Shown one piece after another: positions 1-64,000 of a stretch of 64,000 nucleotides of DNA. Numbering within the stretch: position 1 is the first letter of the stretch; each line of letters begins with the position of its first letter. The notes below the pieces were generated by a model. The model worked only from the letters and a program-made list of their open reading frames with translations. It did no database searches and was not told where the DNA came from. Location of the stretch: NCBI RefSeq assembly GCF_039596235.1, contig NZ_JBCNKE010000008.1, forward strand, positions 125,946 through 189,945. Direction: 5' to 3'. The translations under genes and the position numbers were made by a program. This stretch comes from Sphingobacterium sp. (GTDB lineage: Bacteria > Bacteroidota > Bacteroidia > Sphingobacteriales > Sphingobacteriaceae).

Positions 1-1460
1 GTATTGTCGTTATTCCGTAAAGCCGATAATAATTCCGCATGAGTTGGCCGGGCTAGTAATAGCACTGGATCTTTTTTTGGCATATCATAGCCTGTCAAGA
101 CCACATGGGCGTTAATACCGCCAAAGCCAAAAGCATTTACTGCGGCCACTTTTGGGAGACCTGTCTTTGACCAGCTTTTTGCTTCATGTACAGGAGCAAA
201 TCGTGTTGTTTGCATGTCGGCGGTCGGGTTTTCACAATACAGCGTTGGTGGTAATGTATCATGGTATAGGGCCAGGCAGGTTTTTATCAGTCCCGCGATT
301 CCTGCTGCCGGCATGGCATGACCTATATTGGATTTGACCGAACCGATTCCAGCCACTGGGGCTGCTTCGTCTTTACCGAAAAATTGTGAGAGGGTCTCCA
401 ATTCAGTTTTATCCCCTAATGGTGTCCCTGTACCGTGAGCTTCCAGGTAACCGATCTGTTTTTCATCCAGTTCAGCATTGATCCAGGCGTGTTGTAGCGC
501 TCTTAATTGTCCTTTCACAGATGGACTCATAACGCTGGCGCCATGGCCATCGCTGCTCACCCCCACCCCTTTGATGATCGCATAGATTTTATCCTGGTCA
601 CGCACAGCATCTTCGAGTCGCTTTAATACAATAAAACCACAGCCTTCACCAATGAGTAAGCCATCGGCATCCATGCTGAAAGGTTTGATTTGCTGTTTGC
701 GCGACAAGGCTCCTAATTGTGTAAAAATGCTCCAAAAGGCAGCATTTTGTCCCGTATGTACTCCACCTGCAATCATGATGTCACTACGGCCACGCTGCAG
801 TTCCTGTACTGCATGGTCTACAGCGATCAGGGCGCTGGCACAAGCAGCATCTACAGTAAAGGCCACACCACCAAGATTGAAGCGGTTGGCCACAAGCGAA
901 GCCACAAGATTAGGGATTAAGCCCATAGCCGTATCAGCAGCAAAGCGCCCCTTGCGTTCCTGGAATGCTTGTTTTACCTTTTCGATATCAGCAGCTGGCA
1001 CCTGCGGTAAAAGTTCCTGTAAAAGGGAGGAAATCTGTTCGCCAGTACGTACGATTTCTATGGCACGGGTAGCCCCCGGGCCAGTATAATTTCCTTTCCC
1101 GATCACAATTCCTGCTTTTTCCAGTGACAGCTGTTTTTGAAATACGCCGGCATCTTCCAGAGCTTTCTGTACGAGATCAAGCGTTAACAGGTGATCGGGC
1201 TCGGTTCCCTCAACGGCAAGTGGTAAAATGCCAAATGCCGTTGGATCGAACACATAGTCCTGAATAAACCCACCACGTTTGCAATAAAAGCGATCCACGG
1301 TTCCGGGACCATCACTAAAATGGATCGGGTCAATGCGATCGGCTGGAGCAAATTCAGTGGAATCGACCTTATTAATGATATTTTGCCAAAACATATCAGC
1401 ATCTTGGGCTCCCGGAAAGACACAAGATAAACCAACGATGGCAACATCTGTTTTCTTCAT
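1..1460 (-). CDS. Type I PKS/FAS subunit 2, N-terminal KS domain (partial, runs off left edge); PfaBC/ArsD-like
   Basis: Not in the ORF track because there is no stop in the window. Manual translation from ATG 1460 gives MKKTDVAIVGLSCVFPGAQDADMFWQNI..., with KS motifs VDAACASAL, EAHGTGT, KSNIGHAMPAAG and NAFGFGGINAHVV. Starts 19 bp after the 2324-aa gene on the same strand. Confidence 0.9.
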   Translation of the reverse strand, partial: MKKTDVAIVGLSCVFPGAQDADMFWQNIINKVDSTEFAPADRIDPIHFSDGPGTVDRFYCKRGGFIQDYVFDPTAFGILPLAVEGTEPDHLLTLDLVQKALEDAGVFQKQLSLEKAGIVIGKGNYTGPGATRAIEIVRTGEQISSLLQELLPQVPAADIEKVKQAFQERKGRFAADTAMGLIPNLVASLVANRFNLGGVAFTVDAACASALIAVDHAVQELQRGRSDIMIAGGVHTGQNAAFWSIFTQLGALSRKQQIKPFSMDADGLLIGEGCGFIVLKRLEDAVRDQDKIYAIIKGVGVSSDGHGASVMSPSVKGQLRALQHAWINAELDEKQIGYLEAHGTGTPLGDKTELETLSQFFGKDEAAPVAGIGSVKSNIGHAMPAAGIAGLIKTCLALYHDTLPPTLYCENPTADMQTTRFAPVHEAKSWSKTGLPKVAAVNAFGFGGINAHVVLTGYDMPKKDPVLLLARPTHAELLSALRNNDN

Positions 1461-1479
1461 AATCAATAGCTATGACGGT

Positions 1480-4400
1480 TTACCAATTGTTGCCTGACAT
1501 AATTAATACTTGGCTTTCCGTACCATATCTGATCTCATTAAGGAAAATTTCCTTCCCTTCTTCCAAAGGAATAAGGGAGATACCTCGGCGTTCGTATTCC
1601 GTCTCCAGTGTCTGCGAAACCATTCCGGCACCTTTCCACGGCCCCCAGTTGATCGAAATAACTTTTCCTTTCAGTCGCTTATTCAATACATTGGCATAAT
1701 CATCCAATACGCTGTTTGCTGCGGCATAATCTGTCTGGCCCTTGTTGCCATAAACAGATGCTATACTGGAGAATAAAACGACAAATTGGCAATCCGAACG
1801 TAATTGTTCCGCCAATACACGTAAGGGTTTTACTTTGGTGTCAAAGACGCGTCCGAAAGAACTGGTTGTTTTCTGTTTGAAGAGTTTATCTTCCAGCAGG
1901 CCGGCACCATGGATCACACCATCAAGCTGTCCAAACTGTTCATAAATCTGACGGAGCAGGGTTGTTAATGCAGCCTCATCACAGAGATCCAGTGATTCAT
2001 AAATGACGGTGTTGCCTAAACGTTCCATATCGCGGATAGTCCGTAGGATCTGATTGTTTTTATAGATATGGAGGGTCTCTTTCTCAATTTGTGCTGGTGC
2101 ATGGAATAGTCCTGATTGAATAAGGTGCGCCCTGATCTGCTCCTTGGAGGTCATTGTTTCCAGCTCTTTCGGGATCGGGGTATCTTTCCTTGGATCTGCC
2201 GATCTGCCTACAAGGATGTAGGTACAAGGGTAGGAGGCTGACATATGTTTTACCAACTCGGCGGTAATCCCTTGTCCACCGCCAAGTACAAGGACAACAG
2301 ATTTTTCATCCAATTGGATGTGCACTTCTTCGCTGCCTGTAGAAAGTGGCGAAGGTATGATATCGACCGTATGCCGCTGATCATTTTTGTAGATAACCTC
2401 TACGGTTTTATCAGTCGTCAAGATCTCTTTTAGTGCAATTTCAGCAATTTGATCTGTTTCCTGTGGTGTGCTTAGACTGATCAATCGACAGTTGGTCTGC
2501 TCAAACTCACGGGCCAGACTTTTAAACAGGCCTGGGTACCCCTGATAGTGGCGCAATGCATGTGTATCATTTGTTTTTTCCACATGCGCGGGGATATCTG
2601 AAATTAAATAGACCCATTTGACCCGGTCCAGATCCATCTTTTTGATCAGGTCAACCTGGTCGATAATATTATGTTTGATGGTTGCTGAATAGGTATCTGT
2701 AATGATCAGCCCATCGAAGACGGCGAGATCCTGTTCTGGATTGACCAATTCGGCGATGGCACCATGTTTTTCGAGCATGGTTTTGATGGCCAAGGTATGT
2801 TGTCCATGATCTGGAGCAATGGCAAAACGTTTGCCCTGTAAAATTTCTGTTTCTTGTGCTGAGGCTGCATCTGCTGGTGTCAGGTCAAAACGAAGTCTGG
2901 ACAAGAGCCTCTGCTCAGGAGCTGTTTCACTAACTTCACTGATCCAGGAAGCAAGACCGTTAAGGGTTTTAATCGCTGCTAAGGTTTCCATCAGATCTTC
3001 GGCATGTTCGAGATCCTCCCCAAAACCAATTTTGGTCTTCAGTTCAGCAATGATTTCCATCCGTTTGATCGAGTCTATGCTCAAATCCGCTTCCAGGTCC
3101 AAATCCAATCCTAACATTTCTTTCGGATAACCGGTTTTTTCACTGACGATATCCAATATTGCTGTTTGTAATTCCGCAAGGGAGAGCGCAGACTGATTTG
3201 CCGTTGCAGATGTCGATACTGCTATTTGACCATTTGGCGTGGACAATGCTGTTGGATCACTGAACTCCGTTAACCAGGAAACCAGACCATTTAAAGTTTT
3301 GATGGCAGCTAATTGTTCCATGATTGTGTCTTCGTTTGTCTGATCGAATTTCAGTGTTTCGAGCTCGGTGCGCAGTGTTCCTATAATTTCGACCCGTTTG
3401 ATTGAATCGATGCTGAGATCAGCTTCCAGATCCAAGTCCAAACCCAGCATTTCATGTGGATAGCCAGTCTTGTCGCTTACCACCTGCAACAATAAAGTTT
3501 TGATGTCTTTAGTTTTTACAGCTGTTGTGACAGTAGAATTTTCGTTAAGAGCCGGTTGAACGGGAATGTGGGGGGGCTGATCAGCGGTAACATTTGGTGA
3601 AGGAGTCGAATAAACCGGCGTTGGGGGTACTTGTGGGTTTTGCCCCAAAAAGGAAAGCATAACATCACGTTGCGCCTGGATCAGCATTTTCATGCTGTTT
3701 AAATATTCTTGGAGCATACGCTCAGCAGAAGGTTGTGCTTCTGTCGTTGCAGCTATAGGGTTGTTAAGGTTACTCATTTTGATGGGGCTTATGATGGGCA
3801 ATGCACCATTGACAGGTAAAGATCCGTTGGTTGGATGTGCAGCCTGTCCGTTGACACGCCAGATCGTAGGCTTTTTCTTATATAAATTTGGTTGATCTAG
3901 CTGGATTGGTTGAACCTGACGGCCTTCAAAAAGTTTATCAATCGAAAAATTGCGACCTGTTCCCAAATATTGCGCAAGCATACAGAGGAGATGCGTCAAT
4001 TTGTTACGGTTGCTATCTTCTACATATAAGGTTAAGTGATCTTGCTCTAAACAAGATTTGGTCAGGCCGGTCAGTACTTTACCAGGCCCTACTTCGATAA
4101 ATATCCGTGCGCCATCTGCATACATGGCCTGGAGTTCCTCTACAAAGCGGACAGGTTGAACCAAATGTTCCGTCAATCTTGCTTTTATTTCAAAAGCTGA
4201 AGTAGGATATAAGCTTGTTGTAGTGTTTGACCAAACTGGTAGTCGCATTTCTTGGAAAGGAACATCCTTTAACACATTGGCGTAAAGTTCCTTTGACTTA
4301 GCGACTAAAGGGCTATGGAAAGCACAGGCCACTTCCAGTTTTTTAGCGGAGACTCGTTCCTGTTTTAATAGTTCCATAAGTTTCCCGATAGCTGCTGTGC

Positions 4401-7400
4401 TGCCGGCGACAACACATTGCGTCGGTGAATTGTAGTTTACGGGATAAACACCTTCCACACGATTGAGGAGTGCCTTCAACTGTTCCGCATTTGCGTTAAC
4501 AGCAACCATGGTGCCGGGATCGCCATTTTCGACCGAATCCAGGATGGATTGAGCCCGCCTGCTGCTCAGTTCGACTAATCGATCTTCATCAAACACACCA
4601 GCGAAACATAATGCTGGTAGTTCACCATAGCTGTGCCCCGCCAGCATATCCGGGACGATACCGAGTGAATGGAGGAATTTGGCCAAAGCCAGGTCAACAA
4701 TACCCAAAAGTGGTTGTGCCAGATGTGTATCTTTAATGGTTTCTTTTTGTTGTTTTAAAGAGTCAGCATCAAAAGTAGTTGAGGGAAAAAGCACTTTTTC
4801 CAGTTCAGGATACTGCGCGATAAGCTTTCGCATTTCGGGGAATATCACAAAGAGATCGCGAGCCATATTGATACGCTGACTTCCTTGTCCTGGAAATAAG
4901 AACGCGGTTTTCCCTTCTCGTCTATTGACAATAAAGGTGTCTTTGCTTTCAATACCGGATAACACCAGTTCAATTTTCATCATCAGGTCTTCCGCTGTAT
5001 CGGCAACGATGCTGAGCTGTATTGTTTTTTCAGATGCAATAGCTAAACTATACGCGATATTTTTTAGCGGGACGCTATCATTAATATCTAAAAGTGCTTT
5101 TACCTGGCTCAATTGTCCCTTAGCCTCGTCGTAGCTGTCACCACGGAACACAAATAATTCCGAAGGCCAGGATTGTAAGGTTATAGTGTTATCTTCTTGT
5201 GGGTGATTCGCAATAACAGCATGGAAATTCGTTCCGCCAAAACCAAAGGCGCTAATGCCGGCATAGCGTCTTTTTTCTCCCCATAAACCAGTTTCGGCAT
5301 GGAAAGCGAAAGGACTGGTTAGTTCGTTGTAATAGGCATTAGGTTGTCGGAGGTGAAGTGTCGGTGGTTTTACACCATGAAATACCGCTAAAGAAGCTTT
5401 GATAAGGCCCGCCAATCCTGCAGCACATTTTGTGTGGCCGATCTGGGTTTTGACCGAACCTAAATGCGTTTGTGCCGGTAAGGCACCTGAGCGGCTGAAT
5501 AAATTGGTCAGTGCGCTTAGTTCTGTTTTATCACCAACAACTGTTCCAGTGCCATGGGCTTCAACCAGTCCCACGGCTGCTGCACTGATGCCTGCTTGAT
5601 TATAAGCGCGTTCCAGTGCGCGTACCTGACCGATTTTTCGGGGAGCAGTAAGGCCCAGGGCTTTACCATCACTTGAGCCGCCCACACCTTTGATGACAGA
5701 GTAGATGCGGTCGCCATCGTGTATAGCATCTTCATAGCGTTTGAGCACCAATATCGCTATCCCCTCGCCAAGGGCAATACCGTCGGCATCCCGATCAAAT
5801 GTAGCACATCGTCCTTTACGTGAGAGCGCATGTGTGCTTGAGAACATCAGATAATCGTTAATTCCATTATGCAGATCTGCTCCACCGGCAAGCACCATAT
5901 CTGATTTGCCCAGAATAAGTTCTTGACAAGCGAGATCAATCGCTGCGAGTGATGAGGCACAGGCAGCATCTACTGTGAAATTTCGACCGCCAAGATCCAG
6001 TCTGTTTGTGATTCGGCCAGCAATAACATTGGCTAGAATGCCGGGGAAAGAATCTTCGGTGGTATGCGGGAATGCTTCTTTCACTTCCTCATGGAGTTCT
6101 CCGAATACTTGTTTGTAATATCCTCTAAAGCTATAACTGTTGGCAAGGTCGTTACCACCTTCCGCGCCGATGATTACGGAAATATTTTCACGATTGATTT
6201 GTTTTTCGCCATAACCGGCATCTTCCATGGCACGCTTGGCTACCAATAATGTCAACAACTGTGTTGGTTCAATAGCTGCGAGTGACTGCGGTGGAATCCC
6301 GAAAGCCAAGGGATCGAAATCAATTTTCGGAATAAAGCCACCCCATTTGGAATGGGAGACATCCGGACCGTCCGAGTCGGGTTTGTAGTATAATTCTTTA
6401 TTCCAGCGTTCGTCCGGAACTTCGGTTACACTGTCTTTCCCAAGAATAATATTGCGCCAAAATTCTTCAAGATTTTTGGCTCCCGGAAATATACACTCCA
6501 TCCCGACAATAGCAACATCTAACGGTTTTTCACTGGATAAAGGTTGTTCCGGTAATATTGCTTCCTGAATATATAGTTTATTGTCGATGCCTACATGTTG
6601 ATGGAGAGAGTCTAGGGAGATTACCTGATCATGCATGGTTGCGATCTGACCGATCATATACATGCCCAGTTCCAGTTGTTCACTTGTGGGAATATTGATC
6701 AGTTTATCACCTTGGCGTTCTACGCCTTTTGCTGCGATACGAAGGCGACCAACATTTAATTTTTCAAGTTTTTCCCAGATTGCCTTCTTATCGACACCAG
6801 CGGCTAATAATTTGGCTTTTTCTAGGTTGAAGTGTTGCGCAAAAGCCGTATTTAAGCAACGGGTTTCATGTCCTGGCGCTGTCTCCAGGAGAACAGTATC
6901 TTTGGCTTGCATCGCCTGTCTTTGAAACTCTTCCTGAATTGCACCTGTACTGACAGCTTCCTGTGTATATAGATATGCCGTTCCCATCAATACACCTATT
7001 TTTACACCCCGAGCTGCCAAGGGAGCTGCCATAATGGAAACAAACGCTGTAGAGAATGCATTGTGGATGCCACCGGCAAAAAATATGCTGATCTCTTCCG
7101 GATGATCTTCTTTTAAAATGCGTTCAATTTGTTTTTCCCAAAGCACAGTACTTGAAAGAGGACCTACATGGCCACCGCATTCGCGGCCTTCGAAAATGAA
7201 ATTTTTTGCGCCCTCCTTTAGAAACATGTCGAGCAGGGTAGGAGATGGTACGTGTAGAAATGTTGTTATGCCTGCTTTTTCAAATACCTTAGCCTGTGCT
7301 GGTCGACCACCGGCAATCAGTACAACGGGCGGTTTAGCTTCCAGGATATAGGCCGTTTGTTCTTCACGCAATTCCTGTGGCGCAAAGCCTAGGATACCTA

Positions 7401-8454
7401 CGCCCCAAGTTTTTTTGTCAACGAGTTGTTTGGTTTCCATAACCAAGTTTTTGGCTTGTTCACCACCCAGCAGGGATAGGGCAACAAATGGGAGCGCTCC
7501 GGCTTCCGCTACGGCATTTGCAAAAGCAGGGACATCGCTGACACGGGTCATGGGCCCCTGTGCGATTGGATAACGCAGGCCAAGTTGTTGTGCCAGTACA
7601 TTTCCACCGTCTATTGGTTGCAGCGCTTTTGCCTGTTTTAAATGACCGTACATGGCTTCCTTAAATCCGAAAACAAGTTTTTTTAATGTCCTAAAATCTT
7701 CGTAAAGATCGATGGCCAAAGAGATATCTTGCCCCATAGGTATATAACTAATTGCTGGATCCAGGCCAGTGAAATAGGATCGGAGTTCGGCTGTATCAAC
7801 CTGATCCGATAAGGCCGGCGAGTTTGGACGTACCAGTACACGGTGGTTGGCGATGATTTTAGTTTCAGTTCCATTTAGCTTTCCACAGAGCGTTTTGAAG
7901 TCCCGTGTAAATGAGCTTTCGGGAAACAGCGCGAGCTGACTGTCCAATACAATTCCAGTAGCACCAAGTGCTTTTGCCGCAGCCGCTGTATGAAGACCTA
8001 TGCCGCCCTGTATCCAGACAGGGATGGACTGAATTTTATTGATAATCCGTTGGAAGAGTACAAAGGTGGATTCATATCCAACGAGTCCGCCAGCTTCATT
8101 CCCTTTTATGATAATTCCTGCAGCTCCTTGTTGCTCTGCTTGCAAGGCCTGTTCAAGGCTACAAACCTGATACACAATAGACGAGTGTTGAGCCGTGGGT
8201 ACAGGGCTGCCAAAAGGAAGAATGATGACGCTTACTTTCGCTGGGATTTGAAGGGATAGTAATTTATCATTCGGAAAATAAATTCCATAATTAAATAGAG
8301 CAGTCTGATCAAGTTGATTCAGTGCTTCCTGAGCATTGGCTAAGTCGTGCCCCAAACTTAATACGGGAAATACACCCGCTTGATGGAGTTTGGGCATCAG
8401 ATTGGCGTCAGGCTTTTCAAAAGGCGTTAATCCAATAATGGTTAAATTTTTCAT
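1480..8454 (-). CDS. Iterative type I FAS/PKS, 2324 aa: two FabK/nitronate-monooxygenase-like (ER) domains, KS, AT, 2 ACP, KR
   Basis: ER-like motifs YPIAQGPMTRVS, EGRECGGHVG and FAGGI; KS DAACASSL/HGTGT/GHTKCAAG; AT GHSYG and AFHS; two ACPs LEADLSIDSIKR; KR GGGQGIT, VIHGAG, YAAAN. Confidence 0.93.
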   Translation of the reverse strand: MKNLTIIGLTPFEKPDANLMPKLHQAGVFPVLSLGHDLANAQEALNQLDQTALFNYGIYFPNDKLLSLQIPAKVSVIILPFGSPVPTAQHSSIVYQVCSLEQALQAEQQGAAGIIIKGNEAGGLVGYESTFVLFQRIINKIQSIPVWIQGGIGLHTAAAAKALGATGIVLDSQLALFPESSFTRDFKTLCGKLNGTETKIIANHRVLVRPNSPALSDQVDTAELRSYFTGLDPAISYIPMGQDISLAIDLYEDFRTLKKLVFGFKEAMYGHLKQAKALQPIDGGNVLAQQLGLRYPIAQGPMTRVSDVPAFANAVAEAGALPFVALSLLGGEQAKNLVMETKQLVDKKTWGVGILGFAPQELREEQTAYILEAKPPVVLIAGGRPAQAKVFEKAGITTFLHVPSPTLLDMFLKEGAKNFIFEGRECGGHVGPLSSTVLWEKQIERILKEDHPEEISIFFAGGIHNAFSTAFVSIMAAPLAARGVKIGVLMGTAYLYTQEAVSTGAIQEEFQRQAMQAKDTVLLETAPGHETRCLNTAFAQHFNLEKAKLLAAGVDKKAIWEKLEKLNVGRLRIAAKGVERQGDKLINIPTSEQLELGMYMIGQIATMHDQVISLDSLHQHVGIDNKLYIQEAILPEQPLSSEKPLDVAIVGMECIFPGAKNLEEFWRNIILGKDSVTEVPDERWNKELYYKPDSDGPDVSHSKWGGFIPKIDFDPLAFGIPPQSLAAIEPTQLLTLLVAKRAMEDAGYGEKQINRENISVIIGAEGGNDLANSYSFRGYYKQVFGELHEEVKEAFPHTTEDSFPGILANVIAGRITNRLDLGGRNFTVDAACASSLAAIDLACQELILGKSDMVLAGGADLHNGINDYLMFSSTHALSRKGRCATFDRDADGIALGEGIAILVLKRYEDAIHDGDRIYSVIKGVGGSSDGKALGLTAPRKIGQVRALERAYNQAGISAAAVGLVEAHGTGTVVGDKTELSALTNLFSRSGALPAQTHLGSVKTQIGHTKCAAGLAGLIKASLAVFHGVKPPTLHLRQPNAYYNELTSPFAFHAETGLWGEKRRYAGISAFGFGGTNFHAVIANHPQEDNTITLQSWPSELFVFRGDSYDEAKGQLSQVKALLDINDSVPLKNIAYSLAIASEKTIQLSIVADTAEDLMMKIELVLSGIESKDTFIVNRREGKTAFLFPGQGSQRINMARDLFVIFPEMRKLIAQYPELEKVLFPSTTFDADSLKQQKETIKDTHLAQPLLGIVDLALAKFLHSLGIVPDMLAGHSYGELPALCFAGVFDEDRLVELSSRRAQSILDSVENGDPGTMVAVNANAEQLKALLNRVEGVYPVNYNSPTQCVVAGSTAAIGKLMELLKQERVSAKKLEVACAFHSPLVAKSKELYANVLKDVPFQEMRLPVWSNTTTSLYPTSAFEIKARLTEHLVQPVRFVEELQAMYADGARIFIEVGPGKVLTGLTKSCLEQDHLTLYVEDSNRNKLTHLLCMLAQYLGTGRNFSIDKLFEGRQVQPIQLDQPNLYKKKPTIWRVNGQAAHPTNGSLPVNGALPIISPIKMSNLNNPIAATTEAQPSAERMLQEYLNSMKMLIQAQRDVMLSFLGQNPQVPPTPVYSTPSPNVTADQPPHIPVQPALNENSTVTTAVKTKDIKTLLLQVVSDKTGYPHEMLGLDLDLEADLSIDSIKRVEIIGTLRTELETLKFDQTNEDTIMEQLAAIKTLNGLVSWLTEFSDPTALSTPNGQIAVSTSATANQSALSLAELQTAILDIVSEKTGYPKEMLGLDLDLEADLSIDSIKRMEIIAELKTKIGFGEDLEHAEDLMETLAAIKTLNGLASWISEVSETAPEQRLLSRLRFDLTPADAASAQETEILQGKRFAIAPDHGQHTLAIKTMLEKHGAIAELVNPEQDLAVFDGLIITDTYSATIKHNIIDQVDLIKKMDLDRVKWVYLISDIPAHVEKTNDTHALRHYQGYPGLFKSLAREFEQTNCRLISLSTPQETDQIAEIALKEILTTDKTVEVIYKNDQRHTVDIIPSPLSTGSEEVHIQLDEKSVVLVLGGGQGITAELVKHMSASYPCTYILVGRSADPRKDTPIPKELETMTSKEQIRAHLIQSGLFHAPAQIEKETLHIYKNNQILRTIRDMERLGNTVIYESLDLCDEAALTTLLRQIYEQFGQLDGVIHGAGLLEDKLFKQKTTSSFGRVFDTKVKPLRVLAEQLRSDCQFVVLFSSIASVYGNKGQTDYAAANSVLDDYANVLNKRLKGKVISINWGPWKGAGMVSQTLETEYERRGISLIPLEEGKEIFLNEIRYGTESQVLIMSGNNW

Positions 8455-9000
8455 GCATTGATGATCTTGAAAATATAATAGCAGGAGATCCCATAACAGA
8501 AATCAAAACCGTAGTGGTATTGACGGGGGGGCTGTTATGTTGGAATAAAAGTAATTAATTTCTATTATATTTTTAACAATAAAGGTAATTTGATAATGAT
8601 TTTTTAACAAAAAAGGAATAAATGCCTGAGTATTATTAACCATGAGGCTACAAATTTGTTTAAATTCAGTCGTAGACCGTTTTTTGGATCTATGATTCAA
8701 AAAAAAATAAATATTCATTTTATGTCTGAATAACTAAATGGATAATTTTATCTCAGAAGGCTTTTTTAATTGTGTTTTATCGCAATAGGTTATCATACTT
8801 TATTTTTACATTATTTGTATAACCTGCTTTTGAACCATCTGTATAATGGATAAGATTAGCGGCACGTATGGTAACCTACTTCGCTTATTGGTTTATATTT
8901 AACTTTTTAGTTAAATATGAATAGCAGCTAATATCTTTCAATAGATCAGGTGATTAGTTTTATTTTTGCATTTTTACTTGCAAAGAATGCTTGATAAGCG

Positions 9001-9008
9001 TATATTTG
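9001..9008 (+). promoter_or_regulatory. Bacteroidota housekeeping promoter -7 element (TATATTTG) of tRNA-Pro copy 1
   Basis: Matches TAnnTTTG, 30 bp upstream of the tRNA; TTG at 8978-8980 at a 20-nt spacing. Confidence 0.75.
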
Positions 9009-9037
9009 TGCCACACAAAAACAAGGTGATACCTTTT

Positions 9038-9111
9038 CGGGGTGTAGCGTAGCCCGGTATCGCGCCACATTTGGGATGTGGAGGTCGTAGGTTCGAATCC
9101 TGCCACCCCGA
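9038..9111 (+). tRNA. tRNA-Pro(TGG), copy 1
   Basis: Cloverleaf: acceptor CGGGGTG/CACCCCG, anticodon arm CCACA-TTTGGGA-TGTGG, T-arm GTAGG-TTCGAAT-CCTGC; CCA not encoded. Confidence 0.97.
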
Positions 9112-9252
9112 CTAAAAAAGCTCTAACAAAAGTTAGGGCTTTTTTTGTTTCTAGGCAGAATGAGAACCTACGACCTAATAAGGAGCTGCGAGGTTCGATC
9201 CGGAGAGGGTTCTATGTCGTGTGGGCATTGTGTGGCTAATTTAATCCTGCCA
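9112..9252 (+). repeat. tRNA-linked repeat unit, degenerate copy A
   Basis: Matches the units at 11539-11684 and 11685-11790: TTTCTAGG..ATGAGAACCTAC..AGGAGCTGCGAGGTTCGA, ending AATCCTGCCA. Confidence 0.85.
9114..9147 (+). terminator. Intrinsic terminator after tRNA-Pro copy 1
   Basis: AAAAAAGCTCTAAC-aaaa-GTTAGGGCTTTTTTT. Confidence 0.85.
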
Positions 9253-9657
9253 TTCTAGCTAAAATCATTTATTATCAGGTTTTTTTGAATATGTTTCGGA
9301 CATTTTTTTTTCAATATTAAGATAGATAAGTTTAGCTTAATGGGGGCTAATGTTACAAGATATAAACTCGTGTCTCCCCGTTTGGTGTTTGCTTTTGCTA
9401 ACGAATTATCAAAATAAGCTGTACATGAACATTGAATTGACATGGCGGGTTAAGCTAAATTAAAAAATTTACACATTTAGTCGCTAAATGTATTTCACAT
9501 TCCTAACAAAATTTGTAATTTACTTCTTTGAAATTGCACGGTTAAGTTTCCGCTAAATTGAACTTTTCATCTAATTTATCCGATACTTCGCCAATGCATT
9601 CTTGGTCGTAACCATGCTATGAGGCCAGCCGGATAAAATTTTTCTAATTGAACTAAA

Positions 9658-10551
9658 ATGAATATTAATTTTTTCTTAAACTTAGTTATTCTGTTGTTAT
9701 TGTTGATTTTACCGGAAATGGTCTTTTCTCAATCAACTGATTTTACCATCCAAGAAGTTAAGTTTAAAAGCCAAGGTGTTACTCTTGCGGGGTCAATTTT
9801 AATGCCTAAAAATCCATTTGCGGCAGTTGTGATTGTTCACGGGTCTGACCCGGTAAAAAGAGAAATCGAGTTTGCAACACGTCTTGCTAAAGAAGGTGTT
9901 GCTGTATTGACCTATGATAAACGTGGAGTTGGACAATCTGAAGGTATATATGTTGGACCGTCTGTTGGTACGAATAATATTGACACAACAAACCTTAATT
10001 TATTATCTAACGATGCAAATGAAGCAGTAAAAACATTTAGAACCTATTTGAAAGAGAAAAAGGTGCCAATTGGTTTAGTCGGGTTTAGTCAGGCAGGATG
10101 GATAATTCCGATTACTGCAAGTAAGAACCAACAGATTGAATTTATGGTATTATTTAGTTGTCCTACGATAACAACTGTAGAACAACTCCGATTTCAGTTT
10201 TATACGAATGGCAATAATAACTTTTGGGAACATCATACAGATGCCGATGCCCGTGAGCATATTAAAAATGACCCAGACAAATATCAATTTGTAGCGACTG
10301 ACCCAAAAATTTCTTTGAATATGCTTTCAGTTCCTGGACTTTGGCTTTTTGGAGAGAAGGATATACAAATTCCCGTAAAGTTGTGTATAGAACAATTAAA
10401 CTCATTTAAAGTACAAGGCAAACCTTTTGAATACACGTTATTTCCAACATTAGGACATGATACTTCTTCGGAAAATATTTCAGAACCCTTCGATATTTCA
10501 GTTCAATGGATAAAGCAGAAAACGTTGAACATGAAACTGTCTAAAAAATGA
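9658..10551 (+). CDS. Secreted alpha/beta hydrolase (peptidase S9/S15-like)
   Basis: Signal peptide, VHGSDP, YDKRGVG, nucleophile GFSQAG, GEKDIQIP, LGH. Confidence 0.85.
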   Translation: MNINFFLNLVILLLLLILPEMVFSQSTDFTIQEVKFKSQGVTLAGSILMPKNPFAAVVIVHGSDPVKREIEFATRLAKEGVAVLTYDKRGVGQSEGIYVGPSVGTNNIDTTNLNLLSNDANEAVKTFRTYLKEKKVPIGLVGFSQAGWIIPITASKNQQIEFMVLFSCPTITTVEQLRFQFYTNGNNNFWEHHTDADAREHIKNDPDKYQFVATDPKISLNMLSVPGLWLFGEKDIQIPVKLCIEQLNSFKVQGKPFEYTLFPTLGHDTSSENISEPFDISVQWIKQKTLNMKLSKK

Positions 10552-10827
10552 AAATAGAGTATTTTAAAGGCTATTCCACAAGCGGGTAATTTCACTATCT
10601 TTCTTTAATGCATAATAGCCATCGGCCAAACGCCCTTCCCTCTTTTTATTATCTTCGCTATCATGATGTCATAGTTTGTTGATACAATGGTTAATGTGTC
10701 GGATCGTATTTTGTATTCTTTTACAATTTCAATTGGTCACCCGGGCTAAAAAAGCTGTTTTTTCTTGACGCAGCGAAGTTCACGTAGTTTGGTATAATAC
10801 TTGTAAGTGTACCCCAAAAAATAAATT

Positions 10828-11262
10828 ATGAGCACATTAAAAATGACTTTTAAGAATTGGATGCTGCTATTGCTTGGAGTAATCGCGGTGGGAATGACGT
10901 CTTGCAGTAAGGAAACCGTTGATAGCATCGGAAGAGATGCCGCATTGAATATAATCCGTACAGGTAATTGGGAACGTTGGACTAAAACTGTTGAAGGTAA
11001 TAGTGTTGCTGAGCTAAATGTGACCCGTGAAATGATGGAGCAGGGAGAGACACTTAATTTTGATAAAGACGGTGCTTGGCATAAGAAAAAAGATAATACT
11101 GCAGTTTCTTACGACTACAGTATGCCTGATGCAAAAACGATGATTTTTGATGGTGTTGAATATAAAATACAAGAAAATATTGTTTCTACAGTCTCCAAGC
11201 TAACATTAGTTAATCAGCAAGGGGCAATTAAAACAACGATGGTAATCAAGAGAAGTTGGTAA
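10828..11262 (+). CDS. Lipoprotein, hypothetical
   Basis: SPII signal with lipobox MTSC followed by SKET; beta-rich mature part; long hairpin at about 11274-11317 after the stop. Confidence 0.75.
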   Translation: MSTLKMTFKNWMLLLLGVIAVGMTSCSKETVDSIGRDAALNIIRTGNWERWTKTVEGNSVAELNVTREMMEQGETLNFDKDGAWHKKKDNTAVSYDYSMPDAKTMIFDGVEYKIQENIVSTVSKLTLVNQQGAIKTTMVIKRSW

Positions 11263-11403
11263 CCTGATCCTAGTTAGATTGTCATGAGGTTTAAATTAAA
11301 CCTCATTGACAATCTAATTTTTCGTCTATACATATCATTTTCACGCTCGTTTTAAAATTATTTATCAATGTGTCAGTGTTTTAAGTGTGTGGGTGAAAAT
11401 AAT

Positions 11404-11434
11404 TTTGAAAACAAAATATTTTAGTGTACTTTTG
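11404..11434 (+). promoter_or_regulatory. Bacteroidota -33/-7 promoter of tRNA-Pro copy 2
   Basis: TTTG (11404-11407), 19-nt spacer, TACTTTTG (11427-11434). Confidence 0.85.
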
Positions 11435-11463
11435 TGCCACACAAAACAAAGGTGATACCTTTT

Positions 11464-11537
11464 CGGGGTGTAGCGTAGCCCGGTATCGCGCCACATTTGG
11501 GATGTGGAGGTCGTAGGTTCGAATCCTGCCACCCCGA
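11464..11537 (+). tRNA. tRNA-Pro(TGG), copy 2, identical to copy 1
   Basis: Same 74-nt sequence as 9038-9111. Confidence 0.97.
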
Positions 11538-11538
11538 C

Positions 11539-11790
11539 AAAAAAGCTCGACGAAAGTCGGGCTTTTTTTGTTTCTAGGCAGGATGAGAACCTAGGGCCTA
11601 TTCAGGAGCTGCGAGGTTCGACCCAAAGGGGGCTCAGGGCAGAGTCTGAGGCATGCGCGGCTGAGCCAATCCTACCACCCCGACAATAAAGCTCGACGAA
11701 AGTCGGGCTTTTTTTGTTTCTAGGTATGATGAGAACCTACGACCTATTAAGGAGCTGTGAGGTTCGATCCGAAGGAGGCTCAGTAAGCCG
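11539..11790 (+). repeat. Tandem tRNA-linked repeat units (146-bp period), each starting with a terminator hairpin
   Basis: The tRNA 3' end AATCCTGCCACCCCGAC (11522-11538) recurs as AATCCTACCACCCCGAC (11668-11684); the hairpin GCTCGAC-GAAA-GTCGGGC plus T tract occurs twice. Confidence 0.92.
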
Positions 11791-11872
11791 AACTATATAT
11801 TTCTTGGACTCTGCACATTGTTAATCGTAAAAGAGCGCCTCAGCCTATGTGTATCTTTACGTTACAAAGGTG

Positions 11873-11892
11873 CCATCTTATAAGATGGGACG
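11873..11892. promoter_or_regulatory. Candidate operator palindrome CCATCTTATAAGATGG(GACG), site 1
   Basis: Perfect 16-bp palindrome upstream of the AraC pair; related sites at 14602 and 35465. Confidence 0.55.
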
Positions 11893-12100
11893 ATGCGCGC
11901 GCGAGGTTTACGCAATTTTGAAAGCAGTCTCAATAAAATCGCAATCTATTGGCCTTGGTTTTATGCGAAGATTTCGATTTGATAAATAACAGAAAAGAGA
12001 GTATATTGCTGATGTCCAATGTTTGTAAAAATGACTTTTAGAAAATAGGTGCAGACTCAGAATCAGCTGCTTAATTACAATTTATGCTAACTAATTCCCT

Positions 12101-13261
12101 ATGACCTCAATCTGGCATATCATTTATATCGGTGGTGTCTTTATGGCCCTGTTTCTTTTTATTCTGTTAATCAGCAAACCAAAGAAAAGTGCTGCGGATA
12201 AGATTTTGAGCACCTGGCTTTTCTTCGCTTTTTTTGATCTGATTTTAGTTGGCCTGTACGGATCCGGAGAAATTCTAAGTATGCCGAAGCTGTTTGGCTG
12301 GGAAATGCCTTTTCCCTATTTACATGGGCCTTTCTTGTATCTGTATATTTTGTTTGCTACTGGACAGCAGCGGCATACATGGCGTTATCTGCTCCATTTC
12401 CTTCCTGCTGTGATTGTATCAGTTATACTGGCTTTTGTGTTACCGGACGCGGTCGCAGAATATAAAGGGAAATATTACATGTTGCGGGAATATGATACTT
12501 TCATTTGGATTATGATGTTGGGTTTTATGATCTCGGGGATCGTATATATAATCCTTTCACTAATGTTGTTGCGTCGGCATAGAAAGAATATTGTCGGACA
12601 ATTTTCCAATACGGAAAAAATTACCCTCAACTGGATGCGCTATCTTATTTTCGGTATTAGTGCAATCTGGGTCGTCGTCATTATCGAGGGGAGCCCAGAG
12701 CTATTTTTTGTGGTCATCACGTTGTTCATTTTTTTCTTCGGTTATTTTGGTGTACAGCAGGTAGGAATTTTTTCCCATGCGTCATCGGTACATGAGGTGG
12801 TACCGCTGCGGGAACTGGAATCAGTGGATGAAATACAGTATGACGAGGCCGCCCAAGAGTCTGCTGACAAAGTCAAATATGAAAAGACGAGGCTGGAGGA
12901 ATCTGAAGCTTCGCTCATTCATGGAAAATTGGATGCCCTGATGAAGGAGCAAAAATGCTATCAGGATCCCGAATTAACTTTGGGAGACTTAGCCAAGATA
13001 CTAGAGGTGCATCCCGTTATACTTTCACAGGTCATCAATTCCAGAGAACAAAAGTCCTTTTATGATTATGTCAATACCTATAGGGTAGAGACCTTTAAGG
13101 AATTGTTGTTACGACCTGACAGCAGGCAATATACGATGCTGTCATTGGCCTTCGAGTGCGGCTTCAACTCGAAGACCAGTTTCAATCGAAACTTTAAGAA
13201 GATTACACAGATGTCCCCCAGCGCCTATGCAAAAGGGATCGATGTTCAATTGAAAGCATAA
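12101..13261 (+). CDS. Membrane-anchored AraC-family regulator 1
   Basis: About 7 hydrophobic N-terminal segments; C-terminal AraC HTH (LTLGDLAK, LSQVIN, LAFECGFNSKTSFNRNFKK). Confidence 0.92.
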   Translation: MTSIWHIIYIGGVFMALFLFILLISKPKKSAADKILSTWLFFAFFDLILVGLYGSGEILSMPKLFGWEMPFPYLHGPFLYLYILFATGQQRHTWRYLLHFLPAVIVSVILAFVLPDAVAEYKGKYYMLREYDTFIWIMMLGFMISGIVYIILSLMLLRRHRKNIVGQFSNTEKITLNWMRYLIFGISAIWVVVIIEGSPELFFVVITLFIFFFGYFGVQQVGIFSHASSVHEVVPLRELESVDEIQYDEAAQESADKVKYEKTRLEESEASLIHGKLDALMKEQKCYQDPELTLGDLAKILEVHPVILSQVINSREQKSFYDYVNTYRVETFKELLLRPDSRQYTMLSLAFECGFNSKTSFNRNFKKITQMSPSAYAKGIDVQLKA

Positions 13262-13350
13262 AAGCTGGACAAGGTCAAAAAGATTAACAATATGCTAGCA
13301 GCTGAGCTTTCAATTGTGCTTGTTAGCCTTATTTTTTTAGCTATCTGACT

Positions 13351-14508
13351 ATGATATTAGCTTGGCAGATTATTTATATCGGGGGACTGTCTATTGCGCT
13401 CTTTTTGTGCATTATGATTGTCAGTAAACGTAAAAAGACAATGGCTGATCGGATTTTATGTGCATGGTTCCTTTTCGCATGTATCCATTTGGCTTTTATA
13501 GGCTGGTACGCTTCGGGCTTAGCTCTCAAAAATCCGCAGTTCATTTTGTGGCAGTTGCCATTTCCATTTTTACATGGGCCTTTCCTTTATTTATACATTT
13601 TATTTTTGAGCGCACAGCAGCGTTACCGATGGCGTTATTTAATCCATTTTATCCCAGCGGTTGTCGTCCTTATGATATTAACTTTTGTGCTTCCAGATGT
13701 ATTTGTAAGGACGCAGAGCGAAATAAAGATATTGCCGCAATTTGAAGCTTTTTTCCAAATCCTAGTCGTAGCAATCATACTTTCTGGTCTGACCTACGTT
13801 GTCCTGTCGCTTCGGCTGCTGCATGCGCATCGCCGGAACATAATTGGTCAGCTGTCGAATACCGACCGCATTACACTAAACTGGATCCGGTATCTAATCT
13901 TGGGAATGAGTGCAATATGGGTAGTTGTCATTTTCTCCGATTCGCCACAGACATTATACACCGTTGTTGCCCTTTTTATTTTTTTTATCGGTTATTTTGG
14001 AATCCGTCAGGTAGGTGTCTTCTCAAATTTATCCGCAGCACATGAAATATACGCTCCAAGCTTACTAAAGCAAAGCTGGCAAGACGTCGATCAAGCAATA
14101 CCAGCTGAAAAATTGAAATATGAAAAAACGAGACTGAATGAATCAGTTGCTTCGCTCATCCATGGGAAACTGAACGTTCTGATGAAGGAGCAAAAATGTT
14201 ATCAGGATCCAGAGCTAACTTTGGGTGATTTAGCTAAAAGATTGGAACTGCATCCGGTCATACTGTCGCAGGTAATTAACTCAAAGGAAGGGAAATCCTT
14301 TTACGATTATGTGAATAGCCATCGGGTGGAGGCCTTTAAGGAACTGTTGTTGGATCCCAAAAGTCAGCAGTTTACTTTGCTGTCGCTAGCCTTTGACTGT
14401 GGTTTTAATTCGAAGACCAGCTTCAACCGGAATTTTAAGAAGATTACCCATATGTCTCCCAGTGCCTATGCAAAATCACGCCAGATCACGTTTAAATCAC
14501 TAGATTGA
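13351..14508 (+). CDS. Membrane-anchored AraC-family regulator 2 (paralog of regulator 1)
   Basis: Same architecture; HTH nearly identical to regulator 1. Confidence 0.92.
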   Translation: MILAWQIIYIGGLSIALFLCIMIVSKRKKTMADRILCAWFLFACIHLAFIGWYASGLALKNPQFILWQLPFPFLHGPFLYLYILFLSAQQRYRWRYLIHFIPAVVVLMILTFVLPDVFVRTQSEIKILPQFEAFFQILVVAIILSGLTYVVLSLRLLHAHRRNIIGQLSNTDRITLNWIRYLILGMSAIWVVVIFSDSPQTLYTVVALFIFFIGYFGIRQVGVFSNLSAAHEIYAPSLLKQSWQDVDQAIPAEKLKYEKTRLNESVASLIHGKLNVLMKEQKCYQDPELTLGDLAKRLELHPVILSQVINSKEGKSFYDYVNSHRVEAFKELLLDPKSQQFTLLSLAFDCGFNSKTSFNRNFKKITHMSPSAYAKSRQITFKSLD

Positions 14509-14601
14509 ATAACCGCAGATCTTTGAGTAAACTGTTCATCTTCATGCGCTTTATCGTCTTATCATTTATTTGAAATATTCATTGCCATCAAAAAAAGGTT
14601 T

Positions 14602-14620
14602 CACCTTATAAGATGGAGCG
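14602..14620. promoter_or_regulatory. Candidate operator CACCTTATAAGATGGAGCG, site 2
   Basis: Near-palindrome about 125 bp upstream of the lipoprotein ATG at 14745. Confidence 0.55.
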
Positions 14621-14744
14621 TCTGACAAAAGTGGCTTCTCTATTTTTGGATACTCATCTGTATGGTAGAAGAAATTCTGCTGTTCAGGTGAGCGGAGGAA
14701 ACTCTCCGAAAGACACTAATCATATTAAAATTAAAAAACAGAAC

Positions 14745-15170
14745 ATGAAAAATCGAATTATTAAAAGTGGTGTAAAGACAGGTATATTAGTAATTGCCTT
14801 TTTGAGTTTTGCAGTCGGCTGTTCTAAGGATGATGGCGATGCGCCCAAACCAGTGGGTGATATTCAAGCAGCTATCGGGACGTTTAAAGGAACTATTCGT
14901 GTAGCGGAGCGGGATTACTACAATGCCATAGTCATGGTAACAAAAGAAAGTGACGACCGTGTTAAAGTCGCTGCCAAATCTGGTGAGGCATATAGCGCTG
15001 TGACGCCTAAAATATTTAAAGTGCAGAATATTTCCAATGTTCATATCTCTTCTTCGGGAGGACCATCTGGTTCATTTACCTATATTCTGGATAGTAAATC
15101 CGTTGTTGTTTCAACGGAAAAAGAAGCAGCGACCGAAGTCAGCTTTTATTTTGAAGGTACAAAACAGTAG
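14745..15170 (+). CDS. Small lipoprotein (start reassigned to ATG 14745)
   Basis: MKNRIIK...FAVGC-SKDD lipobox; paralog of 27457-27867; terminator-like hairpin AATCAGCTG..CAGCTGATT at about 15231-15268. Confidence 0.8.
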   Translation: MKNRIIKSGVKTGILVIAFLSFAVGCSKDDGDAPKPVGDIQAAIGTFKGTIRVAERDYYNAIVMVTKESDDRVKVAAKSGEAYSAVTPKIFKVQNISNVHISSSGGPSGSFTYILDSKSVVVSTEKEAATEVSFYFEGTKQ

Positions 15171-15458
15171 TAACACATAGTTCGGTATAGCACAGAACAG
15201 CTTACTGCATAGAAATTAATTAATATATCCAATCAGCTGTGGCTCGGCTCAGCTGATTTGTTTTTTATAGACATCAATGGATGCTTACTTCCTCTTCGGC
15301 TTTGTTGACCTCCAGTATAGGCTTTCTTTTCGTTTTGTCCCTAGGTTTAATGTCAGTGTAGCCTTAGCCTTTTTTAACATGAGATCCCTTGGATAACAGC
15401 GTCGAAACAGTTAAATTGCTGGAAATTTATTGTCAATTAGAATATAAACATAAATAAT

Positions 15459-16439
15459 ATGAAAAGAAAAGCGGCATTTCTTTTGGGGCTTTTGGCCTCC
15501 GCTGCGCTTCCGCAGGCAACTTTCGCTAAAGATTCAATGATGGAATCAATTGTCCAGAACCAGGAGATTGATGGAAAGGAACTAATTGGGCGATGGGATA
15601 TAGAGGTTGACATTAATGGTACGCCTGCACCTTCATGGCTTGAGGTAAAATTGTCAGGTTACAAGACCTTAGTAGGTCACTATGTGAGTACTTCGGGGAG
15701 TGCAAGACCTGTTTCACAGGTTTTTTATGAAAACGGAAAGTTTAAATTTGCGATACCTCCACAATGGGAGAGCGGAAAGATGAATTTAAGTGTGGAAGGA
15801 GAGATTCAAAATGGAACATTGCAGGGCACAATAACAGAGCCTGATGGGAAAACACACCGCTTTAAAGGTGTACGTGCACCAGAATTAAAAAGAACAGCTG
15901 CCGTTAAATGGGGAAAACCGATTCAGCTTTTTAATGGAAAGGATCTATCGGGGTGGAAAGCTACTGGCAAAACAAACCAATGGGTTGTGAAAAATGGTAT
16001 ACTAACCAGCCCTCAATCAGGATCTAATCTTGTTTCCGAACAGAAGTTTGAAGATTTTAAATTGCATGTGGAGTTCAAAATCCCAGCCGGAAGTAATAGT
16101 GGAGTTTATCTAAGAGGTCGTTATGAAGTACAGATTGAGGATAGCCCGAAAGAAGCGCATCCGAATGCAGTGCTGTTTGCTGGTGTATACGGTTTTCTTG
16201 CCGCAAATGAGATGGTGAACAAAGGAGCCGGAGAATGGCAGACATATGATATCACATTGGTCGGGCGTCTAGTGACAGTTGTGGCCAATGGTAAAACAGT
16301 GATTAGCAACCAAGAGATTCCTGGTATCACTGGAGGAGCCTTGGACAGTAGAGAAGCTGAACCAGGCCCGATCTATTTTCAAGGCGACCATGGACCCGTT
16401 GAGTTTCGAAAGGTGATCATTACGCCAGCCATTAAATAA
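15459..16439 (+). CDS. DUF1080 / 3-keto-disaccharide hydrolase family protein, secreted
   Basis: LFNGKDLSGW, FEDFKLHVEF, GSNSGVYLRGRYEVQI, GEWQTYDI, IYFQGDHGPVEFR. Confidence 0.88.
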   Translation: MKRKAAFLLGLLASAALPQATFAKDSMMESIVQNQEIDGKELIGRWDIEVDINGTPAPSWLEVKLSGYKTLVGHYVSTSGSARPVSQVFYENGKFKFAIPPQWESGKMNLSVEGEIQNGTLQGTITEPDGKTHRFKGVRAPELKRTAAVKWGKPIQLFNGKDLSGWKATGKTNQWVVKNGILTSPQSGSNLVSEQKFEDFKLHVEFKIPAGSNSGVYLRGRYEVQIEDSPKEAHPNAVLFAGVYGFLAANEMVNKGAGEWQTYDITLVGRLVTVVANGKTVISNQEIPGITGGALDSREAEPGPIYFQGDHGPVEFRKVIITPAIK

Positions 16440-16548
16440 GGGCAACATATATATATTAGAAGAGACTATCTTTTTGATGCGTACCTTAAAAGTTTAACAA
16501 AGTTAGAATTTAACTTTTCTGGAGCAGTCTATCGATGGGTAGTCTCTT

Positions 16549-16842
16549 TTAGATACCGATTACCACAACTACAATGTCTTCATTTTGGTATGAAGTATAG
16601 TACCGGTCTATTGAACCATTCTCCTTGTATTCTTGAAGCTCTTTAAATATTAGTTTTTTTAAGACACCTTTTCCCTTTCCGTGAATAAACTTGATTTCGT
16701 TCATTTCCCAATAAATAGCTGCATCCAGGTTGGATCTTAAGAAATCAATGGATTCTAGCATAAGTTCGTCGGCGGAATAGTCTTCCCAATCTTCAAGGAA
16801 TGCATTTGCATGTAGATCGACTATTGCGGGTGGTTTGCGCAT
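16549..16842 (-). CDS. Stand-alone Smr/MutS2 domain protein
   Basis: VDLHA and FIHGKGKGVLK motifs; TACATTTG promoter element at 16865-16872. Confidence 0.85.
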   Translation of the reverse strand: MRKPPAIVDLHANAFLEDWEDYSADELMLESIDFLRSNLDAAIYWEMNEIKFIHGKGKGVLKKLIFKELQEYKENGSIDRYYTSYQNEDIVVVVIGI

Positions 16843-16887
16843 GATTCAATATTTTACAGTGCCGCAAATGTAAAACAAAACAATGAC

Positions 16888-17307
16888 TTAATAGCTGAGG
16901 TCAGCCAGGAAATAGACAGCATCGGCAAATTTTTCATACCATTTTTTTATAATGGCGGCAATTTCATATTCTTCCTCTTCGGCATGAGTAAGCATTAATA
17001 GTTCGACCGCATCTAGTAATTGTTTGTGATCAAGAAATAAACCATCATAATCACGGTAGGCTGAGACGGTTTCTTGAATAAGCAGTAGACTATCGTAGCG
17101 GATCAGCATCATGGTATGGCGGGAAGAAATGCGATCTATTAGCCATTCTTTTTTGAAATCAGAAGCGATATGCCGATCACATGCTTGGTTAAACAATATT
17201 TCGAATTCAACAATCTGACTTTTTAGACCATGTATAGCGGATTGGAGTTCCTCAAAAGTACTTATAATCCGTTCCTGTGTCTCCATATTTCTTGATATAA
17301 TCGCCAT
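16888..17307 (-). CDS. Hypothetical helical protein with UVR-like C-terminal motif
   Basis: 139-aa ORF; AEEEEYEIAAIIKK resembles the UvrB/C motif. Confidence 0.6.
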   Translation of the reverse strand: MAIISRNMETQERIISTFEELQSAIHGLKSQIVEFEILFNQACDRHIASDFKKEWLIDRISSRHTMMLIRYDSLLLIQETVSAYRDYDGLFLDHKQLLDAVELLMLTHAEEEEYEIAAIIKKWYEKFADAVYFLADLSY

Positions 17308-17579
17308 GATATTTTACTTAAAGTTTATACAGTGTTGGTTATTAATGTTTTAAATAAAAGCATGTAAGGTATATACAAATGGTTTGGAGAAATGTTTTCC
17401 TATTTATAAATAATAATAGACGGCTGACCTAGAGGATGCTGCCTGATATTAGGTGGAATCTATCAGTTGGAGTTTGTTCCGGAAAAATAGTTTTTGCTTC
17501 CTCAGTATGAGAAAATAGGTAATCTGCTTTTTTTTTACGTTATTCGCATTGCATAAAATCGCATTTAAAATTGAATTGA

Positions 17580-18326
17580 ATGAAGGAGAAAGCAATCGGA
17601 AATTATCAATTAGAAATTTGTTCCAATTCAGTCGCTTCGGCGATCGAGGCTCAAAAAGGCGGAGCAACACGTGTTGAATTTTGTCAAAACTTGGAGAACG
17701 GTGGAACAACACCTTCTTTTGGCCAATTGAAGTTGGTGCGTGAACTTGTACATATTGGTATTCACGTATTGATTCGGCCACGGGGGGGAGATTTTCTATA
17801 TACCGAAGAAGAAGTATTGGAAATGATCGCAGATATTGAGTTATGTAAGGAATTAGGAATGGATGGAGTTGTTATCGGTGCATTGAATGCAGATGGTACC
17901 GTGGATAAGGTCAATACGAAGCGTTTAGTTGATGCTGCACGGCCTATGCATGTGACTTTCCATCGTGCTTTTGATCGCGTTGAAGATCCTTTTACTGCAT
18001 TGGAAGATGTCATTGCTTTAGGCATAGACCGCATACTTACTTCCGGTTTGAGAAATTCAGCTTTATCGGGAGTATCGATACTGCAGCAATTGATCAAGCA
18101 GGCTGCTGGACGTATTGTGATTATGCCGGGGGCGGGTGTGGATGCTTCCAATATCAGGACAATTTTGGAAGAAACAGGCGCTATTGCTATACACAGTTCA
18201 GCAAAAGAAAGCCAAGCTTCAAAGATGCAGTTTTCGCAGGATCAGGTCAAAGGAATGGATGAACCACAGTGGGTAAGCTCAAAAGAAAAAGTCCACCAAA
18301 TGGTAGACTTATTAAAAAGCCTTTAA
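17580..18326 (+). CDS. cutC: Copper homeostasis protein CutC
   Basis: LEIC, GGATRVE, GGTTPSFG, IRPRGGDF, TFHRAFD, RILTSG. Confidence 0.93.
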   Translation: MKEKAIGNYQLEICSNSVASAIEAQKGGATRVEFCQNLENGGTTPSFGQLKLVRELVHIGIHVLIRPRGGDFLYTEEEVLEMIADIELCKELGMDGVVIGALNADGTVDKVNTKRLVDAARPMHVTFHRAFDRVEDPFTALEDVIALGIDRILTSGLRNSALSGVSILQQLIKQAAGRIVIMPGAGVDASNIRTILEETGAIAIHSSAKESQASKMQFSQDQVKGMDEPQWVSSKEKVHQMVDLLKSL

Positions 18327-18344
18327 AGTATAACTTTAAAGGCT
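18318..18344. terminator. Perfect 11-bp hairpin at the cutC stop
   Basis: AGCCTTTAAAG-tataa-CTTTAAAGGCT. Confidence 0.6.
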
Positions 18345-18572
18345 GCTAATTTCTTTTTACTTATTTAGCTTCTGCAGCTAACTGATTTAAGATAGCATCG
18401 TTTTTAACGATTTGGTTGCTAGCTTTCATTTTTGATCTAGAACCTAACTCTACGTTAGTTCCTAATTTCAAGAACTGAACTTCAACACGTGAAACAGTTT
18501 TATTTCTTCTATCTTTTCTTTTTAAACGTGTAACTCCCATTTTGATAATATTTTTATTGTTTAAATAAAACG

Positions 18573-18643
18573 AGGTCGGAAGCGGATTCGAACCGCTGTA
18601 GGAGGTTTTGCAGACCTCAGCCTAGCCACTCGGCCATCCGACC
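18573..18643 (-). tRNA. tRNA-Cys(GCA)
   Basis: Acceptor GGTCGGA/TCCGACC, anticodon arm GAGGT-CTGCAAA-ACCTC, T-arm AGCGG-TTCGAAT-CCGCT; TATTTTTG promoter element at 18668-18675. Confidence 0.96.
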
Positions 18644-19021
18644 CTATTTTTTCCTTTTGAAGGTCTGCAAAAATAAAACTTATAATTGGAATTAAAAAAT
18701 CTTTGTGATAAAACTTTTGTGTTTTTGAGCATTATTCTGAAAACCAAGCTGGTAGTTTTTAGGAAGTCAATAGTCTAAACTTTATAAACGCCTGTTTTAA
18801 GTAGGTAGGGGGAGTTGAAAAAGCTGAACTGTATTCTATTTACTGTATCTTTTAAAGGACAATCAAAAAAAAGAGGTATCGCTTTTTTCTTTTGTTTCGA
18901 AGTGAATATTAGTCGCTTACGTATTTTGGAATAGATATTGCAAATGGATATGTCATAAATCTCATACAGGAAGTATATGAGAAAAATGATAAAAAGAATA
19001 AAGTAAATTAAATTAGGAAAC

Positions 19022-19630
19022 ATGAAAAAACTATTATTATCTGCAGCAATTTTATTTGGTTCATTGGGTGCTTTTGCTCAAGGAGGATTGGGATACGGAC
19101 TACGTGCGGGTGTAAATATTCCTAAATATTCAACAAGTTTGGGAGATACCAAATCCAATACAGGTTTCTTTGTAACGGGATATTTGGATGCTCCAGTATC
19201 GCCATATTTTTCCGTGCAACCTGGTTTGTCTCTACAGAATAAAGGTGCTAAGTGGCTAGAGACTTCTAATGGAGAGCTTAAAGAAAGTGTAATGTCTTTG
19301 GATATCCCAGTAAACTTAGTGGCTAAGTTGCCTACAGGCGGGTCTGGTAACTTCTTTATAGGAGCAGGACCGTATGTTGGGTTTGGCTTGAGTGGGAAAC
19401 AAAAAGGAAATTTAGGCGATGCAAAAGATGAAAGAGATTTAGAGTTCGGTAGCGGAGCCGGTAAAGATTTGAAACGTACCGATTTTGGTGTAAACTTCTT
19501 GGCGGGTTACCAATTAACGAATGGCTTTCAGATCAATGCCGGTTATGGTTTAGGTTTAACCAATTTAGCTCCTAATGACGGTTCAATCAAAAACCGTGTT
19601 TGGTCTGTGGGAATCGGTTTTGGACTATAA
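19022..19630 (+). CDS. Outer-membrane beta-barrel (porin family) protein
   Basis: Signal peptide, YGLRAGVN, VQPGLSLQNKG, GAGPY, terminal GIGFGL. Confidence 0.88.
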   Translation: MKKLLLSAAILFGSLGAFAQGGLGYGLRAGVNIPKYSTSLGDTKSNTGFFVTGYLDAPVSPYFSVQPGLSLQNKGAKWLETSNGELKESVMSLDIPVNLVAKLPTGGSGNFFIGAGPYVGFGLSGKQKGNLGDAKDERDLEFGSGAGKDLKRTDFGVNFLAGYQLTNGFQINAGYGLGLTNLAPNDGSIKNRVWSVGIGFGL

Positions 19631-19660
19631 GAAATATAAGTACTTAAACTTATTATGAGG

Positions 19661-19691
19661 AAAGAGTCCCTGCATGTGTAGGGACTTTTTT
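19661..19691 (+). terminator. Intrinsic terminator
   Basis: AAAGAGTCCCTGCA-tg-TGTAGGGACTTTTTT. Confidence 0.8.
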
Positions 19692-19746
19692 ATTTCCTTA
19701 AACTTAAGTCATGTGAAATTGTTATTTTTATTCAAAAAAATATGCA

Positions 19747-20880
19747 ATGAAAAGATTTCTCTCCCTACCGTTCTATGTAAAATTAGCCTGTATATTGATT
19801 AGTATTCTTCTCTTAGGGTATTTGGCTAAGATCGGTGATACCATATTGATTCCAATGATCTTGGGACTTCTATTTGCGCTGCTGTTGATTCCGTTGAGCA
19901 ATTTTATGGAGCGGAAGTTACGTTTTCCACGAACATTGGCCGGCATACTCAGTGTGATTCTATTTTTTGGTGTATTGGGTTACGGACTTTTCTTATTGGC
20001 CTCTCAGCTTACTCTGCTGAAAGAAGATTTTCCGGCATTTAAAGAGCAGATTATGGATGGTGCAGGCAAATTGCAAAGTTGGGTCAGTCAACAGTTTGGT
20101 ATACAACATAAAGAACAGATGGAATTTATCAATAAGACGGCTTCAAAGTCAGTGGATTCCGGTACTTTGTTTTTGGGGACAGCATTGGTTTCACTTTCTT
20201 CCCTGTTTATTTTATTTGTTTTTACATTCCTGTATACCTTCTTCCTACTGATTTATAGGGGGCATATCGTGAAATTTCTGTTATTTGTTAACCGTGTTGA
20301 AGACCGACCAATTGTGGTGGATGTGGTTAGGCAGATCCAATATGTGGTTAAGAAGTATTTGATTGGTCTGTTAATCCAAATGAGTTTGGTTTCACTATTG
20401 GTTTTTATCACCCTATCGCTGATTGGTGTAAAATATAGCCTGTTGCTGGCTTTAATTACCGGTGTTTTCAATGTGTTGCCTTATGTGGGAATTTTCTCGT
20501 CAATGCTTATTATCGCTATTCTTACTTTTGCTACATCTTCATTTACCCATGTGGTTCTAGTGATTTTGGCACTGATTATTGTCCACATGATTGATAGCAA
20601 CTTTATTGTTCCTAAAATTGTCGGATCAAAGGTTAAGGTCAATTCTTTATTTGCTATGCTTTCCATTATTATCGGCGAAATGGTTTGGGGAATTTCGGGA
20701 ATGTTTTTGGCCATTCCAATATTGGCAATTGTTAAGATCGTGATGGACCGTATTAAAGAGCTTAAGCCTTGGGGATTCTTATTAGGGGAGGAGGATAGTA
20801 AAGATGAGGTATACAAAGATTTATTTGACTCTCTCAATCCGGTAGAGAAGAAAATCATTGAAAATGAGGCGAAGGAATAA
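19747..20880 (+). CDS. AI-2E family transporter
   Basis: Multi-TM protein with PYVG, DSNFIVPKIVGSKVKVN and WGISGMFLAIP motifs. Confidence 0.9.
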   Translation: MKRFLSLPFYVKLACILISILLLGYLAKIGDTILIPMILGLLFALLLIPLSNFMERKLRFPRTLAGILSVILFFGVLGYGLFLLASQLTLLKEDFPAFKEQIMDGAGKLQSWVSQQFGIQHKEQMEFINKTASKSVDSGTLFLGTALVSLSSLFILFVFTFLYTFFLLIYRGHIVKFLLFVNRVEDRPIVVDVVRQIQYVVKKYLIGLLIQMSLVSLLVFITLSLIGVKYSLLLALITGVFNVLPYVGIFSSMLIIAILTFATSSFTHVVLVILALIIVHMIDSNFIVPKIVGSKVKVNSLFAMLSIIIGEMVWGISGMFLAIPILAIVKIVMDRIKELKPWGFLLGEEDSKDEVYKDLFDSLNPVEKKIIENEAKE

Positions 20881-20994
20881 TTTTATTTAAATTACTAGCT
20901 CAATTATTATGCTTTTTAGGAATTTTCTTCTATTAATATTGTTATTCGAAGGGTTATATTCCTGTGTGAAATTAAAGGTAGGATATTATTGAAA

Positions 20995-21048
20995 TGTACT
21001 AGATCAAATGGGAGATGCTTTTGAGTATCTCTCATTTGATCTAGTACA
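20995..21048. terminator. 25-bp hairpin between convergent transcription units
   Basis: TGTACTAGATCAAATGGGAGATGCT-tttg-AGTATCTCTCATTTGATCTAGTACA; two G-U pairs on the + strand. Confidence 0.7.
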
Positions 21049-21089
21049 CAGAGCAGACTCTATTGCAATAAAAAATCTTTCTCTGTTTA

Positions 21090-21377
21090 TTAAACTTTAC
21101 GCGGTTCAACACCAATTGTATACAGCCCTGAATTGTATTCTCTCGTTGTATACGAGGATCCATTAAATCCAGTAATTACATAATCCGCGAAGTTAATAAG
21201 TACATCCCTTAATTGATCACTTTGTCTGGTAACTTTCCAAGAGACTGTAGAAGATTCGTCTTTTGCCAAATTTGCACCGAATTTTAAACCTAATTTAGCT
21301 AACCCTGCGAATGTAGGCTCAATACCAAAATTTGTCGCGAATTTAACTGTACGAGCTTCTGATGTGCTTTCTTCTAC
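21090..21377 (-). pseudogene. 3' remnant of a gene, 95 open codons with no start codon
   Basis: Manual translation: VEESTSEARTVKFATNFGIEPTFAGLAKLGLKFGANLAKDESSTVSWKVTRQSDQLRDVLINFADYVITGFNGSSYTTREYNSGLYTIGVEPRKV*; in-frame TAA immediately upstream. Confidence 0.65.
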
Positions 21378-21489
21378 TTATATGGCCGATACCTCTAAGG
21401 TCTTTAATATGTTAAGATTTGCTATTTAGTAATAATTAATGTATTTTGTGTAAATAATTAATTGTTTTTATGAAAATTATGATGATATA

Positions 21490-22434
21490 ATGAATAGAAC
21501 TCTACTTGTATTTTTTGTTTTTTTCTTGTTTATAATGGTTGGTTGTAAAAAATCGGAGGAACGTGGCGCTGATTCCAAGACGAGTATTTTATTTTCGGAC
21601 AACAATCATGCTGTTAGAGGAAAAGTGACCTACGATTACAACATGGATAATTGTGGACAGATTAATCTGGTTACCGCAGTAAAGGAAGACAACGGTAATT
21701 ATGCCGAATTGAAGCTGACTTTACTTCAGAATGGTGCACTGGCCAAGGTGCAGTATTTTAAACAAAACTCGCCGGATGATGGTAATTATTTTGCGCCGCA
21801 TCTCCAAACGGAAAAATCTTTTAAGATCTCAGATTTTAAATATGATAAAAAGGGAGGACGTTTGTCCTTTTCCTTTGATGGGAAAGTTTTCAAAAATAAT
21901 AAACCCGGTGGTGAGCGTATATTGGCTGGTAAAGTAGAACTTAACTCAATTCAATACGCCCCATGTGAGGCATTGATATTTGATGTGATGACAGTTAATC
22001 CTACTTTCAACTTTTTCGCTATTCCCGGAACGTCCAATAATTCTGTGAATACTACTGGGGGACCAAATAAGTATAAAGAGTTTGCATACAATGTTTATTC
22101 CAACGCTGGTCAGTTTCTGAGCTTGAGACTAGATCGCGATATATCAAAATTGGTGGGCGAAGAGATTGCATTTGACGAAGGAAATGAAATGTTTAATGTA
22201 CGATATTGGGAATATATTGGACCTTATATGCTCTCAGAATCCTATGGGCCGATTGACAGAAATTGGAAGCGTTTTCAGACAAGAGGAAAGTTAGTTAATA
22301 TCCAAAAAATGTCCGATAATCGGTATGGTAAGCCTTATTATAGTGGGTTGATCATCATGGATATATTCGATGAGGACCGCATGGTAAAACAGGCTGTTGA
22401 ATTACCTTTCTATTTATCATCTTGGCTTGATTAA
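21490..22434 (+). CDS. Lipoprotein, hypothetical
   Basis: Lipobox MVGC-KKSE; 314 aa; terminator at 22522-22551. Confidence 0.78.
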   Translation: MNRTLLVFFVFFLFIMVGCKKSEERGADSKTSILFSDNNHAVRGKVTYDYNMDNCGQINLVTAVKEDNGNYAELKLTLLQNGALAKVQYFKQNSPDDGNYFAPHLQTEKSFKISDFKYDKKGGRLSFSFDGKVFKNNKPGGERILAGKVELNSIQYAPCEALIFDVMTVNPTFNFFAIPGTSNNSVNTTGGPNKYKEFAYNVYSNAGQFLSLRLDRDISKLVGEEIAFDEGNEMFNVRYWEYIGPYMLSESYGPIDRNWKRFQTRGKLVNIQKMSDNRYGKPYYSGLIIMDIFDEDRMVKQAVELPFYLSSWLD

Positions 22435-22717
22435 TAACAAGGAGGGTAATTTATGGATAACAGATAATGGATTTTGTTGACGATTTATTGCAAGTTGATC
22501 CTTATCAAAAAATATTAATTATAAAAGCCACGAGATAAAATGTGGCTTTTACTGTTTTAGTGATCAGTTATATGAATTGAACAACTTCCTCATGGTGAAT
22601 TATAGATATATCAATTTTTGTAATTCTAAAAAAATGTTATAGAATTATATCAAGTTTTTTTAGTTGTATTTCAGTAAATTATATGCTATTTTCGTTCTAT
22701 ATTTAATTTGTTTTTTT

Positions 22718-23326
22718 ACGAAAAGAAAATTATTATCAATCGCTGCAGCATTGTGTTTTATTGCTGGAGCCAAAGCACAGACTTCTTATGGTTTAAAAGC
22801 TGGGGCTAACTTCGCTAAATTTCAAGTAAGTGGAGGGAATACGAGTTATACGTCAGATGCTGCAACTTTTTTTTATGTGACGGGATATGCAGATGTCCCC
22901 GTAGCAATGAACTTTAGTGTACAACCGGGTATTTCCTTACAGGGAAAAGGGGGAAAAGCACCTGCAGGTGATTTTACAGAGGTGAGTACAAAAGATAATT
23001 TGATGTATATTGAGGTTCCTGTAAATTTTGTTTATTATGTTCCTACAGGAGAGGCTGGAAAGGTATTCTTCGGAGCAGGCCCATATGCAGCAATAGGTAT
23101 TCATGCTAAATCTACTCAGGGAAATTTAAGTGAAATCGGCAGTTTTAGCGACGCGGGTTTGAAGGCTTTTGATGCTGGACTGAATTTTCTTGCGGGATTT
23201 AAGTTGACAAATGGATTTCTGATCAATGGTGGTTATGGATTAGGTTTAACGAATATGCTGAAAGATATTGATGGAGTAACTTCAAAAAACCGCGTATTCT
23301 CAGTAGGTGTTGGTTACCAATTCTAA
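22718..23326 (+). CDS. Outer-membrane beta-barrel (porin family), paralog of 19022; start uncertain (ACG 22718 or TTG 22664)
   Basis: SYGLKAGAN, VQPGISLQGKG, GAGPY, terminal GVGYQF; signal peptide begins (T)KRKLLSIAAA. Confidence 0.85.
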   Translation, partial: TKRKLLSIAAALCFIAGAKAQTSYGLKAGANFAKFQVSGGNTSYTSDAATFFYVTGYADVPVAMNFSVQPGISLQGKGGKAPAGDFTEVSTKDNLMYIEVPVNFVYYVPTGEAGKVFFGAGPYAAIGIHAKSTQGNLSEIGSFSDAGLKAFDAGLNFLAGFKLTNGFLINGGYGLGLTNMLKDIDGVTSKNRVFSVGVGYQF

Positions 23327-23345
23327 TCAAAGAGGTATAAACAAC

Positions 23346-23383
23346 AAAAAGGGGCTTTTCTTACGAAAGGCCCCTTCTTTTTT
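23346..23383. terminator. Bidirectional terminator between the porin gene and rpsJ
   Basis: AAAAAGGGGCTTTTC..GAAAGGCCCCTTCTTTTT. Confidence 0.8.
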
Positions 23384-23399
23384 CAGTGACTGAAATCTA

Positions 23400-23705
23400 T
23401 CACACTTTGATTTCTACTTCAACACCTGAAGGTAATTCAAGTTTCATCAATGCGTCAACAGTTTTAGCGTTTGATGAATAGATATCCAACAATCTTTTGT
23501 AAGCACACAATTGGAATTGCTCACGTGCTTTTTTGTTAACGTGTGGTGAACGTAATACCGTGTAGATCTTTTTCTCAGTAGGCAATGGAATAGGACCACT
23601 AACAACTGCACCTGTAGGTTTTACTGTTTTTACGATTTTTTCAGCTGATTTGTCAACCAAATTGTAATCGTAAGATTTCAATTTAATTCTGATTCTTTGG
23701 CTCAT
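23400..23705 (-). CDS. rpsJ: 30S ribosomal protein S10 (start reassigned to ATG 23705)
   Basis: [13 protein letters not shown]...GPIPLPT...[13 protein letters not shown]. Confidence 0.98.
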
Positions 23706-23783
23706 AGTATATGATATTATTAAAAAATGACCGCTGATTAGAGCTATTAACAACCAGCGGTCGGTTTATTTTTGAGTTCTATA

Positions 23784-25907
23784 TTATTCTACAGAACCTT
23801 TGATTCTACCTTTAGATTTTGCGATTACTTCATCAGCAACGTTACGTGGAGCTTCAGCATAGTGATCAAATTCCATTGTAGATGTTGCACGACCTGAAGT
23901 GATTGTACGTAATTGAGTTACGTAACCGAACATTTCAGAAAGTGGAACCAATGCTTTGATTACTTGTGCACCGTTACGTGAATCCAAACCTTGCATTTGA
24001 CCACGACGACGGTTTAAGTCACCCATTACATCACCCATGTTTTCTTCTGGAGTCAATACTTCGACTTTCATGATTGGCTCCATCAATACTGGTGAACATT
24101 TAGGTAACGCCTCACGGTATGCCATTTTAGCTGCCAATTCGAATGACAATGAATCTGAATCGACTGCGTGGAATGAACCATCAATCAAACGAACTTTCAT
24201 GCCAGAAAGTGGGTAACCAGCCAATACACCATTATTCAATGATGCTTCAAATCCTTTTTGAACTGAAGGGATGTATTCTTTTGGAATTGCACCACCCACG
24301 ATTTCGTTTACGAATTGAAGCGCTGATTTTGAAGCATCGTAGTCTGCGTCTACCGGAGAAATAACAACTTTGATATCCGCGAATTTACCACGACCACCTG
24401 ATTGTTTTTTGTATACCTCACGGTGCTCAGTAGTACCATTGATAGACTCTTTGTACGCTACTTGAGGAGCACCTTGGTTAACCTCAACTTTGAATTCACG
24501 TTTCAAACGGTCGATCAAGATCTCTAAGTGAAGCTCACCCATACCAGAGATAACTGTTTGACCAGTTTCTTCGTCAGATTTAACAACGAATGTAGGATCC
24601 TCTTCAGCTAATTTACCAAGACCAATACCTAATCTATCTACGTCAGCTTGCGTTTTAGGTTCGATCGCTAAACCAATTACTGGCTCAGGGAAAGTCATAG
24701 ACTCTAATACGATAGGCGCTTTTTCATCACAAAGTGTATCACCTGTTTTGATGTCTTTGAAACCTACAACAGCACCGATATCACCAGCCTCGATGAAAGG
24801 GATAGGGTTTTGTTTGTTCGCGTGCATTTGGAAGATACGAGAGATACGCTCTTTGTTTCCTGAACGCGTGTTCAATACATAAGAACCTGCATCTAACTTA
24901 CCAGAGTAAGCACGGATGAAACATAAACGACCTACGAATGGGTCAGTCGCAATTTTGAAACCTAAAGCTGCGAAAGGCTCATTAACAGATGGTTTACGCT
25001 CAATTTCTTCACCAGTATCAGGGTTAGTACCTTTTACAGCCTCAACATCTAGAGGTGAAGGCAATAATTCCATTACTAGATCCAACATGGTTTGAACACC
25101 TTTGTTTTTGAAAGATGAACCACAAACCATAGGAACGATAGAGTTATCCAATACGGCTGCACGTAATGCATTTAAGATCTCGCGCTCAGTCAATGAGTTT
25201 GGATCATCGAAGAATTTCTCCATCAATGACTCATCGTAACCAGCTACTGCCTCTAATAATTTCTCACGGTATTCAGCAACCTCATCCAACATATCATCAG
25301 GAATAGGTACTTCAGTGAAGGTCATACCTTTATCATGCTCGTTCCAAACGATACCACGGTTGTTGATCAAGTCAACCACACCTTTGAAAGTATCTTCAGC
25401 ACCGATAGGCAACTGTAAAGCTACAGCCTCAGAACCCAACATATCTTTTACTTGTTTTACAACTTTCAAGAAGTCAGCTCCTGAACGGTCCATTTTGTTA
25501 ACGAAACCGATACGAGGTACTTTGTAACCATCAGCTAAACGCCAGTTTGTCTCAGATTGAGGTTCAACACCATCAACTGCAGAAAACAAGAATACCAATC
25601 CATCCAATACACGTAACGAACGGTTTACCTCAACCGTGAAATCCACGTGTCCAGGTGTATCGATAACGTTTACTTGGTATTTGTTGTTACGGTAGTTCCA
25701 GAATACAGTTGTTGCAGCAGAAGTGATCGTGATACCACGCTCAGCCTCTTGCTCCATCCAGTCCATTGTTGAAGCACCTTCGTGAACTTCACCAATTTTG
25801 TGGTTTACACCTGAGTAATAAAGGATACGCTCAGTTGTTGTAGTTTTACCAGCATCGATGTGTGCAGCGATACCGATATTTCTAGTGAATTTTAAATCTC
25901 TTGCCAT
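23784..25907 (-). CDS. fusA: Elongation factor G
   Basis: [26 protein letters not shown]; five-domain EF-G. Confidence 0.99.
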
Positions 25908-26040
25908 AATATTTTTAAGCAGCTGGCCATAGGGGCCTTATGTGTTTAAATGTAATGTTAAATAAGTACACCGACCTTGATAAAAGAGTGTTCGTTTATC
26001 GGAGGTCGGTGTAATCATATTTTTTTGAATGTCTTCAAAA

Positions 26041-26508
26041 TTAGAATCTGAAGTGTGAGAACGCTTTGTTAGCTTCCGCCATTTTGTGCGTATCTTCTTT
26101 CTTCTTAACAGCAGCACCTTCACCTTTAGAAGCTGAAATGATTTCTCCTGCTAATTTTTCGAACATTGTTTTTTCACCACGTTTACGAGCGTATGAAATT
26201 AACCATTTCATACCCAAAGCAATTTTACGCTCTGGACGAACTTCCATAGGAACTTGGAAGTTAGCACCACCTACACGGCGTGATTTAACTTCAACAGCAG
26301 GCATAACGTTGTTCAAAGCTTTTTTCCAAGCTTCTAAACCGCTTTCTTGTGTTTTTTGTTCTACTAATTCTACTGCATCGTAAAAAATATCATAAGCGAT
26401 AGATTTTTTACCATCTACCATCATATTGTTTACGAAACGTGTTACCTGAACGTCATTAAACTTTGGATCAGGTAAAATGATTCTCTTTTTCGGTTTTGAC
26501 TTTCTCAT
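26041..26508 (-). CDS. rpsG: 30S ribosomal protein S7
   Basis: [30 protein letters not shown]. Confidence 0.99.
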
Positions 26509-26527
26509 TTTTCTTTCCTCCGTTTAA

Positions 26528-26941
26528 TTATTTCTTTTTACCTTTTGCTGGAGCTGCAGCTGCTTGTCCTGGTTTAGGACGCTTAGTTCCGTATTTAGAA
26601 CGACGTTGGTTACGACCTGCTACACCTGAAGTATCTAATGCACCACGGATGATGTGGTAACGTACACCTGGTAAATCCTTAACACGACCACCACGGATCA
26701 ATACGATCGAGTGCTCTTGCAAGTTGTGACCTTCTCCAGGGATGTAAGCGTTGACCTCTTTACCGTTTGTTAAACGTACACGAGCTACTTTACGCATTGC
26801 TGAGTTTGGTTTTTTAGGGGTAGTAGTATATACACGTGTACATACACCTCTTCGCTGTGGACATGAGTCCAACGCTGGTGACTTACTCTTATCAACCAGA
26901 GCTACTCTACCTTTTCTAACTAATTGTTGAATAGTAGGCAT
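26528..26941 (-). CDS. rpsL: 30S ribosomal protein S12
   Basis: [29 protein letters not shown]. Confidence 0.99.
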
Positions 26942-26989
26942 TTACCTGTTTTTGTTTATAAATTTTATACCTAAATTATTTTAAGTTCG

Positions 26990-26997
26990 CAAAGATA
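26990..26997 (-). promoter_or_regulatory. -7 promoter element (TATCTTTG) of the str operon
   Basis: TAnnTTTG about 50 bp upstream of rpsL. Confidence 0.8.
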
Positions 26998-27456
26998 CTG
27001 ATTCCGTTTTGAATATTAAATAGTTAGTGTATAAAATTTAGATTATTTTTTAGAAAAGACAGTTCTCCTTTTCGCAATAATGAAACCATTTCCAGGATGG
27101 ATTGACAAGTTCGCGCTCCTTCTGCTGCATGCTGTCCTTGGTCAAAATGATTTCGCTTGTCAATGCGACCTTGCGCTAGTAAGTTTAACAGCTGCTACTG
27201 ATTAATATGATGTTGTCAAATATGGACAATAATAGTGACTTTGTCTAGCCTTAGAGCTAAAAAATGAGATTTTATGTTTGACTCGTAAAAATCTTTATTG
27301 TCTTGAATACGAGTTGCTCTGTGTTTTTTGTGAAAATATTCTTCTACTGGTTTCTGAGTATATTTACTTTTTTGCGTGTTTATGCTTCTTTTTGGCAAGA
27401 GGTTTGTCAAATACGAACAGATAATTAAGTAAAAACAAATTTAAAGAATTCAGATT

Positions 27457-27867
27457 ATGAAAATGAAATTGATGTATGCAATCGTATTGGCACTAGTGAC
27501 CTTCGCTTTTGTGGGATGTTCCAAGGATAAAGATGAGCCTATCCAAACCGGTGGAAGTATTGATGCGGCAGTAGGTACTTATAAAGGAAAAATTAAAATT
27601 ATTGGCGGTGCCGAAGTCTTTAATCAAATATTGGTCGTTACAAAAGTTAGTGATAATAAAGTCAAAGTTAGCGCTCAAAATGCTGATCTTAAGCTCCCTG
27701 TAAGAGAGATTCAGGTATCTAATAATTATAATATTTCTATTCAAGCTTTACCTAATGAGCCTCAAGGTCAATTTATCTTCACTTTTGAAAATAAAGGACT
27801 AACTTTTTTAGCGGAACGAACAGAAGAGGGCCAGCTGGAATATTCTTTCGATGGAACTAAACAATAA
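27457..27867 (+). CDS. Small lipoprotein, paralog of 14745-15170
   Basis: Lipobox FVGC-SKDKD; shared IxAAxGTxKG, VTKxSDxxVKVxA and terminal FxGTKQ. Confidence 0.8.
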   Translation: MKMKLMYAIVLALVTFAFVGCSKDKDEPIQTGGSIDAAVGTYKGKIKIIGGAEVFNQILVVTKVSDNKVKVSAQNADLKLPVREIQVSNNYNISIQALPNEPQGQFIFTFENKGLTFLAERTEEGQLEYSFDGTKQ

Positions 27868-27887
27868 CTTTTCTTTTAAATAATACC

Positions 27888-27926
27888 TCAAAAGGCCCAA
27901 TCAGTATTACTGATTGGGCCTTTTGA
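27888..27926. terminator. Bidirectional terminator, perfect 19-bp stem
   Basis: TCAAAAGGCCCAATCAGTA-t-TACTGATTGGGCCTTTTGA. Confidence 0.85.
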
Positions 27927-27938
27927 TTTCTGACTTTA

Positions 27939-30071
27939 CTACGACAACAACGTAAAATCAATCTGTCGTTTATCCAGATCCACTTTCTTCACCCGGATCT
28001 GTACCTCATCGCCCAACTGGAATTTCTTTTTCTTCCGTTGACCTATAATCGCATAGTTCTTCTCATCCAGTACATAGAAATCATCCGTGATATCGCGCAA
28101 GCGTACCATACCCTCACACTTGTTTTCTTCAATTTCCACATACATACCCCATTCAGTTACACCCGAGACAATTCCGGTGTATTCTGTGCCGATCTGATCC
28201 TGTAGGTATTCGGCTTGTTTGTATTTGATGGATGCACGTTCTGCCTCAGCAGCCTTTTTCTCCATCTGCGAGGAGTGCTCCGCCATCTTCTCGTAGTGCT
28301 CGGCATTGACCTTAGTGCCTCCATCCAGATAGAACTGCAAAAGACGGTGAACCATCACATCCGGATACCGACGGATCGGGGAGGTGAAGTGGGTATAATA
28401 GTCAAATGCTAATCCATAATGGCTTGTTTTCTTCGTTGTATAGATGGCCTTGGCCATGGAGCGCACAGCCAGAGAGGTCAGCATATTTTGTTCCTTGCTA
28501 CCTTCAATCTTAGTCATTATCGCATTCAGGGATTTCGCTGTTTCCTTATCTGTTTTAATGGTCAACTTATGGCCAAAACGTGCCGCAAACTGCGAAAATG
28601 TAGTCAACGTCTCAGGGTTCGGAACATCGTGAAAACGGTATACAAAGGTTAGTTTGTTTTTGCCGCGGCCTTGTTTTCCAATATATTCAGCCACTTTACG
28701 GTTAGCAAGCAACATAAAATCTTCAATCAACTTGTGTGCATCCTTCCTTACTTTGGTATACACGCCTGTAGGTTTACCATTTTCATCCAGGGTGAATTTA
28801 ACCTCCTCACTTTCAAAGGCAATCGCGCCATTTTTAAACTTACGCTCCCGAAGGATATAAGCGAGTTCATTCAATTTTAGGATTTCATGACTGAAATCAC
28901 CGGATTTGGTCTCGATGACTTCCTGCGCCTCCTCGTAGCTAAACCGTCTGTCCGAATGGATAATTGTACGGCCAAACCATTGCTCATGGATATTGGCCTT
29001 TTCATCCATTTCGAATACTGCCGAAAAACAAAGTTTATCTTCATGTGGACGCAATGAACAAACGCCATTGGACAAACGCTCTGGAAGCATTGGAATAACG
29101 CGGTCGACTAAATAGACTGATGTCGCTCGGTTGAAAGCTTCCTTATCCAGCTCGGTATCTGGAATCACAAAATGCGATACATCGGCAATATGCACACCAA
29201 TCTCATAATTACCATTCTCCAGCTTCTGGAAAGAGATGGCGTCGTCAAAATCTTTGGCGTCCGCAGGGTCAATCGTAAATGTGGGGACGGCTCTGAAATC
29301 ACGTCTTTTCGCCATCTCTTCCTTACTGATTTTCTCCGTGATTTTATTGGCCTCAGCTTCTACTTTCTTTGGGAATTCCAATGGAAATCCATAGTCAGCC
29401 AAGATTGCATTCATCTCAGTATTGTTTTCGCCCTTGGTGCCCAGCACATGTTTGACTGTTCCCACCGGATTCTTACTGCCACTTGGCCAGTCGATAATTG
29501 AAACCACGACTTTCTCTTTATCTTTAGCACCGTTCAGGTTGTCCAACGGAATAAAGATGTCGTGCAACATCTTGCGGTCATCAGCAATAAAAAATGCGAA
29601 ATTATTTGAAATGCTGATCGTTCCGGTAAAGTCTGTTTTGGCGCGTTGAAGGATTTCAACAACTTCACCTTCTTTTTTGCGGCCACCTTTTCTCTTTTCA
29701 AAAGTGTGTACTTTAACAATATCTCCGTGTAGGGCCTGTCTGAGTTTACGCGGCGCAACATAGATGTCGTTTTCAAATTCATCATCCGGAATAATATAGG
29801 CGGAGCCATCTGCTGTCATATCCACCTTTCCCGTGACATATACTTTGATCTGCTTAAGGTTAAATTTCCCGCGCTCTACTTCCACGAAAAGTCCGCTTCG
29901 CACATTGTCCTGTAAAATATCAGCAATGGCAACTTTGGAATCGTTGTCCGTCAGATTCAATTTGGAAGAAACTTGTTTATAGTTGAGCGGCTTGTTTCCT
30001 GATTTTTCGAAAATATCGATAATCAGTTGCGTTAATACCTCTTTATAGGGATTTTCTTTTCTTGTCTTCAT
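27939..30071 (-). CDS. rnr: Ribonuclease R
   Basis: TIDPADAKDFDDAIS catalytic motif, HFTSPIRRYPD, C-terminal S1 domain. Confidence 0.97.
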   Translation of the reverse strand: MKTRKENPYKEVLTQLIIDIFEKSGNKPLNYKQVSSKLNLTDNDSKVAIADILQDNVRSGLFVEVERGKFNLKQIKVYVTGKVDMTADGSAYIIPDDEFENDIYVAPRKLRQALHGDIVKVHTFEKRKGGRKKEGEVVEILQRAKTDFTGTISISNNFAFFIADDRKMLHDIFIPLDNLNGAKDKEKVVVSIIDWPSGSKNPVGTVKHVLGTKGENNTEMNAILADYGFPLEFPKKVEAEANKITEKISKEEMAKRRDFRAVPTFTIDPADAKDFDDAISFQKLENGNYEIGVHIADVSHFVIPDTELDKEAFNRATSVYLVDRVIPMLPERLSNGVCSLRPHEDKLCFSAVFEMDEKANIHEQWFGRTIIHSDRRFSYEEAQEVIETKSGDFSHEILKLNELAYILRERKFKNGAIAFESEEVKFTLDENGKPTGVYTKVRKDAHKLIEDFMLLANRKVAEYIGKQGRGKNKLTFVYRFHDVPNPETLTTFSQFAARFGHKLTIKTDKETAKSLNAIMTKIEGSKEQNMLTSLAVRSMAKAIYTTKKTSHYGLAFDYYTHFTSPIRRYPDVMVHRLLQFYLDGGTKVNAEHYEKMAEHSSQMEKKAAEAERASIKYKQAEYLQDQIGTEYTGIVSGVTEWGMYVEIEENKCEGMVRLRDITDDFYVLDEKNYAIIGQRKKKKFQLGDEVQIRVKKVDLDKRQIDFTLLS

Positions 30072-30348
30072 TCGTGTTATTATTTACTCATCTGTGTTCG
30101 CAACCAGGTCATTTGAACGATACCTGCTGTGCTGTGCCTGCATTACAAACTAGTAGGCCCAATTCTTTACAGGGGTATTAGCCCGCTATATCTAATAAAC
30201 CGACAATTTGCGTAATCTTTATCCGTTGATACAAGGTACAAAAAAAACAGCAGTCATCAGTGTAATAGTCCAGCTAATCGGAGCAAATCCGATTTCCAAA
30301 CTATAGACAGACCAAGCGAAAAATTGTTTTAAAGCTGTATGTTGTGAT

Positions 30349-30777
30349 TTATTTTTTACAGTGATTACATACGCCAAGCGCGTTTACGGCAATTGCCTCA
30401 AGAATAAAACCGTCGGGGATAGACACTTTTGGTAATGTAATTTCGTCCAGGCAATAGACCGAGTTACATACCCGACAGATGAAATGTACGTGTTGGTCAT
30501 GATGGTCGTGTTCAGAGCAGTTGGTGGAACACATGGCATAGGTAGCGGTTCCATGCAGATCAAAGATCTTGTGGATAATACCTTTTTCCTCAAAACTGGC
30601 TAATACACGGTACAATGTCACACGGTCAATATCCTTACCCAATAATTTCTCCAGTTCCGGTTGGGAAATGGCCGAATCTTTCGTTGAAATAATTTCAAGC
30701 ACCTTTAAACGAGGTTGGGTAACTTTTAAACTATTTCGTTTCAGAATTTCTGGATATACGGTATTGGATTGTTCCAT
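30349..30777 (-). CDS. Fur-family transcriptional regulator
   Basis: KVTQPR, DRVTLYRVL, HDHHDQHVHFICRVC, C-terminal CNHC. Confidence 0.9.
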   Translation of the reverse strand: MEQSNTVYPEILKRNSLKVTQPRLKVLEIISTKDSAISQPELEKLLGKDIDRVTLYRVLASFEEKGIIHKIFDLHGTATYAMCSTNCSEHDHHDQHVHFICRVCNSVYCLDEITLPKVSIPDGFILEAIAVNALGVCNHCKK

Positions 30778-30907
30778 GGACTTCTTTCGTTAAACCTTAG
30801 ATCAACTACAAAAATAAGCAATTTATCCACATAAGAAAACCGATAAGGTTAAGATTATTGTCATCTTCCCCTTATCGGTTTGAACCTATATCTAAATACA
30901 GCCTATT

Positions 30908-31567
30908 TTATTTACCCGCAGCTTTCGCGTGGTCAGCTAAGAATGTTGCTAAACCGCTATCGGTCAATGGGTGTTTCAATAGGGATAAAATTGCCGATAA
31001 TGGACCTGTCATTACATCCGCACCGATTTTAGCACAACCCAAGATGTGCGCGCTATGGCGTACGGAAGCAGCTAAGATCTGTGTTGGGTATTGATAGTTA
31101 TCATAAATCAAGCGGATATCTTCGATTAATGCCAATCCGTCTGTAGAAATATCATCCAAACGACCGATAAAAGGAGAAACATATGTCGCACCAGCTTTTG
31201 CAGCCAACAAAGCTTGACCAGCAGTGAAAACTAATGTACAGTTTGTTTTGATGCCTTTTTTGCTGAAATATTTGATTGCTTTCACGCCATCTTTGATCAT
31301 AGGAACTTTGACCACAATTTTGCTGTCAAGTGCAGCCAATGCTTCGCCTTCTTTGATCATTTCTTCATAAGTTGTAGAAATAACTTCAGCGCTCACGTCG
31401 CCGTCAACAATTGCACAGATTGCTTTGTAGTGGTTGATTACGTTCTCCTCACCGCTGATACCTTCTTTAGCCATTAAACTTGGATTGGTTGTTACACCGT
31501 CTAATACGCCTAAGTCCTGGGCTTCCTTGATTTGCTCTAGGTTCGCTGTGTCAATAAAAAATTTCAT
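30908..31567 (-). CDS. tal: Transaldolase (TalC/FSA subfamily)
   Basis: [15 protein letters not shown], Schiff-base VVKVP; SPFIGRL has Phe as in transaldolases rather than Tyr as in FSA; TAACTTTG promoter at 31625-31632. Confidence 0.92.
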
Positions 31568-31747
31568 TGTATATGTTATTGAATGATAATTATTTGATTA
31601 TTTTAACGTTCAAAATAATAGCTGCAAAGTTATAGATTATATTCCAGTATTACACATCTATTTCGATGAATTAAATCATTATTTTTCCAAAATACAATCG
31701 CTTACGGTTATTTTTTGTTATACTTTTATAATATATCTTTATAATAT

Positions 31748-32968
31748 ATGCAGGTTTTTAGGGCGCTCCATTATAGAAACTTCCGTCTACATGTAATAGG
31801 ACAGGCAATTTCCCTGATGGGAACTTGGATGCAGCGGATAGCAATCAGCTGGCTGGTCTATGAACTGACAGGTTCCGTCTTCTGGTTGGGTTTTGTTCAG
31901 TTTATTTCCTTATTGCCCTCCTTGGTTTTGTCTCCATTTATCGGAAGTTTTGTTGATAAACACAAGAAGTATAAATTGGTGTTATTGACGCAGATCGGTC
32001 TGATGATACAGGCCGGAATGCTGACCTTGGTGGTCTACCTCAAGTGGGAGAGTGTGCTGTGGCTTTCAGTCCTCGGTTTGATACAAGGGGTCATCAATTC
32101 CTTCGATGTGCTCGGTAGACAGTCTTTGATGATGTATCTGGTCGGCGACCGTAAGGATCTGCCAAACGCTATTGCGCTCAATTCTACCATCTTTAACGGA
32201 GCCCGCATGCTTGGACCCGCCATTGGTGGGATTTTACTCAGTACCTATGGTGAACTGGTCTGTTTTGCTTTGAATTTTATCAGTTTCGTACCTGTCATCA
32301 TCACCCTTTTGATGATGCGGGTGGATGAAACCCATGTGCAGTTAAGCAAAGGGAGCAACTGGGAGGGACTGGTTGAAGGATTTCGCTATCTCAAACGTTC
32401 ACCGCATATCTCTTCCTTGATTATTATCATGACTTTTTCCAGTTTGATTGTCATTCCTTATACTTCACTCTTACCCGCCATCGCAAAAGAAATGTTTCAT
32501 GGGGACGAACGCATATTCTCCTGGTTTGAAAGTGCTGCCGGATTGGGAGCCATGATTGGTGCATTTAATATGGCACGACTGAAATCAGGAACGAATCTAC
32601 GCTATCAGGTGATGGGAGCTGCAGCGCTGATGGGGCTAGCGTTACTTTTTCTGGCGCATTCAAGTATGTTACAGATGGCCTTAGTTTATGTGATGCTGGT
32701 TTCCTTTGCCATGATGATGCAGAATTCCAGTATCAACACCTACATCCAGACACATGCCATACCGATCTACCGGGCACGGGCTATCTCATATTATGTCATG
32801 GCCTTTCAGGGGATATTTCCAATAGGAACACTCATGATCGGTTCCTTAGCCAGCTACTGTGGGCTCCGCACAACCTTATATCTCATGGGGGGGCTGGGAA
32901 TAGTCATTGCTTTGCTCTATTACACCTATCTACGGATGCATATTCATAAACGACTTTTTCGATTTTAG
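31748..32968 (+). CDS. MFS transporter (MFS_3/DUF894 type)
   Basis: FRALHYRNFRL, GTWMQRIA, NAIALNS, GPAIGG; about 12 TM segments. Confidence 0.9.
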   Translation: MQVFRALHYRNFRLHVIGQAISLMGTWMQRIAISWLVYELTGSVFWLGFVQFISLLPSLVLSPFIGSFVDKHKKYKLVLLTQIGLMIQAGMLTLVVYLKWESVLWLSVLGLIQGVINSFDVLGRQSLMMYLVGDRKDLPNAIALNSTIFNGARMLGPAIGGILLSTYGELVCFALNFISFVPVIITLLMMRVDETHVQLSKGSNWEGLVEGFRYLKRSPHISSLIIIMTFSSLIVIPYTSLLPAIAKEMFHGDERIFSWFESAAGLGAMIGAFNMARLKSGTNLRYQVMGAAALMGLALLFLAHSSMLQMALVYVMLVSFAMMMQNSSINTYIQTHAIPIYRARAISYYVMAFQGIFPIGTLMIGSLASYCGLRTTLYLMGGLGIVIALLYYTYLRMHIHKRLFRF

Positions 32969-33013
32969 TATTGAGTAGTTAGTATTTAGATTTTAGGAGT
33001 ACAAGCCGAGGGC

Positions 33014-33475
33014 TTACTTACTCTTGATTTTTCGGTCCCGCAAGCGTAATGTTTGTTTTGCGTAATCAATAACAGCTCCATAGTCGGCGAAAATATCACC
33101 CCCCAATACGCCGATCACAGGTTCCAGATCCATTTGTTGATAGGCATAGTTGATTGAACTTAGATCCAGTACGGCGGTTTTTAATTTATTGATGTGCCAT
33201 GTACCGATTGTCAAACGGGGAATTTCCATGTTAAAGCTTTCCATCGAGTTGGTACCAAGACCTGTAGATAAGGTTTCTGAGGGTTCCAACAGCAATTGAT
33301 CTTCCAAAAGATGTCCCAATTGTGTTTTGTCAAAAACGGTTTTAGACGCTCCTGTATCAATAACCATTTTAAAGCTGCGTTCGTATAGTGTCACATCTAC
33401 CAGAATATGTGTTCCTTGTCCCTGAAGATCTAATATTTGAAAAGGTACTGTTGTCATATTCCCAAACATAGCCAA
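33014..33475 (-). CDS. Retropepsin-like aspartyl protease
   Basis: MVIDTGAS catalytic motif; GVLGGD. Confidence 0.85.
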   Translation of the reverse strand: MAMFGNMTTVPFQILDLQGQGTHILVDVTLYERSFKMVIDTGASKTVFDKTQLGHLLEDQLLLEPSETLSTGLGTNSMESFNMEIPRLTIGTWHINKLKTAVLDLSSINYAYQQMDLEPVIGVLGGDIFADYGAVIDYAKQTLRLRDRKIKSK

Positions 33476-33544
33476 AAATTTAATTAAAAAAGAAGGTTGA
33501 AGTCGGCTTATCCTCCTACAAACGTAAAATCTTTTCTACAACAT

Positions 33545-33581
33545 GAGAAGAGGCTGTTATTTCTAATAACAGCCTCTTCTC
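33545..33581 (-). terminator. 17-bp perfect hairpin after mdh
   Basis: GAGAAGAGGCTGTTATT-tct-AATAACAGCCTCTTCTC. Confidence 0.7.
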
Positions 33582-33598
33582 GCACTTGTTTATGTTGA

Positions 33599-34537
33599 TT
33601 ACAATACCTTTATCTCTTTCAAAACATTATTCATGGCGCGCACGGCATCGGCACTTTTGTTGAACTTCTCCTTGTCTTCCTCATCCAGTTGCAAAGGAAT
33701 AATGCGATCCCAACCTTTTTTGTTAATAACAACAGGCACACCGAGATTAATGTCCTCCTGACCAAATTCACCTTCGAGGTAAACAGAAGCGGTAAATAAT
33801 TTACCTTGGTCACGGACAATACTTTCTACCACCGCGGCCGTAGCAGCACCGGGAGCATACCAAGCTGACGTTCCGATCAGGCTTGTTAATGTCGCTCCAC
33901 CTACCATCGTCTTTTGAACAATCTCTGCCTGCTCTTCGGCAGTAAGAAAATTACTGACCGGAACGCTGTTCCACGTGGAGTGCTTGATCAGTGGGATCAT
34001 GGTTGTATCACCATGACCACCAATGACAATGGCATTGAGATCAGCAGCCGAAGCATTTAATTTTTCACTCAATTGATATTTGAAGCGGGCTGAATCCAAA
34101 GTTCCACCCATTCCGATGATCCTATTCTTAGGCAAACCGCTCGATTTGAGTGCAAGGTAGGTCATCGTATCCATAGGGTTGGAAACAATGACAATAATGA
34201 TGTCAGGAGAGTGTTTAACCAAATTCTCTACAACTGATTTGACAATATTTGCATTTGTTCCGATCAATTCCTCCCGCGTCATTCCCGGTTTACGGGGGAT
34301 GCCAGAAGTGATGACCGCAACAGTAGAGCCGGCGGTAGACAGATAGTCATTGGTTACACCCTTTATTTTGGATTCAAAACCCAATAAGGCCGCTGTTTGA
34401 GCCATATCTTGCGCTTTCCCTTCTGCAAACCCTTCCTTGATATCCAATAACACAATCTCCTCAGCGACATTTCGACGGATTAAATTGTCAGCTGTAGTTG
34501 CGCCTACAGCTCCTGCACCAACAATAGTTACTTTCAT
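33599..34537 (-). CDS. mdh: Malate dehydrogenase (LDH-like)
   Basis: GAGAVG, PRKPGMTREEL, VSNPMD, LDSARF, GGHGD. Confidence 0.97.
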   Translation of the reverse strand: MKVTIVGAGAVGATTADNLIRRNVAEEIVLLDIKEGFAEGKAQDMAQTAALLGFESKIKGVTNDYLSTAGSTVAVITSGIPRKPGMTREELIGTNANIVKSVVENLVKHSPDIIIVIVSNPMDTMTYLALKSSGLPKNRIIGMGGTLDSARFKYQLSEKLNASAADLNAIVIGGHGDTTMIPLIKHSTWNSVPVSNFLTAEEQAEIVQKTMVGGATLTSLIGTSAWYAPGAATAAVVESIVRDQGKLFTASVYLEGEFGQEDINLGVPVVINKKGWDRIIPLQLDEEDKEKFNKSADAVRAMNNVLKEIKVL

Positions 34538-34896
34538 ATGTAAATTATTTGTTTATTCATGAGCTAATTTCCCCTTCTAAAGCATACATATTGCTTTCGG
34601 CAGTGTTTATGGCCGTACGGAATATCCAGTCTATTTTCACGAATGCTTGTGCTATTTTTAGACATGGATATTTCATGAGCATGTATGTGAATGATTAAAT
34701 ATTGCTTGAATTTAACGAATTATTGTCAGTAAATCAATCAATTTCACTGGAATAACTTGTTTTTTTAGGAAGATAAATGCGGGGTCAGGACTGATTGTGC
34801 TATTTTCTATGCTTGTTATACAAGATGGTTAATTGATTAGGTATCTTGCAAGTGTAAAATTCACCTGCAAGATACCCCGGAGACTTGGACCTATGC

Positions 34897-35367
34897 TTAC
34901 TTTGCAGGAACTTCTATCTCGATCGTTCCCTCTTCCAATGATAGGATGTTTTTGCCTTGTAGGCTGCCTGTTTTCTTTAAATTTTCGAAAAATTCTTCTG
35001 TCGTTCCTGCATGGGCAACTTGGATAGTTGACTTGTCTTTTTTAAATTTTAGGTTTGCGCCTTTTACGCCTTTGCATGAAGCTATGTTGTCTTTAAATTT
35101 ATCGACATCGTCATAGGATGCTATACCTACGACATGTATGGTAGTTGCTGGAGACATGGAACTATCGGCCTCTTTTTTGTCTTTCTTCTTGAATAGACCA
35201 CCAATTGTTTTAAGTGTCTTGCCAGCTCTGTTTACTGTTTCCGCTGCACCTTCAGCCGTATTTAACGCATAGTCTACCTTGGACTGCGCTAATGCATTGT
35301 GGCCTGTGGAGATTGTGATAAATACAATTCCCAATAGTCCACAAATCTTCATGATGTTTGATTTCAT
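34897..35367 (-). CDS. Secreted protein with HMA-like (ferredoxin-fold) C-terminal domain; start could be 35397
   Basis: Signal peptide ending ALAQ, Lys-rich linker, pattern IHVVGI..KGVKGANL..STIQVAH; no CxxC. Confidence 0.65.
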   Translation of the reverse strand: MKSNIMKICGLLGIVFITISTGHNALAQSKVDYALNTAEGAAETVNRAGKTLKTIGGLFKKKDKKEADSSMSPATTIHVVGIASYDDVDKFKDNIASCKGVKGANLKFKKDKSTIQVAHAGTTEEFFENLKKTGSLQGKNILSLEEGTIEIEVPAK

Positions 35368-35464
35368 AATTTTTTTGAATTTTAAATTGTTATTCATTTA
35401 ACATGTGTATAATATTCTTTGATCTGCTTTGAGAGATAAAGTTATGGCGACTAATGCTCAAAAG

Positions 35465-35487
35465 CGCTCCACCTTATAAGGTGGTCG
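35465..35487. promoter_or_regulatory. Candidate operator palindrome CCACCTTATAAGGTGG(AGCG), site 3
   Basis: Perfect 16-bp palindrome at 35469-35484; the minus strand reads CACCTTATAAGGTGGAGCG, 18/19 identical to site 2. Confidence 0.6.
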
Positions 35488-35716
35488 TTTTTTGGAGATC
35501 GCTTACCGGGTTAGACTTGAAGGAAAGAAACCGAAATGGACTATAAAAAGAATGAGCCCGATAAAATATCGAGCTCATTACCTTGATTATTATTTTGACC
35601 TTGTTCAACTTATAAACGGCTCTTTATGTTGAGAAAGCCTCTTGCTCCGGTGAATACCCAGTCACAGGCTGTTGCCGTTCATAGTATAGGTCGATACGTA
35701 CGACCTCAAAGCGCAG

Positions 35717-38023
35717 CTAGAATGGATAACCGATAGCCAGATTGAACATCAGGTTATCTTTGCGCCATTGGGAACTGCCAAAATCGATGTCCTTAAATAC
35801 CCAACGTTCCCCCTTAGGCAAATAGGGGATACGGAATGGAATCGAAAAATCTGTTCGGATGATCAGGAAGGTAAAGTCGAAGCGCAAGCCGGCTCCGCCA
35901 CCTACAGCGAGTTCATTCAAGAAGTTTTTGCTGAATTTAGCACCAGGTTTGTTCACATCTTCTCGTTGTAACCACACATTACCAGCATCGATAAATGCTG
36001 CCCAATGAACAAAACCAGCCAGTTTCGAACGATACTCTGTGTTTAGCTCCAACTTGATATCACCAGTCTGATCCGCATAAAATAGTCCGTTGCTCAATTT
36101 CTCTGGAGCAACTGTTCCAGGACCTATTGCACGGGCACCAAAAGCACGGATACTGTTTGGCCCACCAACATAATATTGTTTCAAATAAGGTAGGGACCGC
36201 GAGTTACCATAGGAATAACTCAATCCGAGACTGACCCGCGATGCCAATTGCGAATTCTCGGATAATTTCAAATAATGTCTACCATCACCGCTTAATTTAA
36301 TATACTGCGAGAAATAGGCATCGAATAATTTGAAAGTCTTGCCTTTATTAAAATCGGCTCCTTTGATCAAACCAAGGATATTCCCCGAAAGATCCAAATT
36401 GCCTTTGAAATAGAACGTATTCTTCAAATGTTGCTTCATCGTATTCTGGAACGTGAAGTTATAGTTGGGGCCGATTGTAAACTGAGGGTCGATCGCATGC
36501 CGCAACGCTGGAATGGTATCCATCTGCTTTTGGTAATTTTCCGAAATGCCTTTAGGCTGCACATAGGTAATTTCCAACAAAGCAAGGTCATGTTGTTTTT
36601 CTTCAGACTCTTGCCAGATATAACCATAATCCAATGCAATCGAATTCAAGGTATAGGCTTTACGACGGTTTAAGAATTCATAACGTCCTTTGACATAGGT
36701 TTTGGGAATAAAACGACGGGAAGGATCAATGCTTCCGAAAGGACTAAGGATACGTGGAAAAGTCAATGTCGCTTCAGCACCATAGCGGTAATAACTGGAA
36801 TTTAGATCCGCATTTCCTCCAGTCTGGGTCTCATAACCGCCAAAGACATTAAAGCTCAATTGCTCCGCACCCTTAAATGCATTACGCAGTGTCCAGTTGA
36901 CATTGACCTCCGTACCGTTGTACACAGAAGCCATTTTTCCCAGTAGCTCTACCCGCAAGGATTTTTTTGGCAGTGGCGTTAGGTAATAATAGACATCAAG
37001 CGCATTTGGCACTTCTTTGCTATCCACAAAGTTGTTCTTTACAAATTTCCAGCTGTTCAGATTGACCAAATGGCTGATCGTCTGGTTGTGCGCTGTACGA
37101 TTATATGTATCTCCGGGATGGAAAAAGATATGTTTTGCGATAACGGGTTTGCGAAAGGTATGTCTCCGGTCTATAAAATAGTAACTGCTATCAAACAACT
37201 CTGCATTTCGGGTAGACCGTTGGTAACCTGAACTTGTTTCTGTATAATTCGGAAAAATATAGATCTTATTGATTTTGGAAGGAACCTTCGCTTGTGCTGG
37301 CGTTTCCTTTTTTACCGTTACATACATGTCGACCCTGTTGTTTCGGTGTGAACTGTCGACTTGTACAAGGATATAATCAGGACTAAAATAGTAATACCCT
37401 TTGTTTTTAAGATCATTGTCAATGCGATCTCGCTCATTTAATATGACGTCCAAGCTGTAATTTTTCCCGACCTGAAGCAGACTTTTGTCGGATGAAGAAC
37501 GTATATCCCGACCCAGTTGTGTTGTGCTGTCAACGTCGAACTTGACCGATCTGATCCGGTAGATCAGGTTCGGTTTGGCCGTGTAGTTTATTGTTGCTTT
37601 CTTTTCCTCAACCAATGTATCTGATTTTACCTCGGCATTAAAAAAACCAATGTTTTCCATGCGGTTACGCAACAGATTCTCGTTGTATTCGCGGTTGACA
37701 TCACTTAGCAATACAGGTTCTTCACCAATTTTCTTGAAGAATTTTTTGATGATATTTTTATTGGCCGAATCACCGGCCATATTATTAAAATATAACTTAA
37801 ACGGTACACCTGCCAGACGCTTATTGGGTTTAGGCATCAATGATGATTGGAGATAGGTTGCTAGTTTTTCCTTATTCTCCTTGGAAATCGTATCTGAATC
37901 TATAATGACATTACCCTTGACGTATAGGCTTTCACCTTCTTTCAAATTCTTGGTGGAAGAACAGGACGTGATAATCGTCGTTAACGTTACTATTGCAATG
38001 GCAAATTTCAGTTTAGCCCACAT
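35717..38023 (-). CDS. BamA/TamA (Omp85) family lipoprotein, TamL-like
   Basis: Lipobox ITSC, POTRA-like region, YYVGGPNSIRAF, FIDAGNVW, terminal LAIGYPF; start may be 38023-38047. Confidence 0.9.
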   Translation of the reverse strand: MWAKLKFAIAIVTLTTIITSCSSTKNLKEGESLYVKGNVIIDSDTISKENKEKLATYLQSSLMPKPNKRLAGVPFKLYFNNMAGDSANKNIIKKFFKKIGEEPVLLSDVNREYNENLLRNRMENIGFFNAEVKSDTLVEEKKATINYTAKPNLIYRIRSVKFDVDSTTQLGRDIRSSSDKSLLQVGKNYSLDVILNERDRIDNDLKNKGYYYFSPDYILVQVDSSHRNNRVDMYVTVKKETPAQAKVPSKINKIYIFPNYTETSSGYQRSTRNAELFDSSYYFIDRRHTFRKPVIAKHIFFHPGDTYNRTAHNQTISHLVNLNSWKFVKNNFVDSKEVPNALDVYYYLTPLPKKSLRVELLGKMASVYNGTEVNVNWTLRNAFKGAEQLSFNVFGGYETQTGGNADLNSSYYRYGAEATLTFPRILSPFGSIDPSRRFIPKTYVKGRYEFLNRRKAYTLNSIALDYGYIWQESEEKQHDLALLEITYVQPKGISENYQKQMDTIPALRHAIDPQFTIGPNYNFTFQNTMKQHLKNTFYFKGNLDLSGNILGLIKGADFNKGKTFKLFDAYFSQYIKLSGDGRHYLKLSENSQLASRVSLGLSYSYGNSRSLPYLKQYYVGGPNSIRAFGARAIGPGTVAPEKLSNGLFYADQTGDIKLELNTEYRSKLAGFVHWAAFIDAGNVWLQREDVNKPGAKFSKNFLNELAVGGGAGLRFDFTFLIIRTDFSIPFRIPYLPKGERWVFKDIDFGSSQWRKDNLMFNLAIGYPF

Positions 38024-41000
38024 GATAACTCCTTTCCTCATCTTCATTTTTAATCGCAGTTGTTCTTATGGTATCCAAGTTTGTTTTGGGACTCGGCTGT
38101 TTTGACTGATTTTTGCCCGAATCCAATTGTTGTTTACGCTTTTCCTTTTCGCGTTCTTCAATACGTTTTCTATATTCCGGACTATGCAGCATCAAACTAT
38201 CTCTGATGACAGTTCTTACGCTATCCCGATAGACCGAATCCGTTTCCATACGTTCCACATTGAAACGTTTTCTGAAGCCTTTGCTGTCCGTATCATAATA
38301 CTCTTTGAGTTTTTTTGAACTCATCCAGATTTCTTTAAACTTATTATAATCCATATTGATAATAAAGCCGATACCGGTCTCGACATATTGCCCCTGTAGC
38401 GTTACCTGATATTGGTTTTTGCGATAGACGCGAGCAAAATAACGGCCATCTTGTGATAATTGATAATCCAGCTGGATGTCACCCGCAATATTATTGGCGG
38501 TCTCACCGGGCCTGGTATTGCCCTCAACCTCAAAATTGGAACCTATCGTAATTTTCAGGCGGTCATTCAGGAGCATTTTTGATACACCGATATTTAAGTC
38601 GGTTCGAGTTTGTCCAGCACCGGTTGCGTAATCCTGTTCAGATGTGAGGTTGAAATCCAGCTCTACACCAGTGATCAATTCCGAAGCTAAGCGGTTCAAT
38701 TGTCCACTAAGGAACGAACTGATGCTATTCCGGACGATAGCCTCGGTACCACCACCACCGGATAAACTTTCAAATGGATTTGTCGACATAAATCTGCCCA
38801 ATACAATGAGAGAGAATACCTGTTTATTGAGCTCTGATGGGTTTTCACGGAGGGTAGTCAAGGCATTGTTGACTTTGCTGACCACATCCTGGGACACGAT
38901 AGAGTTATTCTCATCCAGATCAATATCAAAACCCAATTGGGGTTGGAAGAGTTTGTCCGTGATTTTTAACAACACATTGAATGGTACGCGTTGTTTATAC
39001 AGGTTCGCGTTTTCAGATCCCAATTGTGTCGCAACCAGCTCTAAGGTAGGGGCTTTGGTCGTATAGGCTGCCGTAATATTGAGCCGCGCATCCAATGGGT
39101 CTCCGTTCCAGGTGATCGTACTTCCTTTTTGGAAGGTAAAATCTTTTTTCACGGGACCAAAACTAAACGAGTAGCTTCCTTTGTCTACCGTAAATGTTCC
39201 GGACAGGGTAATTTTGCTGCTGGCATCTATCCCCGCATTTAATTCCGCCTGACCTTGGATATTCAGCGCATCCTGTGAACCTGCATCAAGGAGAATCTTA
39301 AACTTCGCTTCCTTATCTGTCTGTAGGTTCAGATCCACATCCATTCCGGTCAATTTGGTAACAGTCATGGAATCCAATTTCGCAAATACATTTGCACGTG
39401 CTGTATCGCTTTTATCGACAAATTCGACCACTCCTTTGCGATCAGCCATACCTGGGTTCTCATTTGGCATCACAAAAGTGAAATCGGTATCACCAAGGAC
39501 CTTGATTGTTCCATCTACAACCGGCTTGTCCAGATTTCCTCTGATCCTGAGGTTGGATGTCAGGTACATCTTTCCATAGAACATGTCGTTGTCCGTCTGG
39601 GTGGAGTTTAAGACTTCAAAATTGTCCGTATTGACGTTGAAATTAAAATCAAAGTCGGTATAGGTCTTTGTATCTATCGAACCGGTAACTTTGGCAATAT
39701 TTCCTTTCTTATCCTCCAACGCAAATTTCGTGAAGTTGATTCCGCTATTATCAAAATGGATCGTCTCATCCTTTGCTTTGAAAAGAGCGTTCAACATAGC
39801 AATATTAAACTGGGCTTCTTTAAATCTGACATCACCATCGATCAGCGGTTTGGATGGTGAACCGGTAATTTTCAGTTGACCTTCAAGGTTTCCCTTTGAA
39901 TCTTTTAGATAGCCCAAACTAAATGCCTGCACCGTCTGCATTGTCAACGGCTGGATATCCAATGTGAAGTCCAGACTCGATTCGCCTTTCGGAGGACTGA
40001 TAAAATCTCCACTTAAAACGACATTATTGCCATTTTCGCTAATACTGATCTGTGCATTATAGGTGTTTTCTTTTTCATTGTTGACTTTGATATTCACATT
40101 CCCCACAGTATCTTTTCCAACATAGAATTTATTGATGACCAGATCCGAAACAAAAACCGGACTACTTTCCAGACGTGATATTGTCGCCTGTCCATTGATA
40201 CCACCCCCCAGATCTACAATATCGCTTTCCAGCATTTTACTTAAGGTTTCGATACGGAAGTTTTTAAAGGAAATATTTACCGGTGAATTCAATACGCTGT
40301 CCTGCGAGGATATATTCAATTCCTGCCCTTTACTGCTTAGGATAAAATCTTTTGCCTGAATACCGGTGCTTCCAAATTTAAGTACATTGGCAGGATTTAC
40401 ATTCCATTTGTCATAGTTCAGCATTAAGCCGTCTTGATGGAGGCTGAAAACAAAAGCGCCATTGTCTACCGCCATATCTCCGCCCAAATGGTACTGTTCT
40501 TTCTCTTTTTTATCTTTTATCCACAATCCAAAATCCAGGTTATTCTGAATGACGGAACCACTGAATACAGTATTGATAAGTTCGATATTGTTGACCTTTA
40601 TCTTATTGATCAGCGCCGAATAGTATAAGGTGCTGTCCAGGGTATTGATATCCAGCGTCACGTTATTGATTTCTGTTCCACTATAGATTATTTTTGGTGC
40701 ATCCAATTTGGCCAGAATTGTTTTGGTCTCACTATTAAACATCCCATCCAGTGTGATATCTTTCATCTCTGTCAGTTCTGGAACAAAATCCTGTACAAAT
40801 CTAGTCCGGGTCAACTGCGCCGAAAATTCGATATTCTGGGGTTCATATTTCGGCACCTTAACAGGTTTTCCGGGTTGATAATAAACTTGCAGAATATCTT
40901 GAACAGCATTTTGTAATTCCAGAACCTTATACTTCCCGACTAAGTGGGCATTTAAAAAGTCCGATTTTAAAAGGAGCAGATTCCTGCTAGTATCTGATTT

Positions 41001-43298
41001 TGCAATCAGCGATATACTATCCAATGAATAATAGGCATCATTGTAGGCAATAGAGGAATTGGTAATATGTGCCTCCCCATTTAAAAAATTGGGATCTGCT
41101 GAAGTAAAATGTCCCACCAACTTACCGTGGTATTTGAAATCGTCCTCCATCAGTTTCAGGTTTTTGAAATTGATGGTGTCCACCATCAATTCAAAATCCA
41201 CCTGCGGATATTTAGATTTCATATTGGCGGTAGCATCCAGCTTTAATTTAATATTGGGGTCAGGACTCACAACAGAAGCTTTAATATCTCCTTTGTCTGC
41301 GGTTAGATTCATATCGATATTCTGATAACGATAACCTAAAGCGTCTACGCGGTTTACTTTGCCGTCGAAATTGGCAACAAGTTTTTTGGGATCTGTACCA
41401 TGGCCTTTTAATTTTCCTTCAAATGAAAGTATACCCAAGGTACTATCCATTTTCATGATCTTACCAATATCAAAATCACGGATACTAACAAAAGCATCGT
41501 AGGTCGTATCTCTACCTGCCATGCTGACTTTCCCATCAAATTTGGCTGTTCCTTTTTCAGTTACCAAGGAGAGATTGGTATCAAAAGCAGTCATACCACC
41601 TTTGAAGGTTCCGGTCAATCCGATTGTATTTGGTAATTGCAGGCTTGCTGGTAACATACTTTTAGCGACCAATTTTTCAATATCCGAGCGGCCTGTCGTT
41701 AATTTTTTCAGATTGAGGTCCATGGACATCTTATCTACATTGGGTAGGCCCCTTAACCGCAGGCTTGCAACAACCCGTGTATTGGATAGCGTCTGGAAAT
41801 CGATATTGGGAATATTCAGGTCATTTAATTTACCCACTACTCGGCCATCAATATTAAACTTCTTGTCCATCAACGGTTTCATAACCTGCATTGTATCAAG
41901 GAACGGTGCAAAATAGTAAATGTCACGCATATCGACACGGCTCTTCTTGATTGTCGCATTGACGTAGATCAGTTCAGGTTTCTTTGTAATAATATCCAAT
42001 GAAGGATAGCTCACTTTGAGATAATCCCGAATGAGTGTACGTGGAGTCTCCGCGTATAGGTTTTTAATTTCTGCCCCCGTATTGGTATATTTAAAGTCCC
42101 CCTTAAGCTGTTTGATGACGAGGCCCGAGTGATCGGATGCGGTCAGTTCATGCAACGACCCACTGATCGAGTCCGCACTATAATATAAATCCGTTAAGTT
42201 CGTTTTTATTCCGGGAATCTTGATGTTGAAATAATCAAAACCTTTCATACGGGCTTGGTTGTCATCCCGGTAGGCTAGGCTGCTGTTGTTAACCGTAATA
42301 TCTTTGGCAGAGACAACCCACTTGATTTTTGTCGTATCAGCAGTCGTGTTGCCCTTTGATGGAGTTTTCTTGGCTATTTTACCAAAAAGCACATCATTAT
42401 CCGAACCATCCAGGTGGATGGTTTGAATATCCACCAGTTCCTTGTTTAAATCAATTTTGTTGATGTCTGCGCGGAGATTCTTGATGTTAAATTTGGTTTT
42501 AAGTGCACTGGATTGATCTTCATAGCGCACAAAGATATTGGCCAGATCGGCAATCTGTATCCCTACATCCGGCAGTAGGCTGGTCGTCTGTGCCGTCTTG
42601 TCTGTGATGCCAAAGTCTTCGACCGTAGGGCCCGTACCATCTACGACCGGTCGCCATTGTTTTACGGTTGCATTTAACCCGTCTATTTTTACCTTCGGTA
42701 GATTGAAGGCCATGTTTTTGGTCAGGTCAAATTTCTTGATATTGGTGTTTAGCGTACCTAAATAAACATCAGCACTTGTTCCAATAACATCATCCGCATA
42801 AACGATATGAAATTTATCAAGTTTTACTTTATCCAGATTGAACAATAGGGCAGAGGTCGTATCGGCAGTAGGCTTGCTCTCCTTTTCGGAGGCAAATGCT
42901 TTGACGATATAATCGAAGTTAAAAGAACTGTCCGGTAGTGTTCTGCGGATTTTTGCGGTCATCCCTTTTGCTTCGATACGCTGGATCTCTACCGTATTTT
43001 TCAATAACTTGAGCATATTGATATCGACGGCAATGCGCTGCCCAGCGACAAGAGTATCTTTGCTCTGGTCTTCCAGATAGATATCCTGTAATACTAATTT
43101 TTTGGGAAAATCAATATTGATGTAACCGATTTTCACCGGTGTGCCTATTTTTCCTTCAACATAGTGAGTTACTTTCCCTGCAATATAGTTCTGAACGGAG
43201 GGTATCCGGATTAAAAATACAACTAGAATAACCAGCGCAATGATTACTCCAATAATCCACAATATTGTTTTGAAAGCAATTCGGGTAAATCTGTTCAA
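38013..43298 (-). CDS. tamB: Translocation and assembly module TamB (DUF490)
   Basis: N-terminal TM anchor, long beta-taco repeats, FTFQKGSTITWNGDP, ELNKQVFSLIVLGRF; overlaps the TamA-family gene. Confidence 0.9.
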   Translation of the reverse strand: MNRFTRIAFKTILWIIGVIIALVILVVFLIRIPSVQNYIAGKVTHYVEGKIGTPVKIGYINIDFPKKLVLQDIYLEDQSKDTLVAGQRIAVDINMLKLLKNTVEIQRIEAKGMTAKIRRTLPDSSFNFDYIVKAFASEKESKPTADTTSALLFNLDKVKLDKFHIVYADDVIGTSADVYLGTLNTNIKKFDLTKNMAFNLPKVKIDGLNATVKQWRPVVDGTGPTVEDFGITDKTAQTTSLLPDVGIQIADLANIFVRYEDQSSALKTKFNIKNLRADINKIDLNKELVDIQTIHLDGSDNDVLFGKIAKKTPSKGNTTADTTKIKWVVSAKDITVNNSSLAYRDDNQARMKGFDYFNIKIPGIKTNLTDLYYSADSISGSLHELTASDHSGLVIKQLKGDFKYTNTGAEIKNLYAETPRTLIRDYLKVSYPSLDIITKKPELIYVNATIKKSRVDMRDIYYFAPFLDTMQVMKPLMDKKFNIDGRVVGKLNDLNIPNIDFQTLSNTRVVASLRLRGLPNVDKMSMDLNLKKLTTGRSDIEKLVAKSMLPASLQLPNTIGLTGTFKGGMTAFDTNLSLVTEKGTAKFDGKVSMAGRDTTYDAFVSIRDFDIGKIMKMDSTLGILSFEGKLKGHGTDPKKLVANFDGKVNRVDALGYRYQNIDMNLTADKGDIKASVVSPDPNIKLKLDATANMKSKYPQVDFELMVDTINFKNLKLMEDDFKYHGKLVGHFTSADPNFLNGEAHITNSSIAYNDAYYSLDSISLIAKSDTSRNLLLLKSDFLNAHLVGKYKVLELQNAVQDILQVYYQPGKPVKVPKYEPQNIEFSAQLTRTRFVQDFVPELTEMKDITLDGMFNSETKTILAKLDAPKIIYSGTEINNVTLDINTLDSTLYYSALINKIKVNNIELINTVFSGSVIQNNLDFGLWIKDKKEKEQYHLGGDMAVDNGAFVFSLHQDGLMLNYDKWNVNPANVLKFGSTGIQAKDFILSSKGQELNISSQDSVLNSPVNISFKNFRIETLSKMLESDIVDLGGGINGQATISRLESSPVFVSDLVINKFYVGKDTVGNVNIKVNNEKENTYNAQISISENGNNVVLSGDFISPPKGESSLDFTLDIQPLTMQTVQAFSLGYLKDSKGNLEGQLKITGSPSKPLIDGDVRFKEAQFNIAMLNALFKAKDETIHFDNSGINFTKFALEDKKGNIAKVTGSIDTKTYTDFDFNFNVNTDNFEVLNSTQTDNDMFYGKMYLTSNLRIRGNLDKPVVDGTIKVLGDTDFTFVMPNENPGMADRKGVVEFVDKSDTARANVFAKLDSMTVTKLTGMDVDLNLQTDKEAKFKILLDAGSQDALNIQGQAELNAGIDASSKITLSGTFTVDKGSYSFSFGPVKKDFTFQKGSTITWNGDPLDARLNITAAYTTKAPTLELVATQLGSENANLYKQRVPFNVLLKITDKLFQPQLGFDIDLDENNSIVSQDVVSKVNNALTTLRENPSELNKQVFSLIVLGRFMSTNPFESLSGGGGTEAIVRNSISSFLSGQLNRLASELITGVELDFNLTSEQDYATGAGQTRTDLNIGVSKMLLNDRLKITIGSNFEVEGNTRPGETANNIAGDIQLDYQLSQDGRYFARVYRKNQYQVTLQGQYVETGIGFIINMDYNKFKEIWMSSKKLKEYYDTDSKGFRKRFNVERMETDSVYRDSVRTVIRDSLMLHSPEYRKRIEEREKEKRKQQLDSGKNQSKQPSPKTNLDTIRTTAIKNEDEERSYHVG

Positions 43299-43615
43299 CG
43301 TATAATTTGATTTAAGTATCTATTAATAAAAATTAAAACGGAAAAAAGTTTGCAAAGTTTTTCAGATATTAACTTATATCGCCGCCATATCAGCAAACTA
43401 AGATAAATTTGCTTGTATATGCAAGTTTAATTTGTGCAACATATGTCGACAAATTTTAAACAATTTTCCAACCATCCCTAAAAACATTGTTAGTGAAGGG
43501 ATAATCTATAAAACACATCAAATAATTGACCAAACCATTTTTGGAGTATAAAGTTTTTTGTTTTTTAATTTTATGCTAACAAAAGCACGCGATATCGATC
43601 AATTTGTCAACGCCA

Positions 43616-43990
43616 TTATTCCATTAGCTTTTTGTATTTTCCCCAATTTTCAAAGATCACCCATAACCAAATGATGAAAAGTACAGCCCAGATAATTAAT
43701 CCGACTTGGCTATAGAAAATCATATTATGTGTGAAAATGCCAATTAGGATTGGAAAGATAACCAATGCGCCTACTGTTCTGGTCTTCGGGAGAATGAACA
43801 ATAAGCCACCGAGGATTTCAATGATCCCCACCAGCGGCATTAGCCATTTTATGGTGCCGAAAGCTTGAAATACCTTCTGCATATCCATGTCCATTGGAGG
43901 AACAGGCATATAATGAAGGAGCTTATCTAGACCAGCATTGATAAAAAGTAGGCCAAATAATGCGCAAAGGATATTCTTAATGGTTTTCAT
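43616..43990 (-). CDS. DoxX-family membrane protein (start reassigned to ATG 43990)
   Basis: LFINAGLDKL, IEILGGLLFILP; 4 TM segments. Confidence 0.85.
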   Translation of the reverse strand: MKTIKNILCALFGLLFINAGLDKLLHYMPVPPMDMDMQKVFQAFGTIKWLMPLVGIIEILGGLLFILPKTRTVGALVIFPILIGIFTHNMIFYSQVGLIIWAVLFIIWLWVIFENWGKYKKLME

Positions 43991-44012
43991 AATCGTAAAT
44001 TTTAAGATCGGA

Positions 44013-44315
44013 TTAATTGACAGTGATTGTTGTTGGCGGTTCTGCGGAATCATCCGGTTTTTCCGCCTCTTTCTTTTCGCTGTTTCGTTCCACCGTGATT
44101 GTACATTCGGTGAGCAAAGCTGCCACTGCACCAATGGCAGCAAATACCGGTGCTAAAATCAGTCCTATTGCGCCGACAGTAACCGGAAAACTCATGATCT
44201 CTTTGCCATGTTTGTCTGAAATACTGATTTTATTCACATTACCCTCTGCAATGATTTCTTTGATCTTTTGTAAAAGGTTTTCACCATTGATTTGAAATGT
44301 CTCCTTGAATCCCAT
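44013..44315 (-). CDS. DUF4342-family protein (start reassigned to ATG 44315)
   Basis: KIKEIIAEGNVNKI, FPVTVG, GAVAALLTECTITVER. Confidence 0.85.
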   Translation of the reverse strand: MGFKETFQINGENLLQKIKEIIAEGNVNKISISDKHGKEIMSFPVTVGAIGLILAPVFAAIGAVAALLTECTITVERNSEKKEAEKPDDSAEPPTTITVN

Positions 44316-44588
44316 ATTGTTATAATTTAAGTTCGCTCTTATAAAGTTATTCATTTTTTTACAGGAATTCCTATAAAGTTAAAAATCAACAGTTAGCAAG
44401 GACACAATATTTATCATTCCTAGGAATCATGTATGGAGATGAGAGTGAAAAAACGAAACCTCACAAAAGTGAATATAACCTGTTGATGATTGAAATGGCA
44501 TAGTATGACATACGAATAGATTTAAAGAAAATAGGGGCTGCCCGATTTTTTTCGAACAGCCCCTATGGAAACATATCGTCTGTATCTT

Positions 44589-47225
44589 TTAAGCTAAAGT
44601 GGCTAAACTATCCTGAAGAATCTTGATTTTAGCTTCTGCATCGGCTTTCTTACTTTTTTCGTTTTCTACGATTTCAGGTTTTGCATTTTGCACAAAACGT
44701 TCATTGGAAAGTTTTTTGTCTACAGAGATTAAGAATCCCTCCAGGTACGCCAACTCTTTTGTAATACGTTCGCGCTCCGCTTCAACATCGACATTGTTCT
44801 CTAGAAGGACATAACATTCATCCTTACCCGCAAGGAAACTTGTTGCACCAGGTACTTTTTCCGTAACAAATGTGACTGCCTCCAGGTTGGCAATTTTCGT
44901 GATGATCGCGATGTACTGTGCAAGGTCGGTGTCAGACTGTTGGTTGATCGCTAAAGGTAAGGCAACTTTCGGTGAGATACCTTTCGAGTTGCGGATATTA
45001 CGAACTTCAGAAATGATCTGTTGTGCAATAGCAAAATCTTTGATGATCTGCTCATCAAATGCGCTGACTTTTGGAAATTCAGCGACAATGATACAGTCTT
45101 TTTTCTCTTTTGCACCGAACAGCTCATCATGCCACAGTTCCTCGGTTAAGAAAGGCATAAAAGGATGTACAAGTGTCAATATACGTTGGAAGAAAGATTT
45201 GACCACTTCCAAAGTTTCCGAAGCTATTGGCGAACCATAAGCTGGTTTGACCAACTCCAGGTACCAGGCACAGAAATCATCCCATACCAATTTATAGGTT
45301 GTCATCAAAGCATCCGATAAACGATAATGCTTGAAGTTTTCTTCAATTTCAGTCAATGCTTGATTGAATCGTGCGTCAAACCATGCAGCGGATATTTTGT
45401 CTGACGCTGATGCCGGCGCATCGATAACCTCTAGGCCTTTTACCAAACGGAATGCATTCCAGATTTTGTTAGCAAAGTTACGCCCTTGCACACACAGTTC
45501 AACATCAAATGGTAAGTCATTTCCAGCAGGTGCCGTCAATAACATCCCCATCCGGGTAGCGTCAGCACCATACTCATTCATCAAATCAATAGGATCAGGT
45601 GAATTGCCCAAAGATTTTGACATCTTACGTCCTAACTTGTCCCGTACAATACCGGTAAAATAGACATTTTCGAAAGGGAGCTGTCCACGGAATTCATAAC
45701 CCGATACAATCATACGCGCGACCCAGAAGAAAATAATATCCGGAGCAGTAACCAAATCCTGTGTAGGATAATAGTAGTTGATTTCCGCATTTTCAGGTTC
45801 ATTGATGCCATTAAATACAGATATTGGCCACAACCAAGCTGAAAACCAAGTGTCAAGCACATCTTCATCCTGACGTAAATCCGAAAGTGTTAGGTTTGCG
45901 TTGCCTGATTTTTGTTGTGCCAATGCAAGCGCTTCTTCAACAGTTTGCGCAACGACAAAATCCTCGTTACCATCACCGTAGAAATAAGCTGGTATCTGGT
46001 GCCCCCACCACAGTTGTCTCGAAATATTCCAATCAGTAACATTTTCCATCCAATTGCGGTAGATGTTTTTGAATTTCGTCGGATGAAATTTAATGGTATC
46101 ATCCATGACATTATCCAAAGCCGGTTTTGCCAGATCTTCCATTTTCAAGAACCATTGGTTAGAAATCTTAGGCTCGATAACAGCACCGGTTCTTTCAGAT
46201 GTTCCGACATTATTGGTATAGTTTTCGACTTTTTCCAATAATCCTTTTTCTTCCAGTTCTTTTTCGATTTCTTTACGTACTTTAAAGCGATCCATGCCAG
46301 CATAATGTAAGCCGTTGTCGTTTAATTTCGCTTCGTCGGTAAAGATATCCACAAATTCCAGATCGTGCTTTTTACCCAATGCGTAGTCATTCACATCGTG
46401 CGCCGGAGTTACTTTAAGACAGCCGGTACCAAATTCAAGATCCACATACTCGTCTTCAATGATATTCACTTTACGTCCTACAATAGGCACGATCACTTGT
46501 TTTCCTTTCAACCAGGTGTAGCGTTCGTCGTTTGGATTGATACATACTGCTGTGTCACCAAAGATCGTTTCAGGACGCGTCGTCGCAACGACAATATATT
46601 TGTCCGTTCCTTCAACCTGATATTTCAGATGGTATAATTTTCCGTTCTTTTCCTTGTAAACAACTTCTTCGTCTGAAATATTGGTTTTTGCTTCCGGATC
46701 CCAGTTAACCATGCGGTAACCACGATAGATTAATCCCTTATTGTACAGGTCAACAAATACTCGGATCACGGATTGATATAATTCAGGGTCCATGGTAAAA
46801 CGGGTGCGATCCCAATCACAGGAAGCACCTAGTTTTTCCAGCTGCTTTAAGATAATGCCACCATATTTTTCTTTCCATTCCCAAGCATGCTTTAAAAAAT
46901 CCTCACGGGATAGGGATCTTTTGTCAATACCTTGCTCCTTTAACATAGCGACGACCTTAGCTTCAGTGGCAATGGAGGCGTGATCTGTCCCCGGTACCCA
47001 ACAGGCGTTTTTGCCCTGCATACGTGCGCGGCGAATCAAAACGTCCTGAATAGTATTGTTCAGCATATGGCCCATGTGCAATACGCCAGTGACATTCGGT
47101 GGCGGCATTACAATCGTATAGGGTTCACGTTCATCAGGAGTGGAACGGAAAAATCCGTTCGCTTTCCAATAGCTGTACCATTTTTCTTCAGCTTCTTTTG
47201 GATTGTAAGTTTTCGCTATGCTCAT
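44589..47225 (-). CDS. valS: Valyl-tRNA synthetase (start reassigned to ATG 47225)
   Basis: [31 protein letters not shown]-terminal coiled coil; TACTTTTG promoter at 47258-47265. Confidence 0.98.
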
Positions 47226-47432
47226 TTTAAATTTTATATACAAATTTTTAAGGAATACAAAAGTAAGGAATTCTACGTTATTTTCCTTGTTATCATTGAT
47301 CTTGTTATTGATGGTAGATCAAAACCTCCACACTCATATCTCAATATTTGATACTCAGATCTTAATACTTTTTTAATCTTTTCTTCATATTACTAGTTGG
47401 TTAGCCTAGTTTTAATGTAAATTAATGTAAAT

Positions 47433-49343
47433 TTGCCTGTTTTATTTTTACACGAAGGGATGCAACGATTTGCGAACGAACTTAGAGCGTTAACACAATA
47501 TTTTTTGTTTTGGCTAATTATCTGTTTTATAGATAGATTTATTTTTATTTCTGCTTTTTTTGAGAAAATAGGAACTGCTCATTTCACGGAGATTTTTAGA
47601 ATATATTTTCATGGATTAAGCCTTGATTTTTCGGCGGTATCCTATATCTGTGCTCTTCCCTTTCTTGTTTATTGTATTCTTGGATTTTTCCCAAAGATTC
47701 AGCCCCGACGCACCATCCTTGATATTTACACGATAGTTGTATTGGTTTTATTTTTTGTGACGAGTTTTATCAATGTCAATATCTATCGGGAATGGGGAGA
47801 TAAAATATCTAAGCGTGCGATAGATGCCTTTCTTGCTTCACCATCTGGCGCAGTAGCTTCCGCGGAATCTACACCGGTTTTTTTCCCGATCCTGGGGATG
47901 TTAGTGGGGATATGCTGTGGATATTTTCTCTACCGCTGGATGTTCAAGAAAGTATATTTCTATAATCTCAAATCAGCGCTTGGTAACTTTCTGAAACTGG
48001 CCCTTGGAGTTTTTGTTCTCTTCACCTTTATCCGTGGTGGTTATGGTCGTGCGACTCTAAATCCAAGTAAGGCCTATTATTCTGAGGTTACTTTCTATAA
48101 TCACGCTGCTGTGAATACCCAATGGTCGCTTCTGCGCGACTTTTTCACCAAGAGTACAAAACTGAAAAGCCCTTATGATTTCTATGGCTCGGATAAACAG
48201 GGAATCCAGGAACTCCTGAAGCCTGCATTCCAGAGTCAGCCCGATTCATCGATTGAAGTGTTATCCACCACACGCCCCAATGTCGTAATTATTATGCTGG
48301 AAAGTTTTGTTGGTGACCTTATCCAATCGTTGGGCGGGGAGAAGGGAATTACCCCACATATGGAAGAACTGATCAAAGGCGGAATTTTATTTGATCATAT
48401 CTATTCCGCAGCTGACCGCTCGGATAAGGGAATGGTCGCCATACTGAGCGGATTCCCTGCACAGGGGCCCGAAAGTATCATTAAATATATCGACAAACAC
48501 GAAAATATGCCCGCTATTGGTCAAGAATTTGATCATGCAGGCTACGAAACCTCTTTTTATCATGGCGGACAAAGTGAATTTTATAATTTCAAGTCCTATA
48601 TGTTGACACATGGTATTTCCAAAGTAGTGGATAACGCTAACTTTGGCCTGGATGCTGAGCGGGCTTCCTGGGGAGTTTACGATCATGTGGTCTTCAATCA
48701 GATGATCAATGATTTTAACAAAGAGAAACAGCCTTTTTTCTCAACCATATTTACGCTGATCAATCACGAACCATTTGAATTAAAGCATGGTTATAAATTT
48801 GGCAGTAGCACCAATGCCGATAAATTCCGAAGTACGGCGAACTACACGGACTCAGCTGTTTTTGATTTTATTGGTAAAGCCAAGAAAGAAGCCTGGTACA
48901 AGAATACACTTTTTGTGATTGTAGCAGATCACGGCCATCGTTTACCATCGGAAAAGTGGGAACTTTTCCATCCGAATAGATTTCATATCCCGTTGCTCTT
49001 TTTCGGAGACGTGATCAAACCTGAATATCGGGGTAAAATCTTTAATCGCATCGGAAACCAGACTGATTTAGCAACAACACTGTTGACACAATTGAAACTT
49101 CCGACCAGCAGGTACCATTGGAGTCGCGATTTATTTAATCCAACGACGCCACAGATTGCTTTTTATAATTCCAAAGATGCTTTCGGTGCCGTTACACCGC
49201 AGCAGTCGGTATCTTTTGATAATGTTGGCCGGATCATTAATTATAGATCCAATAAAGAATACCCCGCTGCCAAAACAGATAGTATATTGAATATTGCAAA
49301 AGCATATTATCAGCAGGTTTATAGTGAATTTCTAAAATATTAA
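47433..49343 (+). CDS. LTA synthase-family / sulfatase-fold membrane protein 1
   Basis: 5 N-terminal TM segments; PNVVIIMLESF, DRSDKG, TLINHEPF, VADHG; start may be ATG 47460. Confidence 0.88.
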   Translation: MPVLFLHEGMQRFANELRALTQYFLFWLIICFIDRFIFISAFFEKIGTAHFTEIFRIYFHGLSLDFSAVSYICALPFLVYCILGFFPKIQPRRTILDIYTIVVLVLFFVTSFINVNIYREWGDKISKRAIDAFLASPSGAVASAESTPVFFPILGMLVGICCGYFLYRWMFKKVYFYNLKSALGNFLKLALGVFVLFTFIRGGYGRATLNPSKAYYSEVTFYNHAAVNTQWSLLRDFFTKSTKLKSPYDFYGSDKQGIQELLKPAFQSQPDSSIEVLSTTRPNVVIIMLESFVGDLIQSLGGEKGITPHMEELIKGGILFDHIYSAADRSDKGMVAILSGFPAQGPESIIKYIDKHENMPAIGQEFDHAGYETSFYHGGQSEFYNFKSYMLTHGISKVVDNANFGLDAERASWGVYDHVVFNQMINDFNKEKQPFFSTIFTLINHEPFELKHGYKFGSSTNADKFRSTANYTDSAVFDFIGKAKKEAWYKNTLFVIVADHGHRLPSEKWELFHPNRFHIPLLFFGDVIKPEYRGKIFNRIGNQTDLATTLLTQLKLPTSRYHWSRDLFNPTTPQIAFYNSKDAFGAVTPQQSVSFDNVGRIINYRSNKEYPAAKTDSILNIAKAYYQQVYSEFLKY

Positions 49344-49482
49344 CCTGATAAAATACCTCTTGTATAAGAAGCGAAAATGTTCGAGGAATATAAGGGGCAG
49401 ATGACTTTTAAATTTCCCTAGGTAATAGGAAGACCTTAAAAAAGGGGGAAAATGAACTGATGAATAAATAAACTGTTTACAT

Positions 49483-51408
49483 ATGAAATTAAAAGGAATA
49501 TTAGCTCCCTATTTTGCCGTCGCCATTCGCTTTATCTTTCTTTTGGTCATTTACGCCCTGCTGAGATGGGGATTTTACCTGTCGAATGCTTCCTTATTTC
49601 CTAACGTAAACACCCCAAAACTCATTGTGATGTTTGGAGGTGGACTACGTTTTGATATAGTTGCTTTGCTCTACCTGAATATTCTATACATTGTTATGCA
49701 GACGGTACCCGGACCATTCATAGCTAATCCGACCTATCAACGGATTTCCAAATGGATCTTTGTGCTTGTCAATTCGCTGGGAATTGCCCTGAATCTAATT
49801 GACTATGCCTACTATCCCTTTACTTTAAAACGGACTACCGGTACGGTATTGAGCCAGTTCTCGAATGAATCCAATCTTTTCAAATTGGCCTTTGACTTTT
49901 GTATTGATTACTGGTATCTCCTGTTGGTACTTGCGTTGCTTGTTTATGGTTTGTCAAAATCCTATCGATTGATCCAACTGGAAAAACCGAAAAGCTATTC
50001 ATGGAAATCTCTCTTTGTTCAGCTGCCTTTCTTTTTATTGACTGCCTTTCTTTTTATAGGTGGTGTTCGCGGGGGCTGGGCACACAGTACCCGCCCGATT
50101 ACCCTGAGCAATGCCGGTGATTATGTAGATACGCCCGAAGAGATGAATATTGTGCTCAATACACCCTTCAGTATATTGAAAACATTAAAAGCTGTCAGTC
50201 TCAAGCCTGTACATTATTACTCGGAACAGGAACTGACAAAACTGTATGATCCAATCCATCTTCCACAGACAGACAAACCTTTCAATAAAAAGAATGTTGT
50301 TGTGCTCATCTTGGAAAGTTTCGCAAAGGAACATTTTGGTGAACTGAATAAAGATATTCAAGGGGGAAAATATAGAGGATATACGCCTTTTTTAGATTCC
50401 CTGATCCGTAACGGATATACCTTTACCGATACCTATGCGAATGGGCGCAAATCCATCGACGCCTTGCCTTCGGTGATTACAGGCATTCCTTCCATTGGCG
50501 AACCTTTTGTGCTTTCTGTGTATTCGGGGAACGAAACCACCAGCTTGGCTAAGCTTTTAGGAAAGAAAGGATATGAAACTGCATTTTTCCATGGAGCTCC
50601 AAATGGGAGCATGGGCTTTTCTGCCTATATGAAATTGGCAGGAATACAGCATTATTTTGGTAAAAATGAATATAATAACGATCAGGATTTTGATGGGATC
50701 TGGGGAATCTGGGATGAACCTTTTCTACAGTTTACCGCCAATAAAATCAATACGTTAAAACAACCGTTTTTTGCAAGCTTCTTTTCGCTGTCCTCGCACC
50801 ATCCTTTTAAGGTACCGGAAAAGTATCAGGGTAAATTTCCGAAAGGACCACTACCGGTACAGGAACCGATCGGTTATACCGATAATGCACTACGTGAATT
50901 TTTTGCGACTGCATCTAAAATGCCCTGGTTTAACAATACCTTATTTGTGATCTGTGCTGACCATGCTACGGTAAGCTATCTCCCCGAGTATCAGACTGCT
51001 GCGGGAGGATTTCAGATTCCGATTATATTTTATGCCCCAGGTGATAAGCTAGTCGGAAAGGCGGAGAAATTGGTGCAGCAGATCGATATTATGCCTACCG
51101 TCTTAAACTACCTCCATTACGATGAACCTTATTTTGCATTTGGCTCAGATGCATTTAAACCAGGACGGGATAATTTTGTCCTGAACAATAATGCAGGAAG
51201 CTACAATTTTTACTACAAAGATTATATGATGTCTTATGATGGTCTTAAACCGGTTTCCCTCTACAATATGAAACAGGATCGGCTGATGAAACAGGACCTG
51301 ATCAAACAGCATCCAGCGGTCTTGGACACAATGGAAACCAAGATGAAAGCTTTTATTCAACAATATAACAATCGGATGATTGACAATAAGCTGACCTATA
51401 AAAAGTAG
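49483..51408 (+). CDS. LTA synthase-family / sulfatase-fold membrane protein 2
   Basis: TM region; NVVVLILESF, GRKSIDA, SLSSHHPF, CADH. Confidence 0.88.
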   Translation: MKLKGILAPYFAVAIRFIFLLVIYALLRWGFYLSNASLFPNVNTPKLIVMFGGGLRFDIVALLYLNILYIVMQTVPGPFIANPTYQRISKWIFVLVNSLGIALNLIDYAYYPFTLKRTTGTVLSQFSNESNLFKLAFDFCIDYWYLLLVLALLVYGLSKSYRLIQLEKPKSYSWKSLFVQLPFFLLTAFLFIGGVRGGWAHSTRPITLSNAGDYVDTPEEMNIVLNTPFSILKTLKAVSLKPVHYYSEQELTKLYDPIHLPQTDKPFNKKNVVVLILESFAKEHFGELNKDIQGGKYRGYTPFLDSLIRNGYTFTDTYANGRKSIDALPSVITGIPSIGEPFVLSVYSGNETTSLAKLLGKKGYETAFFHGAPNGSMGFSAYMKLAGIQHYFGKNEYNNDQDFDGIWGIWDEPFLQFTANKINTLKQPFFASFFSLSSHHPFKVPEKYQGKFPKGPLPVQEPIGYTDNALREFFATASKMPWFNNTLFVICADHATVSYLPEYQTAAGGFQIPIIFYAPGDKLVGKAEKLVQQIDIMPTVLNYLHYDEPYFAFGSDAFKPGRDNFVLNNNAGSYNFYYKDYMMSYDGLKPVSLYNMKQDRLMKQDLIKQHPAVLDTMETKMKAFIQQYNNRMIDNKLTYKK

Positions 51409-51414
51409 GTCAGC

Positions 51415-52515
51415 TTAATTTGATTGCTGTTTTTGAAATTTGATCCGGATGCTTCTATCGATGACAAAGAGGACTAGGTCATACACGATATAATATAATG
51501 GCATGCTAACAATAAACAATAAGATAAACCCACGGGCATTATGATCAAAAATTCCGTTGACCAAGTAATTGGCTACACTAGTCCAAAACCAGCACAAAAT
51601 ATTAAATGTGGCTGGTACGATCAGATTTCCAATTAACAAGGCATAACGGTAACCGCCTATTTTGTATTTTTTGTAGATATACCTAATATGTAAACAGCAT
51701 AGCATAATGAATCCGATCAATGCAAGGAGTTCTGGATGGATCCAAAGGATGATGTTTGCCAGAAAGGGAGCCTTTTCCCCGACTTCGATCGTAAAGCTCT
51801 CTTTTTTTCGGACAGACTCGATGTTCCAATGAGTCAGCCTGTCCGTTTGCTGTTGGGGCGTGCCTAGATCCGCTGTATATATTTTTATTTTACTCCCCGT
51901 GTGTAGGTATAGCTCAATTGGGCCAAAGGAAGACCAGTACTTGGAGGGAAATAGGAGATATTCAATCTTATATTTTCTGATGATATCCCGCCGGTCATAG
52001 CCCATAAAAGCACGGTATTGAACTTTGATACTGTTTTCTCCCTTATGAAGTTTAGCTGTAAAATAGAATCCGTCACTTAACTCAATTCGTTCCCATTCAT
52101 CTTGCCCATAGTTGATCTCATAATAACCATTGTTGAGCCGCAAAAAGGAGAACTGCGATTTTCGCTGATCCAAAGGAATAGATTTAATCTCTTTTTGGTT
52201 AACATTTACCCTTTCTAAGCGATCTAGATTGAGGGCAAGGAACACCAAAGGAAAGTCCATATTTTCCTCCGCATGGATAATATATTCGATATTGAATTGG
52301 CTCTGATAATCATAATCCAACGTGTCTTGCACAAGCTGTATATCTATTCGCTCACGAAGTACTTTTGCTTTACTTGAAGGAACCAATTGTGCAGTAATAC
52401 TATGGGGACTGTAAGGATTGGCCATGTTGGCTGAGAGCGTCAGCACACGGAGCAAAAGAATAATTGTTAGACCTATTATATTACTGTTCATAATTGCTTG
52501 TTTAATATTATCCAT
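51415..52515 (-). CDS. Hypothetical protein: signal peptide, extracytoplasmic domain, about 3 C-terminal TM segments
   Basis: ANMANP after the signal; EYLLFPSKYWSSFGPIEL; hydrophobic C-terminus. Confidence 0.7.
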   Translation of the reverse strand: MDNIKQAIMNSNIIGLTIILLLRVLTLSANMANPYSPHSITAQLVPSSKAKVLRERIDIQLVQDTLDYDYQSQFNIEYIIHAEENMDFPLVFLALNLDRLERVNVNQKEIKSIPLDQRKSQFSFLRLNNGYYEINYGQDEWERIELSDGFYFTAKLHKGENSIKVQYRAFMGYDRRDIIRKYKIEYLLFPSKYWSSFGPIELYLHTGSKIKIYTADLGTPQQQTDRLTHWNIESVRKKESFTIEVGEKAPFLANIILWIHPELLALIGFIMLCCLHIRYIYKKYKIGGYRYALLIGNLIVPATFNILCWFWTSVANYLVNGIFDHNARGFILLFIVSMPLYYIVYDLVLFVIDRSIRIKFQKQQSN

Positions 52516-52762
52516 GCTGTCGGCAAAAAATGAATCTTGTTAGTTGTTTGATTTGCTGATAATCGATTAGCAACCAGATATCTTCAGGTGAAAGTATAAA
52601 TTAAAATAAAGAAATTAAAACCTCAATTTAGATTCGTAGGTAGAAAACTCACAAAAGCAGTATAAGGCGGGCTTGGGGGAGGATAGCGCTTATACCCAAT
52701 TTATATTCGTAAAATCCTGAAAGAAATCAGGGCTAGGGGAGAGAAGGCAAAGTGCAATAACA

Positions 52763-52797
52763 AAAAAGACCTGTACGATTACCGTACAGGTCTTTTT
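52763..52797 (-). terminator. Terminator of sucAB
   Basis: AAAAAGACCTGTAC-gattacc-GTACAGGTCTTTTT. Confidence 0.85.
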
Positions 52798-52814
52798 ATA
52801 TAATTTGATAACAA

Positions 52815-54059
52815 TTATACACCCAACAACAAACGAGCTGGATCTTCCAATAATTGTTTTACACGAACCAAGAAGCTTACTGACTCACGGCCGTCAATAA
52901 TACGGTGATCGTAAGAAAGCGCGATATACATCATTGGACGGATTACCACTTGTCCATTCTCAGCGATCGGACGTTGGATGATGTTGTGCATACCCAAAAT
53001 TGCTGATTGTGGTGCGTTGATGATAGGGGTTGACATCATGGAACCAAATACACCACCATTAGTTATTGTAAATGTACCACCAGTCATTTCGTCGATCGTT
53101 AATTTGTTGTCACGTGCTTTACCAGCCAATGTAGCAATTGCTTTTTCAATTTGCTCCAAAGACATCGATTCCGCATTACGGATTACTGGTACAACCAGCC
53201 CTTTAGGTGCAGAAACAGCGATGGAAACATCCGCGAAGTCAGAATATACGATTTCATTTTCTTCGATACGTGCATTTACTGCTGGCCATTCAGCCAATGC
53301 TGTTGTTACGGCTTTTGTAAAGAAAGACATAAAACCAAGGCCGATACCAAATTTCTCTTTGAATGTATCTTTATATTTAGCACGTAGATCCATGATCGGT
53401 TGCATATTGACTTCGTTGAAAGTTGTCAACATGGCAGTTTCATTTTTAACGGCAACTAGGCGTTTTGCGATAGTTTTACGTAAAGACGATAATTTCTCAC
53501 GACGCTCATTTCTAGAACCAGCAACATGTGCAGCAGTAGTTGTTGCCGCAGGAGCAGCAGGCTTCGCAGCTGGGGCTGCAGCTTTAGCAACAGGTTGAGC
53601 CTTTTCAGCATCTTCTTTTGTAATGCGGCCATCTTTACCTGTTCCTTTTATAGTTGAAGGATCAATTCCTTTTTCTCTCAAAATTTTTGCAGCAGCAGGA
53701 GAAGCTGTACCAGCAGCGTAGCTATCTGGATCTTCGTCTTTTGCAGTGGCAGCAACTGGAGCTGCATTAGATGATGCCTCAGCAGCAGGTGCAGCAGCCG
53801 GAGCTGAATCGCCAGCAGGAGCTCCACCTTCTTCAATTGTACAAACGACAGCACCGATTTCTAAAGTATCGCCTTCTTGCGCAATGATTCTTAAGATACC
53901 CGCTTTTTCAGCTGGTAATTCAAACGTAGCTTTGTCTGACTCCAGTTCGGCGATGTTTTCATCCATCTCCACATAATCGCCATCTTGTTTCAACCATTGT
54001 GATAAGGTTACCTCCGTGATTGATTCACCTACGGTTGGTACTTTAATTTCTAAGCTCAT
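52815..54059 (-). CDS. sucB: 2-oxoglutarate dehydrogenase E2 (dihydrolipoamide succinyltransferase)
   Basis: Lipoyl domain ESDKA, E3-binding [12 protein letters not shown], catalytic DHRIIDG. Confidence 0.97.
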
Positions 54060-54122
54060 ATATAATGTTCTTTATTGACAATTGCGTCCTATAGCTAAGA
54101 CGCAATTGATTTTAAATTGTTT

Positions 54123-56864
54123 TTATTCGAATGATTTATTTAAGATCTCTGCTTGTTGGGCAACGTGTTGTTTCATATAACCTGTCGCTGTACTTCCGCT
54201 TTCTTTACGGGCAACGAAACCTGTAAATGCAATTTCAGTACCCATCAATTTGCGGCAATAGTAAGACCATGCACCCATGTTCTCATTTTCCTCCTGAACC
54301 CATACAAACTCTTTTGCTTTATTGTATTTTTTACGGATCGCCTTCAATTGCTCAGCTGGAATTGGGAACAATTGCTCGATACGAACGATGGCGACATCTT
54401 TACGTTTGTCAGCTTCCTGTTTTTCCAATAAGTCATAGTAAACTTTACCCGAACAGAATAATACACGTTTTACATCTTTTGCAGCTACATTTGCATCATC
54501 GATGACCTCTTGGAACACACCTTCTGTGAAGTCTTTCAATGGCGAAACCACTTTAGGATGGCGCAGCAATGATTTCGGTGTAAAGATCACCAATGGCTTG
54601 CGGAATTCGCGTACCAATTGACGACGTAACAAGTGGAAATAGTTGGCCGGCACTGTACAGTTTGCTAAGATCATATTCTCATCTGCACATAATTCAAGGA
54701 ATCTTTCGATACGCGCCGAAGAGTGCTCAGGTCCCTGTCCTTCCATACCATGTGGAAGCATCATCACCAAACCATTTGAACGTTTCCATTTTGTTTCAGC
54801 ACTTGACAAATATTGATCGACTATGATTTGGGCACCATTGTAAAAGTCGCCAAATTGCGCTTCCCAGATGGTTAATGAATTAGGGTTTGAAGAAGCATAA
54901 CCATATTCAAAACCTAAAACAGCATATTCCGAAAGTAAGGAGTTATAAATCGAGAATTTGTCTCCACCTTTGATATTTGCCAATGGAATATATTTCTCTT
55001 CCGAATCTTCCAATGTCAATACCGCATGGCGGTGCGAGAATGTACCACGTTGTACATCCTGACCCGAGATACGAACACGGTTTCCTTGATCCAATAAAGT
55101 CGCGTACGCCATCAATTCACCCATTGCCCAGTCATACGAATCATTGCTGATCATTTTTGCACGATCTTCAAATAAACGCGTGATCTTACGGAAGAATTTT
55201 TTATCAGTAGGTAATGTGGTGATCTCTTTCGCTAATTTTAAGAATAAATCCTTTGTAACTTTAGTTTTATCCGTAGTGGTAGAGACTTCCCCTTTTTTCG
55301 CTGGGCGTAATCCTTCCCAGGCACCTTTAAACATCGGAATATCTTCCGTCAGTACTTCAACTGTTTTTGCTTCCTCAAGTTTGGTCTGCAATTCAGCTTT
55401 AAATACCTTTTCTATATTTTTCGAATACGCTTCATCAATACTTCCTTCGGCGATTAATTTTTTTGCGTATACTTCTTTTGGATTCGGATGTTTCTCAATG
55501 ATTTTGTACAACAAAGGTTGTGTGAATTTAGGTTCATCAGCCTCATTGTGACCAAATCTTCTGTAACATAACAAATCGATAAATACGTCTGTCTTGTATT
55601 TTTGACGGTATTCAACGGCTAAATTAATTGCATAAACGACAGCTTCTGCATCATCGCCATTGACATGGAATACAGGTGAAGACGTGATTTTAGCCACATC
55701 TGTACAATATGTTCCAGAACGTGCATCTTTATAGTTCGTTGTAAATCCGATTTGGTTATTGATGACAATATGTACTGTACCACCCGTTTTATAACCATCC
55801 AGTTTGGACATCTGAGTTACCTCGTATACCACGCCCTGACCAGCGATTGCAGCATCACCATGAATAATGATCGGCGCAATCTTCGATGAATCACCATCGT
55901 ATTTGAAGTCAATTTTAGAACGTACCATACCTTCTACAATAGGATCTACTGTTTCCAGGTGCGAAGGGTTAGGTGCCAAACTTAAATGGACAGATTTACC
56001 ATCGTTTGTTTTAACCTCAGATGAAAAACCTAAATGGTATTTTACGTCACCACCAAAGTTTACTTCAGGATCGTCTGCATAAGTCTTACCTTCAAATTCC
56101 GAGAAGATGGATTTGCTAGATTTACCCATGATATTGGTCAGGACGTTCAAACGACCGCGGTGGGCCATACCGATAACAAACTCCTGGATGCCAATCTCTG
56201 CTCCTTTTTCGATGACCGAATCCAATGCCGGGATTAAGCTTTCTGCCCCTTCTAAAGAGAAACGTTTTTGACCTAAAAATTTGGTGCCCAAAAAGTTTTC
56301 AAATACAACAGCATCATTAAGTTTGTTTAGTATTCTCTTTTTGGTATCCAAAGAGAATTTTGGCATATTGCGGTCCGCTTCCATACGGTCCTGTAACCAT
56401 TTAATTTTCTCGGGATTACGGATATATTTGAATTCTGCACCAATAGAACGGCAATAGGTGTCTTCAACCAGTTGACGGATATCTTTTAATGTTGCTGGAC
56501 CCAAACCCACTTCAACACCTGCATTGAAAACTGTGTTCATGTCTGCCTCAGCAAGACCAAAAGTTTCCAATTCCTTGCCAGGGTAGTACTTGCGTCTTTC
56601 GCGAACAGGGTTTGTATGTGTGAAGAGGTGACCGCGGTCACGGTAACCGTTGATCATGTTCAGCACATTGATTTCTTTCAATACGTGCTCAGGAGTTGCT
56701 TCGCCTACTGAATTTGTTGTTCCACCAGCATGTTGACCGAAATCAAAACCTTCAAAGAATTTTTGCCATCCGAAATCTACCGATTGAGGATCTTGCTTGT
56801 ACGATTGATATAAGCCATCGACATAGGCCGAATCAGCATTACTCAAATATGTCAGATTGTCCAT
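54123..56864 (-). CDS. sucA: 2-oxoglutarate dehydrogenase E1
   Basis: GMAHRGRLN, HGDAAIAGQG, WEAQFGDF, GPEHSSAR; TAACTTTG promoter at 56890-56897. Confidence 0.98.
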   Translation of the reverse strand: MDNLTYLSNADSAYVDGLYQSYKQDPQSVDFGWQKFFEGFDFGQHAGGTTNSVGEATPEHVLKEINVLNMINGYRDRGHLFTHTNPVRERRKYYPGKELETFGLAEADMNTVFNAGVEVGLGPATLKDIRQLVEDTYCRSIGAEFKYIRNPEKIKWLQDRMEADRNMPKFSLDTKKRILNKLNDAVVFENFLGTKFLGQKRFSLEGAESLIPALDSVIEKGAEIGIQEFVIGMAHRGRLNVLTNIMGKSSKSIFSEFEGKTYADDPEVNFGGDVKYHLGFSSEVKTNDGKSVHLSLAPNPSHLETVDPIVEGMVRSKIDFKYDGDSSKIAPIIIHGDAAIAGQGVVYEVTQMSKLDGYKTGGTVHIVINNQIGFTTNYKDARSGTYCTDVAKITSSPVFHVNGDDAEAVVYAINLAVEYRQKYKTDVFIDLLCYRRFGHNEADEPKFTQPLLYKIIEKHPNPKEVYAKKLIAEGSIDEAYSKNIEKVFKAELQTKLEEAKTVEVLTEDIPMFKGAWEGLRPAKKGEVSTTTDKTKVTKDLFLKLAKEITTLPTDKKFFRKITRLFEDRAKMISNDSYDWAMGELMAYATLLDQGNRVRISGQDVQRGTFSHRHAVLTLEDSEEKYIPLANIKGGDKFSIYNSLLSEYAVLGFEYGYASSNPNSLTIWEAQFGDFYNGAQIIVDQYLSSAETKWKRSNGLVMMLPHGMEGQGPEHSSARIERFLELCADENMILANCTVPANYFHLLRRQLVREFRKPLVIFTPKSLLRHPKVVSPLKDFTEGVFQEVIDDANVAAKDVKRVLFCSGKVYYDLLEKQEADKRKDVAIVRIEQLFPIPAEQLKAIRKKYNKAKEFVWVQEENENMGAWSYYCRKLMGTEIAFTGFVARKESGSTATGYMKQHVAQQAEILNKSFE

Positions 56865-57045
56865 TTACAATTAAAACTATGAAATTTGTCAAAGTTATGA
56901 ATAAAAAAAGAGTTTCTAATACTGAAATTGAATAATTTAATCAATAAATCTATCCAATTCTTAACATTTTTAGCGGGTTTTAAAAGTGCCTTGCAGTGCC
57001 CTACAAATTTCTTTTGTTCTGAAATTATTTATTTCTGCCGAAGAT

Positions 57046-58320
57046 TTATTTAGCAAGCAATTCATCCAGTTTTGGAAGACCATTGGGGAAGTTGGTTTTG
57101 ATCAATTTCTGCCAGTCCAAAGCTTTATTGTCCTTATCACTGGTGCCCACTCCAGCAACATGGGCCCATTGTCCATATAAGGTGGCCGGAGAATAGTCCA
57201 AAAGCTGTTCTTCAAACCAGGAAGCGCCTTTTAACCAATTGACCTGATATTCATGCACCAGATAACTTGCGGCGATCAGTCCCGCCTGATAGGGAATATA
57301 ACCCGTTTTTTTAAGTTGTATCATAGTGCTATTGATAAAATCATCGGCTGTCTGACCGGATTTCCATTGCTCAAATAGCTCTTCATTTACCGTTAATGCA
57401 GGAATATCCACTGTACCGCTATTTTTAGCGCCCAATGGTTTAAAAAATATATTAGGATATTTCTTGAGCATAAAACGGAAATAATCCCGCCAAAGTAAAC
57501 TGTCTATTATTTTCTCGAATCGTTTGTCCTTTTTTCCTTCCCCCAGTTTCTTAATGTTGTTGTAAAGAAGAATCGGGGACAAAGCTCCAGCAGCAATAAA
57601 AGGACCCAATATCACTGGATCTTGGTCGGTCTCCGGATAAGTGGACAAAACCGAGTGCATGATACTCAATGCAGTGTCTTCACCACCTAAAATATAAATA
57701 TCATCAACAGACTTGATGTCCTCATCTGAATAGCCCAAATCCTTTAACGTGGGAATCTTAGTGTCCTCAAGATGCGGTGGCGTCAGGAAATTTGAGGGAT
57801 ATGGAATCGGTTGACGTACCGAACTCTCCCTTTCTACCTTTTTCTTGAAAACGGAAAACGCATTTGGAATATCCTTGATCGGAAAAGGCAAATCCTCTTT
57901 ATGGTAAAGTGTGTGCCCGATAAAATGACGCAGGTTGATTTTGCTGTTCCAGAGCTTGCGCTCTACTTTTTCCGAAATGGAAGTCTCACGCAATGCAACC
58001 TCCCGATGGTGATAGACCTCGTTGACCTGATATTTTTGAGCGATACGTGGGATAATATCTTCTGGCTTGCCAATATAAGTCAGCAGGTCACTGCCATGAC
58101 TTTTTAACTTCTCTTTTAAGGCTGTGACAGCTTCGATTACAAAGGCTGCCCGCAGCACACCTGTATTTAAATTGCCAAATTGATTACGGTCGAAATAACG
58201 GGGATCAAAACAATAGACTGGAATGATAAAGGAACTCTTTTCCGAGGCTTGATAAAATACTTCATTGTCATGAAGTCTTAAATCATTTCTAAACCAGATC
58301 ATTGTAGCCCTTTTGTCCAT
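57046..58320 (-). CDS. Photolyase/Cry-DASH family protein with a degenerate FAD domain
   Basis: WFRNDLRLHDN, YCFDPR, WRDYFR present; canonical NRxR and DxDxxxN motifs absent. Confidence 0.88.
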   Translation of the reverse strand: MDKRATMIWFRNDLRLHDNEVFYQASEKSSFIIPVYCFDPRYFDRNQFGNLNTGVLRAAFVIEAVTALKEKLKSHGSDLLTYIGKPEDIIPRIAQKYQVNEVYHHREVALRETSISEKVERKLWNSKINLRHFIGHTLYHKEDLPFPIKDIPNAFSVFKKKVERESSVRQPIPYPSNFLTPPHLEDTKIPTLKDLGYSDEDIKSVDDIYILGGEDTALSIMHSVLSTYPETDQDPVILGPFIAAGALSPILLYNNIKKLGEGKKDKRFEKIIDSLLWRDYFRFMLKKYPNIFFKPLGAKNSGTVDIPALTVNEELFEQWKSGQTADDFINSTMIQLKKTGYIPYQAGLIAASYLVHEYQVNWLKGASWFEEQLLDYSPATLYGQWAHVAGVGTSDKDNKALDWQKLIKTNFPNGLPKLDELLAK

Positions 58321-58845
58321 AGAGGTGAAGATAAATACTTTTTAGTGCAGCCTATTTTCAGAAGATTTACAAATATATAAGGATATTGTGTTTGTGAAAA
58401 TATTTAGGCGTGAATTGACACAAAAAGGACAAAGAAGCGGTTTTGGACAAATTGTCCTCTATCAAAAAAATAAGCTTGGAATTTCATTCCCTTAATTTTA
58501 GTATAGAAAATGCGCCAACCGATCAATGATTGCTCCCTTAGCAACAAAAACAAGTTGTTGCAACAGAAAAAATAAAAATAGTATTAAACTTATTTGCGGT
58601 TTCTCTGTTCTAAAATTAGGAAATTATGATACGGGTTAGTCAACGTATTTGAAGAAAAAACCAACATGGACTTTTGCAATCTTATAGGATAGTCAAAAAT
58701 GAGATCCGGTCAAACATCGGGCTGCTCATTAAAACCGCAGAAGGTAGCATCATGACTGCCTGAAATAAGGAAGATAAATATTGGGAAAAGCTGCAACAAG
58801 CTCATTTTTACCATTAAAAGCGAATGCTCATAAATAATTATAAGA

Positions 58846-59715
58846 ATGAAAAAGGTTTTAATTAGTGGGCTAAATACCTATTTGGGACGACGGGCGTCAT
58901 GCTATTTACAGACGGAGGATTTTGATGTGACAGGTTTGGTACGCAACTTATCCATTTTTAATAAAATTGTGAAAGAGAAAGTAACAGCAAGATTGTTTGA
59001 GCTTGATCTGTTGCGAAAAGGACCGGCTTACGATAATTTTCAGATTAGTGATGTGAACTTCGCGATCTATTTTACGCAGGTTCCGACACTGGACAATGAT
59101 ATACAGCTGCAGCTGGAACTGCTTGGCCTGCGTAATTTCGTTGAAATCTGTAAGCGGGCGGGAAATAACCGCGTGATTTATGTAGCCCGGTTGATGGATG
59201 AGCATTTTTTAGAACCTGTTCGTAATCTATTGGAGGCTCTGCGTGTACAGTATACGATAGTTGTTAAAAGCAGTGTTATCGGAAAGGAAAGTGTCCTGAA
59301 CCGGATTTTTGGCAAACTGGCCAAACGGCAGACGATATTTTATTGGAACTGGGTCGCTTCCCTGAAATTTCATCCCTTGCCCTTGTTGGATGTGTACCGT
59401 TGGTTGCGGGAAATGCCTTGGGAGGAAAATTTTATATCCGAGATTATCTATCTCGGCGGGCATGAAGAGGTGACGTTTAGAAACTTATTTTATCAATTTC
59501 TCAAATATACTTCCGGCACGCAAAAACGCGAGATTGGTGTGAATAAATTCTTCGCGAAGTTACTGCTGAGCCGGTTAAACGATATCAATAAGGAAGATAT
59601 TGATGAGTTTAGAAGAGTACTCTATTATGAAAAAAATGTAGATAATTCGACTTGGCAGAAAGTTCAGCCCTTTGAATTTACGCCACTGAAGGCTTATGTT
59701 AGCATGGATACCTGA
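58846..59715 (+). CDS. Atypical SDR/Rossmann-fold protein (YbjT-like), degenerate
   Basis: VLISGLNTYLGRR N-terminal Rossmann-like motif, VTGLVR. Confidence 0.65.
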   Translation: MKKVLISGLNTYLGRRASCYLQTEDFDVTGLVRNLSIFNKIVKEKVTARLFELDLLRKGPAYDNFQISDVNFAIYFTQVPTLDNDIQLQLELLGLRNFVEICKRAGNNRVIYVARLMDEHFLEPVRNLLEALRVQYTIVVKSSVIGKESVLNRIFGKLAKRQTIFYWNWVASLKFHPLPLLDVYRWLREMPWEENFISEIIYLGGHEEVTFRNLFYQFLKYTSGTQKREIGVNKFFAKLLLSRLNDINKEDIDEFRRVLYYEKNVDNSTWQKVQPFEFTPLKAYVSMDT

Positions 59716-60046
59716 TTTTGCTGAATTGTCTGTTTTCTATCGGTCTGAAAGAACCTTCAGTTGATTTTCCTGACTGTTGCTGCTTATAAGAGCATGAAGG
59801 TTTTTTTCTAAATGGTCTATTTTTTATTGATTCGCATTCACCAATACTAAAACGCTATTCCTAGATAGTGCTATGGCGCTGCAGCTGTGGCAGGAGATAG
59901 TAAGTAGGCTTTTTAGCTTACTGACCTGATACATTAAATTAGCTTGTCAGTGTGATTTCAGTGGGGATAAACAGGAATGAATAATTATTTACTTCTAAAA
60001 TATTCTGTTAAATTTGTGGATTAACGCGTTGATACAGATTTAATAT

Positions 60047-61885
60047 ATGGGATACAATAGTCTAGCGGCATGTGTTGCGGATCTTGAAAAACATGGCCAT
60101 TTAATCCGGATTAAAGAAGAAGTCGATCCTTACCTTGAAATGGCCGCAATTCACATGCGGGTGTTTGATGTAGCAGGGCCGGCATTGTATTTTGAAAATA
60201 TCAAAGGTTCGGAATTTCCTGCAGTATCCAATCTATTTGGTACATTGGACCGTTCGAAATTTATGTTCCGTGACTCATTGGATCATCTTAAGAAATTGGT
60301 GGACGTCAAGATGAATCCAGGTGCTGTACTAAAAAATCCATTCCAATATCTTGGTTCATCCATGACTGCCCTAGGCGCCCTGCCTTGGAAAAGAAAGGCG
60401 GGAGCTCCGATCCTTCATGGTAAAACAAGCATTAGCAAGCTTCCTCAGATCGTTAATTGGCCTATGGATGGCGGGGCTTTTGTGACGATGCCGCAGGTCT
60501 ATACAGAAGATGTAAATAAGCCCGGAATAATGCATGCCAACCTTGGGATGTACCGGATTCAGCTTTCAGGCAATGACTATATTCCAGATCAGGAAATAGG
60601 ATTACACTACCAGTTGCACCGTGGAATAGGTATCCATCAGACCAAGGCCAATGAACTTGGTGTGCCACTTAAAGTAAGTATTTTTGTGGGCGGCCCACCT
60701 GCGCATCCCTTGTCTGCGGTGATGCCGCTGCCAGAGGGACTGTCTGAAATGATTTTTGCCGGAGCTTTAGGCAATAGACGGTTCCGCTATTTTTACGACG
60801 ACGAAGGTTTTTGTATTTCGGCAGATGCGGATTTTGTGATTACCGGTACCGTCTATCCCAATGAGAATAAACCAGAGGGTCCTTTTGGTGATCATATTGG
60901 CTATTACAGTCTCACTCATCCTTTTCCTTTAATGAAAGTGCATAATGTATACCATAAGAAAGATCCGATCTGGTCCTTTACCGTGGTAGGCAGGCCACCG
61001 CAGGAGGATACCAGCTTTGGGGCGCTGATTCACGAAATAACCGGTTCAGCCATCCCACAGGAAATCTCAGGCTTGCATGCTGTCAACGCGGTGGATGCGG
61101 CTGGAGTACATCCCTTATTATTTGCTATAGGATCAGAGCGCTATACACCTTATCAACGTGTGGACCGGCCGCAGGAAATTTTAACCATCGCCAACCAGAT
61201 CCTTGGAAAAAACCAACTGAGCCTGGCGAAGTATCTTTTTATTTCAGCCCACGAGGATAATCCTAAATTGGATATCTATGATATTCCGGCGTTTTTTGCA
61301 CATATCCTGGAAAGGATTGACCCTGCACGGGACCTTCATTTTCAGACAAATACGACCATTGATACCTTAGATTATTCAGGTGATGGATTAAACGCGGGGT
61401 CGAAGGTGGTGTTTGCTGCTGCCGGGACAAAGAAAAGGGAACTGGCAGGAGCGTTGCCTGCAAATTTTGATCTGCCGCGACCTTTTAACCAGGCAAAGCT
61501 GGTGATGCCGGGTGTATTGGCGATTGATGGAAAAGCCTTCACCACCTATGCAGATGAGACTGAGTTGATTCGCCAGTGGTGCCATGCGGCCGAAGGATTG
61601 GCTTGGGAGGGTTTCCCCCTACTGGTTCTATGCGACGATGCCAGTTTTACAGCCGAAACAGTCAATAATTTCGTTTGGACAACCTTTACACGTAGTAACC
61701 CCGCATTTGATATCCATGGAATCAAAAGCTTTACTGCCTTCAAGCATTGGGGCTGTGAAGGTCCAATGATTATTGATGCCCGAACAAAACCTCATCACGC
61801 TCCGGCATTGATTAAAGATGAAGCGGTCGAAAAGAGGGTGGATCAACTGGGCGCAAAAGGTGGCTCACTCTATGGAGTTATTTAA
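60047..61885 (+). CDS. UbiD-family (prFMN-dependent) decarboxylase
   Basis: LIRIKEEVDP, WPMDGGAFVT, NLGMYRIQ, EGPFGDHIGYY, VVGRPPQED; TAAATTTG promoter at 60009-60016. Confidence 0.92.
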   Translation: MGYNSLAACVADLEKHGHLIRIKEEVDPYLEMAAIHMRVFDVAGPALYFENIKGSEFPAVSNLFGTLDRSKFMFRDSLDHLKKLVDVKMNPGAVLKNPFQYLGSSMTALGALPWKRKAGAPILHGKTSISKLPQIVNWPMDGGAFVTMPQVYTEDVNKPGIMHANLGMYRIQLSGNDYIPDQEIGLHYQLHRGIGIHQTKANELGVPLKVSIFVGGPPAHPLSAVMPLPEGLSEMIFAGALGNRRFRYFYDDEGFCISADADFVITGTVYPNENKPEGPFGDHIGYYSLTHPFPLMKVHNVYHKKDPIWSFTVVGRPPQEDTSFGALIHEITGSAIPQEISGLHAVNAVDAAGVHPLLFAIGSERYTPYQRVDRPQEILTIANQILGKNQLSLAKYLFISAHEDNPKLDIYDIPAFFAHILERIDPARDLHFQTNTTIDTLDYSGDGLNAGSKVVFAAAGTKKRELAGALPANFDLPRPFNQAKLVMPGVLAIDGKAFTTYADETELIRQWCHAAEGLAWEGFPLLVLCDDASFTAETVNNFVWTTFTRSNPAFDIHGIKSFTAFKHWGCEGPMIIDARTKPHHAPALIKDEAVEKRVDQLGAKGGSLYGVI

Positions 61886-61956
61886 AATTCCGTAAGAATG
61901 ATCAGTTACAGCGAATTTAAGAGACAATTAGCAAAAGCATATACAATTTTAATCCG

Positions 61957-62292
61957 ATGAAAATAGAAGAATTATTAGCGAAGTCAAAAGGGAGCCAACT
62001 TCAGTTTCAGGAAGTCCTGGATCATATTGCAGAACAGTATACATATAGCCCAGCATCCTTTCAAAATGGGAGCCTGAAAAACTCGGCAACCGAAAACCAG
62101 GGGAGCGCCAAAGTATTGTATTTTGCCAAATTAAACAATCTTTCAGAAACGGATACCTTGAAGCTATTTGCAGAACATTATCAGAATGTACTGGACAACC
62201 CGACAGGAGATGGTCATCAGAACATCCGACAGTTTATGGCAAATGGCTGGGCTGGTGTTGCCTTCGAAGCGGATGTGCTGACCAATAAATAA
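61957..62292 (+). CDS. HopJ-family protein (function unknown)
   Basis: NSATENQGSAKVLYFA, LFAEHY, GHQNIRQFMANGW. Confidence 0.85.
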   Translation: MKIEELLAKSKGSQLQFQEVLDHIAEQYTYSPASFQNGSLKNSATENQGSAKVLYFAKLNNLSETDTLKLFAEHYQNVLDNPTGDGHQNIRQFMANGWAGVAFEADVLTNK

Positions 62293-62365
62293 GTCGGAGC
62301 TTTTACCAATGGTTCTTATCAAAGATAAACCAGCCGCTTGAAAACAGTTTTGCATTATCAAATAT

Positions 62366-62400
62366 AAAGGGGCAGTCCAATGTTTGACAGCCCCTTTTTT
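62366..62400. terminator. Bidirectional terminator
   Basis: AAAGGGGCAGTC..GACAGCCCCTTTTTT. Confidence 0.7.
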
Positions 62401-62446
62401 ACGGTCTTCCGCAACCTCATTTAAGGATTTAAATCTCAGGGATTCT

Positions 62447-62908
62447 TTAACCTTTGCTTTCGCAATCTTCGTCTTTATTGCCTCCGAAATAAACCATCCA
62501 ACAGATGCCAAACTGATCCTGAAATGAGCTATATAATTCTGCGAAAAATGTTTCGCCTAAAGGCATTTCCACTACTTTTGCGTTGACACTAAGTGCTTCG
62601 TAGAGTGTTTTGGCTTCATCGCGATTGTCGCACATCAACATGACATAGGTATTGTTGCCCTGTACATAGGCCTGACCAAAGTCCGGAATGACGTCAGCGC
62701 CCATAAGCATGCTCTCGCCATTGATGGAAATGGCCGTATGACAGATTTTGTTTTTGGCTTCATCCGAAATTGGAGGCATGTGCGGGTCCGCTGGAACATC
62801 GCCATATCGCATAAAACCTGGATTTTTTGTTTGAAAAACCTTTTCGTAAAATGTGAAAGCTTCTTCACAGTTACCGTCGAAATTTAAATAAGCGTGTAAT
62901 TTTGCCAT
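62447..62908 (-). CDS. VOC/PhnB-family protein (start reassigned to ATG 62908)
   Basis: YLNFDGNCEEAFTFY, MPLGETFF, QDQFGICW. Confidence 0.9.
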   Translation of the reverse strand: MAKLHAYLNFDGNCEEAFTFYEKVFQTKNPGFMRYGDVPADPHMPPISDEAKNKICHTAISINGESMLMGADVIPDFGQAYVQGNNTYVMLMCDNRDEAKTLYEALSVNAKVVEMPLGETFFAELYSSFQDQFGICWMVYFGGNKDEDCESKG

Positions 62909-63080
62909 GATTTCTAATTTTTGAATATATTGATTGTCTCTTTTGGCGTGTATCTTTATCTTTTTGATGACTCCAAAAGATCCACGCAATACCTTATTTT
63001 CTCAAATTATTTCCTATAACATAGCAGCCAGGTGGGCTATCTTCGGAAGTGAAGATAAAATTAAGCGGAACTTTCGATAA

Positions 63081-63104
63081 AAATCTTGCCCTAAGGCAAG
63101 ATTT
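63081..63104 (-). terminator. Terminator after the Crp-family gene
   Basis: AAATCTTGCC-ctaa-GGCAAGATTT. Confidence 0.65.
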
Positions 63105-63133
63105 GAAAATAAACTTTCGCAACAGGAAAATCT

Positions 63134-63709
63134 TTAGTTCCCGTGTACAATCTCTTTACGGATACGGCTCAATGAGGTGTCCGTGATACCAAGATAAGAG
63201 GCGATATGTTTTAATGGAGCCTGCTGGATCAGGATAGGTTTTTCTTTAATCAGACGCAGGTATCGACTGGTGGCTGGTTCGGTGATCATGGCAATTGCCC
63301 TGTTTTTACTGTGAACCAGTTCCTGTGCCATCCATGAACGCCCCCATTCCCTAAATTCTGGGATGCGATGAAACAGTTCCTGATGATCTTCAAATCGTAT
63401 TTTCCAAAGCTTTGTATCGGTAAGCGCCTGGATATTTTCAACTGTGGGGGTACGCTGGAAAAAAGATGCAACCTCGATCACCACATCATGATCACTACAA
63501 AAGCCAATGGTAACTTCATTCCCTTCATAGTCGTGCAAAAAAGAACGGGTAAGTCCATATTCGATTAAATAGTAAGCATTGGATACCTGTCCTTTGCTCA
63601 GTATAAAATCACCTTTTTTGATCGTAACGGCCTGGTGTTTATCTTTTATGGAATTCAGTTCGTCTGCTGTGATAGCGAGGCCCTGGTAAAAAGTTCCTAT
63701 TAAATCCAT
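63134..63709 (-). CDS. Crp/Fnr-family transcriptional regulator
   Basis: cNMP-binding region (YLIEYGL, ENIQALTD); HTH LKHIASYLGITDTSLSRIR. Confidence 0.9.
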   Translation of the reverse strand: MDLIGTFYQGLAITADELNSIKDKHQAVTIKKGDFILSKGQVSNAYYLIEYGLTRSFLHDYEGNEVTIGFCSDHDVVIEVASFFQRTPTVENIQALTDTKLWKIRFEDHQELFHRIPEFREWGRSWMAQELVHSKNRAIAMITEPATSRYLRLIKEKPILIQQAPLKHIASYLGITDTSLSRIRKEIVHGN

Positions 63710-63947
63710 TGTCCTTGGTTTATTTGATTACACAGTGAATTTAAAGATAAATCTTGAAATGTGTTGTTATTGTATTGTGTGATTATTGTAAACAAATAAG
63801 GGTTTTGTTGCTAATTTTATTTGTTTGAATTATGTTTTTTGATAAAAACATAATAAAAATTAAAAATCATTATGAATTTAGTTTTTAATTGTTTTACTTT
63901 GTATCAAGAACATAATGTAAAAACGAAAAATTTAAAATTTTCATAAT

Positions 63948-64000
63948 ATGTGTGGAATTATTGGCGCTTTTGAATTGAAGCAACCCGCAGACTCATTGAG
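63948..64000 (+). CDS. asnB: Probable asparagine synthase B / Ntn amidotransferase, 5' end only
   Basis: MCGIIGAFELKQPADSL: N-terminal Cys2 of a class II glutamine amidotransferase; only 17 codons are visible. Confidence 0.7.
   Translation, partial: MCGIIGAFELKQPADSL

Follow-up and report, generated by a model that had tools for sequence, protein, structure and literature searches.

A putative Type N secondary lipid synthase in Sphingobacterium heads a conserved eight-gene operon with a possible role in glycolipid synthesis

The window, a 64,000-nt stretch of a Sphingobacterium sp. genome, contained at its left edge all of gene 1 and the start of gene 2 of an eight-gene operon, the remainder of which is known from relatives and from contigs of the same sample. 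The features of this part of the window were as follows.

1..1460, minus strand: gene 2, first 486 aa, comprising a KS; the remainder lies beyond the left window edge
1461..1479, minus strand: 19-nt spacer between the TAA stop of gene 1 (1482-1480) and the ATG of gene 2 (at 1460)
1480..8454, minus strand: gene 1, 2324 aa, ER'-ER-KS-AT(MAT)-ACP-ACP-KR, a PfaA-like secondary lipid synthase subunit
1633..2298, minus strand: KR domain of gene 1, aa 2053-2274, with a GGGQGITA Rossmann motif, YAAAN containing Tyr2243, and an LED motif (B-type-like)
2935..3507, minus strand: two tandem ACPs of gene 1, aa about 1650-1840, sharing the identical motif LEADLSIDSIKR (Ser1684 and Ser1795)
4042..4902, minus strand: AT of gene 1, a malonyl-type acyltransferase, aa 1185-1471, with GHSYGE (Ser1275) and AFHS
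5350..6519, minus strand: KS domain of gene 1, aa 646-1035, with DAACAS (Cys832), EAHGTGT (His967) and KTQIGH (His1007)
6619..7599, minus strand: ER, a FabK-type FMN enoyl-ACP reductase domain, aa 286-612, with RECGGHVG
7600..8454, minus strand: ER', a partial FabK/NMO-like barrel, aa 1-285
8455..9037, no strand: upstream region of gene 1, 583 nt, AT-rich, presumed to contain the promoter; left operon boundary, with flanks that differ between genera
9038..9112, plus strand: tRNA-Pro(TGG), about 580 nt upstream of gene 1
11464..11538, plus strand: second tRNA-Pro(TGG) module

The initial annotation had read gene 1 as an ER-ER-KS-AT-ACP-ACP-KR protein with an intact KS triad and AT serine, and both motifs and Pfam agreed with this layout (NMO twice, weakly at aa 39-181 and again at 289-555; KS 646-1035; AT 1185-1471; PP-binding twice; KR 2053-2274). 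The AT scored 191 bits with the FabD model, and the Pfam domain search found neither a DH nor a TE within gene 1, as had been claimed. The ER-ER part of that reading held only for the second FabK-like domain, which was intact: it scored 142 bits with TIGR03151, PDB FabK 7l00 matched aa 285-568, and Foldseek on the gene 1 ER model returned FabK at E 3e-9. The first domain matched profile positions 81-232 only and read EAGGLVG, with Leu in place of the GGH histidine found in the second. Because the profile match is partial and this histidine is absent, ER' is probably non-catalytic. A low-confidence model of the ER'-ER region (mean pLDDT 53), with a beta/alpha pattern at aa 5-171, lends weak support to the presence of two beta/alpha barrels. 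Gene 1 passed NCBIfam TIGR02813, the PfaA subfamily model (1054 bits, cut-off 1010.1), while modular and mycobacterial PKS models remained far below their cut-offs (700 vs 1740; 457 vs 2400), in line with the earlier view of the protein as Pfa-like rather than a modular PKS. A modular cis-AT type I PKS was rejected on these scores and on the single iterative domain set.

The KS of gene 2 also retained its triad (Cys207, His342, His381), as the initial annotation had proposed for a second gene 19 nt downstream, and the 486 aa within the window were free of frameshifts. An identical Logan contig (L001) extended the frame to 905 aa, adding an AT with GHSLGE, and full-length gene 2 in relatives (L002, L004, L007) encoded about 1414 aa arranged as KS-AT-DH-PPTase. 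The AT and DH domains of gene 2 and the PPTase, which the initial annotation had suggested looking for, were thus all present, outside the window. The mid region of gene 2 carried the invariant PKS-DH motifs PYLIDH...P, HMFHGPxYQGI and LLDNAGQ, and the PS-DH profile matched 15/15 gene 2 members plus many distant homologues. In an AF2 model of a gene 2-type database protein (pLDDT >90 over residues 160-641), the DH matched the DH domains of MlnB, MAS-like, CurJ/F/K and PpsC (E 2e-13 to 1e-10, TMt 0.65-0.72) and the PPTase fold matched Sfp (TMt 0.70). This high-confidence model confirmed the DH as a PKS-type double hotdog and the PPTase as Sfp-type. Domain matches and structural models showed genes 1 and 2 together to encode a complete iterative type I FAS-like set, comprising two KS with intact triads, two ATs, of which the gene 1 copy is malonyl-type, a tandem pair of ACPs, a full reductive loop (B-type-like KR, double-hotdog DH and FabK-type ER) and the built-in PPTase.

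In relatives, gene 2 was followed by a highly conserved 99-aa standalone ACP, an alpha/beta-hydrolase, a fused double GT1, two condensation-family proteins (C1 and C2) and a small membrane protein. Of 80 genome loci from five genera (Sphingobacterium, Chryseobacterium, Flavobacterium, Pedobacter and Mucilaginibacter), nearly all showed this order (g1-g2-ACP-TE-GT-C1-C2-x180), and start and stop codons overlapped between operon genes, indicating translational coupling. An 11.2-kb contig from the window's own sample, at equal depth, continued from L001 through all downstream genes to tRNA-Pro, so that in the window strain these genes are placed by contig coverage, not by in-frame reading. The hydrolase was a generic alpha/beta-hydrolase matching no diagnostic thioesterase family. 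Both modules of the GT belonged to the MGT family (TIGR01426, 366 bits vs 260), with YjiC and OleD/OleI as PDB neighbours; MGT-family enzymes can also serve self-resistance or detoxification, a consideration that counts against a glycolipid reading. Motifs were intact in both C1 (HHCLCDG, i.e. HHxxxDG) and C2 (PHCVCDG, i.e. PHxxxDG).

The best relatives of the window's proteins were from Sphingobacterium spp. (88-94% identity), bearing out the origin suggested by the initial annotation, and Chryseobacterium homologues were 79-82% identical. The synthase core occurred in many Chryseobacterium species, which made up most of the 120 protein clusters listed, as well as in many Pedobacter, Mucilaginibacter, Flavobacterium and some Sphingobacterium species. 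A core of orthologous synthase, ACP, hydrolase and GT1 genes recurred in Nocardioides solisilvae and on two unassigned metagenome contigs; for a Frankia homologue (P0193) no contig location was found.

Judged by its predicted domains, the locus is a "Type N" secondary lipid synthase in the sense of Shulse & Allen, with a PfaA-like KS-MAT-tandem ACP-KR unit, an N-terminal fused ER, and a KS-AT-PPTase second protein followed by an ACP gene. Type N members include Chitinophaga pinensis and Chryseobacterium gleum ATCC 35910 (EFK33535/33534/33533), the latter given in Table S1 as ER-KS-MAT-ACP2-KR / KS-AT-PPTase / ACP (Shulse & Allen 2011), a three-gene core identical to ours when compared by listed domain order. 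For Type N, that table annotated no DH in gene 2 and no hydrolase, GT, C-protein or membrane-protein genes. Synthases of types M-O occur in Bacteroidota, Actinobacteria, Cyanobacteria and Proteobacteria alike. The initial annotation knew of no assigned product for such a locus, and none was found in the literature searched for Types M, N or O or for Bacteroidota hglE-KS clusters, although the locus type itself had been catalogued in 2011. antiSMASH, which it had suggested as a check, triggered the hglE-KS rule on homologous loci (hglE-KS/T1PKS class), and the reports gave 'no similar known cluster'. The heterocyst glycolipid pathway (hglE/G/D/C/A/B plus hglT) is alike in that the long hydroxylated chain comes from a Pfa-like synthase and is then glycosylated by a glycosyltransferase, but here the subunit layout differs and two GT1 (MGT) modules and C-family proteins are present. 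No thioester-reductase domain or gene for alcohol formation was found in the operon, and hgl-type reductive release to a fatty alcohol or diol was rejected on that ground.

On balance, we lean towards a specialised lipid as the product of the eight-gene operon, with a glycolipid as the likeliest kind, made by the following scheme. The PPTase of gene 2 would activate the ACPs, and repeated malonyl extension with full KR-DH-ER reduction would give a long acyl chain, either saturated or partly hydroxylated. That chain would be handed to, or its transfer assisted by, the 99-aa ACP and released by the alpha/beta-hydrolase; the two GT1 modules would add two sugars at a lipid hydroxyl or carboxyl. 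C1 and C2 would then decorate the product, most likely as ACP- or CoA-dependent O-acyltransferases, or else as AzeD-like dehydratases, and the small membrane protein may aid insertion or export. We infer the chain length, sugar identity, acceptor group and step order of this proposed pathway. In rhamnolipid synthesis, the alpha/beta-hydrolase RhlA takes hydroxyacyl-ACP, and the GT1 enzyme RhlB then glycosylates the free hydroxyl, with the chains coming from FAS II. The hydrolase and GT1 of the operon form a conceptual analogy to this logic, with a dedicated megasynthase here versus FAS II there; of the 118 PDB matches to the hydrolase, the 60 best did not include RhlA.

The acyltransferase role of C1 and C2 is uncertain, because the closest solved relative of the C1/C2 profile was AzeD (8S6L, E 1.5e-33), a demonstrated dehydratase, with PapA5 (1Q9J) far behind at E 2e-5, even though Pfam PapA_C matched C2 at 42.7 bits (cut-off 30). 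Within the same operon, C1 and C2 could instead be AzeD-like dehydratases that add unsaturation or an anhydro function to a hydroxylated lipid or sugar. The PHxxxDG variant shared by C2 and AzeD speaks for this, and AzeD activity was established experimentally by its authors. We nevertheless hold it to be unlikely: identity to AzeD was about 25-30% on a rough alignment reading, C1 retains the canonical HHxxxDG, the AzeD authors state that no function is known for the rest of the standalone C-protein clade, and in Nocardioides a WS/DGAT acyltransferase adjoins the synthase in place of the C-proteins. AzeD and PapA5 are, like C1 and C2, standalone C-fold proteins with (H/P)HxxxDG, but AzeD dehydrates an NRPS-derived alkaloid intermediate and PapA5 links PKS-bound acids to phthiocerol as esters; neither context fits the operon, and identity is low.

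It is improbable that the operon makes a very-long-chain fatty or hydroxy acid for envelope lipids without glycosylation, the GTs and C-proteins being unrelated or detoxifying. MGT-family GTs, going by family names, often inactivate xenobiotics, which would suit such a division; against it, the reading frames overlap, gene order is strictly conserved in five genera, and loci from other phyla also have a GT1 after the synthase.

The resemblance to Azotobacter vinelandii ArsA/ArsD (Type P) noted in the initial annotation held for synthase architecture and failed for the product. ArsA is listed as ER-KS-MAT-ACP-KR in Table S1 of Shulse & Allen 2011, the partner protein likewise contains the PPTase, and both systems are iterative and FAS-like, Ars making saturated long chains and this locus probably doing likewise. 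An ArsA/ArsD-type pathway would pass C22-C26 acyl-ACP starters directly to type III PKSs, giving alkylresorcinols or alkylpyrones, and an arylpolyene-T3PKS region has been reported elsewhere in the genome of S. prati. Ars, however, has one ACP versus two here, places two type III PKS genes between its synthase genes, and lacks the GT1, C-family and hydrolase genes that follow here. Among the type III PKS and glycosyltransferase partners for which a search had been suggested, glycosyltransferases were found, whereas no type III PKS occurred in the window, nor in or beside the operon in about 80 related loci, where the conserved partners were the ACP, hydrolase, GTs and C-family proteins. We regard this pathway as very improbable.

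A PUFA synthase making EPA/DHA-type polyunsaturated membrane fatty acids is scarcely credible: the locus shares with PfaABCDE a PfaA-like KS-MAT-tandem-ACP-KR unit that passed the subfamily model, a second KS on another subunit and the Pfa-like LxxDLxIDSIKR motif in its tandem ACPs, in line with the PUFA-synthase-like ACP motifs of the initial annotation, but no FabA-type DH/isomerase (PF07977) or CLF was found at this or related loci, the gene 2 KS retains its Cys, the DH is PKS-type, the FabK-like ER and the PPTase are fused to synthase subunits, and the PfaD family model was absent among matches at E<=0.001. A saturated or hydroxylated long-chain glycolipid, and not alkylresorcinols or PUFAs, is most likely the product.

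An orphan since its 2011 description, the synthase core is carried by common rhizosphere, soil and host-associated bacteria. Read at the level of the operon, it points to a concrete product class, a glycosylated long-chain lipid, and the eight-gene unit with its own PPTase suits heterologous expression. More tentatively, the product may be a very-long-chain lipid of a class not described before, diglycosylated and acylated (or dehydrated), in soil and plant Bacteroidota. If so, it would be the first product for ER-KS-MAT-ACP2-KR / KS-AT-DH-PPTase / ACP synthases (Types M-O), and the first lipid substrate for standalone condensation proteins of the AzeD clade. Knowing the product would explain what an entire branch of Pfa-like synthases does, and the product could be a new envelope lipid or a biosurfactant relevant to surface colonisation.

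The Sphingobacterium operon grouped with Flavobacteriales copies and appears, from sequence comparison, to have been acquired horizontally from a Chryseobacterium/Flavobacterium lineage at a tRNA-Pro hotspot. In four Sphingobacterium relatives a second tRNA-Pro copy lay past the operon's far end, so that the operon was bracketed by two copies; no integrase was seen. Base composition was discarded as a sign of transfer, as operon GC was 4-8 points above the flanks in every genus, and a recent transfer is unsupported by base composition because the GC3 of gene 1 (0.41) is within the host range. Upstream of gene 1, Rfam gave tRNAs only, with no regulatory RNA, and a search for a strict Bacteroidetes -7 motif (TAnnTTTG) gave no match. 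Between the window's two tRNA-Pro copies lay two variable genes, and degenerate tRNA 3'-end remnants were present at 9243-9264 and 11668-11689.

The synthase locus belongs to an orphan family that is already catalogued; it does not represent a new kind of system. In Table S1 of Shulse and Allen (2011) the entry for Chryseobacterium gleum reads ER-KS-MAT-ACP2-KR / KS-AT-PPTase / ACP, and their Type N, which includes C. gleum and Chitinophaga pinensis, has an uncharacterised product; the fused pfaDA / pfaBC-PPTase arrangement was still uncharacterised in a 2026 survey. The initial annotation named no assigned product for such a locus in Sphingobacteriaceae, and no paper was found that assigns one. 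antiSMASH 7 gave 'hglE-KS, T1PKS, terpene' for the C. herbae region in which the homologous locus L021 lies, and no known cluster similar to it; for S. thalpophilum and S. prati, calls of a comparable kind are reported. New here are the complete eight-gene operon, a DH that was previously unannotated, a cross-phylum synthase-ACP-hydrolase-GT1 core pointing to a glycolipid, and evidence of horizontal transfer. Operon context was taken from Sphingobacterium species in which gene 1 was 88-94% identical, with S. detergens (L007) as the reference.

Genes of the operon, in order
Gene 1: 1480-8454, minus strand, open reading frame of 2324 aa
Gene 2: 1414 aa (S. detergens, L007), KS-AT-DH-PPTase
ACP: 99 aa, standalone, DSI motif; the best conserved of the genes, with 78-100% identity between genera
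Hydrolase: 260 aa, alpha/beta-hydrolase, GYSFG; Pfam Thioesterase and Abhydrolase_1 matches
GT: 801 aa, built of two GT1 modules; above the cut-off of TIGR01426 (MGT family; 366 bits versus 260); PDB neighbours YjiC, OleD and OleI
C1 and C2: paralogous standalone proteins of the condensation family (423 and 417 aa), HHCLCDG and PHCVCDG
x180: 180 aa, three or more hydrophobic segments; matches no family

Adjacent frames overlapped or lay a few bases apart, and the eight genes kept the same order in nearly all of 80 retrieved genome loci from Sphingobacterium, Chryseobacterium, Flavobacterium, Pedobacter and Mucilaginibacter; loci without the full set were at contig ends or, in one case, had no detectable x180. 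Because flanking genes vary from genus to genus, gene 1 and x180 set the operon boundaries. One plant-metagenome run contains the window sequence (100% of sampled words). In that run an 11.2-kb contig carries on at equal depth (13.4 versus 12.6) from L001, a Logan contig identical to the window, and spans the remainder of gene 2, every gene downstream of it and a TPR gene, as far as a tRNA-Pro. From this contig coverage, the whole operon is almost certainly present in the window's own strain. Gene 1 was in two pieces (1880 and 438 aa) in one Mucilaginibacter genome (L045, 2952-9973), as was C1 (331 and 94 aa) in one Pedobacter genome (L072, 17787-19063), both of which may be frameshifts or sequencing errors. 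Mucilaginibacter lappiensis (L042, 17800-21646) had three condensation-family paralogues, not two.

Pfam ordered gene 1 as two NMO/FabK-like stretches, KS, AT, two PP-binding domains and KR, and motif checks bore out the intact KS triad, AT serine and ACP motifs initially described in this 2324-aa protein. The KS retained Cys832, His967 and His1007; GHSYGE and AFHS gave the AT a malonyl-type signature; the two ACPs carried the identical motif LEADLSIDSIKR; and the KR had a Rossmann motif, Tyr2243 and LED where B-type has LDD. The 'ER-ER' reading stood for residues 286-612, a full FabK-like domain (aa 285-568 match PDB FabK 7l00; TIGR03151, 142 bits in the ER region), and less well for residues 39-193, a partial stretch whose match is confined to the second half of the FabK/NMO profile. 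At E<=0.001 the FabK model was the sole match in the ER region, with no PfaD family model. A low-confidence AF2 model of the ER'-ER part (mean pLDDT 53) showed two beta/alpha repeats and matched FabK and small TIM barrels. At the catalytic-histidine loop of FabK, EAGGLVG in the first segment replaces the ECGGHVG of the second, and for this reason the first barrel is probably structural. Gene 1 passed the PfaA subfamily model TIGR02813 of NCBIfam (1054 bits, cut-off 1010) and scored far under the cut-offs of modular and mycobacterial PKS models, in agreement with the proposal of a Pfa-like synthase and not a modular PKS; the earlier observation is real and its interpretation sound.

A second gene with its own KS does begin downstream, 19 nt separating the gene 1 stop codon (1482-1480) from the next ATG (1460). 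Its 486 aa up to the window edge are free of frameshifts and include a KS that keeps Cys, His and His; L001 lengthens it to 905 aa without a stop, adding an AT with GHSLGE. The AT and DH domains sought in gene 2, and the PPTase sought in the locus, were all found in gene 2 of S. detergens. Shulse and Allen list this gene type as KS-AT-PPTase; the roughly 300 residues separating AT and PPTase are conserved across genera and carry the PKS-DH signatures PYLIDH...P, HMFHGPxYQGI and LLDNAGQ, invariant across genera. Pfam PS-DH matched all 15 of 15 sampled members, below its gathering score, and more remote homologues, from Actinobacteria and other phyla, had precomputed PS-DH and ACPS annotations. 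An AF2 model of a Chryseobacterium homologue (pLDDT >90 across residues 160-641) matched the solved PKS dehydratases MlnB, MAS-like PKS, CurF/J/K and PpsC (E 2e-13 to 1e-10, TMt 0.65-0.72), with its C-terminal part matching Sfp. Between them, the two proteins therefore carry a complete KS/AT/ACP/KR/DH/ER cycle together with a PPTase of their own. Domain and motif searches found neither a FabA-type DH/isomerase nor a CLF in the operon, which argues against a cis-unsaturated PUFA and for a chain that would be saturated or partly hydroxylated, like those of the Ars and Hgl systems. The suggested resemblance to ArsA/ArsD held for the ArsA layout (ER-KS-MAT-ACP-KR in Table S1 of Shulse and Allen, 2011), but a type III PKS was absent from every locus examined, so the likeness ends at the synthase. 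Distant relatives of gene 2 (L085, L087 and L089) are AT-DH-PPTase only, and a second KS is thus not universal in this synthase family. On L089 (12918-22835), a metagenome contig, a related ER-KS-AT-ACP-KR / AT-DH-PPTase pair is followed by no ACP, hydrolase or GT and adjoins three opposite-strand genes that encode a canonical PfaC-like protein (KS-KS-AT-FabA), a PfaD-like protein and a methyltransferase, so the same synthase is wired differently here.

A glycosyltransferase, proposed as a possible neighbour, was present in the S. detergens operon as the 801-aa double-GT1 gene. The ACP-hydrolase-GT1 trio is not restricted to Bacteroidota, and its orthologues also follow the synthase in three other places: Nocardioides solisilvae (ACP 32%, hydrolase 29% and GT 34% identical), with an adjoining WS/DGAT acyltransferase; an unassigned MAG contig, with methyltransferases also present; and a Logan contig with two separate GTs, one matching each half of the fused GT (56% and 51%). 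Mainly because this linkage crosses phyla, the product is predicted to be a glycosylated lipid. C1 and C2 are less easily assigned. Pfam and NCBIfam suggested a likeness to PapA5, but their profile was much nearer PDB 8S6L (E 1.5e-33) than PapA5 1Q9J (E 2e-5). The protein in 8S6L is Pseudomonas aeruginosa AzeD, a standalone member of the C family for which dehydratase activity has been shown, and whose authors leave function open for other members of the AzeD clade. C1 and C2 may therefore be either O-acyltransferases or dehydratases. The title of 8S6L, 'phthiocerol/phthiodiolone dimycocerosyl transferase', was assigned automatically, and an annotation copied from it would be misleading.

Sphingobacterium gene 2 was approximately 81% identical to Chryseobacterium and Flavobacterium copies but shared only 66-68% identity with the copies of Pedobacter and Mucilaginibacter, members of its own family, and in a neighbour-joining tree it fell inside the clade of Flavobacteriales, intermixed with Flavobacterium sequences. 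Sphingobacterium has the fused 801-aa GT in common with Chryseobacterium and Flavobacterium, and in Pedobacter and Mucilaginibacter the GTs are encoded by two separate genes. A tRNA-Pro(TGG) lies approximately 580 nt upstream of gene 1 in the window, and in four Sphingobacterium relatives two same-orientation tRNA-Pro modules flank the operon and TPR gene (in L007, 163-nt repeats, 97% identical, 21,456 bp apart); no tRNA was found at the scanned loci of other genera. Together, the gene 2 identities and tree, the shared fused GT and the tRNA-Pro bracketing indicate that the Sphingobacterium operon was probably acquired horizontally at a tRNA-Pro hotspot. GC3 was within the host range, so base composition added no support, and no integrase was seen. 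The tRNA-Pro(TGG) upstream of gene 1 belongs to the first of two such modules in the window (8997-9264 and 11423-11783), approximately 95% identical over 122 nt and each with a terminator then a degenerate tRNA 3'-end remnant. They enclose two variable genes, one for a hydrolase of 297 aa (9658-10551) and the other an ORF of 144 aa (10828-11262). The relatives L002 and L004 have other gene content between the tRNA copies, and this region looks like an integration hotspot. Just past the second module, two paralogous regulators of the AraC family (386 and 385 aa; 12101-14508) lie in tandem.

In three soil metatranscriptomes, short contigs of 90-95% identity tiled genes 1 and 2 at low depth, with none over neighbouring non-tRNA genes, a hint that close relatives may transcribe the operon in soil; DNA carry-over is possible. 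Elsewhere in the window, an Omp85/TamA-like gene (776 aa) and a TamB-like gene (1761 aa) have reading frames that overlap (35717-43298), and two tandem proteins of approximately 640 aa (47433-51408) have a C-terminal Sulfatase-family domain and 270-280 N-terminal residues with no family match. Other window genes were those of an ordinary chromosome, including EF-G, RNase R, ValRS, SucA, photolyase and UbiD.

Follow-up and report, generated by a model that had tools for sequence, protein, structure and literature searches.

Tandem tRNA-derived repeats behind two tRNA-Pro genes of Sphingobacterium and their relation to the tRNA-linked repeats of Escherichia coli

Two tRNA-Pro genes and the units that follow them

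The window analysed here, i.e., a whole 64-kb stretch of Sphingobacterium DNA, holds two tRNA-Pro(TGG) genes of identical sequence on the + strand, copy 1 at 9038-9112 (ARAGORN; Rfam tRNA, 66 bits) and copy 2 at 11464-11538 (ARAGORN; Rfam tRNA). Each lies in a duplicated block of 122 nt that includes the promoter region (direct repeat D2, 8997-9118 vs. 11423-11544, 95%). The promoter region of copy 1 is placed at 8978-9037 on the + strand, where a TAtaTTTG box (TAnnTTTG) can be read from the sequence, which we take to be the Bacteroidetes-type promoter motif. Copy 1 is followed on the same strand by a terminator and one repeat unit (unit A), and copy 2 by a terminator and 1.7 units (units B and C). 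The tRNA-Cys gene of the window has no unit, and the genes neighbouring the units are those of a hydrolase, a lipoprotein and AraC regulators. Sphingobacterium strain CZ-UAM is 90% identical to the window over 2.45 kb with the same spacing of the two tRNA genes, and the locus is nearly unchanged in two plant metagenomes. In one soil strain a 210-nt deletion takes out nearly the whole repeat, and the repeat is therefore dispensable. The junction sequence that precedes the hydrolase gene at an S. siyangense locus (L071) was not found in the window, in which positions 11790-15400 are presumed to be an insertion.

The repeat finder returned three in-register copies of one family (D1), at 11522-11637 (the reference), 9099-9214 (72%) and 11668-11783 (91%), and the units have a tandem period of 146 nt. 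Their parts follow each other in the order tRNA trailer and terminator, antisense segment, 5-nt loop, sense copy, hairpin insert and tail. Unit B, a complete member of family D1 (11539-11684, +), displays all of these. It opens with an intrinsic terminator (11545-11569, +; terminator-like hairpin called at 11539-11568) that is also the terminator of tRNA-Pro copy 2, reading GCTCGAC-GAAA-GTCGGGC and then T7, the stem of which shows compensatory and G.U changes across species. The antisense segment GGCAGGATGAGAACCTAGGGCCT (11577-11599, +) is complementary to the tRNA from the variable loop through the T arm to the first part of the acceptor 3' strand, carries GA where the T-loop bases TC would be expected, and has a core, GAUGAGAACC, that is found family-wide. 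The sense copy GGAGCTGCGAGGTTCGACCC (11605-11624, +) supplies the 3' strand of a predicted helix, P2, and is one base short of the real T loop. Next comes the G-rich insert, or body (11625-11667, +), with a hairpin formed by GGCTCAG (11631-11637) and CTGAGCC (11661-11667), in which a compensatory change from T-A to C-G was read by eye among Sphingobacterium units. The tail AATCCTACCACCCCGAC (11668-11684, +) represents the tRNA from T-loop position A58/59 to its 3' end with 16/17 matches and provides the 3' strand of a second predicted helix, P1. In the unit consensus the antisense segment reads GGCAGGAU-GA-GAACCUACGACCU, the T-loop UC being replaced by GA, the sense copy reads GGAGCUGCGAGGUUCGA(C/U)CC with the core GGUUCGA, and the tail reads AAUCCU(G/A)CCACCCCGAC.

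Units A and C are variants of the same plan. Unit A (9113-9259, +) consists of a terminator (9120-9146, +; terminator-like hairpin called at 9114-9145), an antisense T arm (9154-9176, +), a sense copy (9182-9201, +) with a degraded insert after it, and a degenerate tail, AATCCTGCCATTCTAGC (9243-9259, +), which matches the tRNA 3' end at 11/17 positions. Unit C (11685-11783, +) has a terminator (11691-11715, +; terminator-like hairpin called at 11688-11711), an antisense segment (11723-11745, +) and a sense copy (11751-11770, +), and is truncated with the 5' arm of the insert hairpin, GGCTCAG (11777-11783, +), as its end, so that the tail is absent. An earlier sequence-only reading of this DNA had described three units, each with a terminator hairpin; the number and the three hairpins stand, and the limits had to be redrawn, as unit A really extends over 9113-9259 with its degenerate tail and unit C stops after 11783.

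The same reading had called the repeat a 146-bp tRNA-derived sequence with an antisense segment and a split tRNA 3' half, and every motif listed for it is in place at frequencies far above chance. The sequence GAGAACCTACGACCT occurs exactly at 9162-9176 and 11731-11745 and with two mismatches at 11585-11599, and the 13-mer GAACCTACGACCT is, as had been claimed, the exact reverse complement of the tRNA variable loop and T-stem (9082-9094), the real complementarity being longer and spanning 23 nt (9154-9176 vs. 9082-9104, 87%). The antisense motif gave five matches vs. 0.65 expected, a number that 0/100 shuffles reached, and GGAGCTGCGAGGTTCGA and AATCCTGCCACCCCGAC occur three times each vs. 0.08 and 0.09 expected, respectively. 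The spacers from AGGTTCGA to AATCC measure 44 and 46 nt, and 129 bp separate the tails. As to a protein-coding reading of the units, their sole open reading frames are of 26-61 aa and overlap the tRNA or the terminator.

Kinship with the tRNA-linked repeats and spread among tRNA genes

What defines the tRNA-linked repeats (TLRs) is their place in a tRNA or rRNA operon together with a stretch of 18-19 bp that is identical to the 3' end of the gene before them (PMC8144298, after Egan & Landy 1978, Rudd 1999). They were first described in 1978, number 22 at ten loci in E. coli K-12, and have no known function (PMC8144298). Those of the rrn operons, RrA, RrB and RrF, lie behind the 5S rRNA and are made when transcription continues past terminator T1 and the product is processed (PMC8144298). 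Their GGA motifs mediate in vitro binding to Hfq and CsrA, CsrA binding not being predicted for the tRNA-linked members (PMC8144298). In Actinobacillus pleuropneumoniae, northern blots show RNAs of the RtT family from next to tRNA genes (PMC4986893). Our literature search, which left out most subscription journals, found no description of TLRs outside Gammaproteobacteria.

The units of the window share the position, the 3'-end identity and the internal sequence of these repeats. They start one base past tRNA-Pro (9113 and 11539) on the + strand, their tails repeat the tRNA 3' end, they lie head to tail, and they have in common with the TLRs an internal GGAUGAGAA...GGUUCGA core and a predicted antisense-tail helix. 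Judged by sequence, the repeat is very probably a Bacteroidota member of the TLR kind, the prototype of which is RtT of the E. coli tyrT operon; the window unit is a TLR member in a phylum that is new for the family and not a new kind of element. A resemblance to poorly understood tRNA-linked repeats of other bacteria had been remarked upon in the sequence-only reading, and the repeat has proved to be one of them by its RtT anatomy and by the covariance model matches given below. That reading had also allowed that the repeat might fully match a characterised family; a described family is indeed matched, and it is one without an established function.

At the E. coli tyrT locus the tRNA-Tyr 3' end GGUUCGAAUCCUUCCCCCACCACCA is followed by GGGGAAGGAUGAGAAGCUUCGAC-CAAGGUUCGACUCGAGCG, then by GC-rich hairpins and GAGU-AAUCCUUCCCCCACCACCA. 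Three RtT copies lie behind tyrV and one between tyrT and tyrV (Rfam RtT, 133-137 bits), and the Rfam RtT consensus structure is closed by the antisense-tail helix. The E. coli lysT operon also has TLRs, and the lysQ trailer has the order of the window, with the tRNA, a terminator, GATTCGAACCTGC / GAUUCGAACCUGC..., the tail and the same terminator again. Unit B is aligned by the Rfam RtT model (RF00391) over the full model length, at 11563-11685 and ending at the unit B tail, with 17.8 bits and E = 0.41 to 4.6; this score is below the gathering threshold of 45 bits, which makes the window unit a distant relative of RF00391 as curated rather than one of its members. The unit is connected with the E. 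coli repeats by a graded series of full-length matches below that threshold, which has values of 41.6 (L089), 38.7 (L122), 29.3 (L145), 28.0 (L127) and, for the window, 17.8 bits, and metagenome units align to E. coli RtT hairpin by hairpin. A covariance model (R1), for which 33 units from E. coli and metagenomes and none from Sphingobacterium were used, matched over the 64 kb exactly units B (11569-11685, 35.7 bits, E = 4.3e-6), A (9146-9260, 31.2 bits, E = 4.4e-5) and C (11715-11815, 17.5 bits, E = 0.049) and nothing else. It should be noted that R1 is in part circular, as the metagenome units in it had been retrieved with a core pattern derived from those of Sphingobacterium; neither the E. 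coli comparison nor the Rfam matches depend on this pattern.

The conservation of the units behind tRNA-Pro was followed in a genome collection with a pattern restricted to the tRNA-Pro tail (tail, 40-70 nt, GAACC, 0-30 nt, GGTTCGA). This gave 74 loci with a unit behind tRNA-Pro. Nearly all of them belong to Sphingobacterium (~45 species), and the others to five MAGs from elsewhere in Bacteroidota (Sphingobacteriaceae, Roseivirga, Vicingaceae, Salibacteraceae and Flavobacteriales); an additional match, in Cyclobacteriaceae, looks like a false positive. A stricter pattern, GAGAACC-N14-GGAGCTGNGAGGTTCGA, proved too strict for the genome collection (no matches) and had no matches in viral contigs, and in phage and plasmid collections the matches were limited to the tRNA itself. 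At the genome loci each unit is always preceded by tRNA-Pro or by another unit, and the largest arrays comprise four complete units and a short fifth. The units occur in a short form of 120-136 nt, with GAACC and GGTTC 0-4 nt apart, and in a long form of 146-149 nt, that of the window, with a longer palindrome that also takes in the T-stem 5' strand and the variable loop. Core and tail are near-invariant, the tail being 17/17 identical to the tRNA in nearly all Sphingobacterium units, and the insert diverges freely. Arrays usually end in a truncated unit, broken off at variable points past GGTTCGATC, and such tail-less terminal units are kept in many species. Unit copy number differs between strains and species, and none of the 10 non-Pro tRNAs in the fetched genome loci, a small sample, has a unit.

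Other tRNA hosts were met with in metagenomes, where contigs were scanned with the core only (GATGAGAACC, 0-4 nt, GGTTCGAHCC) and at least 120 contigs matched. About one-sixth of the matches listed are due to chance and fall inside genes, and in the remaining ones the core lies 20-120 nt downstream of a tRNA. At least 81 tRNAs of at least 20 anticodon classes have a core within 250 nt downstream at these loci; the classes among the matches listed include Ser (four), Arg (three), Gln, Lys and Pro (two each), Met, Trp, Glu, Val, Ala, Gly and Asp, the G+C content of the hosts among them ranges from 0.30 to 0.70, and 55 of their 81 tRNAs have their own 3' 14-mer repeated after the core. In multi-tRNA operons the unit sits behind the last tRNA and copies that tRNA. 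The sequence-only reading had proposed a check for co-variation, which was run with a positive outcome: beside other tRNAs, tail and antisense segment each vary so as to fit the host tRNA. The bases just 5' of GAU are the reverse complement of the host T-stem 3' strand and the first acceptor bases, as in GGACCAGGAU with the tail AUCCUGGUCC and GAAACGGGAU with AUCCCGUUUC. Over 24 distinct tails the antisense-tail pairing holds in 114/192 cells vs. 86 +/- 6 with shuffled tails (0/5000 shuffles reached 114), and controls in which the segments were slid gave 64-78. One and the same non-tRNA body is combined with different tails on tRNA-Ser(GGA) (L080) and tRNA-Ser(TGA) (L083), and a body of the Sphingobacterium type is found on a tRNA-Ser (L120).

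Readings of the repeat

The model that we consider best, with a rough probability of 0.6, is that of a read-through trailer RNA which folds on itself and is released by tRNA 3'-end processing. Each unit would derive from the 3' half of its host tRNA and be complementary to itself, with an antisense strand followed by its own target, which the insert interrupts in the T loop. The analogy of the E. coli TLRs suggests that RNA polymerase passing the tRNA-Pro terminator would transcribe the unit. The RNA would then fold into helix P1, formed by antisense segment and tail, stacked on helix P2, formed by antisense segment and sense copy with tandem G.A pairs at its base, and a few nucleotides of the tRNA 3' end would remain single-stranded. 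The same analogy suggests that the enzymes acting on tRNA 3' ends may also cut at each tail and yield a small RNA of ~115-145 nt, with its 3' end at or just past ...CCACCCCGA. The RNA steps of this model, i.e., transcription, folding and processing in Sphingobacterium, are given an even chance. At the DNA level, the repeated tails would allow arrays to expand and contract by unequal recombination, which we propose as the cause of array formation and of the copy-number differences, the tails may act as extra tRNA-Pro attachment sites for integrative elements, and gene conversion or selection would keep tail and antisense segment matched to the host tRNA.

P1, P2, at least one hairpin and a free 3' end of a few tRNA nucleotides are present in every minimum-free-energy fold obtained, be it for unit B, for other Sphingobacterium units or for those of E. 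coli. The folding energies of single units do not stand out from those of shuffled sequences (z = +0.8 to -2.0). From 31 short-form units RNAalifold recovered the terminator and P2 and missed the insert hairpin because of misalignment, and from a broad alignment it recovered P2 only. The tail-less truncated terminal units, conserved in many species, are unaccounted for by the self-folding model. Among the RNA runs searched, none contains the window units; a good terminator stands at the start of each of these, and they may be expressed at a very low level. Ant-metatranscriptome contigs and two "RNA?" runs, which come from strains with another arrangement, gave an ambiguous picture when compared with the S. 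siyangense locus.

A different part is given to the antisense segment if it acts on the tRNA itself, as a cis-antisense module of the kind put forward in the sequence-only reading. This is the main rival of the trailer RNA model, and we hold it to be possible and rather unlikely. In read-through transcripts the segment would pair with the just-made tRNA 3' half over ~20 bp, the tail and the sense copy being secondary, and would mark the aberrant precursor for cleavage (e.g., by RNase III) or block tRNA folding; such a module could also insulate downstream genes. Both the minimum-free-energy fold and the centroid of 11464-11800 contain this pairing, with AGGUC-G-UAGGUUC-GA-AUCCUGCC against GGCAGGAU-GA-GAACCUA-G-GGCCU (z = -6.35). 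However, in complete units the whole antisense segment also has internal partners, namely the tail (P1) and the sense copy (P2), as it has in the Rfam RtT structure, and in some lineages there is no terminator between tRNA and unit, so that every precursor would be affected. Among 24 distinct long-form units the eight antisense bases that lie beyond GAACC depart from complementarity to the tRNA at a mean of 0.83 positions, whereas the partner sense strand differs from the tRNA at 5.9/10, which is almost random. As the antisense segment stays complementary to the tRNA and its local partner drifts, the constraint would be a tRNA-linked one, on complementarity to the real tRNA and not on the local hairpin, although the asymmetry could equally stem from gene conversion by the tRNA gene. 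The truncated terminal units, which retain terminator, antisense segment and GGTTCGATC and are without a tail, fit with this pairing as well; together with the conservation of the antisense segment they are consistent either with a function that involves pairing with the real tRNA or with repeated gene conversion.

It is improbable that the units are leftovers of integrative elements that target the T loop and 3' end of tRNA-Pro, or an att-only non-autonomous element, built up by repeated integrase-mediated integration, excision and accretion. The units do, like att sites, start exactly in the T loop and have direct repeats of the tRNA 3' end at their borders. At one related locus (L013) an integrase gene (Phage_int_SAM_5 + Phage_integrase) lies 0.5 kb past the unit tail and has a homologue at the same distance in another (L120), and at two loci (L010 and L108) element ends are found on both sides of single units. 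No further recognisable unit follows 34/57 unit tails, the sequence there being element-like DNA, ordinary flank or degenerate partial units. However, the real right ends of elements (...GGTGACA|AATCC) share nothing with the unit, ordinary chromosomal genes adjoin the arrays in 9/10 loci sampled, and a circle of 130-150 bp is implausible as a recombination substrate. The sequence-only reading had suggested the footprint of a small non-autonomous element that targets the T loop, a suggestion that found no support: unequal recombination accounts for the copy number, the 64-kb window contains no homologue of the L013 integrase, and the body and the GAUGAG core are homologous in E. coli, metagenome and Sphingobacterium units independently of integrases, whether an element lies nearby or not. 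In the window we found neither a nearby tyrosine recombinase nor element DNA between the repeats. As an account of the origin of the units the mobile-element reading is weak; to judge from the loci above, unit tails in relatives do serve as integration sites for integrase-bearing elements.

Still less credible is a neutral tandem duplication of the tRNA 3' flank, confined to this locus and complementary to the tRNA by chance, as which the units B and C, adjacent and 91% identical, could be regarded and with which the dispensability of the repeat in one soil strain would agree. Confinement to the locus without co-variation had been anticipated as a possible outcome; it is refuted by the conservation of the repeat, which accompanies tRNA-Pro in ~45 Sphingobacterium species and is also present in E. 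coli and next to other tRNAs, of at least 20 classes. A core and tail that are near-invariant while the insert diverges likewise speak against this reading.

A self-cleaving hammerhead-like ribozyme repeat (CUGAUGAG, stem, GAAA) can be dismissed almost entirely: the core does consist of GAUGAG, a 5-bp stem-loop and GA, with CUGAUGAG in some Sphingobacterium units and GGUUCGAAA in some marine units, and the tandem arrangement is reminiscent of ribozyme satellites, but of the hammerhead pattern (C3 U4 G5 A6 N7 G8 A9 ... G12 A13 A14, three stems, cleavage site) C3/U4 and A14 are never conserved together and are lacking in the window sequence GGAUGAG...GGUUCGA(C/U)CC, the position past GGUUCGA is A, C or U, neither a stem III nor a cleavage site is apparent, and Rfam searches up to E = 10 returned no hammerhead family. 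Inspected as a kink-turn (GAU-GA-stem-GA-HCC), the sequence has A, C or U at the position facing the G before GAU, with no clear co-variation.

Meaning and comparison with known systems

The TLRs could tentatively be viewed as one ancient class of structured RNA that spans at least Pseudomonadota and Bacteroidota, moves between tRNA genes and is re-tailored for each host, a possibility that we rate well below the trailer RNA model. Its members would have in common a non-tRNA core, made up of GAUGAG, a stem and GA(H)CC, and hairpins flanked by GA, and one body does occur with different tails and antisense segments (e.g., L080 vs. L083, and L120 vs. tRNA-Pro). If this is true, the function would be tied to the tRNA 3' half, and candidates include the quality control of read-through precursors and service as decoys for integrases or for enzymes of the tRNA 3' end. 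Although described as early as 1978, TLRs are treated in the papers that we found as E. coli or gammaproteobacterial sequences; their function is now approachable by comparison across the tRNA-Pro of Sphingobacterium and at least 20 other tRNA classes, with tail and antisense segment tailored to the host. The units are also extra copies of a tRNA attachment site and therefore matter when genomic islands are mapped, and short-read assemblies break at tRNA loci that have units.

Several known systems resemble the repeat in part. The hammerhead core and motifs of the kink-turn type have tandem G.A pairs, and by its sequence the unit, with GAUGA, a stem and GA, would likewise allow two sheared G.A pairs at the base of the stem, but unlike in the hammerhead the catalytic nucleotides are not conserved. 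Like the att direct repeats of tRNA integration sites of the T-loop class, the units present direct repeats of the tRNA 3' end from the T loop; unlike these, they have only 130-150 bp of conserved, structured sequence between the repeats, and the family exists without elements. 3'ETS-leuZ is an RNA released from the 3' trailer of a tRNA operon in processing (PMC8144298), as is proposed for the window RNA, but it is a single-copy sponge for small RNAs that has neither a duplicated tRNA end nor an antisense segment.

The TLRs of E. coli are closer. As with those of lysQ and of rrnA/B/D (RrA, RrB, RrF), the unit is sandwiched by two copies of the same terminator, which implies expression only by read-through (PMC8144298); unlike the window units, RrA, RrB and RrF are found behind the 5S rRNA. 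The lysQ TLR keeps an unmodified GAUUCGAACC, and so do some Sphingobacterium units. From RtT of the tyrT operon the units of the window differ in their host (tRNA-Pro of Bacteroidota vs. tRNA-Tyr of Enterobacterales), in an insert with one hairpin where RtT has about four, in the intrinsic terminator present in every unit, in a CCA that is not encoded, and in having no tpr-like ORF. Like RtT/rttR of tyrT-tyrV, they lie directly behind the last tRNA of the operon on the same strand, their 3' end is that of the tRNA from the T loop onward, an antisense T arm with GAUGAGAA for GAUUCGAA precedes a sense GGUUCGA, antisense segment and tail would form the closing helix, and the units are arranged in tandem arrays.

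Sequence at the borders of the tRNA-Pro arrays

The array behind the second tRNA-Pro(TGG) copy of the window closes with the truncated unit C (11685-11783), and between this unit and a 3-keto-disaccharide hydrolase gene (15459-16439) lies a stretch (11790-15458) that carries two AraC-family paralogues (12101-13261 and 13351-14508) and a 185-aa ORF. The orthologue of this hydrolase begins approximately 170 nt past the tRNA-Pro units both in S. siyangense (L071) and in strain WOUb80 (L008), and the L071 product is 93% identical to that of the window. Because the hydrolase lies so close to the units at these two loci, with 11790-15458 intervening in the window, the array end marks an insertion or deletion. 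A contig from the soil-metagenome run X4 joins window position 11578 directly to 11789, skipping 210 nt, and represents a strain which keeps tRNA-Pro copy 2 and its terminator with the repeat almost absent.

The first tRNA-Pro copy is preceded just upstream by a single 2324-aa ORF on the minus strand (1480-8454) and is followed by unit A, whose degenerate tail AATCCTGCCATTCTAGC gives way to TCATTTATTATCAGG...TTTCGGACAT (9243-9330). This sequence 3' of the tail is similar to that found in comparison loci L065 and L066, where unit tails precede ..TTATTATC.GTGGCTTTT..TTCGGACATATTTCGGA. The 2.3 kb leading to tRNA-Pro copy 2 (9260-11420) encode an alpha/beta hydrolase, contain in addition a small ORF of lipoprotein-like type, are also present in strain CZ-UAM (L055), and may be a remnant islet with its insertion point at the unit tail. 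Elsewhere, integrase-bearing elements lie directly 3' of the repeat tail and not of the tRNA itself (L013:4439-6050; L120:3243-4383; L010; L108:1-400). Single repeats also sit between two element ends (L010 and L108), a conserved right end, ...AGAGG.GTGGTGACA, abutting AATCC, and a left end, AACACTTAC.ACAAGTAAGGTCAAAAACCCG...

Repeats behind other tRNA genes

The sequence behind tRNA-Cys(GCA) of the window (18572-18643, minus strand) holds no repeat, tail copy or obvious terminator, and an ORF-like stretch begins approximately 40 nt downstream of the gene. Repeats do follow tRNA-Ser(GCT) at four loci from lake metagenomes, in arrays with a period of only 88 nt at one (L075) and 114 nt at the others (L097, L127, and L187). 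No terminator separates tRNA from unit in these lineages, where both must be part of one transcript.

Reduced repeats of the E. coli lysT operon

In E. coli K-12, reduced tRNA-linked repeats of approximately 77 nt follow lysT, lysW, lysY, and lysZ of the lysT operon (L197:2130-3310). These retain the antisense GUGAAGGAU and the tail and are missing the GAACC/GGUUC hairpin (helix P2, antisense with sense copy); therefore, the tRNA-linked repeat family tolerates the loss of this helix.

Follow-up and report, generated by a model that had tools for sequence, protein, structure and literature searches.

An oriented palindromic promoter box accompanies seven-helix membrane AraC-type regulators in Bacteroidota

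Introduction

A 64-kb stretch of Sphingobacterium DNA (the window, meaning the whole stretch that was analyzed) carries the same palindromic sequence on both sides of a tandem pair of AraC-type regulator genes, named here AraC1 and AraC2, and once more about 21 kb away. This arrangement raises the question of which protein reads the palindrome, and whether it is a plain operator or a more specialized promoter element. Our analysis suggests that the motif is probably a promoter-proximal recognition box of seven-transmembrane (7TM) AraC-type one-component regulators found throughout the Bacteroidota, which would activate a small number of secreted or surface proteins.

Copies of the Box in the Window

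A search of the window with CCAYCTTATAAGRTGG, tolerating up to two mismatches, yielded three matches against a chance expectation of 0.05, and three matches were reached in none of 100 dinucleotide shuffles. Followed by RRCG, the motif occurs in exactly three copies, every one of them intergenic and upstream of a gene, as the original prediction had it. Site 1 combines a perfect 16-bp palindrome (CCATCTTATAAGATGG, 11873-11888, + strand) with the tail GACG (11889-11892, +); including the A-rich flank ACAAAGGTG located 5′ of the palindrome, the whole site spans 11864..11892 (+) and lies 208 nt ahead of the ATG of AraC1 (12101). The palindrome of site 2 (TCACCTTATAAGATGG, 14601-14616, +) is imperfect, with one mismatch (TCACC...GATGG), and is followed by the tail AGCG (14617-14620, +); with its A-tract AAAAAAAGGTT, the site covers 14590..14620 (+), 93 nt past the stop codon of AraC2 and 124 nt ahead of the ATG of a lipoprotein gene (14745). 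Site 3 faces the other way, with a perfect palindrome (CCACCTTATAAGGTGG, 35484-35469, − strand), the tail AGCG (35468-35465, −, the reverse complement of 35465-35468), and the A-tract CCAAAAAACGA, for a total extent of 35465..35495 (−). It is positioned past the terminator of an Omp85-like gene and 67 or 97 nt before the gene of a secreted protein (Sec166), depending on the ATG chosen, and a terminator-like hairpin of the upstream Omp85/TamA-like gene (35551..35579, −) divides that operon from the site 3 promoter. The further claims that the palindromes of sites 1 and 3 are perfect, that sites 2 and 3 are equal at 18 of 19 bases when read toward their own genes, and that all three copies end in RRCG were each borne out.

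The copies are strongly oriented. A PWM trained on 18 sites, all from other genomes, gave the window sites 37.5-43.2 bits when they were read toward their genes (37.5, 40.6, and 43.2 bits for sites 1, 2, and 3, respectively) and 12-16 bits when they were read the other way, a gap of 25-27 bits. The runner-up position in the window reached 10.9 bits, and the top score across 50 shuffles was 18.8 bits. Neither the motif search nor the PWM scan identified a fourth copy in the 64 kb, and no copy was found in the coding DNA of the window, in agreement with the original prediction.

Anatomy of the Box and Its Core Promoter

Read toward its gene, the box consists of an A-tract, a 16-bp palindrome with the consensus CCAYC-TTATAA-GRTGG, and the RRCG tail, followed after exactly 20 nt by a −7 box of the form (T/C)AnnTTTG. 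The C and G of the tail do not vary among the 21 aligned sites, and a distance of exactly 20 nt separates the tail from the −7 box in every one of 25 sites (the 21 aligned sites, two sites of Sec166 orthologues, and two metagenome sites), which stem from approximately 10 non-orthologous promoters. The same layout was found in Sphingobacterium, Chryseobacterium, Chitinophaga, Taibaiella, Niabella, and Flavobacterium, as well as in MAGs.

The −7 box of the Bacteroidota sigma-A promoter is documented at −12 to −5 (PMC9723704), and together with the 20-nt spacing this would place the 20-mer at approximately −52 to −33, with the center of the palindrome near −44.5 and the invariant CG tail in the place of the −33 element. 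In the window, the −7 boxes are CAATTTTG for site 1 (11913..11920, +), TATTTTTG for site 2 (14641..14648, +; a perfect TAnnTTTG), and TAACTTTA for site 3 (35437..35444, −), each 20 nt past the tail, and transcription is predicted to start at around 11925, 14653, and 35432, respectively, with a predicted 5′ leader of approximately 176 nt for AraC1. The missing −33 element is in itself weak evidence because strong conservation of this element does not extend to all Bacteroidota (PMC7366714). What is new, as read from the sequence, is the anatomy of the box, which is oriented and phased to the −7 element at single-base precision.

The box has the positional features of a class II site, namely fixed phasing and orientation and an overlap with the upstream promoter element, and the fixed 20-nt phasing and orientation favor an activator site of the class II type over a repressor operator. 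We infer activation rather than repression solely from the position of the box. The same 7TM-AraC proteins might instead bind the box as a repressor operator, such that occupancy of −52 to −33 blocks sigma-A/UP-element contacts until a signal releases the protein. The co-localization with AraC genes described below applies equally to such an operator, a protein bound over the −33 position could occlude the polymerase, and the weak RNA-contig coverage of a Chryseobacterium operon fits an uninduced or a repressed state alike. However, repressor operators usually overlap the −7 box or the transcription start and need no single-base phasing, whereas the spacing is exact in 25 of 25 sites and the orientation is fixed; moreover, the majority of AraC-family members are activators. 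Repression is therefore rather unlikely, and a class-II-type activator site is the preferred reading.

The sequencing runs containing the window locus are DNA metagenomes. In RNA runs of related organisms, coverage was confined to the tRNA region, and the RNA contigs on the orthologous Chryseobacterium operon were patchy and of low depth, with one run resembling DNA. Rfam at gathering thresholds matched three tRNAs only and no RNA family at the sites, and the possibility of an RNA element was dropped because the box precedes the predicted transcription start.

Occurrence of the Box across Genomes

The exact 19-mer has 21 matches in 185,579 species genomes, and the abundance in repeat-like contexts that the original prediction had named as evidence against itself was not seen. 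For eight of the 21, a homologue of the membrane AraC proteins of the window is encoded no more than 2 kb away, one further match belongs to the orthologous cargo operon, and another two are orthologous to site 3. The remaining 10 come from unrelated phyla or DNA of coding-like character lacking a −7 box that begins with TA. A metagenome scan with a pattern of the proximal half and the −7 box gave two matches, both adjacent to an AraC gene, which are too few to assess whether the distal half-site is required. In addition, four AraC orthologues with 46-60% identity, fetched by protein from Chitinophaga, Flavobacterium, Niabella, and Taibaiella, all (4/4) have a variant box with equal spacing at the adjacent promoter.

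The motif and the regulator gene thus co-occur at promoters of distant genomes in a conserved position, and the proposed tie between the motif and the membrane AraC regulators is upheld by 8 of 21 exact matches, 2 of 2 metagenome matches, and 4 of 4 protein-fetched loci, as far as sequence comparison can tell. On the same basis, the box accompanies the seven-helix membrane AraC family across three classes of Bacteroidota. The idea of a plain operator has to be revised, as the element is an oriented promoter box and, in many genomes, the AraC gene lies inside the regulated operon.

Another dimeric regulator encoded elsewhere, such as one of the CRP/FNR type, might read the palindrome, with the AraC genes being just members of its regulon or neighbors. 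AraC-family domains usually read asymmetric 17-20-bp sites, as monomers or on direct or widely spaced repeats, and a perfect 16-bp palindrome is atypical for such a domain. Sites of the CRP/FNR type are 5-N6-5 palindromes centered near −41.5, and the class II sites among them resemble the box in both the 5-6-5 layout and a center in the −40s. The Sec166 sites are also remote from any AraC gene, and Sphingobacterium detergens (S. detergens) has the box and the cargo operon with no AraC gene within the 8 kb that were read. Against another regulator, the box is asymmetric, with the invariant CG tail and the A-tract on opposite sides of the palindrome and the large orientation gap of the PWM noted above, and it is consistently linked to AraC genes, whereas no cNMP-binding/CRP gene or other regulator gene recurs at the loci, so that neither the linked CRP/FNR gene nor the symmetric box typical of a CRP/FNR regulon was found at the examined loci. 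In five lineages, the box lies past the end of the AraC gene and would drive the gene that follows, which makes the AraC gene a neighbor rather than a target, the usual mark of a local regulator, and no second regulator family recurs across these loci. A reader other than the AraC proteins is accordingly unlikely, with a small residual probability for a trans-acting regulator encoded at a distance. The FUR-family gene of the window (30349-30777) was also considered as the source of the palindrome binder and was ruled out because it is a neighbor in none of the other loci.

The palindrome could also be structural or mobile DNA, namely an intrinsic terminator, a repeat of the REP/MITE type, or a recombination site at the boundary of the AraC islet. 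In favor of such an origin, site 3 was called by a terminator scan on the + strand (CCACCTTATAAGGTGG followed by TCGTTTTTTG), T-runs occur at several sites on the strand opposing the target gene, and the AraC pair is bracketed by sites 1 and 2 within an exchanged islet. However, no gene converges on the hairpins along the T-run strand, and the exact phasing to the −7 box is unexpected for a terminator, a repeat, or a recombination site. An intrinsic terminator was rejected because neither site 1 nor site 2 shows a T-run on the + strand, which is the strand of their upstream genes, and site 3 fits on the + strand only, where no gene ends. Genomes carry one to three copies, most of them a single copy at the locus, exact copies number one or two per species genome, and with only 21 exact matches in the whole genome set, the box is not a dispersed repeat of the REP/MITE kind, which would have many copies per genome. 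There is also no recombinase gene nearby in the examined loci, and a structural or mobile origin is extremely improbable.

The Membrane AraC Regulators

AraC1 (12101..13261, +; 386 aa) has seven TM helices at residues 3-219, a disordered linker at 227-263, and an AraC-type DNA-binding domain at approximately 285-380, and AraC2 (13351..14508, +; 385 aa) is its tandem paralogue. Pfam assigns HTH_18 to the two proteins with E-values of 1e-15 and 8e-17 and HTH_AraC above the cut-off in both, and each has the C-terminal region of about 100 aa with two helix-turn-helix motifs that defines the AraC/XylS family. The AlphaFold model shows seven TM helices, the disordered linker, and a canonical AraC domain, with a helical segment predicted ahead of the DNA-binding domain and no periplasmic domain. 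The modeled DNA-binding domain superposes on those of YesN, AraT, and AraC with target TM-scores of 0.72-0.81, and a PDB sequence search agrees with an AraC-type DNA-binding domain.

The DNA-binding domains of AraC2 and AraC1 are 83% identical, with identical recognition helices, compared to 54% identity for the 7TM part. The sequences of the recognition helices, LSQVINS and GFNSK(T/S)SFNRNFKK, hardly vary among 52 family members, and the median identity is 69% for the DNA-binding domain versus 49% for the 7TM part. The nearly invariant recognition helices match the conserved DNA box, whereas the 7TM part diverges. Because the recognition helices are shared, AraC1 and AraC2 would read one box while having different sensor domains. 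The membrane part has no match to 7TMR-DISM or any other family in Pfam, and a fold search gave only generic GPCR-like similarity (TM-score of approximately 0.4), which does not indicate homology. Literature searches on membrane or 7TM AraC regulators in Bacteroidota returned nothing on the family, and the box motif strings appear in no paper of the literature searched.

Putative Target Genes and an Exchanged Islet

The gene downstream of site 2 (14745..15170, +) encodes a lipoprotein of 141 aa with a signal peptide ending in ...FAVGC|S and no assigned Pfam or NCBIfam family; its orthologue in S. thalpophilum carries the same box. The Sec166 gene downstream of site 3 (34897..35397, −) encodes a protein of 156 or 166 aa, with orthologues starting at the ATG at 35367. 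Sec166 carries a signal peptide, a helix near the N-terminus that is modeled with low confidence, and a beta-alpha-beta-beta-alpha-beta domain at the C-terminus, and its family is confined to Sphingobacterium, with the box kept ahead of the gene in four other genomes. The initial description of this protein as HMA-like did not hold, as there is no Pfam HMA match and no CxxC motif, the family has a single conserved Cys, and the fold is merely a generic ferredoxin-like one. The Sec166 model had no PDB fold matches at E ≤ 0.001, and HMA domains were low in the ranking. Across genomes, the genes 3′ of the boxes encode lipoproteins, esterases, hydrolases, and outer-membrane-like proteins, often in addition to the AraC gene itself. 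The suggestion that the regulated genes are secreted or surface proteins is well in line with the signal peptides or lipoprotein signals predicted in the downstream products.

Site 1, AraC1, AraC2, site 2, and the lipoprotein gene are together located in a variable islet beside a tRNA-Pro gene (11830..15461). The islet is 87% identical to S. thalpophilum, while in its flanks the identity to Sphingobacterium sp. CZ-UAM is 90-94%. At the equivalent place, CZ-UAM has a different module of AraC, box, and cargo. Judging from these alignments, the AraC-box-cargo module is swapped as a unit between close relatives.

Comparison with Known Systems

A close counterpart of the box is the class II marbox of MarA/SoxS/Rob in Escherichia coli, which is likewise an oriented 20-bp box at fixed phasing over the upstream promoter element and is read by an AraC-type double helix-turn-helix, with two conserved blocks whose spacing of approximately 11 bp puts them into neighboring major grooves on the same side of the helix. 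However, the marbox is a degenerate sequence without palindromic symmetry, recognized by a small soluble monomer. In the present system, a regulator with a 7TM domain accompanies a box with a near-perfect palindromic core, at a promoter of the Bacteroidota −33/−7 type that sigma-A serves. The system thus lacks both the asymmetric degenerate box and the soluble single-domain monomer of MarA/SoxS/Rob.

For the regulators, a seven-helix bundle joined to a cytoplasmic output domain is also the design of 7TMR-DISM-type receptors, which are common in Bacteroidota, although the output here is a direct DNA-binding domain and not a kinase or cyclase. ToxR, TcpP, and CadC similarly combine sensing and DNA binding in one membrane protein and bring target promoters to the membrane. 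AraC1 and AraC2 do not share their architecture, as the winged helix of the ToxR/TcpP/CadC proteins is N-terminal and of the OmpR type and is combined with only one TM helix plus a periplasmic sensor, in contrast to a C-terminal AraC-type domain behind a 7TM bundle. TfoS of Vibrio cholerae is a membrane-anchored single polypeptide with a cytoplasmic AraC-like domain that directly activates its target promoter (PMC3903286). Nevertheless, TfoS belongs to another phylum, acts on other targets, and has a large periplasmic sensor and one TM helix, whereas seven TM helices with short loops make up the membrane part of the present family, which lacks a periplasmic domain.

Proposed Mechanism and Implications

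In the proposed mechanism, the C-terminal AraC domain would hang on a flexible linker of approximately 40 residues below the membrane domain, bind the box, and activate sigma-A RNA polymerase as class II activators do once the 7TM domain senses a membrane or envelope signal. This signal may be related to lipids or esters, given that a lipoprotein esterase or alpha/beta-hydrolase, accompanied by a small outer-membrane-like protein, forms the ancestral cargo. The regulon in the window would comprise AraC1-AraC2 themselves (positive autoregulation) along with the 141-aa lipoprotein and the secreted protein of 166 aa encoded 21 kb away, and the regulator, boxes, and cargo may travel jointly as a module in the islet by tRNA-Pro.

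A bolder and more doubtful possibility is that the 7TM-AraC fusions are phylum-wide, GPCR-shaped tethered activators that bind as head-to-head homodimers or AraC1/AraC2 heterodimers on a palindrome replacing the −33 element and that form an exchangeable cassette with their cargo. If true, this recognition geometry would be undescribed for the AraC family and would represent the first defined activation mechanism at the unusual sigma-A promoter of Bacteroidota.

Activation at the unusual −33/−7 promoters of Bacteroidota is poorly understood, and the phylum is rich in AraC-type proteins of unassigned role. The pairing of a sharply defined 20-bp box, present from Sphingobacterium to Flavobacterium, with an uncharacterized 7TM-AraC family and a few secreted targets may open several questions to simple experiments, including how an activator contacts the Bacteroidota sigma-A, how a polytopic membrane protein reads DNA, and which envelope or lipid signal governs the esterase/hydrolase cargo. 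The pair may also provide a portable, inducible combination of promoter and regulator for genetic tools in Bacteroidota.

A phased, oriented box at three promoters

Exactly three matches to CCAYCTTATAAGRTGG occur in the 64-kb window with up to two mismatches allowed, compared with 0.05 sites expected by chance, and none of 100 dinucleotide-preserving shuffles reached three. Site 1 (11873-11888) is a perfect palindrome with the tail GACG and precedes AraC1 (12101-13261, plus strand), while site 2 (14601-14616; TCACC...GATGG, tail AGCG) precedes the gene for a 141-aa lipoprotein. Site 3 (35469-35484, minus strand) is again perfect, with the tail AGCG read toward its downstream gene, which encodes a 156/166-aa secreted protein. 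As the original prediction had stated, all three sites are intergenic, and sites 2 and 3 are identical at 18 of 19 bases when facing their genes. When scored with a position weight matrix (PWM) derived from 18 sites in other genomes, the three window copies reach 37.5-43.2 bits in the gene-facing orientation and 12-16 bits when reversed; every other position in the 64 kb scores at most 10.9 bits, and the top score among 50 shuffles was 18.8. Strand, copy number, and context make a terminator, a dispersed repeat, or a recombination site very unlikely.

Once aligned in the direction of their genes, the three window sites share T-rich conservation at a single set distance 3' of the palindrome, and the exact layout was established after orthologous and related sites joined the alignment (21 sites). 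The box consists of an A-tract at -9 to -5 ahead of the palindrome, a G at -3, the 16-bp palindrome, and RRCG, of which the C and G are invariant (21/21 sites), and (T/C)AnnTTTG follows exactly 20 nt after RRCG. The primary sigma factor of Bacteroidota uses TAnnTTTG as its -7 element (PMC9723704; PMC7366714), and in Flavobacterium psychrophilum this element is found at -12 to -5 of mapped start sites (PMC9723704). Because the -7 element occupies -12 to -5, the 20-mer would span approximately -52 to -33 with the palindrome centre near -44.5, and the RRCG tail would occupy the described position of the TTTG “-33” element. The -7 boxes are CAATTTTG for site 1 (11913-11920, plus strand; predicted start near 11925), TATTTTTG for site 2 (14641-14648, plus strand; predicted start near 14653), and TAACTTTA for site 3 (35444-35437, minus strand; predicted start near 35432).

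The box is asymmetric although its core is palindromic, and PWM scores differ by orientation. Where sites were identified with no condition on the distal half, this half (TCAAC, TCGCC, TCATC) is more degenerate than the proximal half and tail, a difference that favours an oriented, promoter-proximal primary contact. The centres of the two half-sites are separated by 11 bp, and a weak extended symmetry pairs G at -3 with C at +3 and the A-tract with T-rich positions at +6/+7.

Linkage of the box to a family of membrane AraC regulators

The 19-mer CAYCTTATAAGRTGGRRCG occurs 21 times in 185,579 species (one genome each). Eight of these exact matches have a homologue of the window AraC proteins encoded less than 2 kb away (three Chryseobacterium species, two Sphingobacterium, and one MAG each of Chitinophagaceae, Bacteroidetes, and Bacteroidales), one belongs to the orthologous cargo operon of Sphingobacterium detergens, and two are site 3 orthologues ahead of the 166-aa gene (Sphingobacterium sp. 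CZ-UAM and S. puteale). The remaining ten come from unrelated phyla or from Bacteroidales and Cytophagia settings and were taken as chance matches; all of them lack a TA-initial -7 box at the correct distance, and one Binatia match shows GGTTTTTG there. Four distant AraC orthologues (46-60% identity) were also picked without regard to DNA, and all four loci carry a variant of the box at the neighbouring promoter, again exactly 20 nt from a -7 box: CCACCTTATAAGGTGAACCG in Chitinophaga oryzae, CCACCTTACAAGTTGGGGCG in Flavobacterium gelatinilyticum, CCACCCTATTTGGTGGGGCG in Niabella, and TCAACTTATCTGCCGGGGCG in Taibaiella koreensis. A metagenome scan using the proximal half and the -7 box returned two matches, both adjoining an AraC homologue. 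Taken from DNA, from protein, and from metagenomes, these comparisons agree with the original proposal in tying the motif to membrane AraC regulators.

In five lineages the box is found beyond the AraC stop codon, where it would drive the following gene, and in five others it stands at the head of an operon whose last gene is AraC. What stays constant is the adjacency to AraC, as is typical of a local regulator with its own site; no recurring second regulator family was seen in the box loci examined. A trans-acting CRP/FNR-like protein recognising the palindrome would account for its 5-N6-5 form and for remote or orphan sites, such as those of S. detergens and of the 166-aa gene, but would leave both the constant AraC adjacency and the asymmetry of the box unexplained. 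Recognition by the AraC proteins is also consistent with their recognition helices, LSQVINS and GFNSK(T/S)SFNRNFKK, which are nearly invariant among 52 family members and match the conservation of the box. Median identity is 69% in the DNA-binding domain versus 49% in the membrane part, and AraC1 and AraC2 have identical recognition helices versus 54% identity in the membrane part.

The 7TM-AraC proteins

AraC1 (386 aa) and AraC2 (385 aa; 13351-14508, plus strand) are paralogues encoded in tandem, and both end in an AraC-type domain (HTH_18, E 1e-15 to 1e-16). AraC1 shares 95% identity with a Sphingobacterium thalpophilum protein, and its family comprises several hundred proteins from Sphingobacterium, Chitinophaga, Chryseobacterium, Niabella, Taibaiella, and Flavobacterium. 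The AlphaFold model (mean pLDDT 80) contains seven transmembrane (TM) helices at residues 3-219, a disordered segment at 227-263 (pLDDT below 50), a helix at 267-283, and a canonical AraC domain at 294-379. With seven helices, the N-terminus would be extracellular and the DNA-binding domain cytoplasmic. By Foldseek, the C-terminal domain matches the DNA-binding domains of YesN, AraT, and AraC, and the membrane bundle has generic GPCR-type 7TM similarity (TM-score about 0.4). No Pfam family was found over the membrane part. The bundle (AraC1 residues 1-219) carries strikingly conserved motifs (LHGPFLYLY, SNT-KITLNW-RYL, and GYFG-RQ-G-FS) and is a candidate for a newly defined sensor domain.

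Genes downstream of the box

Approximately ten non-orthologous promoter groups carry the box. Its downstream genes encode AraC1-AraC2 and the 141-aa lipoprotein of no known family (both in the window and S. thalpophilum); the 156/166-aa secreted protein (five Sphingobacterium genomes); a 193-aa secreted protein with a leucine-rich-repeat (LRR) protein (Sphingobacterium); a 107-aa lipoprotein followed by AraC (CZ-UAM and one metagenome contig); a lipoprotein esterase (PF00756), a ~188-aa protein, and AraC (Chryseobacterium, Chitinophaga, and Taibaiella); AraC followed by an alpha/beta-hydrolase and a ~200-aa outer-membrane-like protein (Flavobacterium and a Chitinophagaceae MAG); a DUF6588 protein (Bacteroidetes MAG); a TonB-dependent-receptor-like protein (Niabella); and an unnamed gene (Bacteroidales MAG). 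Every readable downstream product has a signal peptide or lipobox, in line with the predicted secreted or surface targets. The regulon per genome is probably small, as had also been proposed, with two exact sites genome-wide, plus one with a mismatch, in CZ-UAM, which is closely related to the window organism.

The 156/166-aa protein has a signal peptide, and its gene lies 3' of the terminator of an Omp85/TamA-like gene. The C-terminal domain of the 166-aa form (beta-alpha-beta-beta-alpha-beta, pLDDT 82-92) shares a very common fold with HMA proteins, which is as much of the earlier “HMA-like” label as stands; the protein lacks a CxxC motif, and searches gave neither a Pfam HMA hit nor a PDB match at E ≤ 0.001. 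Directly upstream (35717-43298, minus strand), a TamB-like gene (1761 aa, DUF748 and TamB) overlaps the Omp85/POTRA (TamA-like) gene, and the order of this outer-membrane assembly pair and the 166-aa gene is kept in another Sphingobacterium. In S. detergens, the box and its 193-aa/LRR cargo operon (4957-7583 of an 8-kb locus) are directly beside a 3-keto-disaccharide-hydrolase gene. No AraC gene was found in this 8-kb locus, and the box may be an orphan site with its regulator elsewhere or lost.

Genomic context

Ancestry is mosaic here: the AraC islet at 11830-15461 (site 1, AraC1, AraC2, site 2, and the lipoprotein gene) has its closest relative in S. thalpophilum (87% identity), and the flanking segments 9349-11783 and 15363-19000 have theirs in CZ-UAM (90-94%). 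At the same tRNA-Pro-adjacent place, CZ-UAM has a different module, consisting of a single AraC (76% identity), two boxes, and other cargo. The regulator thus travels together with its boxes and cargo, an argument for a functional connection among them.

The tRNA-Pro(TGG) gene is present twice (9038-9112 and 11464-11538), 95% identical including flanks (regions 8997-9214 and 11423-11783), with a hydrolase gene and a 144-aa gene in between. Both tRNA genes are followed by copies of a ~116-nt element (9099-9214, 11522-11637, and 11668-11783), in which a terminator-like hairpin (AAAGCTCGACGAAAGTCGGGCTTTTTT) accompanies a tRNA-T-arm-like stretch (GGTTCGATCC), and CZ-UAM has 3-4 copies of it. The arrangement may be a scar left by insertions at tRNA-Pro, beside the variable AraC islet. 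Elsewhere, a 2324-aa multidomain synthase (1480-8454, minus strand), ordered as nitronate-monooxygenase/enoyl-reductase-like, KS, AT, ACP, and KR domains, is a PfaA-like polyketide or polyunsaturated-fatty-acid-type synthase. A FUR-family regulator gene (30349-30777, minus strand) adjoins a transaldolase gene and, as far as synteny shows, has no relation to the box.

Proposed mechanism and implications

From the architecture, phasing, and orientation of the box, its AraC-family linkage, and the nature of the downstream genes, all as shown by sequence comparison, we infer a scheme for binding and expression. The tethered AraC domain would bind at -52 to -33 and recruit or stabilise sigma-A RNA polymerase in class II fashion once the 7TM domain senses a signal from the membrane or envelope, and AraC1-AraC2 would be positively autoregulated. 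Repression by the same AraC protein through the box is less likely, as it fits the single-base phasing and fixed orientation less well than activation. For such an activator, the palindrome could be read by a single domain with its two helix-turn-helix units in the two half-sites, as their 11-bp spacing would allow, or by two domains head to head, each also contacting a flank; the weak extended symmetry is compatible with head-to-head binding.

The class II AraC-family activators MarA, SoxS, and Rob act at boxes overlapping the -35 element, and ToxR, TcpP, and CadC are membrane proteins that activate promoters directly. By analogy, the box may work like a class II marbox, but it falls outside the marbox definition as its core is palindromic and its reader is not a soluble monomer. 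The 7TM-AraC proteins likewise differ from ToxR-type regulators and fall outside that definition; the window regulators belong to the AraC/XylS family. TfoS of Vibrio cholerae is a membrane protein with a cytoplasmic AraC-like domain that activates its target promoter directly (PMC3903286). The literature searched contained no occurrence of the motif strings and no paper on the 7TM-AraC family. Together, the box and the 7TM-AraC family offer a precise, testable handle on promoter activation in Bacteroidota and on membrane-tethered AraC regulators.
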